A stretch of 64,000 bases of DNA from Oscillospiraceae bacterium (GTDB lineage: Bacteria > Bacillota > Clostridia > Oscillospirales > Acutalibacteraceae), in NCBI GenBank assembly GCA_015065805.1, contig SVPN01000004.1, positions 17,186 to 81,185 of the forward strand. The letters are read 5' to 3'. The notes under the pieces are model-generated. The model was not told where the DNA came from. It worked only from the letters and a program-made list of their open reading frames with translations, and searched no databases. The translations under genes were made by a program, and so were the position numbers. This document shows positions 1 to 64,000 of the stretch, in pieces; position 1 is the first letter of the stretch; every line of letters begins with the position of its first letter.

Positions 1-261
1 GACATAAGTACCGGTGTTATGCACCATAATGTACTTCAGGTTAAAGGCTCTCGTGCTCAACGAGGAACGGAAATCCACCGTCACCTTCGTTTCGGCATCG
101 GTGCCCGCACCGAGGGTATAGGTTGTGTTGTTGGTTCTACCGTTGTGCGAAGGCATCACGTACGGCGATGCCGACACCCATTCGGGCACCAGCGCGATCG
201 CGGGCATCATCGCCGCCATCATCACCAGGCACAGCAGGCCGGACAACAGGCGCTTCATCAT
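1..261 (-). CDS. Secreted protein, N-terminal fragment (gene runs off the left edge)
   Basis: Absent from the ORF track because it has no in-window stop. Reverse-strand ATGATG at 256-261 follows GGGAG with a 9-nt spacer. It opens MMKRLLSGLLCLVMMAAMMPAIALVPEW..., a signal-peptide-like N-terminus, and stays open for all 87 codons to position 1. Function is not recognisable from this fragment. Confidence 0.6.
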   Translation of the reverse strand, partial: MMKRLLSGLLCLVMMAAMMPAIALVPEWVSASPYVMPSHNGRTNNTTYTLGAGTDAETKVTVDFRSSLSTRAFNLKYIMVHNTGTYV

Positions 262-467
262 AAGGATCGTCTCCCTTCCTGATTTTGGGTGTTTTGCAAA
301 CTCTTACAGCTATCATTATACATAATAAGCCATATATTGTCAACCGACCCTTGTGATATTCATCAAAATTTCCTCACTTTTGCCGCTGTTTTCGTCAATA
401 TAAACAACAACATTCCGCTCCGTTTGGCTATTTCCAAACAAAAATTCATCCCGCTAATGCGCTGAAA

Positions 468-1310
468 TCAGACATTTTCTGCACACGTACGGACATTTTC
501 AGCAACCGTTATCTCCACAGCCGACTCCCCGATCCCGTTTTCGCACAACAATTGCTTCACCCGCTCTTTCACCTCAGGGAGATCTCCGTCCGCTGTCAGG
601 CACAGCATAACCGCCGTCTGTTCTCCGTCTGTGCTCCACACATACAACCGCTCAACCGACACAACGCCTTGTGCCGCCTGCACACTCTCACGTAACGCCT
701 TTGTATCCAGCGGTGACGCTTCCAGAAGGATGGGTGCGCCCTCCTTCAGATGCCCGATCGCGTGAATACCGATAAACACCGCCAGTGCGATCGACAACAG
801 AGGGTCGATCCACACCCAATCCGTCAGCCGTATGACAACCGCGGCAACCAGCACCGCAACCCATCCTAAAACATCCTCCAGTAAATGCCAGAACACCGCC
901 TTCTGGTTGAACGACTCTCCCCTGTGCGTCAGCAGGGCGGCAACGCCGTTCACTGCAATTCCTAAAACAGCAAAGATCAGCATCCCGTCATAATGAATCG
1001 TTGACGGCTCTCTCAGCTTTCCGATTGCGTGAACGATCACCGCCGCCGAACCGATCAACAGCAGTAACGCCGTTACAAGTCCGCCCAGCACGGTATAACG
1101 GGCATAGCCGAAGGTGTAGCGATCATCCGCCGCGCGCTTGCTTTTCCTTTCAAACCAATACGCCAGCGCGATCCCGAGCGCATCGATCAGATCGTGCACC
1201 GCGTCCGACAGGATCGCCGCACTTCCCGTAAACACGCCGCCGACAAATTCCAGCAGTGAAAACCCCGTGTTGAGCAAAAATGCCGTCAGCATCGTTTTTT
1301 CCGTTTTCAT
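468..1310 (-). CDS. Cation diffusion facilitator (CDF) family metal efflux transporter
   Basis: ORF 468..1418 trimmed to the internal ATG (MKTEKTMLTAF...) that follows a GGAGG-like RBS. About six TM segments, with CDF-type motifs (SDAVHDLIDALG, HLLEDVLGW) and a C-terminal cytoplasmic domain. Confidence 0.85.
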   Translation of the reverse strand: MKTEKTMLTAFLLNTGFSLLEFVGGVFTGSAAILSDAVHDLIDALGIALAYWFERKSKRAADDRYTFGYARYTVLGGLVTALLLLIGSAAVIVHAIGKLREPSTIHYDGMLIFAVLGIAVNGVAALLTHRGESFNQKAVFWHLLEDVLGWVAVLVAAVVIRLTDWVWIDPLLSIALAVFIGIHAIGHLKEGAPILLEASPLDTKALRESVQAAQGVVSVERLYVWSTDGEQTAVMLCLTADGDLPEVKERVKQLLCENGIGESAVEITVAENVRTCAENV

Positions 1311-1360
1311 CGAACCCCTCCTGTTGACACCATCCGAAAAATCGGATACAATAGAATTAT

Positions 1361-1379
1361 ATCGAACACATTGTTCGAT
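1361..1379. promoter_or_regulatory. Perfect 8-3-8 inverted repeat ATCGAACA-CAT-TGTTCGAT, candidate TetR operator
   Basis: The palindrome was read directly in the 167-bp divergent intergenic region between the CDF transporter and the TetR gene. The operator role is inferred from family behaviour. Confidence 0.5.
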
Positions 1380-1477
1380 TACTATTATATTCAAGCACTG
1401 GATTCTTTCAACAAACAAACCGCGGCAAATGTACGATACCGAACAGTTTTGCCGATCTGTACGAAGGAGAGATATGT

Positions 1478-2029
1478 ATGGACAGACGACAGCACAAAAC
1501 CCGCAAAGCCGTTTTCGACGCCTTCTCGGAACTGCTTTCCGTCAAAAGCTATCACCATATCACCGTCGGCGATATCCTTGCACGTGCCGACATCGGACGC
1601 GCAACCTTTTATGCCCATTTTGAAACCAAGGATTATCTGCTCAAGGAGCTGTGCGAGGAGCTGTTCTGTCATATTTTCGATGCCGCAAGCGATTCGCCGC
1701 CTGCCCACGATCACATTTTTCGGTGCGATGCTCCCGAATCGGTGTTTTTGCACCTGTTTGAGCACCTTGCGCACAACGACCGCCATTTGTTGCAACTGCT
1801 CACCGGTCAGAATGCACTGCTGTTTTCGCCGTATTTTAAAAGCGGACTGCGGCGACTGGTGCAGACACAATTGCCGCTGTTTGAAGCGCGCAGGCACGCC
1901 GAGCTACCCGACGATTTCTGGATCGATCACATTGTTTCCTGCTTTATGCAGACGCTTTTGTGGTGGCTCGAAAACGGCAAACAGCAATCCGCCGCCACCG
2001 TCACCTCCTATTTTCTGTTATCCGTATAA
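1478..2029 (+). CDS. TetR/AcrR family transcriptional regulator
   Basis: The N-terminus (KTRKAVFDAFSELLSVKSYHHITVGDILARADIGRATFYAHF) is a typical TetR HTH. Its length is 183 aa, and it lies divergent to a transporter. Confidence 0.9.
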   Translation: MDRRQHKTRKAVFDAFSELLSVKSYHHITVGDILARADIGRATFYAHFETKDYLLKELCEELFCHIFDAASDSPPAHDHIFRCDAPESVFLHLFEHLAHNDRHLLQLLTGQNALLFSPYFKSGLRRLVQTQLPLFEARRHAELPDDFWIDHIVSCFMQTLLWWLENGKQQSAATVTSYFLLSV

Positions 2030-2032
2030 CAA

Positions 2033-2079
2033 AACCCTCCGCAAGCCGACAGTTGTCGGTTTGCGGAGGGTTTATTTGC
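2033..2079. terminator. Bidirectional intrinsic terminator between TetR (+) and NUDIX (-)
   Basis: Long hairpin AAACCCTCCGCAAGCCGACA..TGTCGGTTTGCGGAGGGTTT followed by TTATTT. It is flanked by convergent stop codons. Confidence 0.7.
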
Positions 2080-2096
2080 CTTTGCCTAAGCTCAGC

Positions 2097-2651
2097 TTAC
2101 AGTAAGCCTTGCTCTTTCATCCGCGCCACTTTCAGAACAGCGACCTGTGTTTTGGAATCGCGCAGTTCATCCGCCATCACCATCTCCACCGCTTTTGCAA
2201 GCGGGATGCGCAACACATCCAGGAATTCATCCTCGTCCGTGTGCTGAGCACCGAACGACAGTCCCGTTGCCAGATACAGATGAATGATCTCCCCGCAGTA
2301 GCCCGGGGTCGGGTACAGCTTGCCGAGCGACACGATCGTTTTTGCCGTCGCGCCCGTCTCCTCGGACAGCTCGCGGATACCTGCCTTGAGAGGATCCTCG
2401 CCTTTTTCCAGCTTACCGGCAGGCAGCTCCGTGATCACCTCTTCATACGGACAGCGAAACTGCCGCACGAACAACAGCTCCTCATCCTCGGTCAACGCCG
2501 CCACGCACACGCCGCCCGGATGTGCCACAATTTCACGCATCGCGGTTTCGCCGTTTGGCAACAGTGCCTTGTTATGATAGACCGTGATCACGCGTCCGTC
2601 AAAAATCAATTGCTCCTGCAGTGTTTTTTCAACCAATTTTTCATCGTGCAT
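2097..2651 (-). CDS. nudF: NUDIX hydrolase, ADP-ribose pyrophosphatase type
   Basis: Nudix box GKLEKGEDPLKAGIRELSEETG. The overall layout matches ADP-ribose pyrophosphatases (184 aa). Confidence 0.8.
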   Translation of the reverse strand: MHDEKLVEKTLQEQLIFDGRVITVYHNKALLPNGETAMREIVAHPGGVCVAALTEDEELLFVRQFRCPYEEVITELPAGKLEKGEDPLKAGIRELSEETGATAKTIVSLGKLYPTPGYCGEIIHLYLATGLSFGAQHTDEDEFLDVLRIPLAKAVEMVMADELRDSKTQVAVLKVARMKEQGLL

Positions 2652-2721
2652 AGTGTATCATCCTTTCACATAGATATATACATATACTCTTTCTAACAGA
2701 CTACCAAAGGAGATCTGCTCT

Positions 2722-3624
2722 ATGTCCTGTATCGTTACCGCGCAGACCGCCGACAGTCAGGCGGTTTTGGCGCTCTCATCCGCACTGTGTCATGCGTATC
2801 CGTTTTTGCAACGTACCGTCATCGGCACCAGCGTCTGCGGCCGTCCCATTGAAGCGCTGTCCGTCGGTCACGGTGAAAACGCCGTACTGTTCGCCGCCGC
2901 CTTTCACGCACAGGAGTGGATGACCTCTCTTGTGGCGCTCAGGCTGTGCGAGGAGCTGTGCCGCCTGTACAGCGGCGAGGTGATCCCCGAGCGCTTCAAT
3001 TATCCGCTCGTCGCCGCCTCCCGCACCATCGTCATTGTGCCGCAGGTCAACCCGGACGGGGTGGACATCGCCGTTCACGGTTCCAAAGCAGGCGGCTCAC
3101 ACGCCGCTATGCTTCATATACAGGGAGCGGATATCAAAGGCTACTGGCAGGCAAACGCCGCAGGTGTGGATATCAATCACAATTTCAACGCAGGCCGTGA
3201 GCGGTTGCAGGCGCTGGAGCGCAGTCACGGCATTCACGCGCCCTGCGGCAGACAATTCGGCGGTACCTCCGCCGAAAGCGAACCCGAAACGCGCGCCCTC
3301 ACCGCCCTTTGCCGCCGTCTGCCGTTCACACACGTCGCCGCCCTGCATTCACAGGGAGAAGAGATCTATTGGCAATACGGTGAGCGCACCCCGCCGATCG
3401 CTCGTATGACAGCGCGGGTAATGGGCTCCTTAAGCGGCTATACCCCCGCCGCTCCCGACGGAATGGCATCCCACGGCGGCTTCAAGGATTGGTTTATAGA
3501 AGAAACGGGACGGATGGGCTTCACCTTTGAACTCGGCAAAGGACACAACCCGTTGCCCCTGAGCGACTTCGAACCGCTGTGGGAAAAGGTAAAGGAAATG
3601 CTGCTGTTCACCGCGGTGCTCTGA
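2722..3624 (+). CDS. M14 family zinc carboxypeptidase (gamma-D-glutamyl-meso-diaminopimelate peptidase-like)
   Basis: Zinc-ligand motifs HAQEW and ALHSQGE, plus NPDG and SEPET motifs typical of bacterial M14 peptidoglycan peptidases. No signal peptide is evident. Confidence 0.7.
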   Translation: MSCIVTAQTADSQAVLALSSALCHAYPFLQRTVIGTSVCGRPIEALSVGHGENAVLFAAAFHAQEWMTSLVALRLCEELCRLYSGEVIPERFNYPLVAASRTIVIVPQVNPDGVDIAVHGSKAGGSHAAMLHIQGADIKGYWQANAAGVDINHNFNAGRERLQALERSHGIHAPCGRQFGGTSAESEPETRALTALCRRLPFTHVAALHSQGEEIYWQYGERTPPIARMTARVMGSLSGYTPAAPDGMASHGGFKDWFIEETGRMGFTFELGKGHNPLPLSDFEPLWEKVKEMLLFTAVL

Positions 3625-4315
3625 CGCGACGAACCCAGATCAGCACCACTGTCGCTGTCACCGTTGCCGCCGCGACCACCGCGATCACAAGCCAAAGTGC
3701 CGCCTGTGAAACGGGCGGTGCTTTTTCATAATCGTACGTTTCTGCCATCGGCGGTATGCCGTTCGTATAGTCATTGTGCAAATAGGCCGGCAGGAACAGC
3801 GCCTGACAATCTTCATACACCTTCACGGTATCCCGCTGTGCCTTTGTCACGATCACGGGATCGTAGCCGTACGATTCCAGACGCTGTACCTCGTTGTCCG
3901 ACAGCGTGTGTGCAGAAATCAGCATCGTCTCGGGATCGTATTTCAGCCTCTCCACCGTTTCACCCAGACGGTTGATCATAAACGATTCCCCCGTTTCGGT
4001 ATCGCGGCAGACATCCAGCCTGCCGATCGTCAGAAACCCGCGGTGTCCCAGCTCCGCATCCACAAACGCATAGGCGTGCGCCTGCTTGGGAGCATCCGGC
4101 TCTCCCGCTTCGACGCTGAGAAGCTCCTTGCGTCCGTCAAGATCGACATCGATAAACTGCACCCAATACACGGGGTAATCCTCCGTCCACACGGGCTCGC
4201 AGTAAATCGCCTGCATAAATTCTTCTGTTTCGGCTTCCGTATACGGCGTTGCCGATACAGGCAAGGTCAGCAACAGCGTCAACAGCATCACAGCCATCAG
4301 CAGTATCCGTTTCAA
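3608..4315 (-). CDS. Hypothetical exported, membrane-anchored protein
   Basis: N-terminal signal peptide (MKRILLMAVMLLTLLLTLPVSA) and a C-terminal TM helix followed by a basic tail (WLVIAVVAAATVTATVVLIWVRRVR). Its 3' end overlaps the convergent M14 gene by 17 nt. I recognise no family. Confidence 0.55.
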   Translation of the reverse strand: MKRILLMAVMLLTLLLTLPVSATPYTEAETEEFMQAIYCEPVWTEDYPVYWVQFIDVDLDGRKELLSVEAGEPDAPKQAHAYAFVDAELGHRGFLTIGRLDVCRDTETGESFMINRLGETVERLKYDPETMLISAHTLSDNEVQRLESYGYDPVIVTKAQRDTVKVYEDCQALFLPAYLHNDYTNGIPPMAETYDYEKAPPVSQAALWLVIAVVAAATVTATVVLIWVRRVRAPR

Positions 4316-4403
4316 AGCATACCCTCCGTCGGTTCATTTGTGCTCAGTATAGCACATTCCGCCCGTCGGTGCAACCAAAAGTTCACCGCCGCATCGGATG
4401 CAC

Positions 4404-4432
4404 TTGCCGCATCGGTAGTTATGTGCTATACT
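4404..4432 (+). promoter_or_regulatory. Candidate sigma-A promoter TTGCCG-17-TATACT upstream of the TIR/TPR gene
   Basis: The hexamers and 17-nt spacer were read directly. It lies about 70 nt upstream of the ATG at 4503. Confidence 0.45.
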
Positions 4433-4502
4433 GATCTTGCGAAAACGCTCGGATTGTGTTGGTTACATATATACCCAAAAAATTTAAGGAAGTGAAACCG
4501 TA

Positions 4503-7196
4503 ATGGCAACATTGCTTTACAAAACCCGCGGATCGGCTTCTCCGCAGGGCAAACCCAAGGTCTACCTCTGCTGTCACCCCGAGGACGCCGAACGCTTCAC
4601 CGAAGCCGTGTGCGACGAACTGCTCCAAAAGCAAAACTGCGCCGTGTGGTATTTGGAAGACCCGCACGCCGTGCGCGACGAAGAGCTGCTCGACGATCTC
4701 AAATCGATGCAGTTGTTCGTGATGCCCGTCACAAGGCGACTGCTTTCCACCGAAAACCCCGCCATCGACACGGAGTTTGCGTTTGCGACGGAGCATCACA
4801 TCCCCGTGTTACCGCTGATGCAGGAGGACGGACTGGACGTGCTGTTCAACGAACGTTGCGGCGATCTGCAATACCTCAGCCGCTTTGTCTCCGACCCCAC
4901 CGCTATCCCCTATGACGAAAAGCTTGCAAACTATCTGTCCTCAGTGCTCATCGGTGACGAGCTTGCCGAAAAGATCCGCGCCGCCTTTGACGCGTATGTA
5001 TTTTTAAGCTACCGCAAAAAAGACCGCCGCTATGCGCAGGAGCTGATGTGCCTGATCCATAAGCACGACTTTGCGCGCGATATCGCCATCTGGTACGATG
5101 AATTCCTCACCCCGGGTGAAAACTTCACCGATGCCATCCGCAAAGCCTTGCGGGACAGCGAGCTGTTTGTGTTAGCGGTCACCCCGCACCTCACCGAACC
5201 CGACAACTACGTGATGACCACGGAATACCCGCTTGCGCGCGAAGAGGGCAAGCCCGTCTTACCCGCGCAGATGTGCCCGACCGACCGTGACGCACTGGCA
5301 GGTGCCTTTGACGGCATTCCCGCGTGCACCGATGCGCACGACGATGCGGCAATGTCCGACGCGTTGCTTGACGCATTGCGGGCGGTCGCCTGCCGCGAAA
5401 ACGACACCCCCGAGCACAATTTCTTTATCGGTCTTGCCTATCTCGGCGGTGTCGATGTGGAGGTAGACCGCGACCGCGCCCTGACGCTGATCACCTCCGC
5501 GGCAGAGGAAGGCTTGACCGAAGCACTCGACAAGCTCGTGGAGATGTACCGAAACGGCATCGGTGTCGAACGCAACTTCCGCACCGCTATTCACTGGTTA
5601 GAACGAAAAGCGCAGTTTGCGCAAAAGCGGTACACCGACAACCCCACCGAAGAAAACGCCAACGATCTCTTTTGGTGCTTTATGGATTGCGGCGATGCGT
5701 TAAAAGGCATTGCCGATCTTGACGGTGCAAAAGCGTACTATCAAAAAGGGTTGGAGCTTCGCGTCACCCTTGCCGACGAAACGGGAACGGTCGAAGCCCG
5801 CCGCGATCTGTCGGTCAGCTACGAAAGGTTAGGCGATATTGCGAAAGCCCAAGGCGATCTTGACGGTGCAAAAGCGTACTATCAAAAGGGCTTGGAGCTC
5901 TCGCTCACCCTTGCCGACGAAACGGGAACGGTGCAGGCGCGCCGTGATCTCTCAATCAGCTATAATAAGTTAGGCGATATTGCCGAGACCCAAGGCGATC
6001 TTGATGCAGCAAAAACGTATTACCAAAAAGGCTTGGAGCTTCGCGTCACCCTTGCCGACGAAACGGGAACGGTCGAAGCCCGCCGCGATCTCTCGATCAG
6101 CTACGAAAGGTTAGGCGATATTGCGAAAGTCCAAGGCGATCTTGACGGTGCAAAGGCGTACTATCAAAAAGGCTTGGAGCTTCGCGTCACCCTTGCCGAC
6201 GAAACGGGAACGGTCGAAGCCCGCCGCGATCTTTCAGTCAGCTACGATAAGTCAGGCGATATTGCCGAGGCTCAAGGCGATCTTGACGGTGCAAAGACGT
6301 ATTACCAAAAAGGCTTGGAGCTTGCCGTCACCCTTGCCGACGAAACGGGAACGGTAGAGGCGCGCCGTGATCTCTCGGTCAGCTACGAAAGGTTAGGCGG
6401 CATTGCCGAAGCCCAAGGCGATCTTGACGGCGCAAAAGCGTATTATCAAAAAAGCCTGGAGCTTGCCGTCACCCTTGCCGACGAAACGGAAACGGTGCAG
6501 GCCCGCCGTGATCTCTCGATCAGCTATAATAAGTTAGGCGATATTGCGAAAGTCCAAGGCGATCTTGACGGTGCAAAGACGTATTACCAAAAAGACTTGG
6601 AGCTTGCCGTCACCCTTGCCGACGAAACGGGAACGGTCGAAGCCCGCCGCGACCTGTCGGTCAGCTACGAAAAATTAGGCGATATTGCGAAAGCCCAAGG
6701 CGATCTTGACGGTGCAAAGACGTATTACCAAAAAGACTTGGAGCTCTCGCTCACCCTTGCCGACGAAACGGGAACGGTGTTAGCACGCCGCGATCTGTCG
6801 GTCAGCTATAACAGACTCGGTGATATTGCCGAGGCCCAAGGCGATCTTGACGGTGCAAAGGCGTACTATCAAAAGGGCTTGGAGCTTCGCATCACCCTTG
6901 CCGACGAAACGGGAACCGCTGAAAGCATCGATGATCTTGCCATATCGCACTACAAACTCGCCTTTGTCAGCGATACCGCCGAAAAAGTCACCCATCTTCG
7001 CGAAGCGTTGCGACTCTTCACCCTGCTTTGCGAGCAATGCCCGCAGGTGCCGATTTACCGACAAAGACGCGATATCGTGCAGAGCGAGCTTGACAAGCTC
7101 ACTCCCGCCGACACAAGCGGCAACAATACCTCCCCCAAAAAGCGCAACCCTCTTGAAAATGAACTGCAAAACCTCTTCAACAGCAAAAAGCCGTAA
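4503..7196 (+). CDS. Double TIR-domain protein with Sel1-like repeats and nine 47-aa TPR-like repeats
   Basis: RBS AAGGAAGTGA upstream. Residues ~165-260 (YVFLSYRKKD...LFVLAVTPHL...TTEYPLA...PVLP) form a TIR_2-type domain. Residues ~18-105 are a recognisable paralog of it (VYLCCHPED...LFVMPVTRRL...DTEFAFA...PVLP). Residues ~305-370 are Sel1-like (LAYLGG..., MYRNGIGVERNFRTAIHWLERKA). Nine GDLDGAKxYYQKGLEL..TLADETGTVEARRDLSVSYxxLGDIA units follow. No signal peptide or TM segment. Confidence 0.8.
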   Translation: MATLLYKTRGSASPQGKPKVYLCCHPEDAERFTEAVCDELLQKQNCAVWYLEDPHAVRDEELLDDLKSMQLFVMPVTRRLLSTENPAIDTEFAFATEHHIPVLPLMQEDGLDVLFNERCGDLQYLSRFVSDPTAIPYDEKLANYLSSVLIGDELAEKIRAAFDAYVFLSYRKKDRRYAQELMCLIHKHDFARDIAIWYDEFLTPGENFTDAIRKALRDSELFVLAVTPHLTEPDNYVMTTEYPLAREEGKPVLPAQMCPTDRDALAGAFDGIPACTDAHDDAAMSDALLDALRAVACRENDTPEHNFFIGLAYLGGVDVEVDRDRALTLITSAAEEGLTEALDKLVEMYRNGIGVERNFRTAIHWLERKAQFAQKRYTDNPTEENANDLFWCFMDCGDALKGIADLDGAKAYYQKGLELRVTLADETGTVEARRDLSVSYERLGDIAKAQGDLDGAKAYYQKGLELSLTLADETGTVQARRDLSISYNKLGDIAETQGDLDAAKTYYQKGLELRVTLADETGTVEARRDLSISYERLGDIAKVQGDLDGAKAYYQKGLELRVTLADETGTVEARRDLSVSYDKSGDIAEAQGDLDGAKTYYQKGLELAVTLADETGTVEARRDLSVSYERLGGIAEAQGDLDGAKAYYQKSLELAVTLADETETVQARRDLSISYNKLGDIAKVQGDLDGAKTYYQKDLELAVTLADETGTVEARRDLSVSYEKLGDIAKAQGDLDGAKTYYQKDLELSLTLADETGTVLARRDLSVSYNRLGDIAEAQGDLDGAKAYYQKGLELRITLADETGTAESIDDLAISHYKLAFVSDTAEKVTHLREALRLFTLLCEQCPQVPIYRQRRDIVQSELDKLTPADTSGNNTSPKKRNPLENELQNLFNSKKP
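5712..6980 (+). repeat. Nine in-frame tandem 141-bp repeats (47-aa units) inside the TIR/TPR gene
   Basis: Unit boundaries were checked at 5712 and 5853, a 141-nt period. Most units differ by only a few substitutions by eye. The last unit degenerates in its second half. Confidence 0.9.
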
Positions 7197-7205
7197 ACAT
7201 TCCCC

Positions 7206-7242
7206 GCCGCGGATCGATTTTTTCGATCCGCGGCATTTTTTT
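7206..7242 (+). terminator. Intrinsic terminator of the TIR/TPR gene
   Basis: GCCGCGGATCGA-TTTTT-TCGATCCGCGGC hairpin followed by ATTTTTTT, 10 nt after the stop codon. Confidence 0.85.
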
Positions 7243-7390
7243 GCGGATGCCCCGCCGTTTTGCGGCAACGCGGTGCCTTGGTGCCGCCACTTTGCCGCAA
7301 TTTTCAAATTCTCTGCCGAGGAATCCCCCCGACGACTTCGCCGTCGCCTTCCTCGCCGGAGACGGCAACCCCTTTGTCCGCGTTGCGGAC

Positions 7391-7735
7391 ATTTCCCCTG
7401 ACAGGGGAATCGCCTTTAACAAGGTGGTCAAGGATCAAGAAACACCTAAACAGGCGGATCTTCTTGCCTCCCTTGTCAAAGGGAGGTGGATTTCGGCGTC
7501 AGCCGAAAGACGGAGGGATTCTTCAAAGGGAATCCCCCCGTCACCGCATAGCGGTGCCGACCCCCTTTGACAAGGGGGTCAAGGACTTGGGGTGCCTCCT
7601 GCATAGTAGAAAACGGCAGTCTTCTTGCCTCCCTTGTCAAAGGGAGGTGGATTTCGGTATCACAAGATACCGAAAGACGGAGGGATTCTTTCCTACTCTC
7701 CGTTAAGGAATCCCCCCAACGGCGGCAGCAAGCCG
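7391..7735. repeat. Two tandem copies of a ~165-nt hairpin-rich non-coding element
   Basis: The near-identical cores at 7459-7523 and 7620-7690 read TCTTCTTGCCTCCCTTGTCAAAGGGAGGTGGATTTCGG..CCGAAAGACGGAGGGATTCTT. Each unit also carries GGTCAAGGA, GGAATCCCCCC and GC-rich terminal hairpins. All ORFs here translate the repeats and look non-coding. Confidence 0.7.
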
Positions 7736-7794
7736 CCGCCCCCGACGATGCCGGTGGATGGGATCCAACGACCGCCGTTTCGCGGGGATAAACC

Positions 7795-7836
7795 GAAAAA
7801 ACCGCCGATGCGATTTCTCGCATTCGGCGGTTTTTC
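7795..7836 (-). terminator. Intrinsic terminator downstream of the 7881..8246 gene
   Basis: CCGCCGATGCGA..TCGCATTCGGCGG hairpin flanked by an A-run and a T-run. Confidence 0.65.
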
Positions 7837-7880
7837 GAAAAAGAAGATAAATAAAAATAGAGAGGATTGGGCAAAATCGT

Positions 7881-8246
7881 TTATGCGGCAATGTCAATGT
7901 GTGCCGCGGCGCGCTGACGGCGAACCAGACGCAGGGGCTCCATCGTGTTGAACATATCCGCGCGGAAGCGGTTGCGCAAACGCACACGCGCCTTGAACTC
8001 CTCACGGTCATTCTTCATCGCTACGGCGCACGCGATCAGCACCGCCGCGCGAGCCGCCACCAAAAGCAGCATCACCGCGGGGTTGGTCACGCCCGACAGC
8101 AGTCCGAACAGCGCCACCTCACCGACCGCCATCAACAGGGCGATCCCCGCCACGCGACGCGTTGCCGCAAAATGTGCTTTGATCATCATATACCCGGTCA
8201 TCATCACAAACGCCGTGATGCTTACAATACTGATTACCATACTCAT
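7881..8246 (-). CDS. Small hypothetical membrane protein
   Basis: ORF 7881..8288 trimmed to the ATG that follows GGAGGT (MSMVISIVSITAFVMM...). It has three predicted hydrophobic helices and a basic C-terminal tail. I recognise no family. Confidence 0.5.
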   Translation of the reverse strand: MSMVISIVSITAFVMMTGYMMIKAHFAATRRVAGIALLMAVGEVALFGLLSGVTNPAVMLLLVAARAAVLIACAVAMKNDREEFKARVRLRNRFRADMFNTMEPLRLVRRQRAAAHIDIAA

Positions 8247-8587
8247 ACTTGTGTACCTCCTCGAACAACCGTTAGAACAAACGTTCAACTATATTATACC
8301 GAACATTTTCAAAAAATCAAGTCTTTTGGCACAAAAAGAAATGCCAATTTTGTAACGAAAGGTGTCGCATATCTGCACACCTTGTGGTGTTTTCCACGTT
8401 TTTGACGCAAAATGTGGGCAATTTCGGCGTTTTCACCGCCTTTTTCCACATCCCGCTCATTTGTTCGGCGTTCACCCATTGTTCGCTCGTTTGTTCGGCA
8501 ATTTTGTTCACTTTTCCACCGCACAAGCAACGAAAACAGCAGGCAAACGCGCCGCTTGTTCGGCACGCTTGCCTGCTTATCTTTGTT

Positions 8588-9046
8588 TTATTCGCCTTGT
8601 TCATCCCGATTGCCCGAGCCGGACGGTCTCACAACCCGTCTTGCGCGCGGCTTCTCCGTCAACCGCGGCGCATTGTGCAACAGCACCAACAAGCAATCGT
8701 GATACGGTTCCTCAAGCACCTCTTCCCTGCACGCAAGTGCCAGCGCTTCCATCTCCTCCGCCGTAAAGCTGTTGCACAGCCATTGCCGAAACCGCTTGCG
8801 CGCCCGACTGTCGTGTGTGGAGCACTCCCAGCCGCGGGAACGGTAATCCCCCCAACGCTCGCGGCTAATCACCATCACCGCATACGAAAGACTTGTGGCA
8901 GTGTCCTGATGCTCACGCCACGTGATCTCGGAGAGAACGGCATTCTTGAGCCTGGGCAGCTCGTTGCCGTATTGCTCCATCCGATCCGACTTTTCGGCAA
9001 TCAACTGAACAAAACGGGCCATCCGTCCGGCAAACGATGCCGTCAT
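8588..9046 (-). CDS. Hypothetical protein
   Basis: 152-aa ORF with a plausible RBS region and native-like composition. No motif recognised. Confidence 0.4.
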   Translation of the reverse strand: MTASFAGRMARFVQLIAEKSDRMEQYGNELPRLKNAVLSEITWREHQDTATSLSYAVMVISRERWGDYRSRGWECSTHDSRARKRFRQWLCNSFTAEEMEALALACREEVLEEPYHDCLLVLLHNAPRLTEKPRARRVVRPSGSGNRDEQGE

Positions 9047-9124
9047 TCTATGCGCCTCCTTTATTTGCGTATCATCATTGTACCATAAAAAACGAAAAAA
9101 TGAACATTCTCCAAAAAATGGTGC

Positions 9125-9153
9125 GGATATTCATCAAACTGTGTGTCACACTA
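9125..9153 (+). promoter_or_regulatory. Candidate forespore-type (sigma-G/F-like) promoter GGATA-17-CACACTA upstream of the SASP gene
   Basis: The motifs were read directly. They resemble the Bacillus sigma-G consensus (GHATR-17/18-CATNNTA) with mismatches. SASP genes are classically sigma-G dependent. This is inference only. Confidence 0.35.
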
Positions 9154-9218
9154 ACCTTGCAAACGCGGACACGATGCGCGGCGCAAAACGCCGCTTGAAT
9201 AAAAGGAGAATACACGTT

Positions 9219-9410
9219 ATGGCTAAGAACAAGAATGTTGTCCCCGAAGCCCGCGAGGGCCTCAACCGTTTCAAGATGGAAGCTGCCAACGAAGTCGGCG
9301 TCAACCTCAAGCAGGGTTACAACGGCGACCTGACCTCGAAGCAGGCGGGCTCTGTCGGCGGCCAGATGGTCAAGAAGATGATCGAGTCCTATGAGAACAG
9401 CCTGAAATAA
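9219..9410 (+). CDS. ssp: Small acid-soluble spore protein, alpha/beta type
   Basis: ORF 9078..9410 trimmed to the ATG after AAAAGGAGA. MAKNKNVVPEAREGLNRFKMEAANEVGV...SKQAGSVGGQMVKKMIE carries the two conserved alpha/beta SASP blocks. Length is 63 aa. Confidence 0.9.
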   Translation: MAKNKNVVPEAREGLNRFKMEAANEVGVNLKQGYNGDLTSKQAGSVGGQMVKKMIESYENSLK

Positions 9411-9433
9411 CGCTGATTCTTTCAGGGACACAA

Positions 9434-9460
9434 AACGGGCGACCTGTCGGGTCGCCCGTT
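9434..9460. terminator. Bidirectional terminator hairpin between ssp (+) and uvrC (-)
   Basis: AACGGGCGACC-TGTCG-GGTCGCCCGTT perfect hairpin between convergent stops. Confidence 0.7.
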
Positions 9461-9464
9461 CTCA

Positions 9465-11300
9465 TTACATCGGATGCTCTTCAAAATACCGCACGATCGC
9501 GGCGGCAGTCGGCTTGGTCATCCCTTTGACCGTCATCAATTCCTCCTCGGTGGCACCCGATACCGCCTTCACCGAGCCGAAATGCTTCAAAAGTGCCTTA
9601 GCGCGCGTCTCACCGACCCCCTCGATGGCGGTCAGCGTGGTCGAGATCTTCCGGCTGCGGGTCTTGCGGTGATACCCGATCGCATAGCGGTGAACCTCCT
9701 CCTGCATCGACGACACCAGCGTGAATGCGGTGCGATGCGATTGCACGGAAAGCTCCTCCCCGCCCGCCGTAATGGCACGGGTACGGTGATGTCCGTCCTT
9801 GACAAGGCCAAACAACGGCACCTCGATCGCCATTTGTCTGAACACCTCGGCAACTGCCTGCACCTGCGCTTCACCGCCGTCAAGCAGGATCAAATCGGGC
9901 AGGCGGTCAAACCCGTCCGCACCCTCTTTATATTCGGCAAAACGGCGCGCAAGCACCTCCTGCATCGAAGCGGGGTCATCACCGCCTTTGGCAATGCGGA
10001 TAGCAAAGCGGCGATACGCACTCTTAAGCGGCTTGCCGTGTTCATAGACGATCATACCCGCAACGGGATCCTGCCCCGCCGTATGCGAAATATCGTAGCA
10101 TTCGATATACTGCGGCGGAGCCGACAGTCCAAGAAGCGATGCCAGCTCGTTGAGTGCGGTCGTTTCCCTGCCGCTCATACCGAGCTGATCGGCAAGATAC
10201 TGCGCGGCATTGTCGCGGCACATCGCCACAAGCTTTGCCTGATCCCCTTTTTGCGGACACACGATATGCACCCGCCGACCTGCCCGCTCAGAAAGATACT
10301 GCTCAAGGATCTCGGCATCCTCGGGCAGACCGTCCACGGTGATCTGCGGCGGGATCTCGCGTCCGCCCGCATAGTAGCGGCTTAGGAATTCCCCGCGATC
10401 CGCCGCCTCGCCTTCAATTTCGTCCACTATGTATTCCTCGCGGTCGGTCAATGCACCGCCGCGCACACGAAACACCTCAAAGCACGACCGACCGCTCGCA
10501 CGCACCATCGCGACCACATCCTGCTCCGTGACACGCGACATCACGACCTTCTGACGGCTGTCAATGCGTCGGATCGCGGCAATGCGGTCACGCAGACGCG
10601 CCGCCTTTTCAAATTCCATATTCTCTGCCGCCTGCATCATCTCTTCCTGCAGCTTGGCGATCATCGCACCGCTGCCGTGGGTGAGCAGATCCACCGCTCC
10701 CGCGACCCGCTCGGCATATTCCGCCTCCGTGACACGTCCCGTGCACGGCGCACAGCATTGCCCCAAATGGTGATTCAGACACGGACGCTCGGTGCGAAGC
10801 GGCTTTTTCCCGTATTGCAACACCCGCGTGCAGGTGGACAGACCGAACACCTTGTTTGCCTCATCCACCGCCTGCTTGATGCCGTACGAGCTCATATACG
10901 GCCCGATATACCGCGCACCGTCCTCCTGCTTTTGCTTGACGACCGCAATACGTGAAAACGGCGGCGGCGACACGCGGATATAATGATAGCCCTTGTCATC
11001 CTTCAGAAGAATGTTGTATTTCGGCGCATATTGCTTGATCAGTGAGCATTCCAGCACCAGTGCCTCGAACTCACTGCCGACCACGATGTATTCAAAGCGC
11101 TCCACGTGCGCGACCATCTGCCGCACCTTCGCAGAATGATTCGTCTGCGACCCGAAGTATTGACTGACGCGATTTTTAAGCTGTTTTGCCTTGCCGACAT
11201 AGATCACCTTATCGGATTTGTCGTGCATAATATACACACCCGGCAACAGCGGCAACGCCATTGCCGTTTTGCGCAGACGTTCCATCCGTTCGTCATTCAT
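9465..11300 (-). CDS. uvrC: Excinuclease ABC subunit C
   Basis: 611 aa. It has an N-terminal GIY-YIG domain (GVYIMHDKSDKVIYVGKAKQLKNRVSQY), a UVR domain, an endonuclease V-like region and a C-terminal HhH2. Confidence 0.95.
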   Translation of the reverse strand: MNDERMERLRKTAMALPLLPGVYIMHDKSDKVIYVGKAKQLKNRVSQYFGSQTNHSAKVRQMVAHVERFEYIVVGSEFEALVLECSLIKQYAPKYNILLKDDKGYHYIRVSPPPFSRIAVVKQKQEDGARYIGPYMSSYGIKQAVDEANKVFGLSTCTRVLQYGKKPLRTERPCLNHHLGQCCAPCTGRVTEAEYAERVAGAVDLLTHGSGAMIAKLQEEMMQAAENMEFEKAARLRDRIAAIRRIDSRQKVVMSRVTEQDVVAMVRASGRSCFEVFRVRGGALTDREEYIVDEIEGEAADRGEFLSRYYAGGREIPPQITVDGLPEDAEILEQYLSERAGRRVHIVCPQKGDQAKLVAMCRDNAAQYLADQLGMSGRETTALNELASLLGLSAPPQYIECYDISHTAGQDPVAGMIVYEHGKPLKSAYRRFAIRIAKGGDDPASMQEVLARRFAEYKEGADGFDRLPDLILLDGGEAQVQAVAEVFRQMAIEVPLFGLVKDGHHRTRAITAGGEELSVQSHRTAFTLVSSMQEEVHRYAIGYHRKTRSRKISTTLTAIEGVGETRAKALLKHFGSVKAVSGATEEELMTVKGMTKPTAAAIVRYFEEHPM

Positions 11301-11403
11301 CGGTGATCACCTCGGTGTATGTATTATAGGTAGCCGCCGCAGGTTCGCGGCGATCGTTGCCTCCCTCCTTGTGGGTGTTTGATCGCAAGACCCACGGTAG
11401 GAT

Positions 11404-11460
11404 TGTAGGGAACGGATTTATCCGTTCCGTTCAAAACGGAAGGCATGAATGCCTCCCCTA
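11404..11460. other. 57-nt cloverleaf-like structured element (three 5-bp hairpins closed by a 6-bp stem)
   Basis: GTAGGGA|ACGGAtttaTCCGT|TCCGTtcaaaACGGA|AGGCAtgaaTGCCT|CCCCTAC was read directly in the uvrC-ptsH intergenic region. Confidence 0.5.
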
Positions 11461-11660
11461 CAAAATCTTATCGAAGGAGGATTCCGTCTTGTTTTACGCG
11501 ACCGCGCCCAAAGGACGCACGGTTCTCAGAGTCTGCGCGCCGCAAGCCTCCCCTTGCTTCAATGGGAGCACGCTTTCCCCTGCCCAACGATTTTACCCGT
11601 CCGCGCAATCTGTAAGTTGAGTATACCACACATCCGCTGCAAACACAATCGTAAAAACGC

Positions 11661-11699
11661 AAAAACGCCATCGGCAAGCTGCCGATGGCGTTTTTTTTC
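11661..11699 (-). terminator. Intrinsic terminator of ptsH (bidirectional in form)
   Basis: ACGCCATCGGCA-AGC-TGCCGATGGCGT hairpin flanked by A5 and T8 runs, immediately downstream of the ptsH stop. Confidence 0.85.
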
Positions 11700-11705
11700 T
11701 TGAAA

Positions 11706-11969
11706 TTAGTCAGCGAAACCGGACTGCACCAGCGCCACAAGCGCTTCGACAGCGTCTTCTTCGTCAGCGCCGTCCGCGATCACGCGGATGTCGGTGCCGC
11801 CGACGATGCCCAGAGAAAGGACACCCAGAAGGCTCTTCGCGTTGACGCGGCGCTCTTCCTTCTCAACCCAGATGGAAGCCTTGAACTCATTGGCCTTCTG
11901 GATAAAGAACGTTGCGGGACGAGCGTGCAGACCAACCTGATTCTGAACCATTACGTCTTTGACATACAT
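11706..11969 (-). CDS. ptsH: Phosphocarrier protein HPr
   Basis: 87 aa. It has the His15 motif GLHARPA and the Ser46 motif NAKSLLGVLSLG. Confidence 0.95.
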   Translation of the reverse strand: MYVKDVMVQNQVGLHARPATFFIQKANEFKASIWVEKEERRVNAKSLLGVLSLGIVGGTDIRVIADGADEEDAVEALVALVQSGFAD

Positions 11970-12244
11970 GATGCATCTATCTCCTTTTTTTCTTCACGGA
12001 TCATCCCCGCGAAAGAATGATTTGCCTTAATCGGAACACGCTTATTATACCACAAAAATATGCCGCGTCAAATGCTTTTGCGCCTGTTTTGACCAATTTT
12101 CGGCAATTTTGTACACCTGCCTTATTTTACGACTGTTTAAAAACCCCGATTTGGCCATTTTGACATAGTTTTTTCAAATATTTTTGGTTTTCCTTTACAA
12201 CAAAAGAGCCTGATTATCGTTATTTTAACCGAAAAATACGCCGA

Positions 12245-13000
12245 TCATTCCGGATCGGCGTTGTTTTCTTCGGTAAATGTTGCCAAAAACCCGATATCTC
12301 GTTTGGTCAGCTGAGCCGTTTCCAAAAGATCGGGGCGGTGTTGCTTGGTGCGGTAAAGCGATTGCCGACGCCGCCACAGCTCAATGCGCTTGTGATCGCC
12401 CGACAGCAACACCTGCGGGATCTCGCGTCCCTCCCACACCGCAGGACGGGTGTACTGCGGATATTCCAGCAATCCGCTGTAATGGCTCTCATCCTCAAAG
12501 CACACATCCTCCGACAGCACCCCGGGGATCATACGGGAAATGCAATCGGCAAGCACCAGCGCAGGAAGCTCACCGCCCGTCAGCACATAATCGCCGATGG
12601 AGATCTGCTCATCCACAAGAGCATCCAGCACACGCTCGTCCACGCCCTCGTAATGACCGCACAGAATGCACAGATTGTCCATCTTCGCCAGTTCTTTGGC
12701 GCGTTCCTGCGTCAGGGTTTTCCCCTGCGGAGACATATAGATCAGGTGCGGGCGCGTACCCGCCTGCTCACAGACGGCGCGGAAGCAATCGGCAATCGGC
12801 TGTGCATACATAATCATCCCCTGTCCGCCGCCGTAGGGATAGTCGTCCACCTGCTTTTGCTTGTTGAGTGTGTAATCACGGATCTGGTGAGTGTGAAACT
12901 CCAGGATCCCTTTTTTACGCGCTCTGCCGATAATGCTCTCGGACAACACCGTCTCGCACATATCGGTAAACAGCGTCATAATATCAATTCTCATCGTCAA
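12245..13000 (-). CDS. trmD: tRNA (guanine37-N1)-methyltransferase
   Basis: 251 aa. The MRIDIMTLFTDM start and YGGGQGM and GHYEGVDERV motifs are typical of TrmD. It overlaps the rimM stop by 17 nt. Confidence 0.95.
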   Translation of the reverse strand: MTMRIDIMTLFTDMCETVLSESIIGRARKKGILEFHTHQIRDYTLNKQKQVDDYPYGGGQGMIMYAQPIADCFRAVCEQAGTRPHLIYMSPQGKTLTQERAKELAKMDNLCILCGHYEGVDERVLDALVDEQISIGDYVLTGGELPALVLADCISRMIPGVLSEDVCFEDESHYSGLLEYPQYTRPAVWEGREIPQVLLSGDHKRIELWRRRQSLYRTKQHRPDLLETAQLTKRDIGFLATFTEENNADPE

Positions 13001-13499
13001 ACAAGCCTCCGATGGGTGTGATGCGGATCACACCGCCGTCGATATCCACCTCTTTGATGATGAGCGGCACAGCGGGAATGAGCACCTCACCGTTTGCCGT
13101 CTGCACGTGATACACGGCATTGGCACCCGTCTGGCTGACATCCGTCAGCGTACCGTATGTCTCACCGCTGTCCGCGTCGATCACGCTAAGCCCCTGCAGA
13201 TCCCGCACAAAATAACGGTCCTCGGGCAAGCGGAAATCGTCGCGGTGAGCAAAGAGCATTTTCCCACGCAACGCCTGCGCCTGCTCAACTGTCTGCACGC
13301 CGTCAAGCGTGACAAGCGCAATGTTCTTATGTACACGGGCACGCACCTTGACAGGTTTTGTGCCGTTTTCATCCCAGTACAGGGTCTTCATTTTGCATAA
13401 CTGTTCAGGCGAATCGCACCACGGCTGTACGCGCACTTCCCCGCGCACACCGTGCGTGCCGACGATCTCGCCCGCTTCCAGATACATCACTTTCGGCAT
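12984..13499 (-). CDS. rimM: 16S rRNA processing protein RimM
   Basis: 171 aa. It has the N-terminal GEIVGTHGVRGEVRV RimM motif and a PRC-barrel C-terminus, and lies immediately upstream of trmD. Confidence 0.9.
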   Translation of the reverse strand: MPKVMYLEAGEIVGTHGVRGEVRVQPWCDSPEQLCKMKTLYWDENGTKPVKVRARVHKNIALVTLDGVQTVEQAQALRGKMLFAHRDDFRLPEDRYFVRDLQGLSVIDADSGETYGTLTDVSQTGANAVYHVQTANGEVLIPAVPLIIKEVDIDGGVIRITPIGGLFDDEN

Positions 13500-13645
13500 T
13501 CCGATGCCCTCCTTATTTTAAGCCTGCAAATGAAAATTTCGTGTGATAGATTGCCTCAAAACTTGAAATACGACAGCCTTGCAAGGAGAATAACGCCGTT
13601 AAAGGCAAAACACACAATATCAGCGGCAGGTTCGGGTATCTCCTG

Positions 13646-14647
13646 TTACGCTAACCACAGCGCCTCGGTTTCGTGGCGCATCGGGCGGCACATCAAGGCT
13701 TTGAGTGCATCGCGCGGGGACGCATCCTCGTAGCAGATGCGATAGCACTGTTCCGTGATGGGCATATCCACACCCATTTTCTGTGCTAAACGGAACGCCG
13801 TTGCCGCGGCAAAATACCCTTCCACCGTACCGACCTCCGCAATGGCATCCTTGGGGGCTTTTCCTTTACCGATGAGGATGCCCGCACGGCGGTTACGCGA
13901 GTGCATACTGCCGCAGGTGACGATCAGATCGCCCATACCCGACAGTCCCGCAAACGTTTCCGCCCGCGCACCGAGTGCCGTTCCTAAGCGGGCGATCTCG
14001 GCAAGTCCGCGGGTCATCAGTGCCGCTTTGGTGTTGTCACCCATGCTCAGTCCGTCGCAGATACCCGCGGCAAGCGCAATGACGTTTTTAAGAGCGCCGC
14101 CGAGCTCCGCACCGATCACATCGTCGGTGACGTAAATGCGGAAGCTGCCGTTCATCAACAGCTCCTGCACCTGCTCTGCCGCCGACACATCGGCGCTTGC
14201 GCACACAATGGAGGTCGGCACGGCACGCGCGACCTCTTCAGCGTGAGAAGGACCTGTCAGTGCCACCACACGCGCGAAGGGAAGTTGCTCCTTCACAACC
14301 TCCGTCAGACGCTTGAACGTGGTATCCTCAAGACCCTTGCTGACATTGACGATCAACGCGCCGTCTGCAATGACACCCTGAAGCATTTCGGCAGTCTTCG
14401 ACACCGCAAAGGACGGCACCGCCATCAGCACCGCATCCGCACCGGCCGCACAGCCGATATCGGTCGTCAGCTCAATGGACGGCGGCACGGGCACTCCGGG
14501 CAACAGCCGACGGTGCTCTCCGTGACGACGGATCTCACAAAGCTCTTCTTCAAACGGTGACCACAAACGCACCGTATGCCCCTCACGGTCGGCCATCACG
14601 GCAAGTGCCGTGCCGAAGCCGGCACCGAGAACGGTAATTACAGCCAT
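13646..14647 (-). CDS. gpsA: NAD(P)H-dependent glycerol-3-phosphate dehydrogenase
   Basis: 333 aa. It has an N-terminal Rossmann GAGFGTALA and conserved GALKNVIALAAG and GDLIVTC blocks. Confidence 0.95.
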   Translation of the reverse strand: MAVITVLGAGFGTALAVMADREGHTVRLWSPFEEELCEIRRHGEHRRLLPGVPVPPSIELTTDIGCAAGADAVLMAVPSFAVSKTAEMLQGVIADGALIVNVSKGLEDTTFKRLTEVVKEQLPFARVVALTGPSHAEEVARAVPTSIVCASADVSAAEQVQELLMNGSFRIYVTDDVIGAELGGALKNVIALAAGICDGLSMGDNTKAALMTRGLAEIARLGTALGARAETFAGLSGMGDLIVTCGSMHSRNRRAGILIGKGKAPKDAIAEVGTVEGYFAAATAFRLAQKMGVDMPITEQCYRICYEDASPRDALKALMCRPMRHETEALWLA

Positions 14648-14659
14648 GGCGAGCCCTCC

Positions 14660-15340
14660 TTACGATTTCTTTTGACCGATTTTGTTTTCGGTTCCGTTGA
14701 GAATGCGTTTGATGTTCGCGCTGTGCTTCATAACCGCCAGACCGACCACAAAGATCGTCATAGCCGTGACAAACGCAATACACGCCGCACTTTCGTGCAC
14801 CACATATTTAAAACGGATAAAGATGGACAGGCACAGTGCCACACCCGCCAGAATGGAACCGAGGGACACCATTTTGGACAGCAATACCACAATCGCAAAT
14901 ACACCGAGTCCGATAAGTGCCGTCGGCCAGTCCACCACGAGCATCATCCCCAGCACCGTCAGCACACCCTTGCCGCCGCGGAAGCCGAAATACAGCGGAT
15001 ACATATGCCCGATCACACACGCGGCACCCGCGACAAACGCGCCGTAATATCCTAAATGGGCAACGCCGCACAGCGGAAACCACACAAATTGCGCGAGCAA
15101 CGCCGACACGACGGCTTTACCGACATCACCAAGCGATGTCAGTGCCGCTAATTTTTTGCCGTGGGAACGGAGCACATTGGTTGCACCCGCATTACCGCTT
15201 CCCTTTTCGCGGATATCCTCGTGGGTAAATGCCTTGGTCACGATAATCGCAAAATCCAGGCTGCCGAGCAAATACGCCGTCACCGCCGAAATCAGCAACG
15301 GCAGCCACGTATAGCTGAGTACCGTCAACACAAAATCCAT
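14660..15340 (-). CDS. plsY: Glycerol-3-phosphate acyltransferase PlsY
   Basis: Polytopic membrane protein with GSGNAGATNV and FRGGKGV motifs. Confidence 0.9.
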   Translation of the reverse strand: MDFVLTVLSYTWLPLLISAVTAYLLGSLDFAIIVTKAFTHEDIREKGSGNAGATNVLRSHGKKLAALTSLGDVGKAVVSALLAQFVWFPLCGVAHLGYYGAFVAGAACVIGHMYPLYFGFRGGKGVLTVLGMMLVVDWPTALIGLGVFAIVVLLSKMVSLGSILAGVALCLSIFIRFKYVVHESAACIAFVTAMTIFVVGLAVMKHSANIKRILNGTENKIGQKKS

Positions 15341-15363
15341 CGTTTATGACTCCTCTCGTCGGA

Positions 15364-16692
15364 TCACTTGCTTGATTCACCGCGCTCACGCACGATAAAG
15401 CGGATGGGGGTTCCTTCCAAGCCAAAGGTTTCGCGGATCTGATTTTCCAGGTAGCGTTGATAGGAGAAATGGAACAGCTCCGCGCTGTTAACAAAGCATA
15501 CAAAGGTCGGCGGTGCCACCGCCGCCTGCGTCATATAGAAAATGCGCAGACGGCGACCCTTATCCGACGGCGGCTGCACACGGGCAGTTGCCTGTGCCAG
15601 CACATCGTTGAGCATACCCGTGGCAATACGGGTCATATTCTGCTCGTGTACATAACAGATCAGCTCATACAAACGGTCAAGGCGCTGACCCGTTTTCGCG
15701 CTGATGAACACAAACGGCGCATAGGACATAAAGCTGAAGTCCTCCATCAGCTTTTTGCGCATCTGATCCATCGTCTTGTCGTCTTTTTCAACGGCATCCC
15801 ATTTGTTGACCGCAATGATGCACGCCTTGCCCTGTTCGTGTGCGATACCCGCCACCTTGCTGTCCTGCTCGGTAAAGCCTTCGGTAGCATCGATCATGAT
15901 CACGCACACATCCGCACGCTCCACCGCCATTTTGGCGCGGAGCACGCTGTATTTTTCAACATCGTCGTTGACCTTGCTCTTGCGGCGAAGTCCCGCCGTG
16001 TCGATAAAGAGGAAGCGTCCGAATTTGTTTTCCACTTCCGTGTCGATCGCATCGCGCGTTGTACCCGCAATATCCGACACAATGGAACGCTGTGTACCCG
16101 ACACCTTGTTCACAAGCGAGGATTTGCCGGCGTTGGGGCGACCGATCACCGCCACCTTGATTATGCCCTCTTCCTCTTCCTGCTCGGTCGGATCGGGCAG
16201 ATGCGCCGTCACCGCATCCAGCAAATCGCCCGTGCCGTGACCGTGCACCGAGGACACGGGAATGGGATCACCGAGTCCGAGGTTGTAAAATTCATAGAAA
16301 TCGGGAGGCACTTCACCGACACCGTCGCATTTGTTGACACACAGCACGACGGGTTTTCCCGAGCGTTGCAGCATACTTGCCACTTCCGCATCGTTAGCGG
16401 TCAGTCCCGAGCGCACATCGGTCACCAGTACGATCACATCCGCCTGTTCGATGGCAAGCTGTGCCTGATAGCGCATCTGCGACAAAATCACATCGTCGCT
16501 GTACGGCTCGATACCGCCCGTATCGGCAAGCATAAACGTGTGACCGTTCCATTCGCACGGCGCGAAAATACGGTCACGCGTCACACCGGGAGTATCCTTC
16601 ACAATGGACAGTCGCTGTCCGATGAGCTTATTGAACAAGGTGGATTTTCCCACATTCGGGCGGCCGACAACCGCCACAACCGGTCTTCCCAT
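15364..16692 (-). CDS. der: Ribosome-associated GTPase Der/EngA
   Basis: Two tandem GTPase domains (GRPNVGKST and GRPNAGKSS P-loops) plus a KH-like C-terminus. The start is set at the ATG after GGAGG; the ORF-track start is an upstream TTG. Confidence 0.95.
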   Translation of the reverse strand: MGRPVVAVVGRPNVGKSTLFNKLIGQRLSIVKDTPGVTRDRIFAPCEWNGHTFMLADTGGIEPYSDDVILSQMRYQAQLAIEQADVIVLVTDVRSGLTANDAEVASMLQRSGKPVVLCVNKCDGVGEVPPDFYEFYNLGLGDPIPVSSVHGHGTGDLLDAVTAHLPDPTEQEEEEGIIKVAVIGRPNAGKSSLVNKVSGTQRSIVSDIAGTTRDAIDTEVENKFGRFLFIDTAGLRRKSKVNDDVEKYSVLRAKMAVERADVCVIMIDATEGFTEQDSKVAGIAHEQGKACIIAVNKWDAVEKDDKTMDQMRKKLMEDFSFMSYAPFVFISAKTGQRLDRLYELICYVHEQNMTRIATGMLNDVLAQATARVQPPSDKGRRLRIFYMTQAAVAPPTFVCFVNSAELFHFSYQRYLENQIRETFGLEGTPIRFIVRERGESSK

Positions 16693-16724
16693 CCTCAAGC
16701 CCTCCTTTATATATAAAGTATTCC

Positions 16725-18050
16725 TTATTTTTCTTCTTCAAAACAAACGGCTTCCAAAAGCGCATAGCCGTTGACGGCAACCGGCACGACCGGCACGCCG
16801 ATCTCCCGACTGACCTCCTCCAAGGTGAGATCGTCCAGGAAGCAGTCGCCCTCATACCGAAGCATACAATCGGGGATGAGAACACGCGTCGCATCACAGC
16901 CTTTGAGCTGAGCGATCAGATCCCGACCCGTGACAAGCCCTGCCACCGTGATCGTTTCTCCGAAAAAGTCATTGCGGATGGCGCGCACCTCGCAATCGAT
17001 CTGCTCAAAACGTGCTTTTGCCGATTCCACCAATTCCTTGATAAACGGCGCGGCGGACACACCCGTCGCAATCCACGTTTTGCCCGCATTCGGTTCGCCC
17101 TCAAGATTGTCAAGTGCATCCGCAAACTCCTCACGTTGCAGACTGAGCACGCCGACACCGTTTTCTAACTGCGGATAGTCCCCGTAAAATGTCGGGGGCG
17201 GCAATTCGCGCTGTGCGATCAGGTAAAATTCATCCGACGGATACACCACGCGGTTTCCCGTTTCCTTGAGCAGGCGGTCACCGAATGCCGTCATCGTGTC
17301 GATCACCGCCGCGGCTTCCTCTTTGGTGAATAAGCGAAGCGGTGTCAGTCCGTCACGGTGCTTGGTCAGTCCCACGGGCACTGCCGCCACACTGTTCAGC
17401 GACGGAAGCAGCTTTGAAAGATCCTCGAGTGAGCGCATCAGCTCGTCTCCGTCATTCCACTCGGGACACAGCACCAGTTGACAGTTCAGCTCGATCCCCG
17501 CCTGCGCAAAACGCTCCAGCCAGCCGAGTGCTTCGCCCGCAAAACGGTTGTTCATCATTTTACAGCGCAGTTCGGGATTGGTGGTGTGCACGGAGACATT
17601 GACAGGACTGATGTGCATATCCATAATACGCTGACCCTCTTGCTCGGTCAGATTGGTCAGTGTGATATAGTTGCCGAACAAAAACGAAAGGCGGCTGTCG
17701 TCGTCTTTGAAATACAGACTGTCGCGCATCCCCTTGGGCATCTGATCAATGAAGCAAAACACACACTTGTTGCGACAGCTGTGCTGTTCATCCATCAGGT
17801 AGGTTGCGAATTCCAGACCGGGCTCTTCGCCCTCCACCGTGATCACACGGGTACGGGTATCGTCCGAACTGCGGAACACCATCTGCAGGCGGTCTTCGAT
17901 CACATAAAACCGATAGTCAAGTCCGTCGTTGATCTCGTGTCCGTTGATTTTGAGCAAGCGGTCACCCGCCTGGATGCCCTTATCGGCACAAGGGCTTTTC
18001 GGGATGACGCCGTCGATCACAACCGCCACATCCGCCGCCTCCTTTCGCAA
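16725..18050 (-). CDS. PDZ domain-containing radical SAM protein (DUF512 family)
   Basis: N-terminal PDZ-like segment (GIQAGDRLLKINGHEI) and a CX3CX2C cluster motif (CRNKCVFC). The architecture and position upstream of der are typical of the DUF512 family. Confidence 0.7.
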   Translation of the reverse strand: MRKEAADVAVVIDGVIPKSPCADKGIQAGDRLLKINGHEINDGLDYRFYVIEDRLQMVFRSSDDTRTRVITVEGEEPGLEFATYLMDEQHSCRNKCVFCFIDQMPKGMRDSLYFKDDDSRLSFLFGNYITLTNLTEQEGQRIMDMHISPVNVSVHTTNPELRCKMMNNRFAGEALGWLERFAQAGIELNCQLVLCPEWNDGDELMRSLEDLSKLLPSLNSVAAVPVGLTKHRDGLTPLRLFTKEEAAAVIDTMTAFGDRLLKETGNRVVYPSDEFYLIAQRELPPPTFYGDYPQLENGVGVLSLQREEFADALDNLEGEPNAGKTWIATGVSAAPFIKELVESAKARFEQIDCEVRAIRNDFFGETITVAGLVTGRDLIAQLKGCDATRVLIPDCMLRYEGDCFLDDLTLEEVSREIGVPVVPVAVNGYALLEAVCFEEEK

Positions 18051-18215
18051 AGGTCGTCATAATAAAACAAAAAGAGCTCTAAAAAATGGCAAAGCAGAAC
18101 CACCCACCCCTTTAAACGTTCACAAAACAGGACAAGCCTGCCTGTGCCGATCCAAGGGCAGTGATCCTGCCAATGACCATTTGTTACAGCTCTGTGTTAC
18201 GGGCAAGATGAAGAA

Positions 18216-18398
18216 TCAGTCCTCCACCTTCACAACTTGTCTGCCGTTGTAATAGCCGCAACTGCCACACAGACGGTGCGGGCGCTTGTAATCGCCGCAC
18301 TGCGGGCACTTCATCAGCGCCGGGGCGTCCATCTTCCAAACGTTGTTACGTCTCTTGTCACGACGAGCCTTGGAATGCTTTCTCTTCGGAACCGCCAT
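18216..18398 (-). CDS. rpmF: 50S ribosomal protein L32
   Basis: MAVPKRKHSKARRDKRR N-terminus and CPQCG...CGSCG zinc ribbon. Length is 60 aa. Confidence 0.95.
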   Translation of the reverse strand: MAVPKRKHSKARRDKRRNNVWKMDAPALMKCPQCGDYKRPHRLCGSCGYYNGRQVVKVED

Positions 18399-18430
18399 GT
18401 CAGCACCTCCTTAAATTTGATAATCAAGAG

Positions 18431-18937
18431 TTACTCTGTTTCTTCTGTCAGCAGGGATGCAAGCACTGCAAAGCGCGGGTCACCCTTTTTCTCCTGACAG
18501 CCACAGAGTCCGTCATTGAGATTCTTGCCGCAATGCTGACATAAACCGCGGCAGTCGCTTTTGCACAGAGTCTTTTGCGGAAGATTCAGATAAATATCTG
18601 TCTCTGCAAGGGGCTCAAGCTCCAGTTCATCGTTTTCCACGAGAATGAGCTCGTCCGAATCCTCGTCATTCAGCGAGGACACCAGAATATGCTCTGCAGT
18701 TGTCTCTGTTTCGAAGCGGACAGGAGCAAGACAGCGATCGCACACACCTTCAAACATATACACATACGTCACGGTCAGCCAAAGCATCTCCGCGCGTGCC
18801 ACGACCTCACCCTTTACCCTCACGGGAGCCGCCAGTGGATGCGTTCCCTGAAAGTCAAACGACGAAAGGTCAAGCTGTGTATCGATTGCCAGTCGGTCGA
18901 TCTCTCCCGCAAAAAGCGGTTTCAACTGTAAAGTCAT
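18431..18937 (-). CDS. yceD: YceD/DUF177 family protein
   Basis: 168 aa. It has the C-terminal Cys cluster (CKSDCRGLCQHCGKNLNDGLCGC) and a conserved position upstream of rpmF. Confidence 0.85.
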   Translation of the reverse strand: MTLQLKPLFAGEIDRLAIDTQLDLSSFDFQGTHPLAAPVRVKGEVVARAEMLWLTVTYVYMFEGVCDRCLAPVRFETETTAEHILVSSLNDEDSDELILVENDELELEPLAETDIYLNLPQKTLCKSDCRGLCQHCGKNLNDGLCGCQEKKGDPRFAVLASLLTEETE

Positions 18938-19040
18938 AGTCCACCTCTAAGCGTCACGCAGAATATTATATCCGCGCAGGTCAAATTTGTCAATACATTT
19001 TTTGAGGTTTTCCCGAAAAATGCACCGACTTATTGCGTTT

Positions 19041-19076
19041 TACAAAGAAAAGCGGCATTCGCAGGGAGCGAATGCC
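19041..19076 (-). terminator. Intrinsic terminator of the 19090..19506 gene
   Basis: GCGGCATTCGC-AGGGA-GCGAATGCCGC hairpin followed on the minus strand by TTTTCTTTG. Confidence 0.75.
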
Positions 19077-19089
19077 GCCCGTTTTCAAA

Positions 19090-19506
19090 TCAGATCTCTT
19101 CCGCGATGCCTTTCAGGCGCTCGGGAACCTCAGACGGATCTGCCGAAATAGACATCACCACGTTGGTGTTGGCTTTTTCCGCAAGAACACTCAGCTTCTC
19201 CACGAAGGTCGCCAGTGCTTCCATATCACGACCGCCGATCTTCAGCGTGGAATCCACGAAGATATCGGTGATATCGTAGTTACCTGCACACATACCGGCA
19301 ATATAACCATACAGCGCATCAAAGCCGACGATGCCGTACTCATCCGCAACCGCCAGGCGGGTCTTATGGCTCAGATCAAAGGTGAGCGTGCTGTCCTTTT
19401 CGATAAACACAACACAGCCGTTCGACGCATTGGTCGCCGCCGTGCACATATCGAGCAGACGCTTCGTTTTTCCCGAGCCTTTGTTACCGAGAATCAAAGT
19501 GATCAT
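19090..19506 (-). CDS. Small stand-alone P-loop NTPase (hypothetical)
   Basis: Walker A GNKGSGKT at residues 7-14 and a Walker B-like VVFIEKD. Length is 138 aa. I cannot name a family. Confidence 0.55.
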   Translation of the reverse strand: MITLILGNKGSGKTKRLLDMCTAATNASNGCVVFIEKDSTLTFDLSHKTRLAVADEYGIVGFDALYGYIAGMCAGNYDITDIFVDSTLKIGGRDMEALATFVEKLSVLAEKANTNVVMSISADPSEVPERLKGIAEEI

Positions 19507-19558
19507 AGTATTTGTCCTCCTTTATCTATCACACCGTCAGCGACGGTTCTATACCTAA

Positions 19559-20899
19559 TCAGCGGCCGAGACGAGCTTCCAATGCTTCCTTCTCGCTCTC
19601 ATAGCCGGGTTTGCCCAGAAGAGCAAACATATTCTTTTTGTAGCTTTCTACGCCGGGCTGATCAAACGGGTTGACGCCGAGCATATAACCCGAGATCGCG
19701 CAGGCCTTCTCAAGGAAATAGATCATATAACCGAGAGACGCTTCGTCTGCCGCCGGCATACGGAGCACCAGCGTCGGCGTGCCGCCGTCCGCGTGTGCAA
19801 GCACCGTGCCTTCGAACGCCTTTTCGTTGACAAAGCTCATCGGACGACCGGTCAGGAAGTTCAGACCGTCAACGTTTTCGGGATCCTCCTCGATGACCAG
19901 CTCCGAGGGAGCCTTGTCAATCATCACCGCCGTCTCGAACAGGATGTTTGAGCCGTCCTGCACGAACTGTCCGAGCGAGTGAAGATCGGTCGAGAAGATC
20001 GCCGATGCCGGGAACAAACCCTTGCCGTCCTTGCCTTCGGACTCACCGTACAGCTGCTTCCACCATTCGCTCATCAGCTGCCAGCAAGGCTCGTAGCTGA
20101 CCATCAGCTCCACTGCGCGACCCTTGCGATGCAGGATGCTGCGCAGAGCGGCATATTTATAACAATCGTTGGTTGCCAGATCGGGATCGGCAAGCTCCTC
20201 CTGAGCCTTGCGCGCACCCGCCATCAGAGCTTCAATGTCGCACCCTGCCACCGCGATGGGGAGCAGACCGACTGCCGTCAGCACCGAGAAGCGGCCGCCG
20301 ACATCGTCGGGCACGACAAAGGTTTCGTAGCCTTCGCGGTCTGCAAGTGCTTTCAGCGTACCGCGAGCGCGGTCGGTCGTCACGTAAATGCGTTTTTTCG
20401 CTTCTTCCGCACCCACCGTCTTTTCCAGATAGGCACGAAGCACACGGAACGCGATCGCCGGCTCGGTCGTAGTGCCGGATTTCGAGATCACGTTGATGGA
20501 CACACGCTTGCCCTCACACAGTGCGAGCAGATCGTTGAGTGCCGCGGAGCTGATGCTGTTGCCCGCGAAATACACATCGGGGGTGTCCTTTTTCTTGTTG
20601 TTGTAATACGGCGATTTCAAAAATTCGATCGCCGCGCGTGCGCCGAGGTAAGACCCGCCGATACCGATCGCAATGAAGATATCGGTGTCTTCTTTGATTC
20701 GCGCCGCCGCCGCCTGAATACGGGCGAATTCGTCTTTATCGTAGTTTGTCGGAAGATCAAGCCAGCCGAGGAAATCGTTTCCGAGACCGGACTTCGCGTG
20801 AAGCATATCGTGTGCCGATGTTACCGAAGCCTGCATCGCACCGAGCTCGTGCTCCCGGATAAAGCTCCCGACATAACGGGAATCCAATGTTACTGCCAT
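19559..20899 (-). CDS. pgi: Glucose-6-phosphate isomerase
   Basis: ORF trimmed to the ATG after GGAGGT ([10 protein letters not shown]...). 446 aa, Firmicutes-type PGI with IGIGGSYLG and [14 protein letters not shown] blocks. Confidence 0.95.
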
Positions 20900-20999
20900 A
20901 AGGGTACCTCCACATCCAATGGTATTCGGATATTGTACCCTTATTTTACAATATTTCCTTTCAATTTGCAACACTTTTGCGTGAATTTTTTCTGACTAT

Positions 21000-22205
21000 T
21001 TATACATTTTCGACAATTCCGACCGTCACCGCCGCCAAAAAGCGACAAAACGCTTTCCCGAAGCTCATCCGCGGAACTTCACACGCCGCCGTCAAGGGAT
21101 ACCGCGCCAACTCCTGCTCATCCGTGTACACAATAATATCCCCCACCGTCTGTCCCGCTTCCACAGGTGCTTCTAAATCAGCGGCACATTCCGCACGCAC
21201 CTTGATGTCACCGAGGATGGATTTCAAAACGGAAATGCCGCTGACAGCAGGCGGTGTCACCTCCACGCGTTTCTGTGTGCCGTGAAGCACTTTGATCGGC
21301 TCACACACAAGCGCTTCTGCGGGCGGCACATACTGGGCATAGGTAGCAAAGCCGTAGTCCAGCAGATTGCGTGCACCGTTGAAGCGGTCATTGCTTGACG
21401 GCGCACCCAGCACCACCGACACCAATTTCAGTCCGTCCCGCTCCGCAGTTGCCGCTAAACAGCAGCCTGCCGCCGAGGTCGTACCCGTTTTCAACCCCGT
21501 TGCACCGTTATAAAACCGCACCAGGCGGTTGGTATTGACAAGCTCGGACTGTCCGCCGCGCAGACTGTCCATCCATACGGTTGTATAGTTCTGAATAGCG
21601 GGGTGGCGCAGCATCAGCTCACGTGACATCAGTGCCAGATCGTGCGCCGAGGACATACCCGTGTCATCCAATCCACTGCAATCCACAAACCGCGTATCGG
21701 TTGCCCCCAAAGCAACCGCCCGTTCGTTCATCGCCGCCGTAAAGGCCTCCAACGTCCCGCAAAGATGCTCTGCCAGTGCCGCGCAGGCATCGTTTGCCGA
21801 CACGATGACCGCCGCTTTGAGAAGCTCCTCCACCGTCATCTGCTCATTTTCCTCCAGCCAGATCTGCGAGCCGCCCATCGACGCGGCGCGGGATGACGCC
21901 GTCACCACCTCATCGTAGCGAAGCCGCCCGCTGTCGATCGCCTCCATCACAAGAAGAAGCGTCATCACCTTTGTCACCGATGCGATCGGCAACGCCTCGT
22001 GACTGTTCTGCTCAAACAGCACCGTCCCGCTCGTCATATCCATCAGCACCGCCGATTTCGCGTTGACCGACAGCGCCGAGACCTCCCCCGCTGTCATAAT
22101 TGCCGCCTCTGTATCCGCATCGTCCGTGTTCACCACCCTCTGAGCCGATACCGTCACCGTCAGACACAAACACAACACCAATACACACGCAAGTACCCGT
22201 TTCAT
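21000..22205 (-). CDS. D-alanyl-D-alanine carboxypeptidase (S11, PBP5/DacB-like)
   Basis: ORF trimmed to MKRVLACVLVLCLCL (signal peptide). It has the SxxK motif (ASVTK), an SAN (SxN-type) motif and KTGTT. Confidence 0.9.
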   Translation of the reverse strand: MKRVLACVLVLCLCLTVTVSAQRVVNTDDADTEAAIMTAGEVSALSVNAKSAVLMDMTSGTVLFEQNSHEALPIASVTKVMTLLLVMEAIDSGRLRYDEVVTASSRAASMGGSQIWLEENEQMTVEELLKAAVIVSANDACAALAEHLCGTLEAFTAAMNERAVALGATDTRFVDCSGLDDTGMSSAHDLALMSRELMLRHPAIQNYTTVWMDSLRGGQSELVNTNRLVRFYNGATGLKTGTTSAAGCCLAATAERDGLKLVSVVLGAPSSNDRFNGARNLLDYGFATYAQYVPPAEALVCEPIKVLHGTQKRVEVTPPAVSGISVLKSILGDIKVRAECAADLEAPVEAGQTVGDIIVYTDEQELARYPLTAACEVPRMSFGKAFCRFLAAVTVGIVENV

Positions 22206-22304
22206 ACCACCGTCTCCTTTATTATATAATGGTATACAATGTATATGAAACCGCAAAAACAAATATGAGGCGATGCGCTCATCACCGCACCGCCTCATAT
22301 TTGT

Positions 22305-23030
22305 TTATAATCGGAATGCGTCCAGCTCCTCATACGGGATCTCAACCGTTTGATAATCTCCCAGTGCATGTGCAACCGGATAGCTGAACCCTACCCCTGT
22401 CTGTGTAAAATACGTCTGATATTCTATTTCATCCTCAAGCCCCTGCAAAAAGCGCTCTCTCGGACAAAGCACGGAAAATTCCGTGCCGTTCATCCACTGC
22501 TCATCCGCTTTCACAGCGAGAGCCTTCTCGGCGTACGTCCGAAAACAATCGTACAGTCCATCGTTTACCGCATACACATTTCCGAACATCAGGCGGTTGC
22601 CCGTTGCAGGATCGATGTTGAGTGTGAAAAGGCAATTCAGCGGATGCGCTGCCGTTTTCCGATTGAACATACCTTCAAACAGAACGCTGATTCTCTCCTC
22701 GGTGTTGCAGGTGATTTCGCAATCGATATTCACAAAACAGTCGCTGTAATCCCCCGCCTCGATATCCGTTGCAGACAGTGTCATCGTTTCCTCGAAATCG
22801 TAATGGAATCGCAACCGCTCCGTGATATAGCTTTGAATCTGTCGGTCGATCGCCTCGCTTTCAAACAGAGGGATTTGAACCGAAACCCGATGCTGTTCAG
22901 ACACATATGTCATATAGGCTGTTTTGTCCGGAACAGCCGGGTCTTCTCCCGTATGAATCCCTGTTGCCGCGCAGGATACCTGACTGACAATAACCGCAAT
23001 CAGCAGTAACACCCAACCGATTTTCTTCAT
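22305..23030 (-). CDS. Putative lipoprotein, DUF4163/DUF3298 (RsiV/PdaC C-terminal-like) domains
   Basis: MKKIGWVLLLIAVIVSQVSCA is a lipobox-like signal. The domain call rests on overall pattern recognition only (VSVQIPLFES..., GVGFSYPV...YQTVEIPYEEL). Confidence 0.5.
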   Translation of the reverse strand: MKKIGWVLLLIAVIVSQVSCAATGIHTGEDPAVPDKTAYMTYVSEQHRVSVQIPLFESEAIDRQIQSYITERLRFHYDFEETMTLSATDIEAGDYSDCFVNIDCEITCNTEERISVLFEGMFNRKTAAHPLNCLFTLNIDPATGNRLMFGNVYAVNDGLYDCFRTYAEKALAVKADEQWMNGTEFSVLCPRERFLQGLEDEIEYQTYFTQTGVGFSYPVAHALGDYQTVEIPYEELDAFRL

Positions 23031-23046
23031 ATTTCTCATCTCCGTA

Positions 23047-23982
23047 TCACCCTAATGCTTTCGCCAGTGCCATACACACAGGCATTGTCAGGATCGCCAA
23101 CATCGTCGTGAAGCCGCAAAGCTTGGATGCCACGCCTGCATCGTGACCGTATTTTGCCGAAAACATCACCGTATTCGTTGCAGTCGGCGCGGCAAGAAAC
23201 ACCGAGCAGGCAAGCAACAGCTCTGAGCGGATACCGATGACATACAGCGCTGTTATGCCGACAAGCGGCCACACAAGCAACTTGAGAAACGCGGCAAGAT
23301 AATTCTCCTTGCGTTTGAACATATCGGGCAGATCGGTGTGTGCGAGATACGTGCCGAGCATCAGCATAGCAAGCGGCGTATTCATCGATCCGAGATAACC
23401 GATCGGTGCCGCGATCACCGTCGGGAGCTTCACATTCAGCAAAAACAAGGGCAAGCCGATGAGAATACCGATCGCACCGGGGTTGATGATCAGCTTTTTC
23501 CAGTTCATCGCACCGTTTTCGCGGTCCATCAGCCGCACACCGTGCGTAAATGCAAAGATATTGAACACCGCCACTGCCGCCGAAGCATAGAACACACCCA
23601 TATCGCCCGCGACCGCCTGCGCAAGCGGCAAGCCCATATACCCGACATTGCCGTACATCGTGCCGAAACGGAACACCGTCTGATCCTTACCCGCCTTGCG
23701 GTATAACAACGGAACGATCAGTGACAGCAGGGTATGAAACACCACCGCGATCGCCGCCGCCGTCAAAAAGCCCAAGCCGTTTTCGGCTGTCAGCTCCACA
23801 TTCAGAAAGGAATTGACGATCACCGACGGGGTAATGATGTAAAACAGCAGATCGTTGGTGGCACGAGCGGTTTTCTCGGAATAAATGTGTGCTTTATCTG
23901 CCGTGAAGCCGACAACGATCAGCACCGCTAACGTCGCCACCTGCACAAATGCTGTCGGAATGTATTCCAAAAAGAGTTGCAT
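23047..23982 (-). CDS. AEC (auxin efflux carrier) family permease
   Basis: 311 aa with about 10 TM segments. Its two-halves topology and sequence are typical of AEC family transporters. Confidence 0.75.
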   Translation of the reverse strand: MQLFLEYIPTAFVQVATLAVLIVVGFTADKAHIYSEKTARATNDLLFYIITPSVIVNSFLNVELTAENGLGFLTAAAIAVVFHTLLSLIVPLLYRKAGKDQTVFRFGTMYGNVGYMGLPLAQAVAGDMGVFYASAAVAVFNIFAFTHGVRLMDRENGAMNWKKLIINPGAIGILIGLPLFLLNVKLPTVIAAPIGYLGSMNTPLAMLMLGTYLAHTDLPDMFKRKENYLAAFLKLLVWPLVGITALYVIGIRSELLLACSVFLAAPTATNTVMFSAKYGHDAGVASKLCGFTTMLAILTMPVCMALAKALG

Positions 23983-24006
23983 AGGAATTCCTCATTCGTA
24001 AAACAG

Positions 24007-24043
24007 CCGTACCCGCTCGAAAACAGCTTTCGGGCGGGTACGG
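24007..24043 (-). terminator. Intrinsic terminator of the alpha-glucosidase gene
   Basis: CCGTACCCGC...GCGGGTACGG hairpin directly after the stop at 24050. The T-rich tract on the minus strand is moderate. Confidence 0.6.
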
Positions 24044-24049
24044 ATCTGA

Positions 24050-25723
24050 TCAGATTTCAAACACGATTGCCTGATAGGGCTTCAGGATGAGCTTGTCGCC
24101 CTCGATCGCCACATCGTCGTAGTTGGAGAGAACCACGCTCTTGACCGCGCACGGCAGTGTGACCTCGTGCTCCGCCTTGAGGTAGTTGTTGATCACCAGT
24201 GCCGACGAGGTTTCGCCGATACGCTTGTAGGCGATGATGTCGCCGTCCTCAAGAAGGACCGGCTCGAAATCGCCCAGGCTCAGCGCATCCGACACCACCG
24301 ACTCCTTACGTGCCTTGACGAGCTTCTTGTAATAGCTCAGCACGGAGTTCGGGTCGTTCTGCTGTGCCTCCACGTTGATCTCCACGTGGTTGGGGTTGAT
24401 CGGGAGCCACGCCTTACCCGTGGTGAAGCCGGCATTCTCGCCTGCCGTCCACTGCATCGGGATGCGGTTCTGGTCACGGCTGTACTGCAGGCCCGCCATC
24501 TTTTGCTCAAGCGGCAGACCGGCGGCCGTCCAGCCTCTCCAGTTGTTCAGCGTGGAGATGTCATTGACCTCATCAATGGAATTGAAGATGATGTTGGTGG
24601 AGCCGATCTCCTGACCCTGATAGATGAACGGCGTACCGCGCAGATTCATATACATCGTTGCCAGCATCGTGACACCGTGATAATCGCGCTGATCGCCCGT
24701 CGGCAGATACTTGTTGACCGAGCGGGAATAATCGTGGTTTTCCAGATACACGGCCGTCCAGCCGACCTCCTGCGCATCCAGAATGTGCTTGTAAATCGAG
24801 TCACGCAGCTCGGTGGTCGGGATGTCCTCCTTCGGGCGGGCGCATTCCCAACCCGCGTTCCACAGATTGATTTCGGAATAGGTGAAATCAAACAGCATAC
24901 TGAAGAAGCCGTTTTCGCCGACGTAGAATTTCAGTTCTTCCTGCGGAACGCCGGGAGCCTCGGCAACGGTCATACACTCCACATCATAGCCCGTGAACGC
25001 CTTGTCGCGCATTTCCGCAAGGAAATCGTTGATGCCGGGGTAGTTGCGCGCGCAATCCAGCAGACCGCACATACCGTCCCACTGCGGCTCACGCGATGCA
25101 AGCGTGGGATCCTTCTTGATGTGCACGATCGCATCCACGCGGAAGCCCGCGATGCCGCGATCCAGCCACCAGCGGATGTTTTCATACAGCTTCTCGCGGA
25201 GCTTCGGGTTTTCCCAGTTGAGGTCGGGCTGCTTCTTGCCGAACAGGTGCATATAGTAGCGGTCGCCGCCGACATTTTCCCACACCGAGCCGCCGAACAT
25301 CGAACGCCAGTTGTTGGGAGGGCCGTCCTTGCTCTCACGGAAGTAGAAATAATCCGCTTCCTCGCAAGTCGGGTCGGCAAGTGCCTTTTGGAACCACTCG
25401 TGCTCGTCGGAGCAGTGGTTGATAACCAGGTCCATAATGATCTTGATGCCGCGTTTTTTGGCTTCATCGATCAGCTCGTACATATCCTCGTTGGTGCCGA
25501 AGAGCGGGTCAATGGCATAGTAGTCGGAAATATCGTAGCCGCAGTCATCCATCGGAGACTTGTACAGCGGGCTGATCCACACCACGTCGATGCCGAGATC
25601 CTGCAAGTGATCCAACTTTTCGATGATGCCGCGGATATCGCCGACACCGTCGCCGTTGCTGTCTTTAAAGCTGCGGGGGTAGATCTGGTACGCCACCGCA
25701 CTTTTCCACCACGGTTGTTTCAT
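24050..25723 (-). CDS. GH13 alpha-glucosidase / oligo-1,6-glucosidase family enzyme
   Basis: 557 aa. It has the WWKSAVAYQIYPRSFKDSNGDGVGDIRG N-terminus and the GH13 conserved regions (DLVINHCS, GFRVDAI, EA.., NHDY). Confidence 0.9.
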   Translation of the reverse strand: MKQPWWKSAVAYQIYPRSFKDSNGDGVGDIRGIIEKLDHLQDLGIDVVWISPLYKSPMDDCGYDISDYYAIDPLFGTNEDMYELIDEAKKRGIKIIMDLVINHCSDEHEWFQKALADPTCEEADYFYFRESKDGPPNNWRSMFGGSVWENVGGDRYYMHLFGKKQPDLNWENPKLREKLYENIRWWLDRGIAGFRVDAIVHIKKDPTLASREPQWDGMCGLLDCARNYPGINDFLAEMRDKAFTGYDVECMTVAEAPGVPQEELKFYVGENGFFSMLFDFTYSEINLWNAGWECARPKEDIPTTELRDSIYKHILDAQEVGWTAVYLENHDYSRSVNKYLPTGDQRDYHGVTMLATMYMNLRGTPFIYQGQEIGSTNIIFNSIDEVNDISTLNNWRGWTAAGLPLEQKMAGLQYSRDQNRIPMQWTAGENAGFTTGKAWLPINPNHVEINVEAQQNDPNSVLSYYKKLVKARKESVVSDALSLGDFEPVLLEDGDIIAYKRIGETSSALVINNYLKAEHEVTLPCAVKSVVLSNYDDVAIEGDKLILKPYQAIVFEI

Positions 25724-25787
25724 AGAGCATTCCCTCCTGAAGAGTACAAATTAAGGTAAGATAAGTGTAACACAAACAAGACAAAAA

Positions 25788-25823
25788 TACAACCCGTGAA
25801 AACCGGAATTTTCACGGGTTGTA
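25788..25823 (-). terminator. Intrinsic terminator of the flavoprotein gene (bidirectional in form)
   Basis: TACAACCCGTGAAAA-CCGGAA-TTTTCACGGGTTGTA 15-bp hairpin with flanking T/A runs. Confidence 0.85.
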
Positions 25824-25825
25824 TT

Positions 25826-26368
25826 TTAAATTTTTTGCAATTCTTCCTCCACCGCATCCCAGTCCACATCGCCGTCACTGCCTTTGATATGCAGGAATTT
25901 CGTGTCGGTGACGTGAAGCACCGTCAACTGCGGTTCAAGCTGATACAGCAGACACTCCCCATCGTTGCGGTCACTGCCGCAAACGGTGATGAGCACCGCC
26001 GTTTTCGCCTTTTCGATCGGCGGACGCACACCGCGGATAAACCGCTTTGCCCAATAGCACTGCAAGCGGTCGATCACCGCCTTGAGCGGAGCGGGAAACG
26101 AGCGGTTGTAAACGGGCGTCACAAGCACCAATCGGTCCGCTTGCTCGATTGCCTCATAGATATCGTCCATATCGCGTTTGACACAACCGTCGTGCGTGTA
26201 GCACCCGCGGCAATCGTCACAAGGCGCGACATTTCGCGCAAAGCAGTCGATCACTGTCACCTCGCCGTCAAGATGCCCGATAAGCATCGACAGCACTGTC
26301 GCTGTTGCGCCGTCCCGACGCGGTGAGCCGCAGAAAACAACCGTTTTACGGGAGCAAGGTGTGTTCAT
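25826..26368 (-). CDS. Flavodoxin-like fold NAD(P)H-dependent FMN reductase / iron-sulfur flavoprotein-like
   Basis: VVFCGSPRRDG N-terminus and a Cys cluster (CDDCRGCYTHDGC). The start is uncertain. The first in-frame ATG after the pyrB stop region overlaps the upstream gene by 23 nt and lacks a clear RBS. Confidence 0.6.
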   Translation of the reverse strand: MNTPCSRKTVVFCGSPRRDGATATVLSMLIGHLDGEVTVIDCFARNVAPCDDCRGCYTHDGCVKRDMDDIYEAIEQADRLVLVTPVYNRSFPAPLKAVIDRLQCYWAKRFIRGVRPPIEKAKTAVLITVCGSDRNDGECLLYQLEPQLTVLHVTDTKFLHIKGSDGDVDWDAVEEELQKI

Positions 26369-27416
26369 CACAGTAGTCGCACACAAGCATATCGCTCTCC
26401 CTTCGGAAGCTTCTGGGAACATACAGCTCACGGTTCGTAATGCAGTTGGGATTGCCGCAGCAGTGAAGCGAACCGACAGGCAGCGTTGCCAGCTCTTTTT
26501 TCGGCTCCTTAAGCATCGTCATAATCAGTGCCATACGGGCGTACAGACCGTACTCGGTCTGCTCAAAATACTTGGCGCGGGAATCGTCATCCACCTCGAT
26601 GGCGATCTCATCCACACGCGGCAGAGGATGCATCACGATCATATCCTCCTTGGCGAGCTTCATCTTCTCGCCGTCCAGAATATACACGCCGCTCTGCTCG
26701 TGATATTCCTCAATACTCGCAAAGCGCTCCTTCTGGATGCGTGTCATATACAGCACATCCAGCTCGCCGATCACATCGGCAAGGTTGTCCGCCTCAACGA
26801 ATTCACAGCCGCTTTTCACCAGCTGATCGCGCACATACAGCGGGATGCGCAGGGACGGCGTGGAGATCAGCACAAAGCGATTGCCCTTGAAGCGACTCAT
26901 CGTTTTCAGGAGTGAATGTACCGTTCTGCCGTTTTTCAGATCGCCGCACATACCGATGCACAGATCGTCAAACCGCCCTTTTTCGTTTCGCAGAGTCACA
27001 AGGTCGGTCAGCGTCTGCGTCGGATGCAGATGTCCGCCGTCGCCCGCATTGATCACGGGTACACGGGAATACATCGACGCCACCTTTGCCGCGCCTGCCA
27101 TCGGGTGACGCATCGTGATCAGGTCGGCATAGCCGCTGACAACGCGCACGGTATCTTTGAGCGATTCGCCCTTGGCAACCGAGGAATTTTCGGGATCGGA
27201 GAAGCCGATGATCTGTCCGCCCAGGCGCAGCATCGCCGTCTGGAAGGACATCTGTGTGCGGGTGGACGGCTCGTAAAACAGCGTCGCCATCACACGTCCG
27301 TCGCACACGTGCGCATACGCTTCCATATTGTCACGAATGTCGCAGGCAAGGCTTGTCAGCTCTTCCCATTCTTCGGTTGACAGGTCGCACAGATCGATCA
27401 TATGTCTTGTTTGCAT
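26346..27416 (-). CDS. pyrB: Aspartate carbamoyltransferase catalytic chain fused to a PyrI-type zinc-binding domain
   Basis: ORF trimmed to the ATG after GGAGA (MQTRHMIDL...). It has STRTQMSF, HPTQ and HPLPR ATCase motifs over about 305 aa. A C-terminal ~45-aa 4-Cys segment (CCGNPNCIT...CDYCD) matches the PyrI zinc domain. No PyrI allosteric domain is present. Confidence 0.8.
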   Translation of the reverse strand: MQTRHMIDLCDLSTEEWEELTSLACDIRDNMEAYAHVCDGRVMATLFYEPSTRTQMSFQTAMLRLGGQIIGFSDPENSSVAKGESLKDTVRVVSGYADLITMRHPMAGAAKVASMYSRVPVINAGDGGHLHPTQTLTDLVTLRNEKGRFDDLCIGMCGDLKNGRTVHSLLKTMSRFKGNRFVLISTPSLRIPLYVRDQLVKSGCEFVEADNLADVIGELDVLYMTRIQKERFASIEEYHEQSGVYILDGEKMKLAKEDMIVMHPLPRVDEIAIEVDDDSRAKYFEQTEYGLYARMALIMTMLKEPKKELATLPVGSLHCCGNPNCITNRELYVPRSFRRESDMLVCDYCDEHTLLP

Positions 27417-27487
27417 AGCGCATTCTCCTTTATTTTTTACAAGCAACTTTGAAAAAGCGGCGTGCCGTGAGGCACGCCGCCTCTGCA

Positions 27488-28702
27488 TTACAGGGCTTCG
27501 ACGATTGCTTTGGTATCGCGGGCGATAACCAATTCTTCGTTTGTGGGGATCACATAGGCCTTGACGGTCGAATCCGCGCCGCTGATCTCGATCTCGGTGC
27601 GGCGGGTGTTGTTCGCTTCCTCGTTGATCGTCACGCCGAGATACGCGAGAGACTCAAGGATCTCACGGCGAAGATCGCACTGGTTCTCGCCGACACCCGC
27701 GGTGAACACGATGGCATCAAGGCCGCCGAGTGCCGCGACATAGCCGCCGACCAGCTTGCGGATCTGATAGCTTCTCATATCCCAGGCAAGCTGAGCACGC
27801 TCGTTGCCCTCTTCCATTGCCTTGGCAAGGTCGCGGTCATCCGACGACACACCCGAAATACCCAGAATACCCGACTTCTTGTTCATAAGGGTATCCATCT
27901 CCGAAGGAGTCAGACCCTCTTTTTCCATAATAAAGGTGACGACCGAGGGGTCGATCGCGCCGCAACGCGAGCCCATCAGGAAGCCGTCCAGGGGAGTCAG
28001 ACCCATCGTGGTGTCGATGACCTTGCCGTCCTTCACAGCCGCGAGGGACGAGCCGTTGCCGATGTGACAGGTGATAATGCGGGTGCCTTCGGTCTTGCCT
28101 AAAAGCTCACAGCAACGCGCGGTCACATAGCGGTGCGAGGTGCCGTGGAAGCCGTAGCGGCGCACCGCGTACTTCTCATAGTATTCATAAGGAACACCGA
28201 ACATATACGCCTTGGCAGGCATCGTGGAATGGAACGAGGTGTCGAACACGACAACCTGCGGCACTTCCTCGCCGAAAGCGGCAACCGCCGCGCGGATGCC
28301 CTGCACGTGAGCGGGATTGTGCAGAGGAGCCAGCGGCGAGAGCTTGTCGATCTCGTCGATGACCTCGGGGGTGACCAGCACGGATTTGCTGAACACCGCG
28401 CCGCCCTGCACGATGCGGTGACCGATTGCCGCCACCTCGGACAGGGATTCCAGAACCTTACCCTCACCCTCGGTCAAAGCCGCCTTGACGCGACCGAACG
28501 CGACGGTGTGGTTGGGCATATCATACGTTTCCTTATCGATTTCATAGCCGTCCGCCGTCTCATACGAGAACAGACCGCCCTCCAGACCGATACGCTCGCA
28601 GTTACCCTTTGCGATGCACTTCTCGCCGTCCATATCGATCAGCTGATATTTCAGCGACGAGCTGCCTGCGTTGATGACCAGAATCTTCATAATGGTATTC
28701 AT
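27488..28702 (-). CDS. ackA: Acetate kinase
   Basis: KILVINAGSSSLKYQL N-terminus and the full-length ASKHA fold. The start is ambiguous between the ATG at 28702 (MNTIMKIL, GAGG upstream) and 28690 (MKILV). Confidence 0.95.
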   Translation of the reverse strand: MNTIMKILVINAGSSSLKYQLIDMDGEKCIAKGNCERIGLEGGLFSYETADGYEIDKETYDMPNHTVAFGRVKAALTEGEGKVLESLSEVAAIGHRIVQGGAVFSKSVLVTPEVIDEIDKLSPLAPLHNPAHVQGIRAAVAAFGEEVPQVVVFDTSFHSTMPAKAYMFGVPYEYYEKYAVRRYGFHGTSHRYVTARCCELLGKTEGTRIITCHIGNGSSLAAVKDGKVIDTTMGLTPLDGFLMGSRCGAIDPSVVTFIMEKEGLTPSEMDTLMNKKSGILGISGVSSDDRDLAKAMEEGNERAQLAWDMRSYQIRKLVGGYVAALGGLDAIVFTAGVGENQCDLRREILESLAYLGVTINEEANNTRRTEIEISGADSTVKAYVIPTNEELVIARDTKAIVEAL

Positions 28703-28858
28703 CCTTTCCTCTTCTTGCATTTTTCGAGCAAATGCGTTATACTACATATATACATAAGAGATATGTATTTACCATCTTCATATTATAGTACGGTTCGTTC
28801 CGTTTTTCAAGTCATTTTTACATTTTTCACCAAAACCCCGAAAAAGGAGTGCACAGCT

Positions 28859-30070
28859 ATGAAAATCGCCGGTATCGTTGCGGAATATAATCCGTTTCAC
28901 CACGGTCACGCCTATCAGATCGAGCACACCCGCGCCGAAAAAGAAGGCGACGCCTCCCACATCGTGGCGGTGATGAGCACCCATTTCACACAGCGCGGAG
29001 AGCCCGCTCTTGTCGATCCGCACATTCGCGCGCAAATGGCGTTGAAAAACGGCGTAGATCTGGTCATTGCCCTGCCTGTGCCGTGGTCGCTGTCCTCCGC
29101 ACAAGGCTTTGCCGAAGGCGGCGTGTTTCTTCTCCATGCGCTCGGTTGCGTGGATATGCTCAGCTTCGGCAGTGAAAGCGGCGATATCGACGCTCTGCGC
29201 AAGGTGCGCACCCTGTTGGATGATCCGCGCGTCACGGCACGGCTGAGAGGTCTTCTGGATATGGGAATGTCCTATGCCGAAGCACAGCGCAAGGCCGTCA
29301 CCGACATCGGCGGCGAAAACCGCGCGGTGTTGCTGGATACCCCGAACAACACCTTAGGCATCGAATATCTCGGTGCACTCGCACGCCTGAACAGCCCCAT
29401 CGAGCCGTTTACGGTCAAGCGGATGGGCGTAGCACACGATGCCCGCGCGCCCATCGGCGGTATGGCATCCGCCTCCTATCTGCGCGAGGTGCTTCGCGCG
29501 GGACGCACCGCCAACGTTGCCCCGTTTGTCCCGCAAAACGTTTGCGATCTGCTGATCGACGCGGTGGACCGCGGGGTATGTCCGTCCCGCGAAGAGCTTG
29601 CCGAGCGCGCCATTCTGGCGGTATTGCGTCTGCGCACCAAAGAACAGCTTGCCTCCCTGCCCGCTTTGAGCGAGGGGATCGAAAACCGTTTATACAACGC
29701 CATCTGTGAAGCGACCGATTTAGAAGAGCTGATCACCCTTGCGAAAACCAAACGCTATGCCCGCACACGCCTGCAACGGCTGATCTACTGTGCCTTTATC
29801 GGCATCACCGCCGATATGGCAAGCGGGATGCCGCCGTACATCCGCGTACTCGGTGCCACCGAAGCGGGATTGCAGATCCTGCGCGAAGCCAAGGATCGCG
29901 GCACAGCCGTTCCTGTCATCACCCGTGCATCACAGGTTGACGCTCTGGATGACCGCGCCAAAGCGATGTTCCGCCTGGAATGCCGTGCGGCGGATCTTTA
30001 TGCGCTGTCTCTTCCGAAGCCCTATCCCTGCGGCAGTGAAATGACCACCGCCTTGCTCCGCGAGGTATAA
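28859..30070 (+). CDS. tmcAL: tRNA(Met) cytidine acetate ligase (UPF0348/YlbM family nucleotidyltransferase)
   Basis: The real start is the ATG at 28859 after AAAAAGGAG (MKIAGIVAEYNPFHHGHAYQI, HxGH nucleotidyltransferase motif). The upstream 242 codons of ORF 28133..30070 are antisense to ackA. Confidence 0.85.
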   Translation: MKIAGIVAEYNPFHHGHAYQIEHTRAEKEGDASHIVAVMSTHFTQRGEPALVDPHIRAQMALKNGVDLVIALPVPWSLSSAQGFAEGGVFLLHALGCVDMLSFGSESGDIDALRKVRTLLDDPRVTARLRGLLDMGMSYAEAQRKAVTDIGGENRAVLLDTPNNTLGIEYLGALARLNSPIEPFTVKRMGVAHDARAPIGGMASASYLREVLRAGRTANVAPFVPQNVCDLLIDAVDRGVCPSREELAERAILAVLRLRTKEQLASLPALSEGIENRLYNAICEATDLEELITLAKTKRYARTRLQRLIYCAFIGITADMASGMPPYIRVLGATEAGLQILREAKDRGTAVPVITRASQVDALDDRAKAMFRLECRAADLYALSLPKPYPCGSEMTTALLREV

Positions 30071-30100
30071 TCCGTCCCGCACCTTCATACAGTATTAAAA

Positions 30101-30583
30101 ATGCTGTATGGGAGTGTGTTCTCTATGTTTGTGGTTTCGATGAAGGCATCGGGCAAACGCCTGTTCCCCGTGCTGCTGTGTCTTGCGCTGATCGCGGCAA
30201 TGTTGATTGCCGGGCTGTGCTTTCCCACCTCACGCACAATGATGACCGCCGTCTCCGTAGCAGGCGACAGCGACGAAGCCTGCGCCGCCTTTCTGACATC
30301 GCTCGGCTATACACCGTCTCTCCCTGCAAACGATGTGCGGGAAATCACCCTGCCGACCGTGTTCGACGAAGCCCTTGCCGCCTACAATGCCGCACAGTCT
30401 GCAAGCGGATTTGATCTGAGCGGCTATGCGGGGCAACGGGTAAAATACCGCACCTACACTCTTGCCGACAACGCAGGAGTTGCCCATATATATGTATATA
30501 ACGGCCGCATTATCGGCGGCGATATCACGGCGAACGGTATCGCTTCGCCGCTTTCGGGAAGTGTTGATAATGGAACGCCTTGA
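30101..30583 (+). CDS. DUF4830-like membrane-anchored protein
   Basis: An N-terminal TM anchor is followed by FLTSLGY...QSASGFDLSGYAGQRVKYRTY...IYVYNGRIIGGDI, which resembles DUF4830. The start is uncertain; the ATG at 30125 has a better RBS spacing. Confidence 0.5.
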   Translation: MLYGSVFSMFVVSMKASGKRLFPVLLCLALIAAMLIAGLCFPTSRTMMTAVSVAGDSDEACAAFLTSLGYTPSLPANDVREITLPTVFDEALAAYNAAQSASGFDLSGYAGQRVKYRTYTLADNAGVAHIYVYNGRIIGGDITANGIASPLSGSVDNGTP

Positions 30584-31271
30584 CAAATACCTCAGTGCAC
30601 AGACCACCCTCAGCCGCCGTGACGCGACCGCCGCTATCCGCCGCGGTCGTGTCACCGTAAACGGCATTGCGGTGCGCGATCCTGCGCAAAAGCTTGACCC
30701 CGCAATCGCGACTGTCACGCTTGACGGACAAGCTGTTGCCTACCACCGCTATGTATATATATTGTTGAATAAGCCGGCAGGGATTCTGTGCGTCTCCCGC
30801 GACCCGAAGACAGAAACCGTCGTGGATCTGCTCCCCGACGAGTGGCGCACACGCGGGCTGTTTCCCGCAGGTCGTCTTGATAAGGATACCACGGGAATGG
30901 TACTGCTGACCGATGACGGCGACTATGCCCATCGGATGTTAGCACCGAAAAAGCACGTCCCCAAGCGCTATTTAGCCACGTTGGATGCACCCGCCGATCA
31001 GGCGGTCTGCGACGCCTTTAAAAACGGTATGACTCTTGCCAACGGTGAGGTGTGCCTGCCTGCCGATTGCGAGCTCGCCGAGGGGTGCAACGCGGTTGTC
31101 ACCCTGCATGAAGGAAAATACCATCAGGTCAAGCGGATGTTCGCCGCGTGCGGTCGCCACGTGGAACGTCTGCACCGTTTGTCTATGGGTGGTCTTCCTC
31201 TTGACGAATCCCTCGCTCCGGGTGAGTACCGCTTGCTGACCGAAGAGGAAGCGATGACAGTTTTTCTGTGA
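30570..31271 (+). CDS. RsuA/RluB-family pseudouridine synthase with S4 domain
   Basis: MERLDKYLS...SRRDA S4 domain and catalytic GRLDKDTTG motif. ORF 30462 was trimmed to the ATG at 30570. Confidence 0.85.
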   Translation: MERLDKYLSAQTTLSRRDATAAIRRGRVTVNGIAVRDPAQKLDPAIATVTLDGQAVAYHRYVYILLNKPAGILCVSRDPKTETVVDLLPDEWRTRGLFPAGRLDKDTTGMVLLTDDGDYAHRMLAPKKHVPKRYLATLDAPADQAVCDAFKNGMTLANGEVCLPADCELAEGCNAVVTLHEGKYHQVKRMFAACGRHVERLHRLSMGGLPLDESLAPGEYRLLTEEEAMTVFL

Positions 31272-31450
31272 CAGTTTTATGAACATTCGCGAATTTTTAG
31301 TTGTTTTAGATAAACTTCCCCTTGAAACTTTGTAAATTCCAAGTATGGCTATTCTTCGAAAAATTTGGTATAGTATATGTACGATATAAAATCGTTGTGA
31401 GATCCGTCAAGGAGAACACAACGAATCAACATCTTAGGAGGTTTGTTACA

Positions 31451-32596
31451 ATGGCAAGCTTGTCTCTTAAAAACATTTACAAGCGTTATCCCGGCGGTGT
31501 CACCGCGGTCTCGGACTTCAACCTCGAGATCAAGGACAAGGAATTCATCATCCTGGTCGGTCCTTCCGGTTGCGGTAAGTCCACCACCCTGCGTATGATC
31601 GCAGGCCTCGAGGAGATCTCGGACGGTGAGCTCCACATCGGTGACCGCCTTGTCAACACCGTGGCCCCGAAGGACCGCGATATTGCGATGGTGTTCCAGA
31701 ACTACGCTCTGTATCCGCATATGACCGTGTTTGATAACATGGCATTCGGTCTGAAGCTCCGCAAGACCCCGAAGGATCAGATCAAGCGCCGCGTGGAAGA
31801 GGCTGCCCGCATCCTCGACATCGCTCACCTGCTCGACCGTAAGCCGAAGGCTCTCTCCGGCGGTCAGCGTCAGCGTGTTGCTCTGGGTCGTGCAATCGTC
31901 CGTGAGCCGAAGGTCTTCCTTCTTGACGAGCCTCTGTCCAACCTGGACGCTAAGCTCCGTGCCCAGATGCGTACGGAGATCTCCAAGCTTCACCAGAAGC
32001 TCGGTACCACCTTCATCTACGTTACCCACGACCAGGTCGAAGCTATGACCATGGGTGACCGCATCGTCGTTATGAAGGACGGCCTGATCCAGCAGGTCAA
32101 CACCCCGCAATATCTGTATGACAAGCCCTGCAATATGTTCGTTGCCGGCTTCATCGGCAGCCCGCAGATGAACTTCATTGACTCGAAGCTCCTCAAGGAA
32201 GGCGATACCTTCTATGTGGAATTCGGCACCGAGGCTACCAAGACGAAGCGCGAGATCAAGTTCCGCATTCCCCTGCCCGCCTCCAAGAACGCCGACGGCG
32301 CTCTGGATGCCTATGTCGGCAAGGAAGTCATTATGGGTATCCGTCCTGAGGATGTCCACGACGAGCCCCGTCTGCTCGAGCAGTACAAGGACTGCATCGT
32401 GCCCGCTAAGGTCGAAGTGACCGAGCTTATGGGCGCGGAGACCTTCCTGTACCTCGACGTCAACACCTTCAGCTTCACCGCTCGCGTGGAACCCACCTCC
32501 ACTGCCCGCCCGGGTGACGAGAACGTTTCGATCGCTCTTTCGAACGACAAGATCCACCTGTTCGACAAGGACACCGAGCAAACCATCTGCAACTAA
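31451..32596 (+). CDS. Sugar ABC transporter ATP-binding protein (MsmK/MalK/UgpC type)
   Basis: The start follows TAGGAGG. It has Walker [10 protein letters not shown], signature LSGGQRQR, Walker [12 protein letters not shown] and a C-terminal MalK-like regulatory domain. It is an orphan ATPase with no adjacent permease genes. Confidence 0.9.
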
Positions 32597-32608
32597 GATG
32601 TATACAAA

Positions 32609-32645
32609 ACACCGTCTGCTTTCACCGGCAGACGGTGTTTTTTCT
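32609..32645 (+). terminator. Intrinsic terminator of the msmK-like gene
   Basis: ACACCGTCTGC...GCAGACGGTGT hairpin followed by TTTTTTCTG. Confidence 0.85.
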
Positions 32646-32748
32646 GTTTGTCCGCCCTTGATTCTGCCGTTTTATGGTAAATTCCATTAAAAATCCGTAA
32701 ATATTACGAAAAAGACATCGTTTTTTGCGCAAAATTCGGTGTTTTGCC

Positions 32749-32777
32749 TTGAAATTTCACAAAAAATTGTGTACAAT
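32749..32777 (+). promoter_or_regulatory. Candidate sigma-A promoter TTGAAA-17-TACAAT (TGTG immediately upstream of the -10)
   Basis: Read directly, about 80 nt upstream of the CdaR-like gene. Confidence 0.55.
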
Positions 32778-32858
32778 GGTATGTAGGAATATCGCGGATA
32801 CATTTCCGCTTTCATTGAAACCCGTATGTCAAATTTAAACAGCGAGGAGACTTGACTT

Positions 32859-33944
32859 ATGTCGAACAGATTATTTCAGGGCGTTGTTCATCAGATGCGT
32901 GATGCGATCGACCGCACCATCGGTGTGATCGACGAAACCGCTTCCATCATTGCCTGCAGTGACCTCGGCCGCGTGGGCGAGCTCAGCACTGCCGTTACCG
33001 CCGATTCCTTTACGGAAACCGATACGTTTATCAGCGGCGACTACACCTTCAAGCCGTTCGGTTCGCATCCTCACGCGGAGTACATTCTGTTTGTCAGCGG
33101 TACGGATGAGCAAGCGGCAAAATACGCCTCGCTTCTTTCCGTCTCGCTCTCAAGCATCAAGCAATACTATGATGAAAAATACGATCGCGGTAATTTTGTC
33201 AAGAACATCATTCTGGACAATATCCTGCCCGGTGACATCTATCTGAAAGCACGCGAACTGCATTTCAACAACGATGTCAGCCGCGTGGTTCTGCTCATCC
33301 GCATCTCCAACCGCACGGACATCTCCACCTTTGATGTGGTGCAGAACCTCTTCCCCGACAAAACCAAGGACTTCGTCATCAACATCAGCGAAAACGACAT
33401 TGCCCTGGTTAAGGAAGTACGCTCCAACATCGACTCGGCACATCTTGAAAAGCTCGCCCGCTCCATCGTCGATACTCTCGGCAGTGAGTTCTATACCCCT
33501 GCCACCGTCGGCATCGGCACCGTTGTCGAAGGCATCAAGGATCTGGCGCGTTCGTTCAAGGAAGCGCAGGTTGCCTTGGAGGTCGGTAAGGTGTTCGACA
33601 CCGAAAAAACCATCTGCAGCTACGACAACCTGGGCATCGCCCGCCTGATTTATCAGTTGCCCACCACGCTTTGCGAAATGTTCCTGCGTGAGGTGTTCAA
33701 GAAGAGCTCCATCGATTCGTTGGATCAGGAGACCCTTTTCACCATTCAGCGCTTCTTTGAAAACAACCTGAACGTTTCGGAAACCTCCCGCAGACTGTTC
33801 GTGCACCGCAACACACTGGTGTATCGCCTTGAAAAGATCAAGCGTCTGACCGGTCTTGATCTGCGCGAATTTGATGACGCGATCGTCTTCAAAGTGGCAT
33901 TGATGGTCAAAAAGTATCTGCAGGCGAACCCCGTGAAATATTGA
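32859..33944 (+). CDS. CdaR/PucR family transcriptional regulator
   Basis: C-terminal PucR-type HTH (NVSETSRRLFVHRNTLVYRLEKIKRLTGLDLREFDD). Length is 361 aa. Confidence 0.8.
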   Translation: MSNRLFQGVVHQMRDAIDRTIGVIDETASIIACSDLGRVGELSTAVTADSFTETDTFISGDYTFKPFGSHPHAEYILFVSGTDEQAAKYASLLSVSLSSIKQYYDEKYDRGNFVKNIILDNILPGDIYLKARELHFNNDVSRVVLLIRISNRTDISTFDVVQNLFPDKTKDFVINISENDIALVKEVRSNIDSAHLEKLARSIVDTLGSEFYTPATVGIGTVVEGIKDLARSFKEAQVALEVGKVFDTEKTICSYDNLGIARLIYQLPTTLCEMFLREVFKKSSIDSLDQETLFTIQRFFENNLNVSETSRRLFVHRNTLVYRLEKIKRLTGLDLREFDDAIVFKVALMVKKYLQANPVKY

Positions 33945-34130
33945 TACGTCCAAACGAGGCGAGCAACGGGGGAAAGACCGTTGCCCGCATTTCGTTTTTT
34001 ATCCGACCGTTATTTTTCCGTGCGGACAGCCTGCCGACTTTGTTTGTCGGATGTCGGTATTCTTTCGCAATTGCGAAACAGGCTTTATACCGTTGTTTAT
34101 TCTTTGTATGACTAAAGGAGGTGCGTTCCT

Positions 34131-34952
34131 TTGATCGAGTTCAGAGGCGTGCATAAAACATATGATAACGGCACAAAGGCGCTGCGCGATGTCAACATCA
34201 ACATCGAAAAGGGCGAATTTGTGTTTATCGTCGGCTCCTCGGGCGCCGGCAAATCCACCTTTCTCAAGCTCATTATGCGCGAGGAGGTTCCCAACGCCGG
34301 TGAGGTGATCGTCAACGGCTACAAGCTCTCGAAGCTTAAGCGCCGCGAGATCCCGTATTTCCGCCGTACGATGGGCATCGTGTTTCAGGATTTCCGCCTG
34401 ATCCCCACGATGAACGTGTTTGACAACGTGGCGTTTGCTATGCGCGTAACGGGTGCATCCAAGCGCGAGGTGCGCAAACGTGTCCCCTATATTTTGGGAC
34501 TTGTCGGTCTGCAGAATAAAGCTCGTTGCTTCCCGCAGGAGCTGTCGGGCGGCGAACAGCAGCGTGTCAGCCTGGCACGTGCACTTGTCAACAACCCTTC
34601 GCTGATCATCGCGGACGAGCCCACGGGTAATATCGACCCCGAAATGTCCTATGAAATTATGGAGCTTCTCACCGAGATCAACCGCCGCGGCACGACCATC
34701 CTGGTGGTCACGCACGAGCACGATCTGGTGCAGGCATTCAAGCGCCGTGTCATCGTGATCGACGGCGGTACGGTCGTATCCGATGTCCCGCAGGAGGACA
34801 ATGCCGAAACACCGCCCACAGCAGGAAGCGACGTCGTCTCGGATGTGCTGGATACCATTCAGGAAACCGCGGCACCCGAAACCGATCCCGTGGATGCAGT
34901 GCTTGCGGACTTTGCAAGCGATTATAAGGCAAACGGAGGTGACGCACAATGA
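34131..34952 (+). CDS. ftsE: Cell division ATP-binding protein FtsE (with ~45-aa acidic C-terminal extension)
   Basis: TTG start after AAAGGAGGTG. It has Walker [10 protein letters not shown], signature LSGGEQQR and Walker [12 protein letters not shown], and overlaps ftsX by 4 nt. Confidence 0.9.
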
Positions 34953-35869
34953 AGCTGAGCAGTCTCGGATATCTCATCAAAGAAGGCTTTCGCAACATCA
35001 AGCAAAACAGCTTTATGTCCATCGCCTCCGTGCTGGTGCTGGTTTCCTGCCTGTTGCTGTCGGGTGCCGCCTATCTCGTGTTTGTCAACGTGGAATACGG
35101 CTTTGAATGGGCGTACGACCAGAACATCGCCATTGTCTGGGCAACAGAGGATGTTGACGAGGCACAGCTGACAACGCTCGGCGATCAGTTGCGTTCCCTC
35201 AACAACGTCGGCAGTGTGGAATTCATTTCCAAAGAACAGGTTCTGCAGGATTACACCAACCAGATCCCCGAAGCGACCTTTGAGTCGTTGCAGGGAGAAA
35301 ACAACCCGATGCTCGACGCCTACAAGGTCACCTTTGTGGATCTGAACCTTGCCACACAGACGCTGGATCAGATCCGTACCTTTGAGAATGTCGATGATAT
35401 CTCCTACTACGCCGACGTTGCGCAGGTTCTTGTGTCCATCCGCAACGCCGTGATGAAGATCGGCGGTTGCATCATTGCCATGCTGCTGTTCGTGTCCCTT
35501 TTCATCATCTCCAACACCATCAAGCTGACGGTGTACAGCCGCCGCCTGGAGATCGGTATTATGAAATCGGTCGGTGCAACCAAAGCGTTCATCCGACTGC
35601 CCTTTATGGTGGAAGGTATGGTGCTCGGCTTCTGCGCGGGCTCTCTTGCCTTCGGTATTCTCTATTTTGTCTATGCACGACTGATCACGGTGCCCATCGG
35701 ACAGATCCAATTTGTGTCGATGTCCGTTGAGGGTATGCTGGCGACATTCCCCGTGTGGGCGGAACTGCTGGTCGGCTTCCTGCTGATCGGTACGCTGACG
35801 GGTATGATCGGCAGCGGCATCTCCATCGGTCGTTACCTGAAAGAAGAAAGCGGTGTCTCAGTTGACTGA
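34949..35869 (+). CDS. ftsX: Cell division permease FtsX
   Basis: IKEGFRNIKQN N-terminus, a large extracellular loop after TM1 and a C-terminal FtsX permease domain with 3 TM segments. Confidence 0.9.
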   Translation: MKLSSLGYLIKEGFRNIKQNSFMSIASVLVLVSCLLLSGAAYLVFVNVEYGFEWAYDQNIAIVWATEDVDEAQLTTLGDQLRSLNNVGSVEFISKEQVLQDYTNQIPEATFESLQGENNPMLDAYKVTFVDLNLATQTLDQIRTFENVDDISYYADVAQVLVSIRNAVMKIGGCIIAMLLFVSLFIISNTIKLTVYSRRLEIGIMKSVGATKAFIRLPFMVEGMVLGFCAGSLAFGILYFVYARLITVPIGQIQFVSMSVEGMLATFPVWAELLVGFLLIGTLTGMIGSGISIGRYLKEESGVSVD

Positions 35870-37445
35870 TCTGTTGAAAAACAGACAAATCCGAATATTC
35901 GTACTTCGCGCGATCGCTTTGGTGCTTTGCACAGCGATGCTTCTTTCGCTGTGCCCGAACAGCTCCTTTTCCGCCCCTGCTGTCTATGCGCAGGGATCGG
36001 TGGAGGATCTGACCGCACAAAAAGAAGCGCTTGCCGCCGAGCAAGCGTTGCTTGCTCAGCAACGCGATGAAACCGCTTCTTCCCTGGAAGAACAAAAACT
36101 CCAGGACGAGATCATTCGCAAACAGATCGAAGCCAAATCCGAAGAGATCGGCATCAACCAGGCGTTGTTAGCCGCCCTTGAGGAAGCGATCGCCTCGAAA
36201 ACCGCGGGCATCGCCGCGCAGGACAGCGCCATCGCCGCACTGGATAAGGAAATCGCACAACAGCAAGCGGATCTGCGCGTTCAGCTGCGCGGCATCTCGC
36301 AAAAAAACGGTGTGCTGTCGGTTCTTCAGCTGATCCTCAACAGCAGTACATACACCGAATATCTCATCGGCTTTAAGGTGTCTGAGCAGATTTCTCAGCG
36401 AAACGAACAGCTTCTGATGCAGCTTGAGCAAAACATCCAAGCCGCTCAAAACGCACGCAACACCCTCAAGACCGACAAGGCGGCGCTGGAGATCGAACAC
36501 TCTCAGGCCGCCGCTGTGCAGGCGGAGCTGGAAAACGGCAAAGCCCACCTGCAACAGCTTTACAACGAATCCCACGCTTTGTCCGAGCAGATGGAGCAAA
36601 ACGTTGAATACCTCAACGAACAGATCGCCGTTATGGAGCAAGAGCAGGCGTATATGCAAAGCACCATTGAGGCGATCAAGGAGCAGATCCGTCTGGAAGA
36701 AGAGGCAAAGCGCCGTGAGGAAGAGGAAAAGAGACGTCAGGAGGAAGAAGAGCAAAAGCGTCTGGAAGAGGAACAGCGCCGTGAAGAGGAAGAAAACGGT
36801 GACAACGAAAGCTCCGATGACGAAAGCTCCGATGACGAAAGCTCCGATGACGACGAGGATCCCTCCGAGGATACCGGATCCGACGGCGAAGACGGCACCG
36901 AGGATGAAAACGATCCCGAGGACGATCCCGAAGATGACTCCGAGGACGATCCCGAGGATGACTCCGAGAACGATTCTGAAGACTCTTCGCTTGAAACAAT
37001 GCTTTGGCCCGCTCCCACCTGCCTTGTGATCACCAGCAGCTTTAAACTCCGTGATCTTGAAGAGGACAGCGCGGGTGCCAAATGGCACAACGGTGTGGAT
37101 ATCGCCTGCTACGGTGATGCCGAAGGCGAACCGATCATTGCCGCCGCATCGGGCAAAGTCCGCGTGTCCAACCGCTACGATTCCTACGGCGGCGGATACG
37201 GATATTACACCACGATCGACCACGGCTACGATTCCTACGGCCGACGCATCATCACTCTATACGCCCACTGCAGTGAAGTCCTCGTGTACGAAGGACAGGA
37301 AGTGGAAGCAGGCGAAGTGATCGGCTATGTCGGCAACACGGGCAACTCCTACGGTGCCCACCTGCACTTTGAGGTGCTTGTGGATTTTGTTGCCGTCGAT
37401 CCTACCGACTACCTTGACATCAGCGATATCGACATTTTGGGCTAA
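35853..37445 (+). CDS. Coiled-coil M23 (LytM-type) metallopeptidase, EnvC/PcsB-like candidate FtsEX partner, paralog 1
   Basis: Signal anchor, about 270 aa of heptad-rich coiled coil, then an acidic low-complexity linker and an M23 domain with HxxxD (WHNGVD), YAHC and HxH (AHLHFEV). The GTG start overlaps ftsX; a TTG at 35874 is an alternative start. Confidence 0.85.
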   Translation: MSQLTDLLKNRQIRIFVLRAIALVLCTAMLLSLCPNSSFSAPAVYAQGSVEDLTAQKEALAAEQALLAQQRDETASSLEEQKLQDEIIRKQIEAKSEEIGINQALLAALEEAIASKTAGIAAQDSAIAALDKEIAQQQADLRVQLRGISQKNGVLSVLQLILNSSTYTEYLIGFKVSEQISQRNEQLLMQLEQNIQAAQNARNTLKTDKAALEIEHSQAAAVQAELENGKAHLQQLYNESHALSEQMEQNVEYLNEQIAVMEQEQAYMQSTIEAIKEQIRLEEEAKRREEEEKRRQEEEEQKRLEEEQRREEEENGDNESSDDESSDDESSDDDEDPSEDTGSDGEDGTEDENDPEDDPEDDSEDDPEDDSENDSEDSSLETMLWPAPTCLVITSSFKLRDLEEDSAGAKWHNGVDIACYGDAEGEPIIAAASGKVRVSNRYDSYGGGYGYYTTIDHGYDSYGRRIITLYAHCSEVLVYEGQEVEAGEVIGYVGNTGNSYGAHLHFEVLVDFVAVDPTDYLDISDIDILG

Positions 37446-37481
37446 GCCCTTCGTGCTATAATTCAGAAAGTAGGTACTTTT

Positions 37482-38798
37482 GTGTTCGATTCTTACAAAT
37501 CATTCGCTTTGCGCATACTTTGTGTTCTGTTATCCCTTGCCTTGCTGGCGGGCAGTGCGGTCTGCGTATATGCAGAGGACAGCATCGACGAACTGACTTC
37601 ACAAAAGGACGATCTTGCTCTTCGTCAGGAAGAGCTTGCCGCCAAGCGCGACGAAGCGGCTGCTTCGCTGGAAGAACAACAGGAGCAAAGCAATGTGATC
37701 CGTGAGCAGATTGCCGCAAAGTCCGAGGAGATCGCACTCAACGAACAAATCCTGACAGAACTGGACCGAAAGATCCGAAACACCTCGGAGATGATCGCCT
37801 CAAAAGAGGAAGAAATTGCAAAGCGGGAACAGGAAATCCATCTGCGCCGCGAGACCCTTCGCACACGTCTGCGTGCCATCTCAAAAAAGAGTGTGTTGTT
37901 GTCCTTTTTTCAGTTCCTGTTCGGCAGAAATTCTTATGCGGATTTTTTGATGGGGTTTAAAGTGACCGAACGTGTCTCCGAAAACGACCAACAGATGATG
38001 GATGCACTGGAAGCCGACATCGCCGCACTGGAAACCGCCAAAAACAAGCTCAAAACCGACAAGGCCGCTCTGGAGATCGAACGCAGTCAGGCGGAAGCGA
38101 TCCGTAACGATACAGCACAAGACAAAGATTCTCTCCAACAGCTTTACAACGAATCCGACGCACTCGCGCAGGAAATGGCACAGGATGTGAACTACCTGCA
38201 ACATCAACTCGATGAAACCCTCTCAAAGCAACAAGCGCTTCAGACGGAGATCGATGCGATTCTTGAACGTATTCGTGCCGAAGAAGAAGCCGCACGCAAG
38301 GAAGCGGAAGAAAACGGCGAGGAATACCGTCCTTCCGATGACCTGATCTTCACGGGAAACGGCGACGGCACCATGCTTTGGCCGACTCCCACCTGTCCCG
38401 TCATCACCAGCAGCTTCGGCTGGCGCGAATGGAGCGAGACCTGGCACAAGGGCATTGATATTGCGTGCTACGGTGACGCCGAAGGAGAACCGATTGTTGC
38501 CGCGGCAGACGGGGTCGTCCACGTATTCTATGACGAATACGGCTACGGCAATTATATCACAATTGACCACGGCTATGACAGCGACGGTTGCCGTGTTCTG
38601 ACGGTGTATGCCCACTGCAGTCGTGTAGATGTCTCCTACGGCGATACCGTTACCGCCGGTCAACAGATCGGTCTTGTGGGAGACACCGGCAGATCCGATG
38701 GTGCTCATCTCCATTTTGAGGTCAATATTGACGGTGTCGCCGTTGATCCGATCTCAAACGGCTATCTGACAACGGACGGCATCGACGTCCTGAACTGA
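37482..38798 (+). CDS. Coiled-coil M23 metallopeptidase, paralog 2
   Basis: Same architecture as paralog 1: WHKGID, YAHC, AHLHFEV. The GTG start follows AGAAAGTAGGT. Confidence 0.85.
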   Translation: MFDSYKSFALRILCVLLSLALLAGSAVCVYAEDSIDELTSQKDDLALRQEELAAKRDEAAASLEEQQEQSNVIREQIAAKSEEIALNEQILTELDRKIRNTSEMIASKEEEIAKREQEIHLRRETLRTRLRAISKKSVLLSFFQFLFGRNSYADFLMGFKVTERVSENDQQMMDALEADIAALETAKNKLKTDKAALEIERSQAEAIRNDTAQDKDSLQQLYNESDALAQEMAQDVNYLQHQLDETLSKQQALQTEIDAILERIRAEEEAARKEAEENGEEYRPSDDLIFTGNGDGTMLWPTPTCPVITSSFGWREWSETWHKGIDIACYGDAEGEPIVAAADGVVHVFYDEYGYGNYITIDHGYDSDGCRVLTVYAHCSRVDVSYGDTVTAGQQIGLVGDTGRSDGAHLHFEVNIDGVAVDPISNGYLTTDGIDVLN

Positions 38799-38831
38799 TC
38801 TGCCGCATATTACCACACAGCGACCCTCTCT

Positions 38832-40148
38832 TTGTCGCTGTATCGAGAAAGTAGGTGTTGCGATTTGAATCGTGTATTCTGTGTCGCTCAACCGTTTATA
38901 AAATGTCTGTGTGTTCTGCTGGCTATGTCGGTGCTTCTCAGCTCCGTTTCCGTATTTTGGGAGAACGCTCCCGCTTCGGTTTGCGTTTCTGCAGAGGAAA
39001 GCGAAGAGGAACTGCGTGATCAGAAGGAAGAACTGCAACAAAAGCAGGAGGAGTTAGAGGCACTTCGGAACGAATCCGCCGCCACACTCGAAGAGCAGGA
39101 AGCACAAAAGGATATCATCTCCGAACAAATCGCTCTGAAAATTGAAGAGATCGAACTCAATCAACAGCTTGTCAACGAGATGGATGCCAAAATCGAGGAT
39201 GCCAATTATCAGATCGCCCTCAAACAGCAATCCATCGCCGAAAAGGAAGCCGAGATCGCCGTGGCTTTTGAAGCACTGCAGGTTCGCCTTCGCGCCCTCT
39301 CCAAAACCGGCTCTCTCACCTCTCTCCTTCAGATGATCATCAGCTCCGACGGTTTTCTTGATTATCTCCTGAAAGCCAAGGCAATGCAACGTCTTGCAAA
39401 AGAAAACGAACGCCTGATGCAGGAGCTGGAAGGCGAAATGCAGGCGATCAATGCACAAAAAGATGCTTTGGAAGCAGAAAAAGCCAAGATCGAAGAGGAA
39501 CGCAAGCCGATCGTTCAGCTCCAGACAGACCTGAACAACGCCAAGATGGACCTGGATGTGCTTTACAGTGAGGCAAACGCCATCACCGAAAAGCTTAACC
39601 AGGACATTGATCATTACAACGCCGCCATCGCACAATCCGAAGCGGATCAGGCGGCACTGGAAGAAAAGATCAACGAGCTGCTGATGCAAAACGCCGGCAG
39701 CGGTCAGGCATACCTGAGCGGCTCGATGTACTGGCCCGCTCCCAGCTGTAACTACATCTCCTCCACCTTCAAGTTCCGCTGGGGCAAATGGCACAACGGC
39801 ATCGACATCTGCGGCGGCGGTTGCTACGGCACCTCCGTTGTAGCGGGTGCCGACGGTATCGTCACCTACGCCGACTGGATGAGCGGCTACGGCTGGTGTG
39901 TGATCGTGGATCACGGTACCGATTCCAACGGCTACAACGTTACCACCCTGTACGCACACTGCGCCGAGCTGTATGTGTACGAGGGTCAGTCCGTGTCGGG
40001 CGGCGAAACCATTGCCGCTGTCGGCAGCTCGGGTAATTCCACCGGTCCCCACCTGCATTTTGAGGTGCGTCTTGACGGTTCGGCGGTTGACCCCATCTCC
40101 AACGGCTATGTTTCCACCGGCGGCATCATCATTGACGAGTCGCTGTAA
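38832..40148 (+). CDS. Coiled-coil M23 metallopeptidase, paralog 3
   Basis: Same architecture: WHNGID, YAHC, PHLHFEV. The likely true start is the TTG at 38865, which sits behind the same AGAAAGTAGGT motif seen before paralog 2. Confidence 0.85.
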   Translation: MSLYRESRCCDLNRVFCVAQPFIKCLCVLLAMSVLLSSVSVFWENAPASVCVSAEESEEELRDQKEELQQKQEELEALRNESAATLEEQEAQKDIISEQIALKIEEIELNQQLVNEMDAKIEDANYQIALKQQSIAEKEAEIAVAFEALQVRLRALSKTGSLTSLLQMIISSDGFLDYLLKAKAMQRLAKENERLMQELEGEMQAINAQKDALEAEKAKIEEERKPIVQLQTDLNNAKMDLDVLYSEANAITEKLNQDIDHYNAAIAQSEADQAALEEKINELLMQNAGSGQAYLSGSMYWPAPSCNYISSTFKFRWGKWHNGIDICGGGCYGTSVVAGADGIVTYADWMSGYGWCVIVDHGTDSNGYNVTTLYAHCAELYVYEGQSVSGGETIAAVGSSGNSTGPHLHFEVRLDGSAVDPISNGYVSTGGIIIDESL

Positions 40149-40176
40149 CAGGCTTAACCGAAAGGAACGATTCTTT

Positions 40177-41484
40177 ATGATCCGTTCTTCTTATCTGAAA
40201 ATTGTATTGGCTGTGCAGATCATCGCTCTGGTGATCTGCACATTCCCATACCCTGCCCTTGTCAGCTCGGCACAGGGAACGACCGTTCCGAGCGCACCGC
40301 AATCCATCGGCGAAACCTTTAACCCCGGGGATGCCTCCTATGTGCAATCGCTTGAGGATCAGCGCGCGCAATTACAGCATCAGGCAAACGAATTACAGCA
40401 AGCGCGCCAATTCTATTCTGATTCCTTAGACGGTCTGATCCAGCAAAAAGACAACATCGAAAAGCAGATCACGCTCAAGCAACAGGAGATCGACATCAAT
40501 GCGCTTATTTTGGAAAGCCTCAATGCGCAGATCGACATCACCGACGAACAGCTGATCCTCGCTGAACAAACGATGCTTCTCAAGCGCCAGACCCTGCTGA
40601 CGCGCTTTGAAGAATTGCGTCAAAAGCTCCGCGATCTGTCCAAGGGCGGCAGTATGACGCCGATTCAGATGCTGTTGAATACCGATAGCTTCACGAGCTT
40701 TCTCATCAATATGAAAATGGCATCCCGTATTTCGCAGGCTGATCAGCAAGCGATCAGTGCTCTGGAAACGGAGCTTGCCGAAGTACAGGCACAGCAGGAA
40801 GAGCTGTCACAACAGCAGACCCGTCTTGAGGAAGCGCGCCGACCGCACGAAGCCGCCTCTGTCGAGCTGGAAATCGCCAAAACAGAGCTGCTGTCGCTTC
40901 ACGCGGAATCGATAAAGATCGAAGATATGCTCTCGGAAAACCTGACCTATTACCGCACGCAGTATCTGGAGCTTCTCAACGAACAGCGTAAGCTGCATCT
41001 GCAGCTCACCGATATCCTCGGCAAATACGATATGAGCGGTGTTGCCGCCCCGACCCTGATGTTCTGGCCGACACCCGAATGCACCATTATCACCAGCTCC
41101 TATAAAGCACGCTGGGGCAAGTGGCACTACGGTCTGGACATCGCCTGCTACGGTGACGCAACAGGCAAGTCGGTTCTTGCCGCGGCAGACGGCACCGTGA
41201 TTTTTGCGGGCTATGACGAAAGCGGCTACGGCAATTATGTCATCATCGATCACGGCTACGATGTGTTCGGCAGACGCGTTGTCACTTTGTACGGACATTG
41301 CCACGAATTACTTGTCAAAGAGGGCGACATCGTGCTCGGCGGTCAGACCCGCATCGCCCTTGTGGGAGATACCGGCCGTTCCTCGGGCGCACATCTGCAT
41401 TTTGAGGTGCGCCTTGACGGCTCAGCAGTTGACCCCGTCGGCGAAGGCTTCGTGCTCACCGACAACATCGCCATCGTCGGGTGA
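40177..41484 (+). CDS. Coiled-coil M23 metallopeptidase, paralog 4
   Basis: ORF 39973 trimmed to the ATG at 40177 (MIRSSYLKIVLAV..., signal anchor). It has WHYGLD, YGHC and AHLHFEV. Confidence 0.85.
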   Translation: MIRSSYLKIVLAVQIIALVICTFPYPALVSSAQGTTVPSAPQSIGETFNPGDASYVQSLEDQRAQLQHQANELQQARQFYSDSLDGLIQQKDNIEKQITLKQQEIDINALILESLNAQIDITDEQLILAEQTMLLKRQTLLTRFEELRQKLRDLSKGGSMTPIQMLLNTDSFTSFLINMKMASRISQADQQAISALETELAEVQAQQEELSQQQTRLEEARRPHEAASVELEIAKTELLSLHAESIKIEDMLSENLTYYRTQYLELLNEQRKLHLQLTDILGKYDMSGVAAPTLMFWPTPECTIITSSYKARWGKWHYGLDIACYGDATGKSVLAAADGTVIFAGYDESGYGNYVIIDHGYDVFGRRVVTLYGHCHELLVKEGDIVLGGQTRIALVGDTGRSSGAHLHFEVRLDGSAVDPVGEGFVLTDNIAIVG

Positions 41485-41500
41485 GCAATTTCGATTTTTA

Positions 41501-41529
41501 TTGACAATATTTCTTTAGTTTTGTATAAT
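41501..41529 (+). promoter_or_regulatory. Perfect-consensus sigma-A promoter TTGACA-17-TATAAT
   Basis: The hexamers at 41501-41506 and 41524-41529 and the 17-nt spacer were read directly. It sits in AT-rich DNA 35-53 nt upstream of the TIR-LRR start codons. Confidence 0.7.
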
Positions 41530-41563
41530 TGAAATATGTTCTTTATCTCTGTATATATAATTT

Positions 41564-43240
41564 ATGAAAGGCGTGCTGTTTATGTCTGACTCCAAGCCGA
41601 TGGAAATTGCTCTGGATCCCAACTTTAAAGATGTTCCCGCACCGTTTGATCCCAAAAAAGAATTGCGTGAAGGTGACCCCTTCATTTTTGTGAGTTATTC
41701 ACATCACAATAAAGCACAGGTCTATCCGGTTCTCGATTATCTCCATAACGAAAAAAAATTCCACATCTGGTATGACCCTGCTATGGAATGTGGCGTTCAG
41801 GATTTCCGCGATGAATTACGCAGAAAAATCGAAAGCTGTACAGCTGTTCTTCTGTTCGTTTCCAAAGAATCGATGTCCTCTATCTACTGCGGTATGGAAA
41901 TTATCGTGGCACAAGAGAACCAAAAACCGTTTTATATCGTCCGTCTTGACAAAACCGAATATCCTCCCGCTTTCGAGATTCTGCTCGGAAAAATCCACGC
42001 AATTGACGGAACAAATCCCCAGGCTGCCGGCCGCGATCTCAAAGATGTTCTTCCCCCGGAAACAATGGAACGCCTGATTTACGAAGGCAATGTATTGACA
42101 AGCTGCGAACATTACGGTGCTACTATTGAAATCGGAAAAGAAGCCAGTTTTATCGGTGACAGTGCTTTTCACGGTAATCTCACGCTGGAGAACATCTCCT
42201 TCCCCGAAACGATCCGTGCAATCGGAAAGGAAAGCTTCCGCGGATGCACGAATCTGACCGAAATTCTGATTCCGTATGCAACCGAACGCATCGGTGAAAG
42301 CGCATTCCGCGACTGCACAAGTCTGAAGAAACTGGTTGTGCAAAATCAGTGCATCAAGATCGGCGAGCGAGCTTTTGAAAACTGCTCCACCCTTGAGGAT
42401 GTTCAACTCCCCGAAGGCCTGACCGAGATTTACGGCGGTGTCTTTAACAGTTGCCGCGGCCTGAAACATATTACTCTTCCTAAAATGTTGACTGTTCTCG
42501 GCGAAAGTGCATTTTCGGATTGTTCAAGCCTCACAGATATCGACATTCCCGCCTCCGTAACCAAGATCGACGATCTGGTTTTTAACGGGTGTACTAAACT
42601 GACAACCATCACTCTTCACGAAGGCTTGAAAAAGATCGGTAAAGGTGCTTTCAAAAATTGCTCGGTACTGGAAGAAGTTGAAATCCCGGCGTCTGTTTCA
42701 TTGATCAATGACGCTGTATTCCGCGGCTGTAAAGCTTTGTTTTCCATTAAGGTTTCGCCGAAAAACAAACATTATAAATCTGAGTTGACTTGTCTGGAAG
42801 GTTCTCGTTCTCACGTTCTGTTCAACAAAAACAAGTCCATCTTACTCGCCTACCCGGGTGCCGTTGTTGAGCAGGATTATACCGTCCCCGACAGTGTTGT
42901 TACGATCAGTGACTGGGCCTTCTGCGAAGCAAGAAATCTGTCTAAGGTGATCATTCCCGACAGTGTACAGTCCATCGGTGAAGGTGCATTCTGCAATTGC
43001 ACCAATTTGCTTAGGGTATCGATTCCCGATTCCGTTACACAAATTGATGATTGTGCTTTCCGCGGATGCAGCGGCTTGAAGGAAATCCACATTCCCTCTT
43101 CGGTCGTTGAATTCGGTTGGGGTGTGTTTGACGGTTGTGATGAGCAGCTGAAAGTGTACTGTGAAATGGGTTCTGCGATTGACACCTATTGCAAAGGAAA
43201 CCGTATCAACACGGTATATTTAGATAAAGTTGAGGCATAA
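41564..43240 (+). CDS. Cytosolic TIR domain protein fused to BspA-type leucine-rich repeats
   Basis: Residues ~38-130 are a TIR_2-like domain: PFIFVSYSHHNK...HIWYD...AVLLFVSKESMSSIYCGMEIIVA...PFYIVRL, with candidate catalytic Glu112 (nt 41897-41899). Residues ~185-545 hold about 14 repeats of the I..AF..C..L..I.IP.SV..I pattern (LRR_5/BspA type). No signal peptide or TM segment. An alternative start ATG at 41582 has a better SD (GAAAGG). Confidence 0.8.
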   Translation: MKGVLFMSDSKPMEIALDPNFKDVPAPFDPKKELREGDPFIFVSYSHHNKAQVYPVLDYLHNEKKFHIWYDPAMECGVQDFRDELRRKIESCTAVLLFVSKESMSSIYCGMEIIVAQENQKPFYIVRLDKTEYPPAFEILLGKIHAIDGTNPQAAGRDLKDVLPPETMERLIYEGNVLTSCEHYGATIEIGKEASFIGDSAFHGNLTLENISFPETIRAIGKESFRGCTNLTEILIPYATERIGESAFRDCTSLKKLVVQNQCIKIGERAFENCSTLEDVQLPEGLTEIYGGVFNSCRGLKHITLPKMLTVLGESAFSDCSSLTDIDIPASVTKIDDLVFNGCTKLTTITLHEGLKKIGKGAFKNCSVLEEVEIPASVSLINDAVFRGCKALFSIKVSPKNKHYKSELTCLEGSRSHVLFNKNKSILLAYPGAVVEQDYTVPDSVVTISDWAFCEARNLSKVIIPDSVQSIGEGAFCNCTNLLRVSIPDSVTQIDDCAFRGCSGLKEIHIPSSVVEFGWGVFDGCDEQLKVYCEMGSAIDTYCKGNRINTVYLDKVEA

Positions 43241-43242
43241 CT

Positions 43243-44370
43243 ATGACCGCGTTGCAAACCGTATTAGGATTCATCAAAAAAAACGTGGTTATGACGGTGG
43301 CGCTTTGCGCTGCCGTCATAACCTCCTTTCTTGTACCTATCGATAAAGAGTATCTGGGGTATTTCGATTTCAAAACGCTCACCTGTCTGTTTTGTGTATT
43401 GGCGGTCGTGTGCGCACTTCGGAACATCCGCTTTTTCTACATTCTCGCAAAAAAGATCGTGCAGCTCTTTAAAAATGCCCGTATGAGCATTCTGGGATTG
43501 GTGTATATCACCTTTATCGGCTCTATGCTGATTGCTAACGATATGGCATTGTTGACGTTTCTGCCGCTCGGTTTCTTTGTACTGAGCACAACCGGCAAAG
43601 AAAAATATATGGCGTTCACGTTCATTATGCAAAATATCGCCGCCAACCTTGGCGGTATGCTTACCCCGTTCGGTAATCCGCAAAACCTGTATTTATACAC
43701 CGCCTTTGAAATTCCCAATCTCGAATTTATGGCGATTATGGCGCCACCCTTTATTGTCTCGATTCTTTTGATCACGCTGTGTTGTATTGTTTTCGTAAAA
43801 CCGGAGCCGTTGGAAATTGAGGATGACCGCGCAACACTTCCCGTCGGTCGCACCGTTTTGTATCTTTGCCTGTTCGCATTGTCGATCGTCATTATTTTTC
43901 GCGGTATTCCGTACTGGATCGGCCTGATCATCATTCCGATCGTACTGCTGTTTGCGGACCGTAAAGCCTTGCTGGATGTTGACTATCCGTTGCTGTTCAC
44001 CTTTGTGTTTTTCTTTATTTTTGCAGGCAATATGGCACGCATTGATATCGTCCGTGACTTCTTCTCGACGCTTCTTGAAAAAAGCACACTGCTGTTCAGC
44101 GCTCTTTCCTGCCAGATCATCAGTAATGTTCCCTCGGCGATTCTGCTCTCGCAATTCACCGAAAACTACCGTGATCTTCTGGTTGGTGTTAACATCGGCG
44201 GTGTCGGCACCCTGATCGCATCGCTGGCGAGTCTCATCACTTTCCGTGAGTATACCAAGCACAACCCCGGTAAAGGTGGCTATTATATCAAAGTGTTTTC
44301 CGCTTTCAACTTCGGTTTTCTGGTGATTTTGATCGGCTTTATGATGGTGTGGAATCATTTTGTTATTTAA
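43243..44370 (+). CDS. ArsB/NhaD-superfamily (CitMHS-like) anion/ion permease
   Basis: 375 aa, about 10-11 TM segments. The GSMLIANDMALLTFLP and LTPFGNPQNLYLY motifs are typical of this superfamily. It starts 2 nt after the TIR-LRR stop, behind a GAGG RBS. Confidence 0.65.
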   Translation: MTALQTVLGFIKKNVVMTVALCAAVITSFLVPIDKEYLGYFDFKTLTCLFCVLAVVCALRNIRFFYILAKKIVQLFKNARMSILGLVYITFIGSMLIANDMALLTFLPLGFFVLSTTGKEKYMAFTFIMQNIAANLGGMLTPFGNPQNLYLYTAFEIPNLEFMAIMAPPFIVSILLITLCCIVFVKPEPLEIEDDRATLPVGRTVLYLCLFALSIVIIFRGIPYWIGLIIIPIVLLFADRKALLDVDYPLLFTFVFFFIFAGNMARIDIVRDFFSTLLEKSTLLFSALSCQIISNVPSAILLSQFTENYRDLLVGVNIGGVGTLIASLASLITFREYTKHNPGKGGYYIKVFSAFNFGFLVILIGFMMVWNHFVI

Positions 44371-44378
44371 AAAAGGAG

Positions 44379-45191
44379 ATGACTTCTTTGCCGGCATATT
44401 TCCACTATACCATTGACGCTTACGGTTGCCTATCACAGCAAACCAATAAACTGATGGTGATCAATGATTTTTTGGTGACCACGGCAACAGAATTGGATAT
44501 GCAGCCCGTTATGCCACCGTTTCTTGTTCCCTATTATTATTGTGACGATGCTCAGGATGTCGGCATCAGCGCCTTTTGCATTTGCGCAGACGGGTCGCAC
44601 ATCACCATCCACACGTTCCCTGAGCGTTCCTGCTACTTCATTGACATTCTGACCAATTCCTTTTTGGAGGAGGCAAAGGTCAAAGATCTTGTGTGCAAAC
44701 AGCTTTACGCGGGCAACTTCAGCATTCAGACATTGGATCGCCGCGATTTTGCATCCGATCCGAGTGCCGTTGACACACAAAATGATTTCGGTCCGCATTT
44801 TATGATTACGGTCAATAATCCCAAGACCTCTTTTGAGGCAATCTACAAGTGGCTGGAAACCATTGCCCCGAAAATCAATATGAACCCCATTTCCCGCCCG
44901 TATGTCATTTATGACCGTGTTGAGGACCCGCAAACCATTTCCGGTATTTTAGTCGTCGCACAAAGTCACATTGCCTTCCATTACTGCATTGAAGACGATG
45001 TTGCCAACATCGATATCTTTTCCTGCAGCTTTCTGGATCTGGATGTGATCGAAGCCATTATCCACGAGGACTTCGGTATGGACGCACGGATCGATCTGTT
45101 TGCGCGCGGCAGTAAGCATCGCTATGAATGCCAGCACTATTCGCGTCAGACCCGCATCGAAAAAAATAAAACCTGGCAAAAAAATCTGTAA
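44379..45191 (+). CDS. Fused double S-adenosylmethionine decarboxylase (SpeD/AdoMetDC)-fold protein, non-canonical
   Basis: The N-terminal half has HYTIDAYGC and GISAFCICADGSHITIHTFPE...FIDILT. The C-terminal half has SGILVVAQSHIAFHYCIED...NIDIFSCS. Both match the class 1 SpeD pattern (H...YGC; G.S..V.ISESH...HT.PE...D.FTC), but the ES cleavage dipeptide is replaced by GS and QS. The start is the ATG at 44379 or the TTG at 44388 (better SD spacing). Confidence 0.6.
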   Translation: MTSLPAYFHYTIDAYGCLSQQTNKLMVINDFLVTTATELDMQPVMPPFLVPYYYCDDAQDVGISAFCICADGSHITIHTFPERSCYFIDILTNSFLEEAKVKDLVCKQLYAGNFSIQTLDRRDFASDPSAVDTQNDFGPHFMITVNNPKTSFEAIYKWLETIAPKINMNPISRPYVIYDRVEDPQTISGILVVAQSHIAFHYCIEDDVANIDIFSCSFLDLDVIEAIIHEDFGMDARIDLFARGSKHRYECQHYSRQTRIEKNKTWQKNL

Positions 45192-45195
45192 TAAC

Positions 45196-45227
45196 AAAAA
45201 ACGCAACCGAAACGGTTGCGTTTTTTG
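45196..45227 (+). terminator. Intrinsic terminator closing the TIR-LRR/permease/SpeD-like operon
   Basis: AACGCAACCG-AAA-CGGTTGCGTT hairpin followed by TTTTTT, 5 nt after the stop. Confidence 0.9.
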
Positions 45228-45300
45228 TTGCTTTGGGGTTGATTCGGGTAAGGTATCTGGTGTATAATTAAAGTATACAATCGTACTTTTGAGGTGTGTT

Positions 45301-47694
45301 ATGAACTTTCGGGATTACTTACACGATCATATCGTGATACTTGACGGCGGCATGGGGACGCTGTTGCAGGCACAAGGTCTGCAACCCGGCGAATACCCCG
45401 AGCGGTGGAACCTTACCCATCCCGACGCTGTTGTTGCCGTTCATAAAGCCTATTACGAGGCAGGTAGCACCATCGTTTCCACCAACACCTTCGGCGCCAA
45501 TTCGCTGAAATTTTCTTCGGATGAGCTGGCATCGATCGTGAAAGCGGCGGTTGCCAATGCCAACGCCGCCAAAGCGCAATGCAAGGACGGTCTTCCCCGC
45601 TTTGTCGCGCTGGATATCGGTCCGACGGGTAAGCTACTCAAACCCCTTGGCGATCTTGATTTTGAGGACGCCGTCTCCGTTTTTGCGCAAACCGTCCGGT
45701 TGGGCGTTCAATGCGGTGTCGATGCCATTCTCATCGAAACGATGAACGACAGCTACGAAACCAAAGCGGCATTGCTTGCCGCCAAGGAGAACAGCGATCT
45801 TCCCGTGCTTGTATCCAACGCCTACGGCGAAGACGGCAAGCTGATGACGGGAGCTACTCCCGCCGCAATGGTCGCGATGGCCGAAGGCTTAGGCGCGGAT
45901 GCCATCGGTGCCAACTGCTCACTCGGTCCTGCACAGCTCCGCGGTGTCGTGGAGGAATTGCTTGCCAATGCCTCCATCCCCGTGCTGTTCAAGCCGAATG
46001 CAGGCCTCCCGAAGATGGACAACGGCAACACGGTGTTTGATATCACCCCTGCCGAATTTGCCGACGAGGTAGCATCGCAATTGGCAAAGGGTGTGCGGCT
46101 TGCCGGTGGCTGCTGCGGTACAACCCCCACCTATATCGCCTTATTAAGCGAACGTGCCGCCACGGTATCCCCCGTCCCTCTCACAAGCAAAAACCGCACC
46201 GTGGTGTCCTCCTATTCGCACGCTGTGGTCTTTTCGGACACCCCCGTGCTGATCGGTGAACGCATCAACCCCACGGGTAAAAAACGCTTTAAGCAGGCAC
46301 TTGTTGAGCAGGATATGGACTATATCCTCAACGAAGGCATCCGTCAGCAGGAAAAGGGTGTCCATATTTTGGATGTCAATGTCGGTCTGCCCGATATCGA
46401 CGAGCCTGCGATGCTGACACGAACGGTATGTGACCTGCAGGCGATTCTGGACTTACCGCTGCAGATCGACACCTCCGACCCTGTGGCGATGGAAGCCGCT
46501 TTGCGCCGCTATAACGGCAAGGCGCTCATCAACTCCGTCAACGGCAAAAAGGACAGTATGGCCGCAATTTTTCCGCTTGTCAAAAAATACGGCGGCGTGG
46601 TAGTAGCACTGACGCTGGACGAAAACGGCATTCCCGAAACCGCCGAAGGTCGCGTTGCCATTGCTCAAAGGATTCTCGACACGGCTGCCTCCTACGGCAT
46701 CGATAAACGCGATATCGTATTTGATACCCTGGCAATGACCGTCAGCGCCGATAACCGTGCCGCTCTTGCAACCCTCGGTGCTTTACACACCATTCGCTAT
46801 ACGCTCGGCTGTCACACCTCGCTTGGCGTATCCAATGTTTCCTTCGGACTTCCCTGCCGCGATGCGGTCAACAGCACCTTCTTTGCACTGGCGCTTCAAA
46901 GCGGGCTGTCTGCCGCCATTATGAATCCGCATTCGGCGGATATGATGAAGGTATACTATGCCTACAATGCCCTGAAAGGCACAGATGAGAATTGTGCCGC
47001 TTACATTGCGCACGCAGAGGAATTTGCCGTTACAGCCGCTTCTGCGCCCACTGTCGGGGCTTCTGCCGCGATCGACGCCGCATCAGAACTCCAGCACGCC
47101 GTTATCAAAGGCTTGCAGGAGAAAGCCGCCACGCTAACACGTGCCCTTCTTGCACACACAGCGCCGCTGGATATTGTCAACAACGACATCATCCCCGCAC
47201 TGAATGTTGTCGGGGACGGCTTCGAAAAGAAGACGATGTATCTTCCTCAGCTTCTGATGAGTGCCGAAGCCGCCAAAAGTGCTTTTGAGGTGATCAAATC
47301 CACTATGAACAGCGACGCCTCTCACGCAAACGGCACGGTTGTTTTGGCAACGGTACACGGCGATATTCACGATATCGGCAAAAACATCGTCAAGCTATTG
47401 CTGGAAAACTACGGCTTTTGCGTTGTGGATCTCGGCAAGGATGTTCCGCCCGAAGTCATCGTGCAGCAGGCAGTCACGCTTCACGCACCCCTTGTAGGGC
47501 TCAGTGCGTTGATGACCACCACCGTTCCTGCAATGGAGGAAACCATCCGACAGCTTCGCTGTGATGCACCGTGGTGCAAGGTCGTTGTCGGCGGTGCCGT
47601 GCTGACACAGGACTATGCCGACCGCATCGGCGCCGATAAATATGCCAAGGACGCGATGGAAACGGTTCGCTACGCACAGGAGCTTCTCTTATAA
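45301..47694 (+). CDS. metH: Methionine synthase (cobalamin-dependent, lacking the C-terminal AdoMet activation domain)
   Basis: ATG at 45301 after GAGG. It has a homocysteine S-methyltransferase domain, a pterin-binding domain, a B12 cap and a B12-binding domain with DxHxxG (DIHDIGKN). About 797 aa, as in the Clostridia/Thermotoga-type short MetH. Confidence 0.9.
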   Translation: MNFRDYLHDHIVILDGGMGTLLQAQGLQPGEYPERWNLTHPDAVVAVHKAYYEAGSTIVSTNTFGANSLKFSSDELASIVKAAVANANAAKAQCKDGLPRFVALDIGPTGKLLKPLGDLDFEDAVSVFAQTVRLGVQCGVDAILIETMNDSYETKAALLAAKENSDLPVLVSNAYGEDGKLMTGATPAAMVAMAEGLGADAIGANCSLGPAQLRGVVEELLANASIPVLFKPNAGLPKMDNGNTVFDITPAEFADEVASQLAKGVRLAGGCCGTTPTYIALLSERAATVSPVPLTSKNRTVVSSYSHAVVFSDTPVLIGERINPTGKKRFKQALVEQDMDYILNEGIRQQEKGVHILDVNVGLPDIDEPAMLTRTVCDLQAILDLPLQIDTSDPVAMEAALRRYNGKALINSVNGKKDSMAAIFPLVKKYGGVVVALTLDENGIPETAEGRVAIAQRILDTAASYGIDKRDIVFDTLAMTVSADNRAALATLGALHTIRYTLGCHTSLGVSNVSFGLPCRDAVNSTFFALALQSGLSAAIMNPHSADMMKVYYAYNALKGTDENCAAYIAHAEEFAVTAASAPTVGASAAIDAASELQHAVIKGLQEKAATLTRALLAHTAPLDIVNNDIIPALNVVGDGFEKKTMYLPQLLMSAEAAKSAFEVIKSTMNSDASHANGTVVLATVHGDIHDIGKNIVKLLLENYGFCVVDLGKDVPPEVIVQQAVTLHAPLVGLSALMTTTVPAMEETIRQLRCDAPWCKVVVGGAVLTQDYADRIGADKYAKDAMETVRYAQELLL

Positions 47695-47707
47695 ATAACG
47701 ATGATGC

Positions 47708-47749
47708 AAAAAAAAGACCTTGTACGGATTGCCCGTACAAGGTCTTTTG
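47708..47749. terminator. Bidirectional terminator between metH (+) and ftsZ (-)
   Basis: GACCTTGTACGG-ATTGC-CCGTACAAGGTC hairpin flanked by A8 and T4. Confidence 0.85.
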
Positions 47750-47757
47750 CTATTCTC

Positions 47758-48819
47758 TTAGTGCTTGCTGCCGAACAGGTGCATAATGTCGCCGAAGCCG
47801 GAGTCATCGTCGTCATCCTGTGCCGCAAAGCTCATCGGAGTCGAGCCGGGGACATTGCCGCCGTTCTCGTCAAAGCCCGTTGCCACAACCGTCACGACCA
47901 TCTCGTCATCGAGGGTGTCGTCGAACGCCATACCCCAGATGATGTTTGCATCGGGATGTGCCGCCTTTTGGATGGTGGTTGCCGCCACATCGACATCTTC
48001 GAGGTCAATGTCGGGGGACGCGGTGATGTTGATGATCACGCCGCGGGCACCCTTGATGGATGTCTCAAGCAGGGGGCTGGCGATCGCGCGCTCAGCAGCT
48101 TCGGAAGCCTTCTCCTTGCCTGCCGCACGGCCAAAGCCCATATGTGCATAGCCGGCGTCCTTCATAACGGCGCTGACATCCGCAAAGTCAAGGTTGACCA
48201 TTGCCTGCTGGGTGATCAGGTCGGAGATGGACTGCACGCCCTGACGGAGAACATCATCCGCCATATTGAAGGCGTTCGCAAGGGTAATGCGCTGCTCGCT
48301 GATAAGCTTCAGGCGCTCATTGGGGATGACAAGCAGGCTGTCCACGTGCTCGCGAAGGTTCGCGATACCGGCCTCTGCTTGCTCCAGACGGCGACGACCC
48401 TCAAAAGCGAAGGGCTTGGTGACGATACCGACGGTAAGAATGCCGAGGTCACGGGCAATGTTCGCCACAACGGGAGCCGCACCCGTACCGGTGCCGCCGC
48501 CCATACCGGCGGTGATGAACACCATATCGGTGCCCTTGAGTGCCGCTTCGATCTCTTCGCGGCTCTCCTCAGCAGCGCGCTGACCCTTGTCGGGGTTTGC
48601 GCCGGCGCCCATACCGTGCGTCAGCTTCTCACCGATCTGCAGCTTGAGCGTTGCCTGCGAACGGGCAATTGCCTGACGGTCAGTGTTGATCGCCACAAAC
48701 TCAACGCCCTGAAGACCCGAGCGCACCATACGGTCAACAGCGTTACCGCCGCCGCCACCGACACCGACGATCTTTATCTGCACGCCGCTTGCGTAATCGT
48801 TTTCAATTTGAAATCCCAT
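47758..48819 (-). CDS. ftsZ: Cell division protein FtsZ
   Basis: [10 protein letters not shown] tubulin signature, GGGTGTG T4 loop, an acidic linker and a C-terminal peptide ([11 protein letters not shown]). The start is set at the second ATG, 9 nt after GAGAGG. Confidence 0.95.
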
Positions 48820-49010
48820 AAAAAACATCCTCTCTGTTTAGTATAGACATAATTATAACATTGCCATTATTCTAATCATACCACGGACTCGCCGCAATAT
48901 CAACAGAAAATTTGCAATTTTCGACCCACTTTACAAAAAATTTTTATTCGCCGCGATTGTATTAACGAATTAGTAACTATTTCGGCAAATAACGGTAACA
49001 GCTCTGTTGC

Positions 49011-50120
49011 TTATTCTCCGCTGTCGCCCTCATAATCGGATTCTTCTTCATAATACGAATCTTCTTCCGTGTAATCGGAGTCCTCCTCTTCGTAATACGG
49101 ATCCTCTTCGTAATACGAATCCTCTTCCTCATATTCCGAGTCTTCCTCGGACGGAGTGTCCGAATCCTCCTCGGATTCATCCTCTTCGGGCGTGTCAAGT
49201 ATTTCGCCCGGAGCAGGCTGACGCGGAGCGGTCGGCTTGGTCGGCAACAAAGAGGAGGGTGTAAAGACCGCCTGCTTATCCACCGCTTCATCGCTCGAAT
49301 AAGAAACCAGATTCAACCGCCCCGATGCCTGCTCGCCTCGACTCTGCAGGATCTTCGGGATCGTTGCGGCGACAACGCCGATCTCGTGCTCCAGATTGGA
49401 GGTGTTTCCAAGCCAGACCTCGATCTGCGAGCGCCATACAAGACGGATATCCGTCATATCCGTGATATTGATCTCCGTAACATCGGACAACGCGTATCGG
49501 TTGATTGCCGACAGCAGTGTCCCCAAAACGCTTGCTTCGTATTCGTCCAGCGCCTGCGCACCGACGCTGATACCGTCTTTGGGAGCTTTCGCTTTAATGT
49601 ACAGGCTGTTTTTCGGGCGGTCGGAGGTGATGGGCTGTTTATCCAACACCTTACCGTTCCCGCCGATCGGAATCCAGTGTCCATCCGCATACATCACGCC
49701 GATGCAGTCGGTTTCCGTCACCGTGATACGTACCTCTTTCATCCGCAGAGTCTGTACATCTACATCCGCATAATACGGAAATGTATTGAGTAAATGCTCT
49801 TCAACAGCATTGCTTTTCACTTTAAAAATACTTTGTCCGATCAGCACGCCGCTTTCGCCGATCACGGATTCCTCTAAATACTTGGTGTTTCCTTCCAGCG
49901 TGATCGTCTCCACCGCAAACATATTTCCCTCCGTTGAAGGAGGCGTGTTGCTTTCGGGACGCGGGGTGATGATCCACAGCACGATGGAGGAAACCACCAA
50001 CGCCACGATCAGCAACAGCATCACGATCAGCAGATAAAACCGTTTCGTTGTCAATGCATTTTCCTTTGCCCGACGGCGTTGCTCCTCGGTCATTTCTTCT
50101 TCTTTGATTTTTCTTGCCAC
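49011..50120 (-). CDS. ftsQ: Cell division protein FtsQ/DivIB-like (POTRA) with acidic Tyr-rich C-terminal tail
   Basis: GTG start after GGCGGTGA. It has a basic N-terminus, a single TM segment (FYLLIVMLLLIVALVVSSIVLWII) and a POTRA-like region (FAVETITLEGN). It lies between murA and ftsZ. The last ~60 aa are D/E/Y/S-rich. Confidence 0.7.
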   Translation of the reverse strand: MARKIKEEEMTEEQRRRAKENALTTKRFYLLIVMLLLIVALVVSSIVLWIITPRPESNTPPSTEGNMFAVETITLEGNTKYLEESVIGESGVLIGQSIFKVKSNAVEEHLLNTFPYYADVDVQTLRMKEVRITVTETDCIGVMYADGHWIPIGGNGKVLDKQPITSDRPKNSLYIKAKAPKDGISVGAQALDEYEASVLGTLLSAINRYALSDVTEINITDMTDIRLVWRSQIEVWLGNTSNLEHEIGVVAATIPKILQSRGEQASGRLNLVSYSSDEAVDKQAVFTPSSLLPTKPTAPRQPAPGEILDTPEEDESEEDSDTPSEEDSEYEEEDSYYEEDPYYEEEDSDYTEEDSYYEEESDYEGDSGE

Positions 50121-50140
50121 GGTTTCACCGCCTTTTCTTA

Positions 50141-51403
50141 TCAATTGATACGTTTTATATCGGCACCGAGCTGTGTCAACAGCTTTTCGGGATACGCATA
50201 ACCACGATCCAGATGGCACAGACGACCGATTTGCGTCACGCCCTGAGCGGCAATCCCCGCCACCAGCAGCGCCGCACCGCCGCGCAGATCCGTGCAACAC
50301 ACGCTTGCGCCGTGCAGACACGGAACCCCTTCCACGACCGCCATTCTTCCCTCGGTTTTAATATTCGCACCCATTCGAACCAGTTCACACACGTGCTTAT
50401 AGCGACTGTCAAAAATATTCTCGATGATCACGCTGGTTCCCGATGCCACGGCGGTCATCGCCATGATCGGTGCCTGCGCATCGGTCGGGAAACCGGGATA
50501 CGGCATTGTGCGGATCAGTCCCACGCGCGACAGACGAGCGGGTGCCTTGAGCCGAACCGAATTCTCACGGATATGCAGTGTGCATCCTGCTTCTTCAAAT
50601 ACGCTGAGTACCGCCGTCATATGCGAGGGCTTCAGCCCGTGAAGGGTGATATCCCCCGCCGTAACAGCCGCCGCGGCAAGAAAGGTCGCCGCTTCAATGC
50701 GGTCGGGCATCACGCTGTACCGACAACCGATCAGCCGTTCCACACCCTCAATATACAACACGCTTTCGCCTGCCCCGCAAATACGCGCACCGCACGCATT
50801 CAGAAATGTACACAGATCAATGATCTCGGGCTCCTTCGCCGCATTGCTGAGTACGGTCTGACCTTTGGCAAGCACCGCGGCAAGAAGCACATTCTCCGTT
50901 GCACCGACACTCGGGAAGGACAACGCGATCCGTGCACCGTGCAAGCCCTTAGGTGCCGCACAATGCAGTGCACAGCCGTCCTCGCGTATCTCCGCACCCA
51001 TCTGGCGCAACGCCTGCAAGTGTAGGTCGATCGGACGGGGACCCAGCTCACAGCCGCCCGGGAAACACAGCCTTGCGCTTCCCGCCTTGGCGAGCACCGC
51101 ACCGAGAAACACAATGGAACTGCGCATTTCTCTCATCAGATGCTCGGGGATGCTGTTTGCACATTCTGCAGACGGGATCACCTCAACGCTGTTGCCGTCA
51201 CGGTGCACCGTGCATCCCAAATGCGTCAGAATCGCCACGGATGCTTCCACATCCGTCAGCATCGGCAGACGGTCTAATATGACAGGAGAAGAGGAGAGCA
51301 CCGTTGCCGCCAATAACGGCAAGGCGCTGTTTTTCGCCCCGTGCGGTGTCAGCTCACCCTCTAACCGTCTTCCGCCGTTGATCACCAATTTGCTCATAGC
51401 CAT
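50141..51403 (-). CDS. murA: UDP-N-acetylglucosamine 1-carboxyvinyltransferase
   Basis: 420 aa. It has LVINGGRRLEGEL...HGAKNSALP at the N-terminus and the catalytic-loop Cys region (GGCELGPRPIDLH). Confidence 0.95.
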   Translation of the reverse strand: MAMSKLVINGGRRLEGELTPHGAKNSALPLLAATVLSSSPVILDRLPMLTDVEASVAILTHLGCTVHRDGNSVEVIPSAECANSIPEHLMREMRSSIVFLGAVLAKAGSARLCFPGGCELGPRPIDLHLQALRQMGAEIREDGCALHCAAPKGLHGARIALSFPSVGATENVLLAAVLAKGQTVLSNAAKEPEIIDLCTFLNACGARICGAGESVLYIEGVERLIGCRYSVMPDRIEAATFLAAAAVTAGDITLHGLKPSHMTAVLSVFEEAGCTLHIRENSVRLKAPARLSRVGLIRTMPYPGFPTDAQAPIMAMTAVASGTSVIIENIFDSRYKHVCELVRMGANIKTEGRMAVVEGVPCLHGASVCCTDLRGGAALLVAGIAAQGVTQIGRLCHLDRGYAYPEKLLTQLGADIKRIN

Positions 51404-51491
51404 ACCCCTTTTCCATCAACCGACATCAAAGCCGTTTCTGTTGATATGGTATGCTATTTTGCAAAAATCGGTGAATTTACCGTCAAAGAAC

Positions 51492-52616
51492 TTATTGTTT
51501 GGCTGTTTTTAAGGCATCTGCCACAACCTCCAGGATGCGGTCCATAGCCCCCGTGACAGCCCCTTTACGGGCGTTTTCGCCCATACGCAACAGCTTGGCA
51601 GGATCATCCGTAATGCTTTTGACCGCCTCCCATAAGGAAGCCGCCGTCAGATCCTTTTCCTCCATACACAACGCCGCCTCACGGGAAACCAGCGCCTGCG
51701 CATTGTGGAATTGGTGATTTTCCGCCACATAGGGCGACGGGATCAGGATGGACGGCTTTCCGCACGCCTGCAATTCCGTCAGCGTCATCGCCCCGCAACG
51801 GCAAATGACCACATCCGCCGCCGCCATACAATCCTTCATATTATCAATATACTCACGCACATCAATGCCGTCGGCGTGAAGCGGAATCCCGCTTGCTTTC
51901 AGTGCGTCACACATCGCCGCATAGCCCGCGCGACCGGCACCGTGAATATGCTGCAGCTTCCCTTCGCGGCGGCTTTTTTCCAGCATACCGCTGACAGCGC
52001 AGTTGATCGCCGACGCGCCGAGACTGCCGCCGAACGACAGCACAAGCGGTCTTTCATCCAATCCCAGACGCTTACGCGCTTCCTCCTTGGGGATCTGCGC
52101 AAAATCGGCAGGTAACGGATTCCCCGTCACGACCACCTTCGCATCGGACGGCAGATACGCCTTTGCCGATTCCTCCGACACGCACACCGTCGCCCATTTG
52201 CTGAGCATCTTCACCGTCACCCCGGGAAGGGCGTTCGATTCGTGTACCACAACGGGGATCCCGCGTTTGGCGGCTTTTCTGAGGATCGGACCGCAGACAT
52301 AGCCACCCGTACCGATGGCGATGTCCGGCTTGAACTCGCGGATAATGCGGTCCGCACGTCCACCCGCTGTCAGTGCCTGCCACGCCGCGCCGATATTGTG
52401 GCCGATCGCCGCGGGTGTCAGCTTGCGCATAAAGCCGCTGACCTTCATTGTTTCAATGCGATAACCCGCCGCCGGCACCAGACGGGTCTCCATCCGACCC
52501 TCTGCACCGACAAACAGGATCTCACAATCGGGATAGGTGTCCCCAAGAGCCTTGGCAATCGTCAGCGCGGGGTTAATATGCCCCGCTGTACCGCCGCCCG
52601 TCATCAATACGCGCAT
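51492..52616 (-). CDS. murG: UDP-N-acetylglucosamine--N-acetylmuramyl-(pentapeptide) pyrophosphoryl-undecaprenol GlcNAc transferase
   Basis: MRVLMTGGGTAGHINPAL N-terminus and a GT28 two-domain layout. Confidence 0.95.
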   Translation of the reverse strand: MRVLMTGGGTAGHINPALTIAKALGDTYPDCEILFVGAEGRMETRLVPAAGYRIETMKVSGFMRKLTPAAIGHNIGAAWQALTAGGRADRIIREFKPDIAIGTGGYVCGPILRKAAKRGIPVVVHESNALPGVTVKMLSKWATVCVSEESAKAYLPSDAKVVVTGNPLPADFAQIPKEEARKRLGLDERPLVLSFGGSLGASAINCAVSGMLEKSRREGKLQHIHGAGRAGYAAMCDALKASGIPLHADGIDVREYIDNMKDCMAAADVVICRCGAMTLTELQACGKPSILIPSPYVAENHQFHNAQALVSREAALCMEEKDLTAASLWEAVKSITDDPAKLLRMGENARKGAVTGAMDRILEVVADALKTAKQ

Positions 52617-52627
52617 ATCAAAAACTC

Positions 52628-53791
52628 CTACGATTGTTTATTTGTGGATTGCCGTGATATCGACAGCAAAATACCCATCTGTCCTAACAGCATAATCAGC
52701 GAGGAACCGCCGTAACTGAAGAACGGCAGGCTGATGCCCGTATTCGGAAGAAGGTTCGTCACAACGGCAATGTTAAGTGCCACCTGAATGGCGATCTGCA
52801 CCGACAGACCGACCGCCAGCATAAACCCGAATTTGTCGGGGGAGTGCATCGCAATGCCGAAGCCGCGCCAGACAAGCACCGCAAACAGCACAATGATCAG
52901 TACCGCCCCCACAAAGCCGAGTTCCTCACAAACGATGGCAAAAACGAAGTCGTTTTGCGGTTCGGGAAGGAACAGATGCTTCTGGCGGGAATTACCGAAG
53001 CCCTGCCCCATCAGTCCGCCCGAGCCGATGGCGTACAGCGACTGCATCGTCTGCCACGCCTGATCGCGGTTATTTTCATACACCTCAAAAATGTTCAACC
53101 ACACTTCGATGCGGTCCTGCTCATATCCGAGCACCGCGATCATAAACACGACCGCGCCGCCGCAAAGCAGTACCGTGCCGACAGCAAGCAAAATATTGGT
53201 GCCGCCGACAAACATCATCACAAGACCGATGGCAAAAATCAGGATCGTACCCGAAAGGTGCGGCTCAAGGATCGTCAGGAGGCACAGCAGCACAAGCACC
53301 GCCATAAACGGAAGATAGCCCTTTGTGATTTTCCCCATCTGTTTATGGTTCAGGGATATCATATGGGCAAACACCAGTATCAACCCAAACTTTGCCACCT
53401 CGGACGGCTGGATGTTACCGAGCCCCGGCAACGGAATCCAGCGTTGCACACCGTCAGACGTAGGAATGAACAGCACCACGATCAGCAAAATAACGGAGAT
53501 GCCTAAAATGGGAAGAGACAGCTGATGCCAGATGTGATAATCAATACACGAGCAAATCAGCATCGCCGCAATACCGACGGCGGCAAAGATCAACTGCTTT
53601 TTAATATAGAAATAGCTGTCATCCTCGCGATAGTATGCGTTGACATAGCTCGCCGAAAACATACACGCAAGGCCGATGGTCAGCAAGACGAGCAACAGGA
53701 TCAGAAACGGCGCATCAAACGATTCGCCGATGAAAAACAAACGCGTTTTTTTCTTTTTCAAAGGGGTTTCTTTCTTTTCCGCCGTCGCCAT
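52628..53791 (-). CDS. ftsW: SEDS family peptidoglycan glycosyltransferase FtsW/SpoVE
   Basis: About 10 TM segments and conserved SEDS blocks (QPSEVAKF, GISLPFFSYGGSS). Confidence 0.9.
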   Translation of the reverse strand: MATAEKKETPLKKKKTRLFFIGESFDAPFLILLLVLLTIGLACMFSASYVNAYYREDDSYFYIKKQLIFAAVGIAAMLICSCIDYHIWHQLSLPILGISVILLIVVLFIPTSDGVQRWIPLPGLGNIQPSEVAKFGLILVFAHMISLNHKQMGKITKGYLPFMAVLVLLCLLTILEPHLSGTILIFAIGLVMMFVGGTNILLAVGTVLLCGGAVVFMIAVLGYEQDRIEVWLNIFEVYENNRDQAWQTMQSLYAIGSGGLMGQGFGNSRQKHLFLPEPQNDFVFAIVCEELGFVGAVLIIVLFAVLVWRGFGIAMHSPDKFGFMLAVGLSVQIAIQVALNIAVVTNLLPNTGISLPFFSYGGSSLIMLLGQMGILLSISRQSTNKQS

Positions 53792-53834
53792 ATCCCCGCC
53801 GCTCCTTTCTGATGTCCGTCAATTTCACCCGGAA

Positions 53835-54866
53835 TTATGTTGTCAGTACCATTGCCGCGATCGCCGCAATACCGGCAACAGCGGTAATGCTTGAAAAGAC
53901 CGTCACGATCTTATTTTCACTCCATCCGCACATCTCGAAATGATGATGGATGGGACTCATTTTGAACAAACGCTTGCCGTGCGTCAGCTTGAAATAGCTG
54001 ACCTGCAACATCACCGACAAGGTTTCCACGATATACATAATGCCAAAGGGCAACAGCAAAAACGGCCGTCCGATACCGAATGCCAGCGCGCACAGCACAC
54101 CGCCGATCAGCAACGAACCCGTGTCGCCCATAAACACCTTGGCAGGATGCAGATTCCACATCAGGAATCCGACCAGCGCGCCCGCAAAGGCGATCGCCAC
54201 AAGGCTCTGTCCGAAATGTGCCGTCACCGTTGCCGCAATCATCATACAGCACGATGCCACCACGGTGATCGAACCGCAAAGACCGTCCACGCCGTCGGTG
54301 AGGTTGGTCGCGTTGGAAAAGCCGACGGTGAAGAAGATGCACAGCGGCAGATACCACCAGCCGATGTCCGTCTCCCCCACAAACGGTACGTAAATAACCG
54401 AGCCTTCGCCTAAGAAATACATAATGGCCGCATAACCCGCGCCGACGATCAACTGCAGAATGATCTTCTGCAACGACGTCAGACCGAGGTTGCGCTTTTT
54501 TACCACCTTGATATAATCATCCGCAAAGCCGATCGCACCGCACGCCAGCGCCATCACGATGCCGCTGATCAAGCGAACACGCTCCGTAAACGCCACGCCC
54601 GAAAGCGGCTTGAGCGGCGTTGCCGCTTCACACACAAGAACCGCCGCGATCATCGCGACCAGAAAGCCGACAATAAACATCACACCGCCCATCGTGGGGG
54701 TTCCCTGCTTGTTTTTATGCCACGCAGGGCCGACATCACGGATCGTCTGTCCGAATTTCAGCCGGTGAAGCATCGGCACAAAATACCGACCCGACAGCCA
54801 CGATACCAGAAAAGCCACCGCCGCCGTACCGAGCAAGATCGCCATACGCATCATAGATTCGTTCAT
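53835..54866 (-). CDS. mraY: Phospho-N-acetylmuramoyl-pentapeptide transferase
   Basis: KxGTPTMGG, NATNLTDGVDGL and MGDTGSL motifs. Confidence 0.95.
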   Translation of the reverse strand: MNESMMRMAILLGTAAVAFLVSWLSGRYFVPMLHRLKFGQTIRDVGPAWHKNKQGTPTMGGVMFIVGFLVAMIAAVLVCEAATPLKPLSGVAFTERVRLISGIVMALACGAIGFADDYIKVVKKRNLGLTSLQKIILQLIVGAGYAAIMYFLGEGSVIYVPFVGETDIGWWYLPLCIFFTVGFSNATNLTDGVDGLCGSITVVASCCMMIAATVTAHFGQSLVAIAFAGALVGFLMWNLHPAKVFMGDTGSLLIGGVLCALAFGIGRPFLLLPFGIMYIVETLSVMLQVSYFKLTHGKRLFKMSPIHHHFEMCGWSENKIVTVFSSITAVAGIAAIAAMVLTT

Positions 54867-54884
54867 ACCGCGTTCCCTTTTCCT

Positions 54885-56306
54885 TTACTTCAAAATCTCG
54901 GCGATGACTTCACGCTCATCAAAATGAATGACACCGTCTTTTAAAATCTGATAGGTTTCGTGACCTTTTCCCGCCAGAAGCACCGTATCACCGCTTTTCG
55001 CCGATTGCAACGCAAACGCAATGGCATCACGGCGGTTTTCGATCACCGTATGTTCGCATCCCTCGGGAACGCCGACAAGAATATCCTGCAGGATCGCCTG
55101 CGGATCCTCCGTGCGGGGGTTATCCGAGGTGATCACTAAATAATCGGCATACTGTGCCGCGATCGTCGCCATTCTCGGACGCTTGGTCTTGTCGCGGTCA
55201 CCGCCGCAGCCAAACAGAACGATCAGACGCCCCGTCGCGCAATCCTTCAACGTGCGGCAGATATTTTCCAGTCCGTCGGGCGTGTGCGCGTAGTCGATCA
55301 CCACCGTGTAATCACGGTCGGTCGGCACGACCTCTGCACGGCCCTTGACACCGCAGGTGCCGCAAAGAGCCGCTTTGACCGTTTCAAACGGAATGCCGAG
55401 TGACAGCGCGCACACAGCACTTGCCATCGCGTTGTACACCGAAAAGCGACCGGGGATCGGCAACGACAGCGTGCCGATGCGCACACCGTGCTCCAGCAGA
55501 TCAAACGTCACGCCGTCAGCACGCATCACGATATTGTCCGCACGATACGCCGCATCCTGCGACCGTGTCGCAAAGCCGAAAATATCGCCTTCAAAACCCT
55601 CGGTGATGGCATCCGCCCACGCATCATCCGCATTGACAATGGCACGCGAAGCACGCTTAAACAAACGCTTTTTGGCGTCACAGTAGTTCTCCATAGTCTT
55701 ATGGTAATCCAGATGATCCTGCGTCAGGTTTGTGAACACCGCCGCGTCAAACAGACAGCCTTCCACACGGTCCTGATCAAGAGCGTGCGAACTGACCTCC
55801 ATCACCGCGTAGGTGCACCCCTCTTTGAGCATAATGGAGAGCATACTCTGCAGATCATACGGGTCGGGAGTGGTGTGCCCCGACGGCAGAATGCGATCGC
55901 CGACCATATTCTGGATCGTACCGATCAGTCCCACCTTGTGCCCCGCTTTCTCAAGGATCGCCTTGAGCATATAGGTCATCGTGGTCTTACCGTTCGTGCC
56001 CGTAATGCCGATCAGGTGCAGCTGCGAGGCAGGATTGCCGAACCAGTTTGCGCACAGCTGTGCCCACGCGCGGCGGGTCGAAGGCAATGTCAGTTCACGC
56101 TCAAGTCCCATCGGACGTTGCGTCACCACCAGAGCCGCGCCCGCATCGTGTGCCGCCTGCGCAAAGCGATGACCGTCAACGGCGGTACCCTCGATACACA
56201 CAAAGACATAGCCCGGTTCCACACGTCTGGAATCACAGGTAAGTCCCGAAACAACCGCATCATTATCCGACGCGACGATGCCGTCAAGCAATTGCTGAAC
56301 CGTCAT
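54885..56306 (-). CDS. murE: UDP-N-acetylmuramoyl-L-alanyl-D-glutamate--2,6-diaminopimelate ligase
   Basis: GITGTNGKTT P-loop, plus a DNPR motif (ITSDNPRTEDP) indicating meso-DAP specificity. Confidence 0.95.
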   Translation of the reverse strand: MTVQQLLDGIVASDNDAVVSGLTCDSRRVEPGYVFVCIEGTAVDGHRFAQAAHDAGAALVVTQRPMGLERELTLPSTRRAWAQLCANWFGNPASQLHLIGITGTNGKTTMTYMLKAILEKAGHKVGLIGTIQNMVGDRILPSGHTTPDPYDLQSMLSIMLKEGCTYAVMEVSSHALDQDRVEGCLFDAAVFTNLTQDHLDYHKTMENYCDAKKRLFKRASRAIVNADDAWADAITEGFEGDIFGFATRSQDAAYRADNIVMRADGVTFDLLEHGVRIGTLSLPIPGRFSVYNAMASAVCALSLGIPFETVKAALCGTCGVKGRAEVVPTDRDYTVVIDYAHTPDGLENICRTLKDCATGRLIVLFGCGGDRDKTKRPRMATIAAQYADYLVITSDNPRTEDPQAILQDILVGVPEGCEHTVIENRRDAIAFALQSAKSGDTVLLAGKGHETYQILKDGVIHFDEREVIAEILK

Positions 56307-56327
56307 GGCAGTTTCTCCTCTTTCTTC

Positions 56328-58601
56328 TTATTCTATCGTATCCTGGTAAATAAATTCAACCGTAATGATCGTACCGAGCGGAACCTCTGTCCCGGGTGCG
56401 ATGCTTTGCAGGGATGCCAGTGCACCGCCGTCCTCAAGATCCGTACCGCTGAGATACAGATTCAGTCCGCAGCTCTCCGCCAGCTCCGACGCACCCGACA
56501 CCGAATACCCCGTGAAATCGGGAACGGTGGTCATTTCGGATTCATAGCTGAGCTGATCGGTATACAGCACCACCGTGCCGTCCGCAGGGATCGACTGTCC
56601 GGCTTCGGGGACCTGCTTGACGACCGTTGCGCCGTCACCCTTCACGCGAACCGTCAGTCCTTCGCTTTGAACCATTGCTTCCGCCGTAGCGATATCCAGT
56701 CCCTCCACAGCGGGTGTGCTGCGGTTGAGATCGGCAAGCTCACTTTGCGTGTAGTGCGGTTCAATGCCGAGATACGGCAGGGTATCCTGCAGGATCTTTT
56801 TGGCAACCGGTGCCGCGATCGTGCCGCCGTAGCGAACCGCACACTGCGGCTCATCGATCAGGACAAGCACCGCGATCTGCGGATTGTCGGCAGGCGCAAA
56901 GCCGCCGAACGACGCGACAACATTGGTGCCGCCCGTTTCGGTCTTTTCGGACGTACCGGTTTTACCCGCCACGCGATAGCCGGGAACGTAGGCGTTTTTA
57001 CCGCCGCCCGATTCCACCGCCACGCGGAGAAGCTCCGACACGCGCGAAGCGGTATCGGACGAGATCACCTGACGCTTGATGGTCGTCGAGGTGTTGGAAA
57101 CCACGTTTCCGTCCGCATCCAGTACCTGCTTCACCACGTACGGCTGTAACAGCTTGCCGCCGTTGGCGATGGAGGAGATCGCTGTGATCATCTGGATCGG
57201 GGTCAGCTTAAAGGTCTGACCCATCGACGAAACCGCTAACTGAACGGGATCCAGATCGTCCTCGGAGTGATACAGGCTCTGCGAGATCGAGCCCTCACCA
57301 AGCATATCAATAGCGGTCATTTCGGTAAACCCGAAGCCCGTGTAGTATTTATAAAACAGATTGCGTCCGACCGACAGACCGATCTGGATGAACGCCGGGT
57401 TGCAGGAATTGCAGATGGCATCCCCAAGTGACTGCGTGGAGTGTGCATTCGGGTACACGTGACAGTGAACCGTTGTATCCAGCACCGTTTCCGCACCACC
57501 GCAGTAATACGAGCTGTTTTCCGTGGCAACGCCTTCCTCCAGTGCCATAGCGGTGGTAAACATTTTGAACACGGAACCGGGCTCGTAATACTCGGAAATG
57601 GCTTTGTTCTTCCACTGCTTTTCCAGTGCCGCCACGATTGCCGCCGATTTCTCGTCGCCCGCAAGCTCCGCGATCGCCGCCGCGTCGGTTTTGTTCATCA
57701 CGGTCATCGGATCGTTGGGGTCATAGTCATCCTTGGTTGCCATCGCTAAAATCGCGCCGGTGTTGACATCCATCACGATCGCGCAGGCGCGGTTGGTCGC
57801 GCCCGTGTTCAAAAGCGCTTCCTCCAGATACTTTTCGCAGTAGTGCTGGATCGTCTGATCGATAGACAGCACAAGACTGTTGCCGTCCTCGGCATCGATC
57901 GTTTTTTCATAGGACAACAGATTGGGCAGGTTTTCGCCCCAGCCGTTCTGCGCGGTCACGATGCGGCCGGCTTTTCCTTCCAGCAGCTCGTTGTATTCCG
58001 CCTCCAGTCCTTCAAGGCCCGTATTATCCGCACCCGTGAACCCAAGAAAGCTGGATGCCAGCGTGCCGTAAGGGTACACGCGCTTATAGTCGGTGATCAG
58101 GCGGAACACGCCGCCCATCTCATTTTTTTGCACCCATTCGTTGAGCTTTTCGGCAAGCGGCCGTTCGATCTTGCTTTTGATCACCTCATACTGCGAATCG
58201 GTGCGGGAAGCTTTCTTATACAGTGTTTCTCGGTCAACCTCCAATAATACCGAAAGGTCGTCGGCGATTTTTTGACGCTCTTCCTCCTTCTCGATCTGAT
58301 CGGGGTCCATAATCACCGTCCACACCTGCATACTCTCCGCAAGCGTTTCCATATTGGTGTCATAAATCGCGCCGCGATTCGGCGAAATGATGCTGTCGGA
58401 CAGCTGCTGCTCCGTTGCGCGGCGTTGCCAGTCATCGGTCTGCACGATCTGCAGCATCACAAGCTGCGCAACGATCAGTCCGAATGCCAGCACAGTCAAC
58501 AGCACCAGCATCACCACCGCACGGCGCCACATCTGCTGGGTCGGGCGTTTACCTGCCGCTTTTTCGCGGGACTGCGCAGGTTCGTTTTTCGGCTCTCGCA
58601 T
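56328..58601 (-). CDS. Class B penicillin-binding protein (FtsI/SpoVD type) with C-terminal PASTA domains
   Basis: ORF trimmed to the ATG after GGAAAGGAG. It has a TM anchor, a dimerisation domain, a transpeptidase domain with STFK-type SxxK (GSVFK), SxN and KTGT(S), and two PASTA-like repeats at the C-terminus. Confidence 0.9.
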   Translation of the reverse strand: MREPKNEPAQSREKAAGKRPTQQMWRRAVVMLVLLTVLAFGLIVAQLVMLQIVQTDDWQRRATEQQLSDSIISPNRGAIYDTNMETLAESMQVWTVIMDPDQIEKEEERQKIADDLSVLLEVDRETLYKKASRTDSQYEVIKSKIERPLAEKLNEWVQKNEMGGVFRLITDYKRVYPYGTLASSFLGFTGADNTGLEGLEAEYNELLEGKAGRIVTAQNGWGENLPNLLSYEKTIDAEDGNSLVLSIDQTIQHYCEKYLEEALLNTGATNRACAIVMDVNTGAILAMATKDDYDPNDPMTVMNKTDAAAIAELAGDEKSAAIVAALEKQWKNKAISEYYEPGSVFKMFTTAMALEEGVATENSSYYCGGAETVLDTTVHCHVYPNAHSTQSLGDAICNSCNPAFIQIGLSVGRNLFYKYYTGFGFTEMTAIDMLGEGSISQSLYHSEDDLDPVQLAVSSMGQTFKLTPIQMITAISSIANGGKLLQPYVVKQVLDADGNVVSNTSTTIKRQVISSDTASRVSELLRVAVESGGGKNAYVPGYRVAGKTGTSEKTETGGTNVVASFGGFAPADNPQIAVLVLIDEPQCAVRYGGTIAAPVAKKILQDTLPYLGIEPHYTQSELADLNRSTPAVEGLDIATAEAMVQSEGLTVRVKGDGATVVKQVPEAGQSIPADGTVVLYTDQLSYESEMTTVPDFTGYSVSGASELAESCGLNLYLSGTDLEDGGALASLQSIAPGTEVPLGTIITVEFIYQDTIE

Positions 58602-58798
58602 CACTGTTGACTCCTTTCCTTGTAGGATCTTTACAAACAAGAATTACGGTACAGTCTTTAGACTGAAATAACAAACGAGAGTTAAGACACAGTGTTCTCA
58701 ACTCCCGAAATGCGTGCGAACATCGGGCATGCGAGCCTCTATACATTCGTATGCCGAAATTCAGCGGGTATTCACGTTCCGTACAGGTTTGACACGCA

Positions 58799-59275
58799 TC
58801 AGGCGTCGAACCAACCGGCAATCAGCGCGCCGATCGTTTCGAAAATGCCGTCGGGCGCGGGATCGGACACTTCGATCTTGTCGCCGCCGTCCACCGTTAT
58901 GTACTCGATCTGATGCGATTCGATTTTTTCCATGCCATGCTCGTCCGCATACGCGTCAACACTTTCCGCAGAGGTCTTTGCCGACAGCTCATTGGTCAGA
59001 CGGCTTGTCTCACTGCGGAGAATGGCAAGCTCCTCGCGGCTGGCGGAGATCTGATCGTTCAATTCTGTCAGCTGTACGCGGCTGACGATCATCAGCGCAA
59101 ACACAGCGACAAGCAGGACGGAAATGATAATATTGGAAGCCAGACGTCCGTTGCGGGCGCGGCGCTCTTTCTTTTCTTGCATCTCGGCGGTCTTCTCAGG
59201 AGAATTGACCGCGCGAAGCCGGGGCTGAGTCTCAAACAAGGAGAGATCGTACGCTTCCGAGGATCCTCTTGCCAT
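58799..59275 (-). CDS. ftsL: Cell division protein FtsL-like (septum formation initiator)
   Basis: Single TM segment followed by a coiled coil (LTELNDQISASREELAILRSETSRLTNEL). It lies between rsmH and the PBP gene. Confidence 0.75.
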   Translation of the reverse strand: MARGSSEAYDLSLFETQPRLRAVNSPEKTAEMQEKKERRARNGRLASNIIISVLLVAVFALMIVSRVQLTELNDQISASREELAILRSETSRLTNELSAKTSAESVDAYADEHGMEKIESHQIEYITVDGGDKIEVSDPAPDGIFETIGALIAGWFDA

Positions 59276-59299
59276 GGCTATCCTTCCTTTCTGTAACGT

Positions 59300-60250
59300 T
59301 TACACGTATCGTTCATGCAGTTTCCGAACACAGCGCAAGGTGGCACTGCGACTGCGGGGGTTATCGAGAAGTTCTTGTTCACACGCGCGCACGGGCTTGC
59401 GCGTAATAAGTTCGGCGGCGGGAGTACGCTGACACGTACACACCGGCGCCTGCGGCGGACAAATGCATCCTTGCCGCCATTCGGCGAAGCGTTGCTTGAC
59501 CATCCGATCCTCCAGCGAGTGGAAGGTGATGATTGCCAACCGTCCGCCGACATCCAGCAGATCAAACGCCGTATCAAGTGCCCTTGACAGACAGCCCAGC
59601 TCGTCGTTGACCGCAATGCGGAGTGCTTGAAATACGCGGCGCGCGGGATGCTTTTCGCGTCGTGCCGCCGCAGGAACAGCCGCCTTGATCAGTTCGGCAA
59701 GCTGAAGAGTCGTCTGAATCGGTGCGGATTCGCGCTCGCGCACGATCGCCGCCGCGATCCGTCGTGAGAATTTTTCCTCCCCGTAACGGAAGAAGATCTC
59801 GGCGAGTTGTTCCTCGCTCATCGTATTGCAAAGATCGGCGGCTGTTGTCCCCTCTTGACTCATACGCATATCCAGCGGCGCATCCTCGTGGAACGAGAAG
59901 CCGCGCGCGCCGTCGTCGAGCTGATGAGACGAAACGCCGATATCCATCAAAATGCCGTTTACCTTGTGAACGCCGCGCGCATTCAGCACCGTGTCCATCT
60001 GTGCAAAGTTGGTGCGGATCACCGTCGCAGGAAGTCCTTCAAGACGCTTGCCTGCCGCGATAATCGCATCGGGATCCTGATCCAGTGCATACAGATGACC
60101 GCCGTCAAGCAAGGACGCGATCGCAAACGAATGACCGCCTCCGCCCGCCGTGCCGTCCACATAAATGCCGTTCGGCTGTACATCAAGTGCCTCTAAAACA
60201 GGCTCCAGAAGCACCGGTAAATGGTACCCGCTTCCCGGTACTTTTGCCAC
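59300..60250 (-). CDS. rsmH: 16S rRNA (cytosine1402-N4)-methyltransferase
   Basis: HLPVLL, GIYVDGTAGGGGHS and DLGVSS-type (DIGVSSHQLD) motifs. Confidence 0.95.
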   Translation of the reverse strand: MAKVPGSGYHLPVLLEPVLEALDVQPNGIYVDGTAGGGGHSFAIASLLDGGHLYALDQDPDAIIAAGKRLEGLPATVIRTNFAQMDTVLNARGVHKVNGILMDIGVSSHQLDDGARGFSFHEDAPLDMRMSQEGTTAADLCNTMSEEQLAEIFFRYGEEKFSRRIAAAIVRERESAPIQTTLQLAELIKAAVPAAARREKHPARRVFQALRIAVNDELGCLSRALDTAFDLLDVGGRLAIITFHSLEDRMVKQRFAEWRQGCICPPQAPVCTCQRTPAAELITRKPVRACEQELLDNPRSRSATLRCVRKLHERYV

Positions 60251-60415
60251 AGCCGTTCACCGCCTTTGCGTTGTTATAATTATAGCACAAATCGTTACAA
60301 AGCACAAGCACTTTTGCAAACAAATTGTAACTTTTTGTAACCGTTTTCCGTAGATTTTGTGAAACTTTTCGGCTTAAAAATTATGCAAAATAGCCAAATT
60401 TTAAGATGGTAAATA

Positions 60416-60835
60416 TTACAAACCGAGAGCGGCAAAATCTTCCATCACCGATGCATCGGTCATCGAACCGACCATCTCGTCATACAGCGCGGGATTCCAG
60501 ATCTCCGCACGGCCTGCACCCGCACCGATCACCAGCGCTTCCTTTGTGAGCTGTGCGTATTCCAGCAGGTGCTTAGGGATCAGGATGCGCCCCTGCGCAT
60601 CCACCGTCACATCCGCCGCGTTGGAGGACAAATAACGCAGAAGAGGACGCGATTTCGTCATCGGCAGCTCTTCTAACTTCTCAAGCATCGCGTTCCAGCC
60701 GTCGAGGGTGTACAAGCTGACGCAAGGCTCCATCACCGCGGCAACGACAAACGTATCACCGAGAACTTCGCGCATTTTGGCAGGCACGATCATACGCCCT
60801 TTGGTGTCGATATTGTGGGAATACCGTCCGCGCAT
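60416..60835 (-). CDS. mraZ: Transcriptional regulator MraZ
   Basis: ORF trimmed to the ATG after GGAGGTG. It has two DxxxR-type SpoVT/AbrB-like repeats (NIDTKGRMIVP, VDAQGRILIP). Length is 139 aa. Confidence 0.95.
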   Translation of the reverse strand: MRGRYSHNIDTKGRMIVPAKMREVLGDTFVVAAVMEPCVSLYTLDGWNAMLEKLEELPMTKSRPLLRYLSSNAADVTVDAQGRILIPKHLLEYAQLTKEALVIGAGAGRAEIWNPALYDEMVGSMTDASVMEDFAALGL

Positions 60836-60885
60836 CCTTGTACACCTCCTTCTTTTACGGTAATCGGTTAAAAAAGCAGGGCTTT

Positions 60886-60938
60886 TTGTGGAAAAGTCGG
60901 TGGAAAACGTGGAAAACTCACCACTTTCCACCACAATC
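60886..60938 (-). promoter_or_regulatory. Cluster of GTGG/TTTTCCAC repeats in the mraZ leader, candidate MraZ operator
   Basis: On the + strand, GTGGAAAA occurs three times (starting at 60888, 60900 and 60909), followed by CCACTTTCCACCAC. The cluster lies between the candidate promoter and the mraZ RBS. Confidence 0.45.
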
Positions 60939-60964
60939 ACGGCAAAACCCGCCACTTTTTCTTC

Positions 60965-60993
60965 ATTATACTGTACTATTCAGGAAATTGCAA
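60965..60993 (-). promoter_or_regulatory. Candidate dcw (mraZ) promoter TTGCAA-17-TATAAT
   Basis: Read on the minus strand: -35 at 60988-60993, -10 at 60965-60970, 17-nt spacer. Confidence 0.6.
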
Positions 60994-61037
60994 GGGGATT
61001 TCGAGAAAAAGTTAAAAAAATTTAACCTTTTTCGGGC

Positions 61038-61076
61038 ACAAAAATACCCCGCAGTCCGTCACGCAGACTGCGGGGT
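61038..61076 (-). terminator. Intrinsic terminator of glyQS
   Basis: ACCCCGCAGTC...GACTGCGGGGT hairpin followed on the minus strand by ATTTTTG. Confidence 0.8.
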
Positions 61077-61088
61077 GAATTTCGATGA

Positions 61089-62462
61089 TTAAAATGCCAT
61101 TTTTTGAGCGATGTAGTCGGCAAGTGCTTCGATCTTGACGCGCTCCTGCTCCATCGTGTCGCGGTCACGCACGGTCACGCAACCGTCCTCTTCGGACTCA
61201 AAATCATAGGTAATGCAAAGCGGCGTACCGATCTCGTCCTGGCGGCGATAACGCTTGCCGATAGAGCCGGCATCGTCATAGTCCACCATAAAGAGCGGCG
61301 ACAGGCGGTCGCGAACCGCCTTTGCCTGCTCGGAGAGCTTCTTGGACAGCGGAAGAACCGCCGCCTTGAAGGGCGCCAGTGCCGGATGCAGACGAAGCAC
61401 CACGCGGGTATCCTTCTCGTCGAGCTTCTCCTCGTCATATGCCTCGCACAGGAACGCCAGAAGCACACGGTCGGCACCGAGCGACGGCTCGATGACATAC
61501 GGGATGTAGTGCTCGTTGGTCTCGGGATCGAAATACTCAAGCTTCTGACCCGAATGGTTGCTGTGCTGGGTCAGGTCAAAGTCGGTGCGATCCGCAATGC
61601 CCCACAGCTCGCCCCAGCCGAACGGGAACATAAACTCAAAGTCAGTGGTGGCATTGGAATAGTGCGACAGCTCCTTGGGATCGTGATCGCGGAGCTTGAG
61701 GTTTTCATCCTTCATACCGAGAGACAACAGCCACTTATGGCAGAAATCCTTCCAGAATGCAAACCACTCCAGATCGGTGCCGGGCTTGCAGAAGAACTCC
61801 AACTCCATCTGCTCAAACTCACGGGTACGGAAAATGAAGTTACCCGGCGTGATCTCGTTGCGGAAGCTCTTGCCGATCTGCGCCACGCCGAAGGGGAGCT
61901 TGCGGCGGGTGGTGCGCTGGACATTGGAGAAGTTGACAAAGATTCCCTGTGCCGTTTCGGGACGGAGATACATTTCGCTCTTGGCATCCTCCGTCACGCC
62001 CTGGAAGGTCTTGAACATCAGGTTGAAGGTGCGGATATCGGTGAAGTTGTGCTCACCGCACTCGGGGCAGACGATATTATGCTCATCAATGTACGCCTTC
62101 ATCTCATCAAAGCTCCAGCCGCCGGGATTCTCACCGCGCTCTTCGATGAGCTTATCCGCGCGATGACGGGTCTTGCAGCTCTTGCAGTCCATCAGCGGGT
62201 CGGAGAAGTTGCCCACGTGCCCCGATGCCACCCACACCTGCGGGTTCATCAGGATCGCACTGTCAAGACCGACGTTGTAGGGACTCTCCTGCACGAACTT
62301 CTTCCACCAGGCTCTCTTGATGTTGTTTTTCAGCTCCACGCCGAGAGGGCCGTAGTCCCAGGAGTTTGCAAGACCGCCGTAGATGTCCGAGCCCGGATAC
62401 ACATAGCCGCGGCTTTTGCACAGGGCAACGATGGTTTCCATTGATTTTTCACAGTTGTTCAT
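61089..62462 (-). CDS. glyQS: Glycine--tRNA ligase (homodimeric class II, GlyQS type)
   Basis: Start set at the ATG 9 nt after GGAG. It has the [32 protein letters not shown]-terminus, class II motifs and a C-terminal anticodon-binding domain. Confidence 0.95.
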
Positions 62463-62513
62463 ATTGATTGACTCCTTTCGCATGGCTGGCTGCCATGAGA
62501 TGTATTCTCATCT

Positions 62514-62541
62514 ATTATACACATATTAAAAGAAAAATCAA
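62514..62541 (-). promoter_or_regulatory. Candidate glyQS promoter TTGATT-16-TATAAT
   Basis: Read on the minus strand: -35 at 62536-62541, -10 at 62514-62519, with TGTG upstream of the -10. It leaves a leader of only about 50 nt. Confidence 0.5.
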
Positions 62542-62557
62542 GAGGTGAAATGCACAC

Positions 62558-62604
62558 AAATCGCCTTCGGCCTGCGCAAGCAACGCAAACCGAAGGCGAT
62601 GTCT
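62558..62604 (-). terminator. Terminator hairpin after the dockerin-protein gene
   Basis: ATCGCCTTCGG...CCGAAGGCGAT 11-bp stem with an inner TGCG/CGCA stem. The downstream T-tract is only moderate (TTTGTGTG). Confidence 0.5.
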
Positions 62605-62610
62605 GTTTCG

Positions 62611-64000
62611 TTATTGAATCAGCGAACTGAGCAGAACACGCAGATCACGGGAGTTGATCTCCCCGCTTCCGTCCACATCTGCCAAGTGCTTTTGCGTCAC
62701 CGTCAGCTTCGACGTGTCGTAAAGCAGATCCTTGACAATAATGCGGGCATCCACCGTGGAGGGTTCACCGTCCATATCCACATCCCCGGGCGCATACAGT
62801 GTCCATTTAAACACCACGTCGCCGTTTGCCGCCGCAACCTCCTCAAGCTCAAAGCCTCCAAGCGCTTCAAGAGCCCTCTGATACACCCCATCCGCGTGGC
62901 TGTTAAATGCCGCCGCAATCGTCGCGGCATCGTTGGAGCGTGTCCCCTGCGCATCGGTGACTGCCGTACCGTTCGAAAGCGTGTACCAATGGTACAGGTT
63001 GTGGTAGTCATCGGAATAATCCGAGACGGTGAACGCATCGGGCTTGTCACCGCCGAGTACACCGTGGGTGTACGTGTTATAGGTGAAGCTGTAATTCGAA
63101 TACGCCAGACCGTTGGCGCACGCCGCCGACAGCTCCATATCCGCAAGGATATTCACCGCACTGCCGTACAGCGAGCGGATGGGCTGTGCGCCCTCGTCGG
63201 CAACGATCCGTCCTTTAAAATGCAGATTGGCAATCGTACCGTAGGTGTACGGAAACACCGAGCGCATCCCGTAGGACTGAATATCCACCGTCAGCGTATG
63301 ACCGCCGCCGTTGTAGATGCCTGCAAAATAGGTCTTTGCACCGCTGTTCGCCGTTGTGCCGCTGTAGCCCGCAACACCCGTCATATCAATATCCGCCGTT
63401 TGCAGGAAATACTTGCCGTAGCCGTACATCTCCGTTTCCGCGGATGACACAGAGCTGTTGAAGCCGTTTGTGAGTGCCTTGAAATCGGCGGCATCCTGAA
63501 TAAGGTACGGCTCTTCAAGTGTTCCCTTACCCTCGAATGCCTCCTCCGGATCGGCAGGCACCTCTACGGGCAGGATGTAACACGCCGACGGAATGATCTT
63601 GCCCGTTGTCAGGTTGTGTCCCGTAAACACAATATACTCGTCATACACTCGCACGGTGTACGCCTCACTGCCGTAGGACGCATTCACCGTATGGCGACCG
63701 TCACCGCTTCCGAGTGCATTGTTCGCGTTGTTGTAGGTGGCAGGCTGGCATCCCGAAGGCACGTGCACCATACGACAGGAGGTGCCGTTTTCGGTAGAAT
63801 AGTTTTCGTTGTCATACAGCGAAAGATGCGTGTGCCCCGACAGATGAATGAGATTTTTATAGGTTTCCAGTAACCCCTTCAGACGCATATTCTGCGGGAA
63901 TTTGTCTGCGAACGTGATCATTCTGCTGTAATCGCCCGGATGGCGGTCGCCCGCTCCGTAATTAAGAAACGGCGAATGCTCGATCAGGAAGATATTCGTC
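62611..64000 (-). CDS. Dockerin-containing secreted protein with N-terminal metallophosphoesterase domain (5' end outside the window)
   Basis: The reading frame stays open upstream of the tracked Met to position 64000 (..IFLIEHSPFLNYGAGDRHPGDYSRMITF..). It has a GHTH calcineurin-like phosphoesterase motif (LSGHTHLS). The C-terminal type I dockerin has two Ca-binding repeats (GDVDMDGEPSTVDARII, ADVDGSGEINSRDLRVL). Confidence 0.75.
   Translation of the reverse strand, partial: TNIFLIEHSPFLNYGAGDRHPGDYSRMITFADKFPQNMRLKGLLETYKNLIHLSGHTHLSLYDNENYSTENGTSCRMVHVPSGCQPATYNNANNALGSGDGRHTVNASYGSEAYTVRVYDEYIVFTGHNLTTGKIIPSACYILPVEVPADPEEAFEGKGTLEEPYLIQDAADFKALTNGFNSSVSSAETEMYGYGKYFLQTADIDMTGVAGYSGTTANSGAKTYFAGIYNGGGHTLTVDIQSYGMRSVFPYTYGTIANLHFKGRIVADEGAQPIRSLYGSAVNILADMELSAACANGLAYSNYSFTYNTYTHGVLGGDKPDAFTVSDYSDDYHNLYHWYTLSNGTAVTDAQGTRSNDAATIAAAFNSHADGVYQRALEALGGFELEEVAAANGDVVFKWTLYAPGDVDMDGEPSTVDARIIVKDLLYDTSKLTVTQKHLADVDGSGEINSRDLRVLLSSLIQ

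Follow-up and report, generated by a model that had tools for sequence, protein, structure and literature searches.

Among described bacterial systems, type X Thoeris of Bacillus sp. BH32, in which a ThsB TIR protein acts with the ion-channel effector ThsK, is a validated precedent for the pairing of a TIR with an ion channel (10.64898/2025.12.03.692087). E. coli TIR-II is likewise validated as a single-protein defence composed of a TIR and TPR repeats, and the active-site residue of its TIR domain is needed for that defence (Nat Commun 2024, PMC11350192). In DSR2, a SIR2 NADase is joined to HEAT-like repeats, and the repeat domain both restrains the NADase and directly recognises the phage tail tube protein (PMC11263360, PMC10973363). 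RyR-type domains such as that of phage RyDEP, in turn, bind TIR-made cADPR signals (PMC13232231).

The locus described here lies in a 64,000-nucleotide stretch of Oscillospiraceae DNA (the window, meaning the whole stretch analysed) and encodes a TIR domain joined to BspA-type leucine-rich repeats (TIR-LRR) together with an adjoining permease (Table 1). Like type X Thoeris, it is a two-gene operon of a Firmicute, and the presumed output of a TIR that has a catalytic Glu (a predicted one in the TIR-LRR) is a polytopic membrane protein of transport type encoded beside it. Unlike that system, the TIR-LRR bears a 360-aa LRR_5 sensor, and the partner has an IT-superfamily secondary-transporter fold (CitMHS/ArsB-like) in place of an ion channel; any defence role of the TIR-LRR is putative. 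On the TIR-LRR the Pfam ThsB_TIR model reaches 17.1 bits, under its cut-off of 21.2, and the PADLOC ThsB models give partial, weak matches (E=3e-4 to 3e-3), with no other PADLOC match. None of the effectors of known Thoeris types I-XI (SIR2-SLOG, Macro-TM, caspase-like, DUF2270, DUF6650, SLATT, CMP hydrolase, ion channel) lies beside the gene, and PF03600, PF02040, PF13306 and PF02026 do not appear in the available portion of the tables of the Thoeris survey (10.64898/2025.12.03.692087). Searches of the literature found no description of TIR+BspA/LRR_5, of TIR+CitMHS or of a bacterial "TIR-LRR".

E. coli TIR-II (possibly PDB 9m0n) resembles the TIR-LRR in that an N-terminal TIR_2 domain is joined directly to solenoid repeats without an NTPase; its repeats, however, are alpha-helical TPRs as opposed to the beta/alpha LRR_5 units found here, and it works without a partner whereas the TIR-LRR nearly always occurs with a permease. 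The exact TIR-II layout of TIR plus TPR is present elsewhere in the window, in the protein at 4503-7196. DSR2 similarly combines an NADase domain with a large repeat domain and no NTPase, but it differs in its SIR2 catalytic fold, its single-gene organisation and its type of repeat. Surface proteins of the BspA/LRR_5 class (4fs7, 4gt6, TpLRR 6mlx, PcpA 4cp6) share the 23-residue LRR_5 solenoid, yet they are equipped with signal peptides or anchors and lack an enzymatic domain, in contrast to the cytosolic, TIR-fused protein considered here.

In plant TNLs and animal Toll-like receptors, TIR and LRR also reside on one polypeptide, and the TIR-LRR keeps the predicted catalytic Glu, as plant TIRs and SARM1 do. 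The first-pass annotation had spoken of "TLR/TNL-like logic". The union of TIR and LRR in one protein stands, but nothing beyond analogy does: there is no NB-ARC as in TNLs, the TIR precedes the LRR, neither a TM segment nor an extracellular LRR exists as in Toll-like receptors, and the repeats belong to the BspA LRR_5 class of bacteria and protists, unlike those of either receptor family. The resemblance is convergence in domain use, not orthology.

Table 1. Positions of the features in the window
Feature	Position	Strand	Details
Sigma-70-type promoter	41501..41529	+	TTGACA-17-TATAAT, 12/12 match; 5' of the TIR-LRR gene
TIR-LRR gene	41564..43240	+	558 aa counted from first ATG; AF2 mean pLDDT 85.8
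TIR domain, aa 38-165	41675..42058	+	Pfam TIR_2, AF2, Foldseek
Glu112 codon, predicted catalytic Glu	41897..41899	+	motif S-x-Y/F-C-G-M-E, start of helix alphaC
BspA-type LRR_5 solenoid, aa 171-533	42074..43162	+	~15 repeats of 23 residues
Partner permease	43243..44370	+	375 aa, at least 8 predicted TM segments, IT superfamily, CitMHS-like
RNA hairpin, perfect 17-bp stem, inside 5' end of permease ORF	43287..43323	+	dG -30.5 kcal/mol, z -7.2
AdoMet_dc-like gene, tandem two-domain	44388..45191	+	same low-GC islet

Sequence and predicted structure of the TIR-LRR

The probable start of the protein is M7 (nt 41582), which gives 552 aa and has GAAAGG about 10 nt to its 5' side; a database protein identical to that of the window, P0001, also begins at M7. 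A hidden N-terminal extension is impossible because an in-frame stop lies two codons 5' of the first ATG. The promoter is the sole 12/12 sigma-70 match within 41300-45400 and sits in a 79-nt AT-rich spacer 3' of M23 peptidase #4. That the gene might be a pseudogene or an annotation artefact was considered and rejected, as the ORF is intact and all family-invariant catalytic positions are retained; the identical protein on four independent contigs likewise counts against an artefact.

The N-terminal domain matches Pfam TIR_2 (PF13676) over residues 41-152 (E=1.2e-15, 58.5 bits against a cut-off of 28), and the hallmark motifs on which the first-pass annotation had based its TIR assignment are all present: FIFVSY (41681-41698), WYD (41768-41776), LLFVS (41849-41863) and SIYCGMEIIVA with Glu112. 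A single-sequence phmmer search of the PDB with the N-terminal 179 aa gave no match, TIR relatives there being reached only by profile and fold searches. Since LRR proteins dominated the matches of the full-length model in the fold search, a separate TIR-only AF2 model was built (pLDDT 78). Its top Foldseek matches include the SARM1 TIR (E=2e-5, TM 0.61-0.73), SPARTA TIR-APAZ and AbTir (TM 0.65/0.73), and MyD88 is matched as well. The AlphaFold check of the fold that had been suggested thus came out in its favour, and the modelled domain is confirmed as a flavodoxin-like TIR fold nearest to the NADase TIRs of SARM1, SPARTA and AbTir. Likewise, the residue earlier proposed to occupy the catalytic position of TIR NADases holds up: in the profile alignment Glu112 shares a column with the catalytic Glu of AbTir (WTNYEL) and with the WCxxE of plant TIRs and TLRs, and it is invariant in 25/25 orthologues and then in 69 more. 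A Glu is kept at the same position in the TIR-TPR protein of the window. The TIR-LRR may be an NADase or cyclase, and the data are consistent with the suggestion of intracellular sensing coupled to NAD+ chemistry. Related TIR_2 domains carry alternative C-terminal modules (four tandem TIRs, FGE-sulfatase, RCC1 or LRR_5), an arrangement that reads as a modular pattern of effector plus putative sensor.

The remainder of the protein matches Pfam LRR_5 (PF13306; E=1.1e-81, 271 bits); like TIR_2, this family scores above its Pfam cut-off, and chance cannot account for either match. The first-pass count of about 14 repeats was right, given a period of 23 residues and an AF2 model in which solenoid strands are arranged as 10 + 5 with a beta-hairpin insert between them at about aa 400-437. 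For this part of the protein, Foldseek with the full-length model retrieves the BspA-type structures 4fs7 (E=3e-17) and 4gt6, and NCBIfam reports partial matches to the HupY/LrrG adhesin and to Gli349. No signal peptide, lipobox, TM segment, sortase motif or wall-binding domain was found in the TIR-LRR. The N-terminus is polar and the best 19-residue Kyte-Doolittle window is 1.0, below the TM threshold of 1.6, in agreement with the earlier reading of a protein lacking export and membrane signals. Nor is there a Pfam match for a STAND NTPase (NB-ARC/NACHT) between the two domains, and there is no room for one because the LRR, starting at about aa 171-195, follows closely on a TIR that reaches about aa 165. 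Per-position variability among orthologues shows the LRR to be as conserved as the TIR, exposed LRR residues included; on the concave face, the positions that vary are 17, 18, 20, 21 and 23 of the repeat.

The partner permease and the RyR-domain neighbour

The near-universal, translationally coupled IT permease is the most informative feature of the locus, and the first-pass annotation missed it. In the window the permease (Pfam CitMHS, E=8.4e-26) begins 3 nt after the TIR-LRR stop; across related loci the junction is mostly a 1-nt stop/start overlap, and an IT-superfamily permease, CitMHS- or ArsB-like, adjoins the TIR-LRR in 66/74 orthologous loci, no more than 150 nt away and in the same orientation. 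Three permease classes take part (1a, 1b and the ArsB-like cl6, the last at either -1 or +1), and they mostly co-diverge with the TIR-LRR, yet some swaps occur. The linkage of the TIR-LRR to IT permeases is shown here to be tight, ancient and repeatedly re-established. It is also specific to the TIR-LRR, because the TIR-TPR protein of the window has no permease beside it. The permease itself evolves slowly, with 81-86% identity to its counterparts as against 54-59% for the TIR-LRR, and no nucleotide-binding domain is recognisable in it. The same permease, at about 82% identity, also occurs in a stable housekeeping neighbourhood that has no TIR-LRR, which argues that the permease is no dedicated toxin. 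A Sel1-repeat protein beside this TIR-less copy was examined as a hidden TIR and contains none (hhalign probability 0.1%), and P0271, a 490-aa permease homologue, was rejected as a Rosetta-stone fusion, being an internal duplication or an assembly artefact. By similarity, the window permease is nearest to those of Acutalibacteraceae MAGs. The hairpin within its 5' end has counterparts in several orthologues, as stems of 11-15 bp, and is possibly a regulatory structure internal to the operon.

A second recurrent neighbour is a membrane protein with a RyR domain, encoded directly upstream (-1) of the TIR-LRR in 33/77 related loci and absent from the window. Like the phage RyDEP/RyR R12-domain proteins, it ends in a RyR domain with the H..W...H...D constellation; its residues H572/W575/H602/D619, invariant in 34/34 members, correspond to the cADPR-binding residues of RyDEP (PMC13232231). 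Unlike RyDEP, it is a Rossmann-containing cellular protein with a membrane anchor, and its gene accompanies that of a TIR and does not oppose it. The recurrence of this neighbour favours a diffusible ADPR-type product over pure NAD+ depletion, and its putative cADPR-binding module lends indirect support to the idea that the TIR-LRR may couple intracellular sensing to NAD+ chemistry.

Family distribution, selection and genomic setting

A database survey of the TIR+LRR_5 architecture and its neighbours, proposed in the first-pass annotation, found relatives of the TIR-LRR in 121 of about 185,000 species genomes, distributed patchily over gut and rumen Clostridia, and yielded the permease linkage described above. 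Among the matches listed, the two-domain layout occurs in at least 120 protein clusters. A cytosolic BspA-like protein attached to a TIR had been called unusual, but the architecture is not rare, and a widespread family under strong purifying selection is less exceptional than that wording suggests. For both genes of the pair dN/dS is about 0.06, and their dS values are equal (5 informative gene pairs, to which the estimate was restricted by saturated synonymous sites), which indicates that they are functional and co-inherited. Fast-evolving immune receptors would not be expected to show so low a dN/dS, or an LRR that varies as little as the TIR.

In the window the pair is among the lowest-GC genes of 56 ORFs (0.457-0.459 against 0.545 +/- 0.033), in an islet amid cell-division genes, and the window flanks are mostly housekeeping. 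The neighbours of the TIR-LRR (the CitMHS permease, the M23 peptidase and the AdoMet_dc-like protein) have no PADLOC matches. No AdoMet_dc-like homologue lies next to the pair in other loci, and membership of this gene in the module is doubtful. A second TIR protein joined to repeats without an NTPase had also been noted, correctly, in the window: that at 4503-7196 carries TIR_2 (residues 166-258) ahead of its Sel1/TPR repeats. In related loci the outer flanks are variable and mostly composed of housekeeping genes; some adjoin Card1, AAA+, TIR-HD, more TIR genes, TraG or integrase. TIR_2 occurs in 4/115 flank clusters, and PADLOC matches in the flanks are a handful, each single, so that the defence-island signal of these loci appears weak. 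A PADLOC scan of all recurrent partner families, including the permease and the RyR protein, gave no match, and no secretion genes lie beside the TIR-LRR in the window or in related loci. A scan of IMG/VR viral contigs found no orthologue, and since it yielded only LRR-only matches at 25-26% identity the cassette is not phage-borne. A metagenome scan for an empty insertion site, anchored on MetH, returned only relatives at 73% identity or less and no shared synteny.

Candidate functions and their implications

Taken together, the observations point to the TIR-LRR/permease pair as an undescribed Thoeris-like signalling or defence module. The reading that we prefer, at about even odds (a probability of roughly 0.5), is that of a Thoeris-like conflict or immune module in which the TIR-LRR, as first gene of a permease operon, would be sensor and signal synthase with an output in membrane transport. 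The LRR_5 solenoid would bind a trigger protein, most probably one from a phage or mobile element or else the permease in a perturbed state, and this binding would free or oligomerise the N-terminal TIR domains. A composite TIR active site around Glu112 could then cleave NAD+, leading either to NAD+ depletion or to a cyclic ADP-ribose-type signal, with the output delivered at the membrane through the co-translated permease. At the roughly 40% of related loci that encode it, the RyR-domain membrane protein may bind the signal and take part. Ion or solute flux would change as a result, and growth would stop. NADase or cyclase activity, the identity of the trigger, the role of the permease as effector and the anti-phage role are all things we infer. 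More specifically, and only tentatively, the IT permease and the TIR-LRR, joined in many genomes by the RyR-domain membrane protein, might constitute a hitherto undescribed bacterial signalling system in which the LRR-gated TIR makes a cADPR-type nucleotide that controls transport proteins.

Strong and equal purifying selection on both genes, conservation of the LRR scaffold down to exposed residues, mostly housekeeping flanks in the window and elsewhere, the lack of phage copies in IMG/VR, a slowly evolving permease that also functions alone and a promoter consensus that looks constitutive would all suit a physiological regulator outside immunity. The TIR-LRR would in that case dock on or monitor a housekeeping permease, or sense an endogenous ligand, and tune ion or solute transport through NAD+-derived chemistry, whether by local NAD+ hydrolysis or by a cADPR-type messenger, which the RyR-domain membrane protein would read at loci that encode it. 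Patchy spread (121/~185,000), variable flanks and the low-GC islet suggest instead an accessory, horizontally moved cassette, and other TIR, Card1 or AAA+ genes adjoin some loci. To our knowledge, moreover, every bacterial catalytic TIR characterised to date belongs to a conflict system, which also counts against such a regulator. Reviews of such systems are given in PMC11350192 and 10.64898/2025.12.03.692087. We regard a regulator of this kind as rather unlikely.

The permease might, on the other hand, be a passenger, with the TIR as effector of stand-alone, NAD+-depleting abortive infection after the LRR has bound a phage protein, as in E. coli TIR-II or DSR2. The nearest structural relatives, SARM1 and SPARTA, are indeed NAD+-depleting TIRs, single-protein defence by TIR plus repeats is validated (PMC11350192), and the permease, which lacks a nucleotide-sensing domain, is also found by itself. 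A passenger, however, hardly accounts for adjacency retained in 66/74 loci with stop/start overlap or for pairings that have arisen anew with three distant classes of IT permease, on one side of the gene or the other, and the RyR-domain neighbour suggests a diffusible ADPR-type product in place of pure depletion; we regard this explanation as improbable. Bacterial Tcp TIR proteins exist, and a BspA-like adhesin with a Tcp-like TIR could in principle target host TLR signalling or host NAD+ after lysis or non-classical release. LRR_5 proteins usually serve as adhesins at the surface, the annotations of the PDB neighbours also place them there, the partial HupY/LrrG and Gli349 matches are of this kind, and the hosts are gut commensals. 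Such an exported factor is nonetheless very improbable in a protein that is devoid of every export and anchoring feature sought, has no secretion genes beside it and shares its operon with a permease of the inner membrane and a RyR-domain protein.

TIR-based NAD+ signalling is common to bacterial, plant and animal immunity, and the bacterial TIR systems described to date are without LRR sensors, a point made explicit in an E. coli survey. The TIR-LRR family would show TIR and LRR united in one cytosolic bacterial receptor, within a defined two- or three-gene module of abundant, little-studied gut Clostridia whose apparent output is membrane transport (an IT-fold permease and a RyR-domain membrane protein) and not a classical toxin. 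If the more tentative reading, of an LRR-gated TIR that controls transport proteins through a cADPR-type nucleotide, is true, this would be the first TIR immune-type sensor with an obligate permease partner of secondary-transporter fold, whether guarded or effector, and these Clostridia would hold, within prokaryotic cells, an equivalent of the animal pathway that leads from cADPR to the ryanodine-receptor domain. Should the RyR-domain neighbour recognise a cADPR isomer made by the TIR, the evolutionary connection proposed between ryanodine-receptor domains and TIR signals would become directly testable.

Architecture and predicted active site of the TIR-LRR protein

The TIR-LRR protein is a bona fide member of both the TIR_2 and the LRR_5 domain families, with TIR_2 at residues 41-152 (58.5 bits against a Pfam cut-off of 28 bits, E=1.2e-15) and LRR_5 scoring 271 bits (E=1.1e-81). 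The approximately 14 LRR_5-type repeats counted in the first-pass annotation are borne out by a strict period of 23 residues and, in the full-length AlphaFold model (pLDDT 85.8, pTM 0.73), by solenoid strands in blocks of 10 and 5 with a beta-hairpin insert between them; this part of the model matches BspA-type LRR_5 crystal structures (4fs7, E=3e-17; 4gt6; 4h09; TpLRR). The proposed lack of an export signal likewise holds. All 19-residue Kyte-Doolittle means are at most 1.0 and the N-terminus is polar, so that the protein carries no signal peptide, lipobox or TM segment, and an in-frame stop two codons 5' of the first ATG leaves no possibility of a concealed upstream signal peptide. An identical public protein of 552 aa (P0001) starts at Met7 (nt 41582), with GAAAGG about 10 nt upstream of that codon. 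Given that the solenoid begins at about 171-195, close behind the end of the TIR domain near residue 165, there is no space for a STAND NTPase.

The TIR motifs quoted at first pass are all present in the ORF, and structure prediction agrees with the fold: the best PDB neighbours of a TIR-only AlphaFold model (pLDDT 78) are TIR domains, those of SARM1 (E=2e-5, TM 0.61-0.73), SPARTA TIR-APAZ, MyD88 and AbTir (TM 0.65/0.73). When a profile of the family's TIR region was compared with PDB sequences, the G-M-E112 column aligned with the Glu of AbTir W-T-N-Y-E-L and with that of W-C-x-x-E in plant TIR and TLR sequences, a column established as the position of the NADase catalytic glutamate (e.g., SARM1 E642, AbTir E208). 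E112 does not vary among 25 aligned orthologues or among 69 more that were derived from genomes, and the window's TIR-TPR protein has it too; by alignment it is the predicted catalytic Glu. The TIR-TPR protein, the second TIR protein that had been reported in the window, has 897 aa: its first 165 aa are unannotated, TIR_2 follows at 166-258 and retains the catalytic Glu, and Sel1/TPR repeats come after it. This protein likewise has no NTPase, it has no permease neighbour, and the small ORFs flanking it are without Pfam matches. Its layout is that of the validated E. coli TIR-II defence protein and of PDB 9m0n ('TPR protein', N-terminal TIR).

The fusion had been considered unusual, and here the first-pass annotation must be corrected, since the family is widespread and conserved. 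At least 120 protein clusters among the matches listed share the two Pfam domains (544-558 aa, 55-60% identity), named by NCBI solely 'leucine-rich repeat protein' or 'TIR domain-containing protein', and a scan of one genome per species placed relatives in 121 genomes, all gut or rumen Clostridia MAGs (Acutalibacteraceae, Oscillospiraceae, Ruminococcus, Christensenellaceae, some Lachnospiraceae). The closest non-orthologous relatives of the TIR domain are two proteins of about 600 aa with four tandem TIR_2 domains (P0121, P0122).

Membrane partners across related loci

When neighbour genes were clustered across 77 loci, the outer flanks proved highly variable and the sole near-constant neighbour was an IT-superfamily permease. 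A CitMHS-like permease of 375-380 aa (cluster 1) lies directly downstream of TIR-LRR in 57 loci, in most with a 1-nt stop/start overlap; loci without it have an ArsB/CitMHS-like permease of 435 aa (cluster 6) at +1 or -1, just 26% identical to cluster 1 over 145 aa. With all ORFs counted, 66 of the 74 non-redundant loci have a permease no more than 150 nt away and on the same strand, two of the eight exceptions having too little sequence to judge. The window conforms to this pattern, its permease ATG (43243) coming just after the TIR-LRR stop codon (43238-43240). Because the neighbour-joining tree of TIR-LRR mostly follows permease class (1a, 1b and cluster 6), with few swaps, and its deepest branches pair with the ArsB-like class, the linkage is old and has been re-created with different paralogues, a signature of functional coupling, not accidental synteny. 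A permease with 82% identity is also encoded where there is no TIR-LRR, in a stable neighbourhood (IMPDH, alpha/beta hydrolase, permease, Sel1 protein) seen in abundant Ruminococcus/'Apopatosoma' genomes; the permease is therefore a normal cellular protein to which TIR-LRR attaches, not a dedicated toxin. Within the permease ORF of the window, 45 nt from its start, lies a perfect 17-bp GC-rich hairpin (dG -30.5 kcal/mol, z -7.2 vs shuffles) enclosing an internal ATG that is conserved (..VV-M-T..). Several orthologous permease genes (loci L044, L056, L067, L004, L055) have stems of 11-15 bp at this site, and the hairpin could be an intra-operon translational or attenuation element.

In 33 of the 77 loci the gene directly upstream of TIR-LRR, always on the same strand and separated from it by -4 to +33 nt, encodes a cellular membrane protein of some 620 aa (cluster 2). 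Three TM helices lie at its N-terminus, its core is Rossmann-like with a GxGxxG motif, and its C-terminal RyR (R12) domain matches RyR domains in the PDB (6uhi, E=3e-6; B. thetaiotaomicron 3nrt). Pfam, NCBIfam and PADLOC give no match for this protein. The RyDEP paper names the B. thetaiotaomicron RyR-domain protein as a structural homologue (PMC13232231). All 34 distinct members of cluster 2 share H572, W575, H602 and D619, and the spacing of these residues fits the published residues if a 5-residue insert is allowed (PMC13232231); from this spacing and the B. thetaiotaomicron alignment we infer that they are the likely equivalents of the cADPR-binding residues of phage RyDEP. At the level of the family, such conserved residues beside a TIR gene argue that the TIR makes an ADPR-type nucleotide that would be read or terminated by the membrane protein. 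The window encodes no cluster 2 homologue and thus carries a minimal two-gene form.

Directly upstream of the RyR-TM, TIR-LRR and permease genes, some loci carry a conserved block of three large unannotated proteins (~460, ~678 and ~1,495 aa; the last has TM helices at its N-terminal end and an HExxH motif at its C-terminal end), none with a Pfam match above threshold or a PADLOC match; the block could be an additional component of this system or a system of its own. At locus L001 the pair comes after a Card1-like nuclease and an AAA+ protein and is itself followed by a fusion of TIR_2 with HD_3 (983 aa in L002/L003) and by a TIR_2 protein of 121 aa, a local cluster of nucleotide-signalling defence-type genes.

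Coordinates of features in the window and, with locus prefix, in related loci
Feature	Coordinates	Strand	Remarks
Second TIR protein (TIR-TPR)	4503-7196	+	
FtsE/FtsX, then M23 paralogues	34131-41484	+	directly upstream of islet
M23 peptidase paralogues	35853-37445; 37482-38798; 38832-40148; ~40177-41484	+	PcsB-like, coiled-coil, tandem
Promoter	41501-41529		perfect TTGACA-17-TATAAT, upstream of TIR-LRR
TIR-LRR ORF	41564-43240	+	intact, 558 aa; stop 43238-43240
Glu112 codon	41897-41899	+	
Partner permease	43243-44370	+	ATG at 43243
Permease-ORF hairpin	43287-43323	+	
AdoMet_dc-like gene	44388-45191	+	267 aa, two tandem AdoMet_dc-like domains, GC 0.459
RyR-domain membrane protein gene	L013:2108-3973		cluster 2 example, -1 of TIR-LRR; also 33 other related loci
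Three-protein block	L026:11-1390; L040:1491-3527; L031:3433-7917		also ~12 related loci
Local cluster of nucleotide-signalling defence-type genes	L001:10965-14286		

The locus in the window

Among the 56 window ORFs, GC content is lowest in TIR-LRR, the permease and the AdoMet_dc-like gene (0.457-0.459 vs mean 0.545, sd 0.033), which together make up a 3.6-kb islet. On one side it is bordered by four M23/PcsB-type peptidase paralogues, which lie downstream of FtsEX, and on the other by MetH and the dcw cluster. This fourfold expansion of an FtsEX-activated hydrolase is itself unusual. The AdoMet_dc-like gene is linked to the pair in this lineage alone and in none of the other loci; it may have arrived together with the pair or on its own. 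Given that the window permease is 81-86% identical to its counterparts whereas TIR-LRR reaches merely 54-59% (dN: TIR 0.46, LRR 0.34, permease 0.19), the locus holds a divergent TIR-LRR allele beside a conservative permease. The allele keeps all family-invariant catalytic-motif positions and differs at twelve otherwise near-invariant ones, including D49N, R67H, P125I and H146A.

A Thoeris-like reading and its alternatives

Unlike TLRs, TIR-LRR has no TM segment and the reverse domain order; unlike STAND/TNL receptors it has no NTPase, unlike E. coli TIR-II no TPR, and unlike every described Thoeris type no known effector alongside. ThsB profiles score it below their cut-offs. A systematic Thoeris survey makes no mention of LRR, permease or RyR, and PF03600, PF02040, PF13306 and PF02026 are absent from the supplementary tables available with it (10.64898/2025.12.03.692087). 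An E. coli TIR survey held LRR features to be apparently absent from bacterial TIR systems (PMC11350192), and full-text literature searches found no paper describing TIR+LRR_5 or TIR+CitMHS. TIR-LRR, whose proteins are already in databases, unnamed and uncharacterised, is a putative TIR sensor/signalling module, set apart from the described ones by these differences and by the silence of the literature. A Thoeris-like sensor-enzyme model is given a probability of roughly one half: the cytosolic LRR_5 solenoid would recognise a protein trigger, self-associated TIR domains would convert NAD+ via Glu112, leading to depletion or to a cADPR-type signal (the option suggested by the RyR-domain neighbour), and a membrane-level response would come from the IT permease, coupled to TIR-LRR in translation, joined by the RyR-TM protein in loci that have one. 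Validated precedents exist for the direct fusion of a TIR with a repeat sensor, no NTPase being present (E. coli TIR-II; PMC11350192), for a TIR with an ion-channel effector (type X Thoeris; 10.64898/2025.12.03.692087) and for an NADase whose repeat sensor binds phage tail tube protein (DSR2; PMC11263360, PMC10973363).

An immune role, plausible yet unproven, is tempered by several results. PADLOC models of ThsB-TIR match TIR-LRR only weakly and in part, and no PADLOC model matches the permease, the RyR protein or any other recurrent neighbour; among 115 distinct flank families four contain TIR_2, three AAA and a handful match single PADLOC models, the remainder being ordinary metabolism, and IMG/VR viral contigs hold no orthologue. 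Conservation is equal in the TIR and LRR parts (mean column entropy 0.85 and 0.90 bits), and dN/dS is alike, 0.055-0.07, for TIR, LRR and permease in five gene pairs with unsaturated dS. It is conceivable, if on balance unlikely, that TIR-LRR is a non-immune regulatory module acting on the permease. The LRR scaffold IG-x-x-AF-x-x-C is nearly invariant, and variability is highest (1.5-2.4 bits) at the concave-face x positions that surround the beta-strand; these would fit a ligand-binding face, although they are no proof of diversifying selection. That TIR-LRR is a self-contained NAD+-depleting Abi protein is improbable; the permease, retained across loci, would have to be a passenger. An exported host-interaction factor, Tcp-like or BspA-like, would accord with the repeat type but not with the absence of an export signal, and is very improbable. 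As a widespread, conserved family TIR-LRR is less exceptional than first thought, but the finding is real, and its conserved membrane partners make it more interesting than a lone domain fusion. That a RyR protein is paired with a TIR gene recalls how cADPR and the ryanodine receptor are connected in animals.
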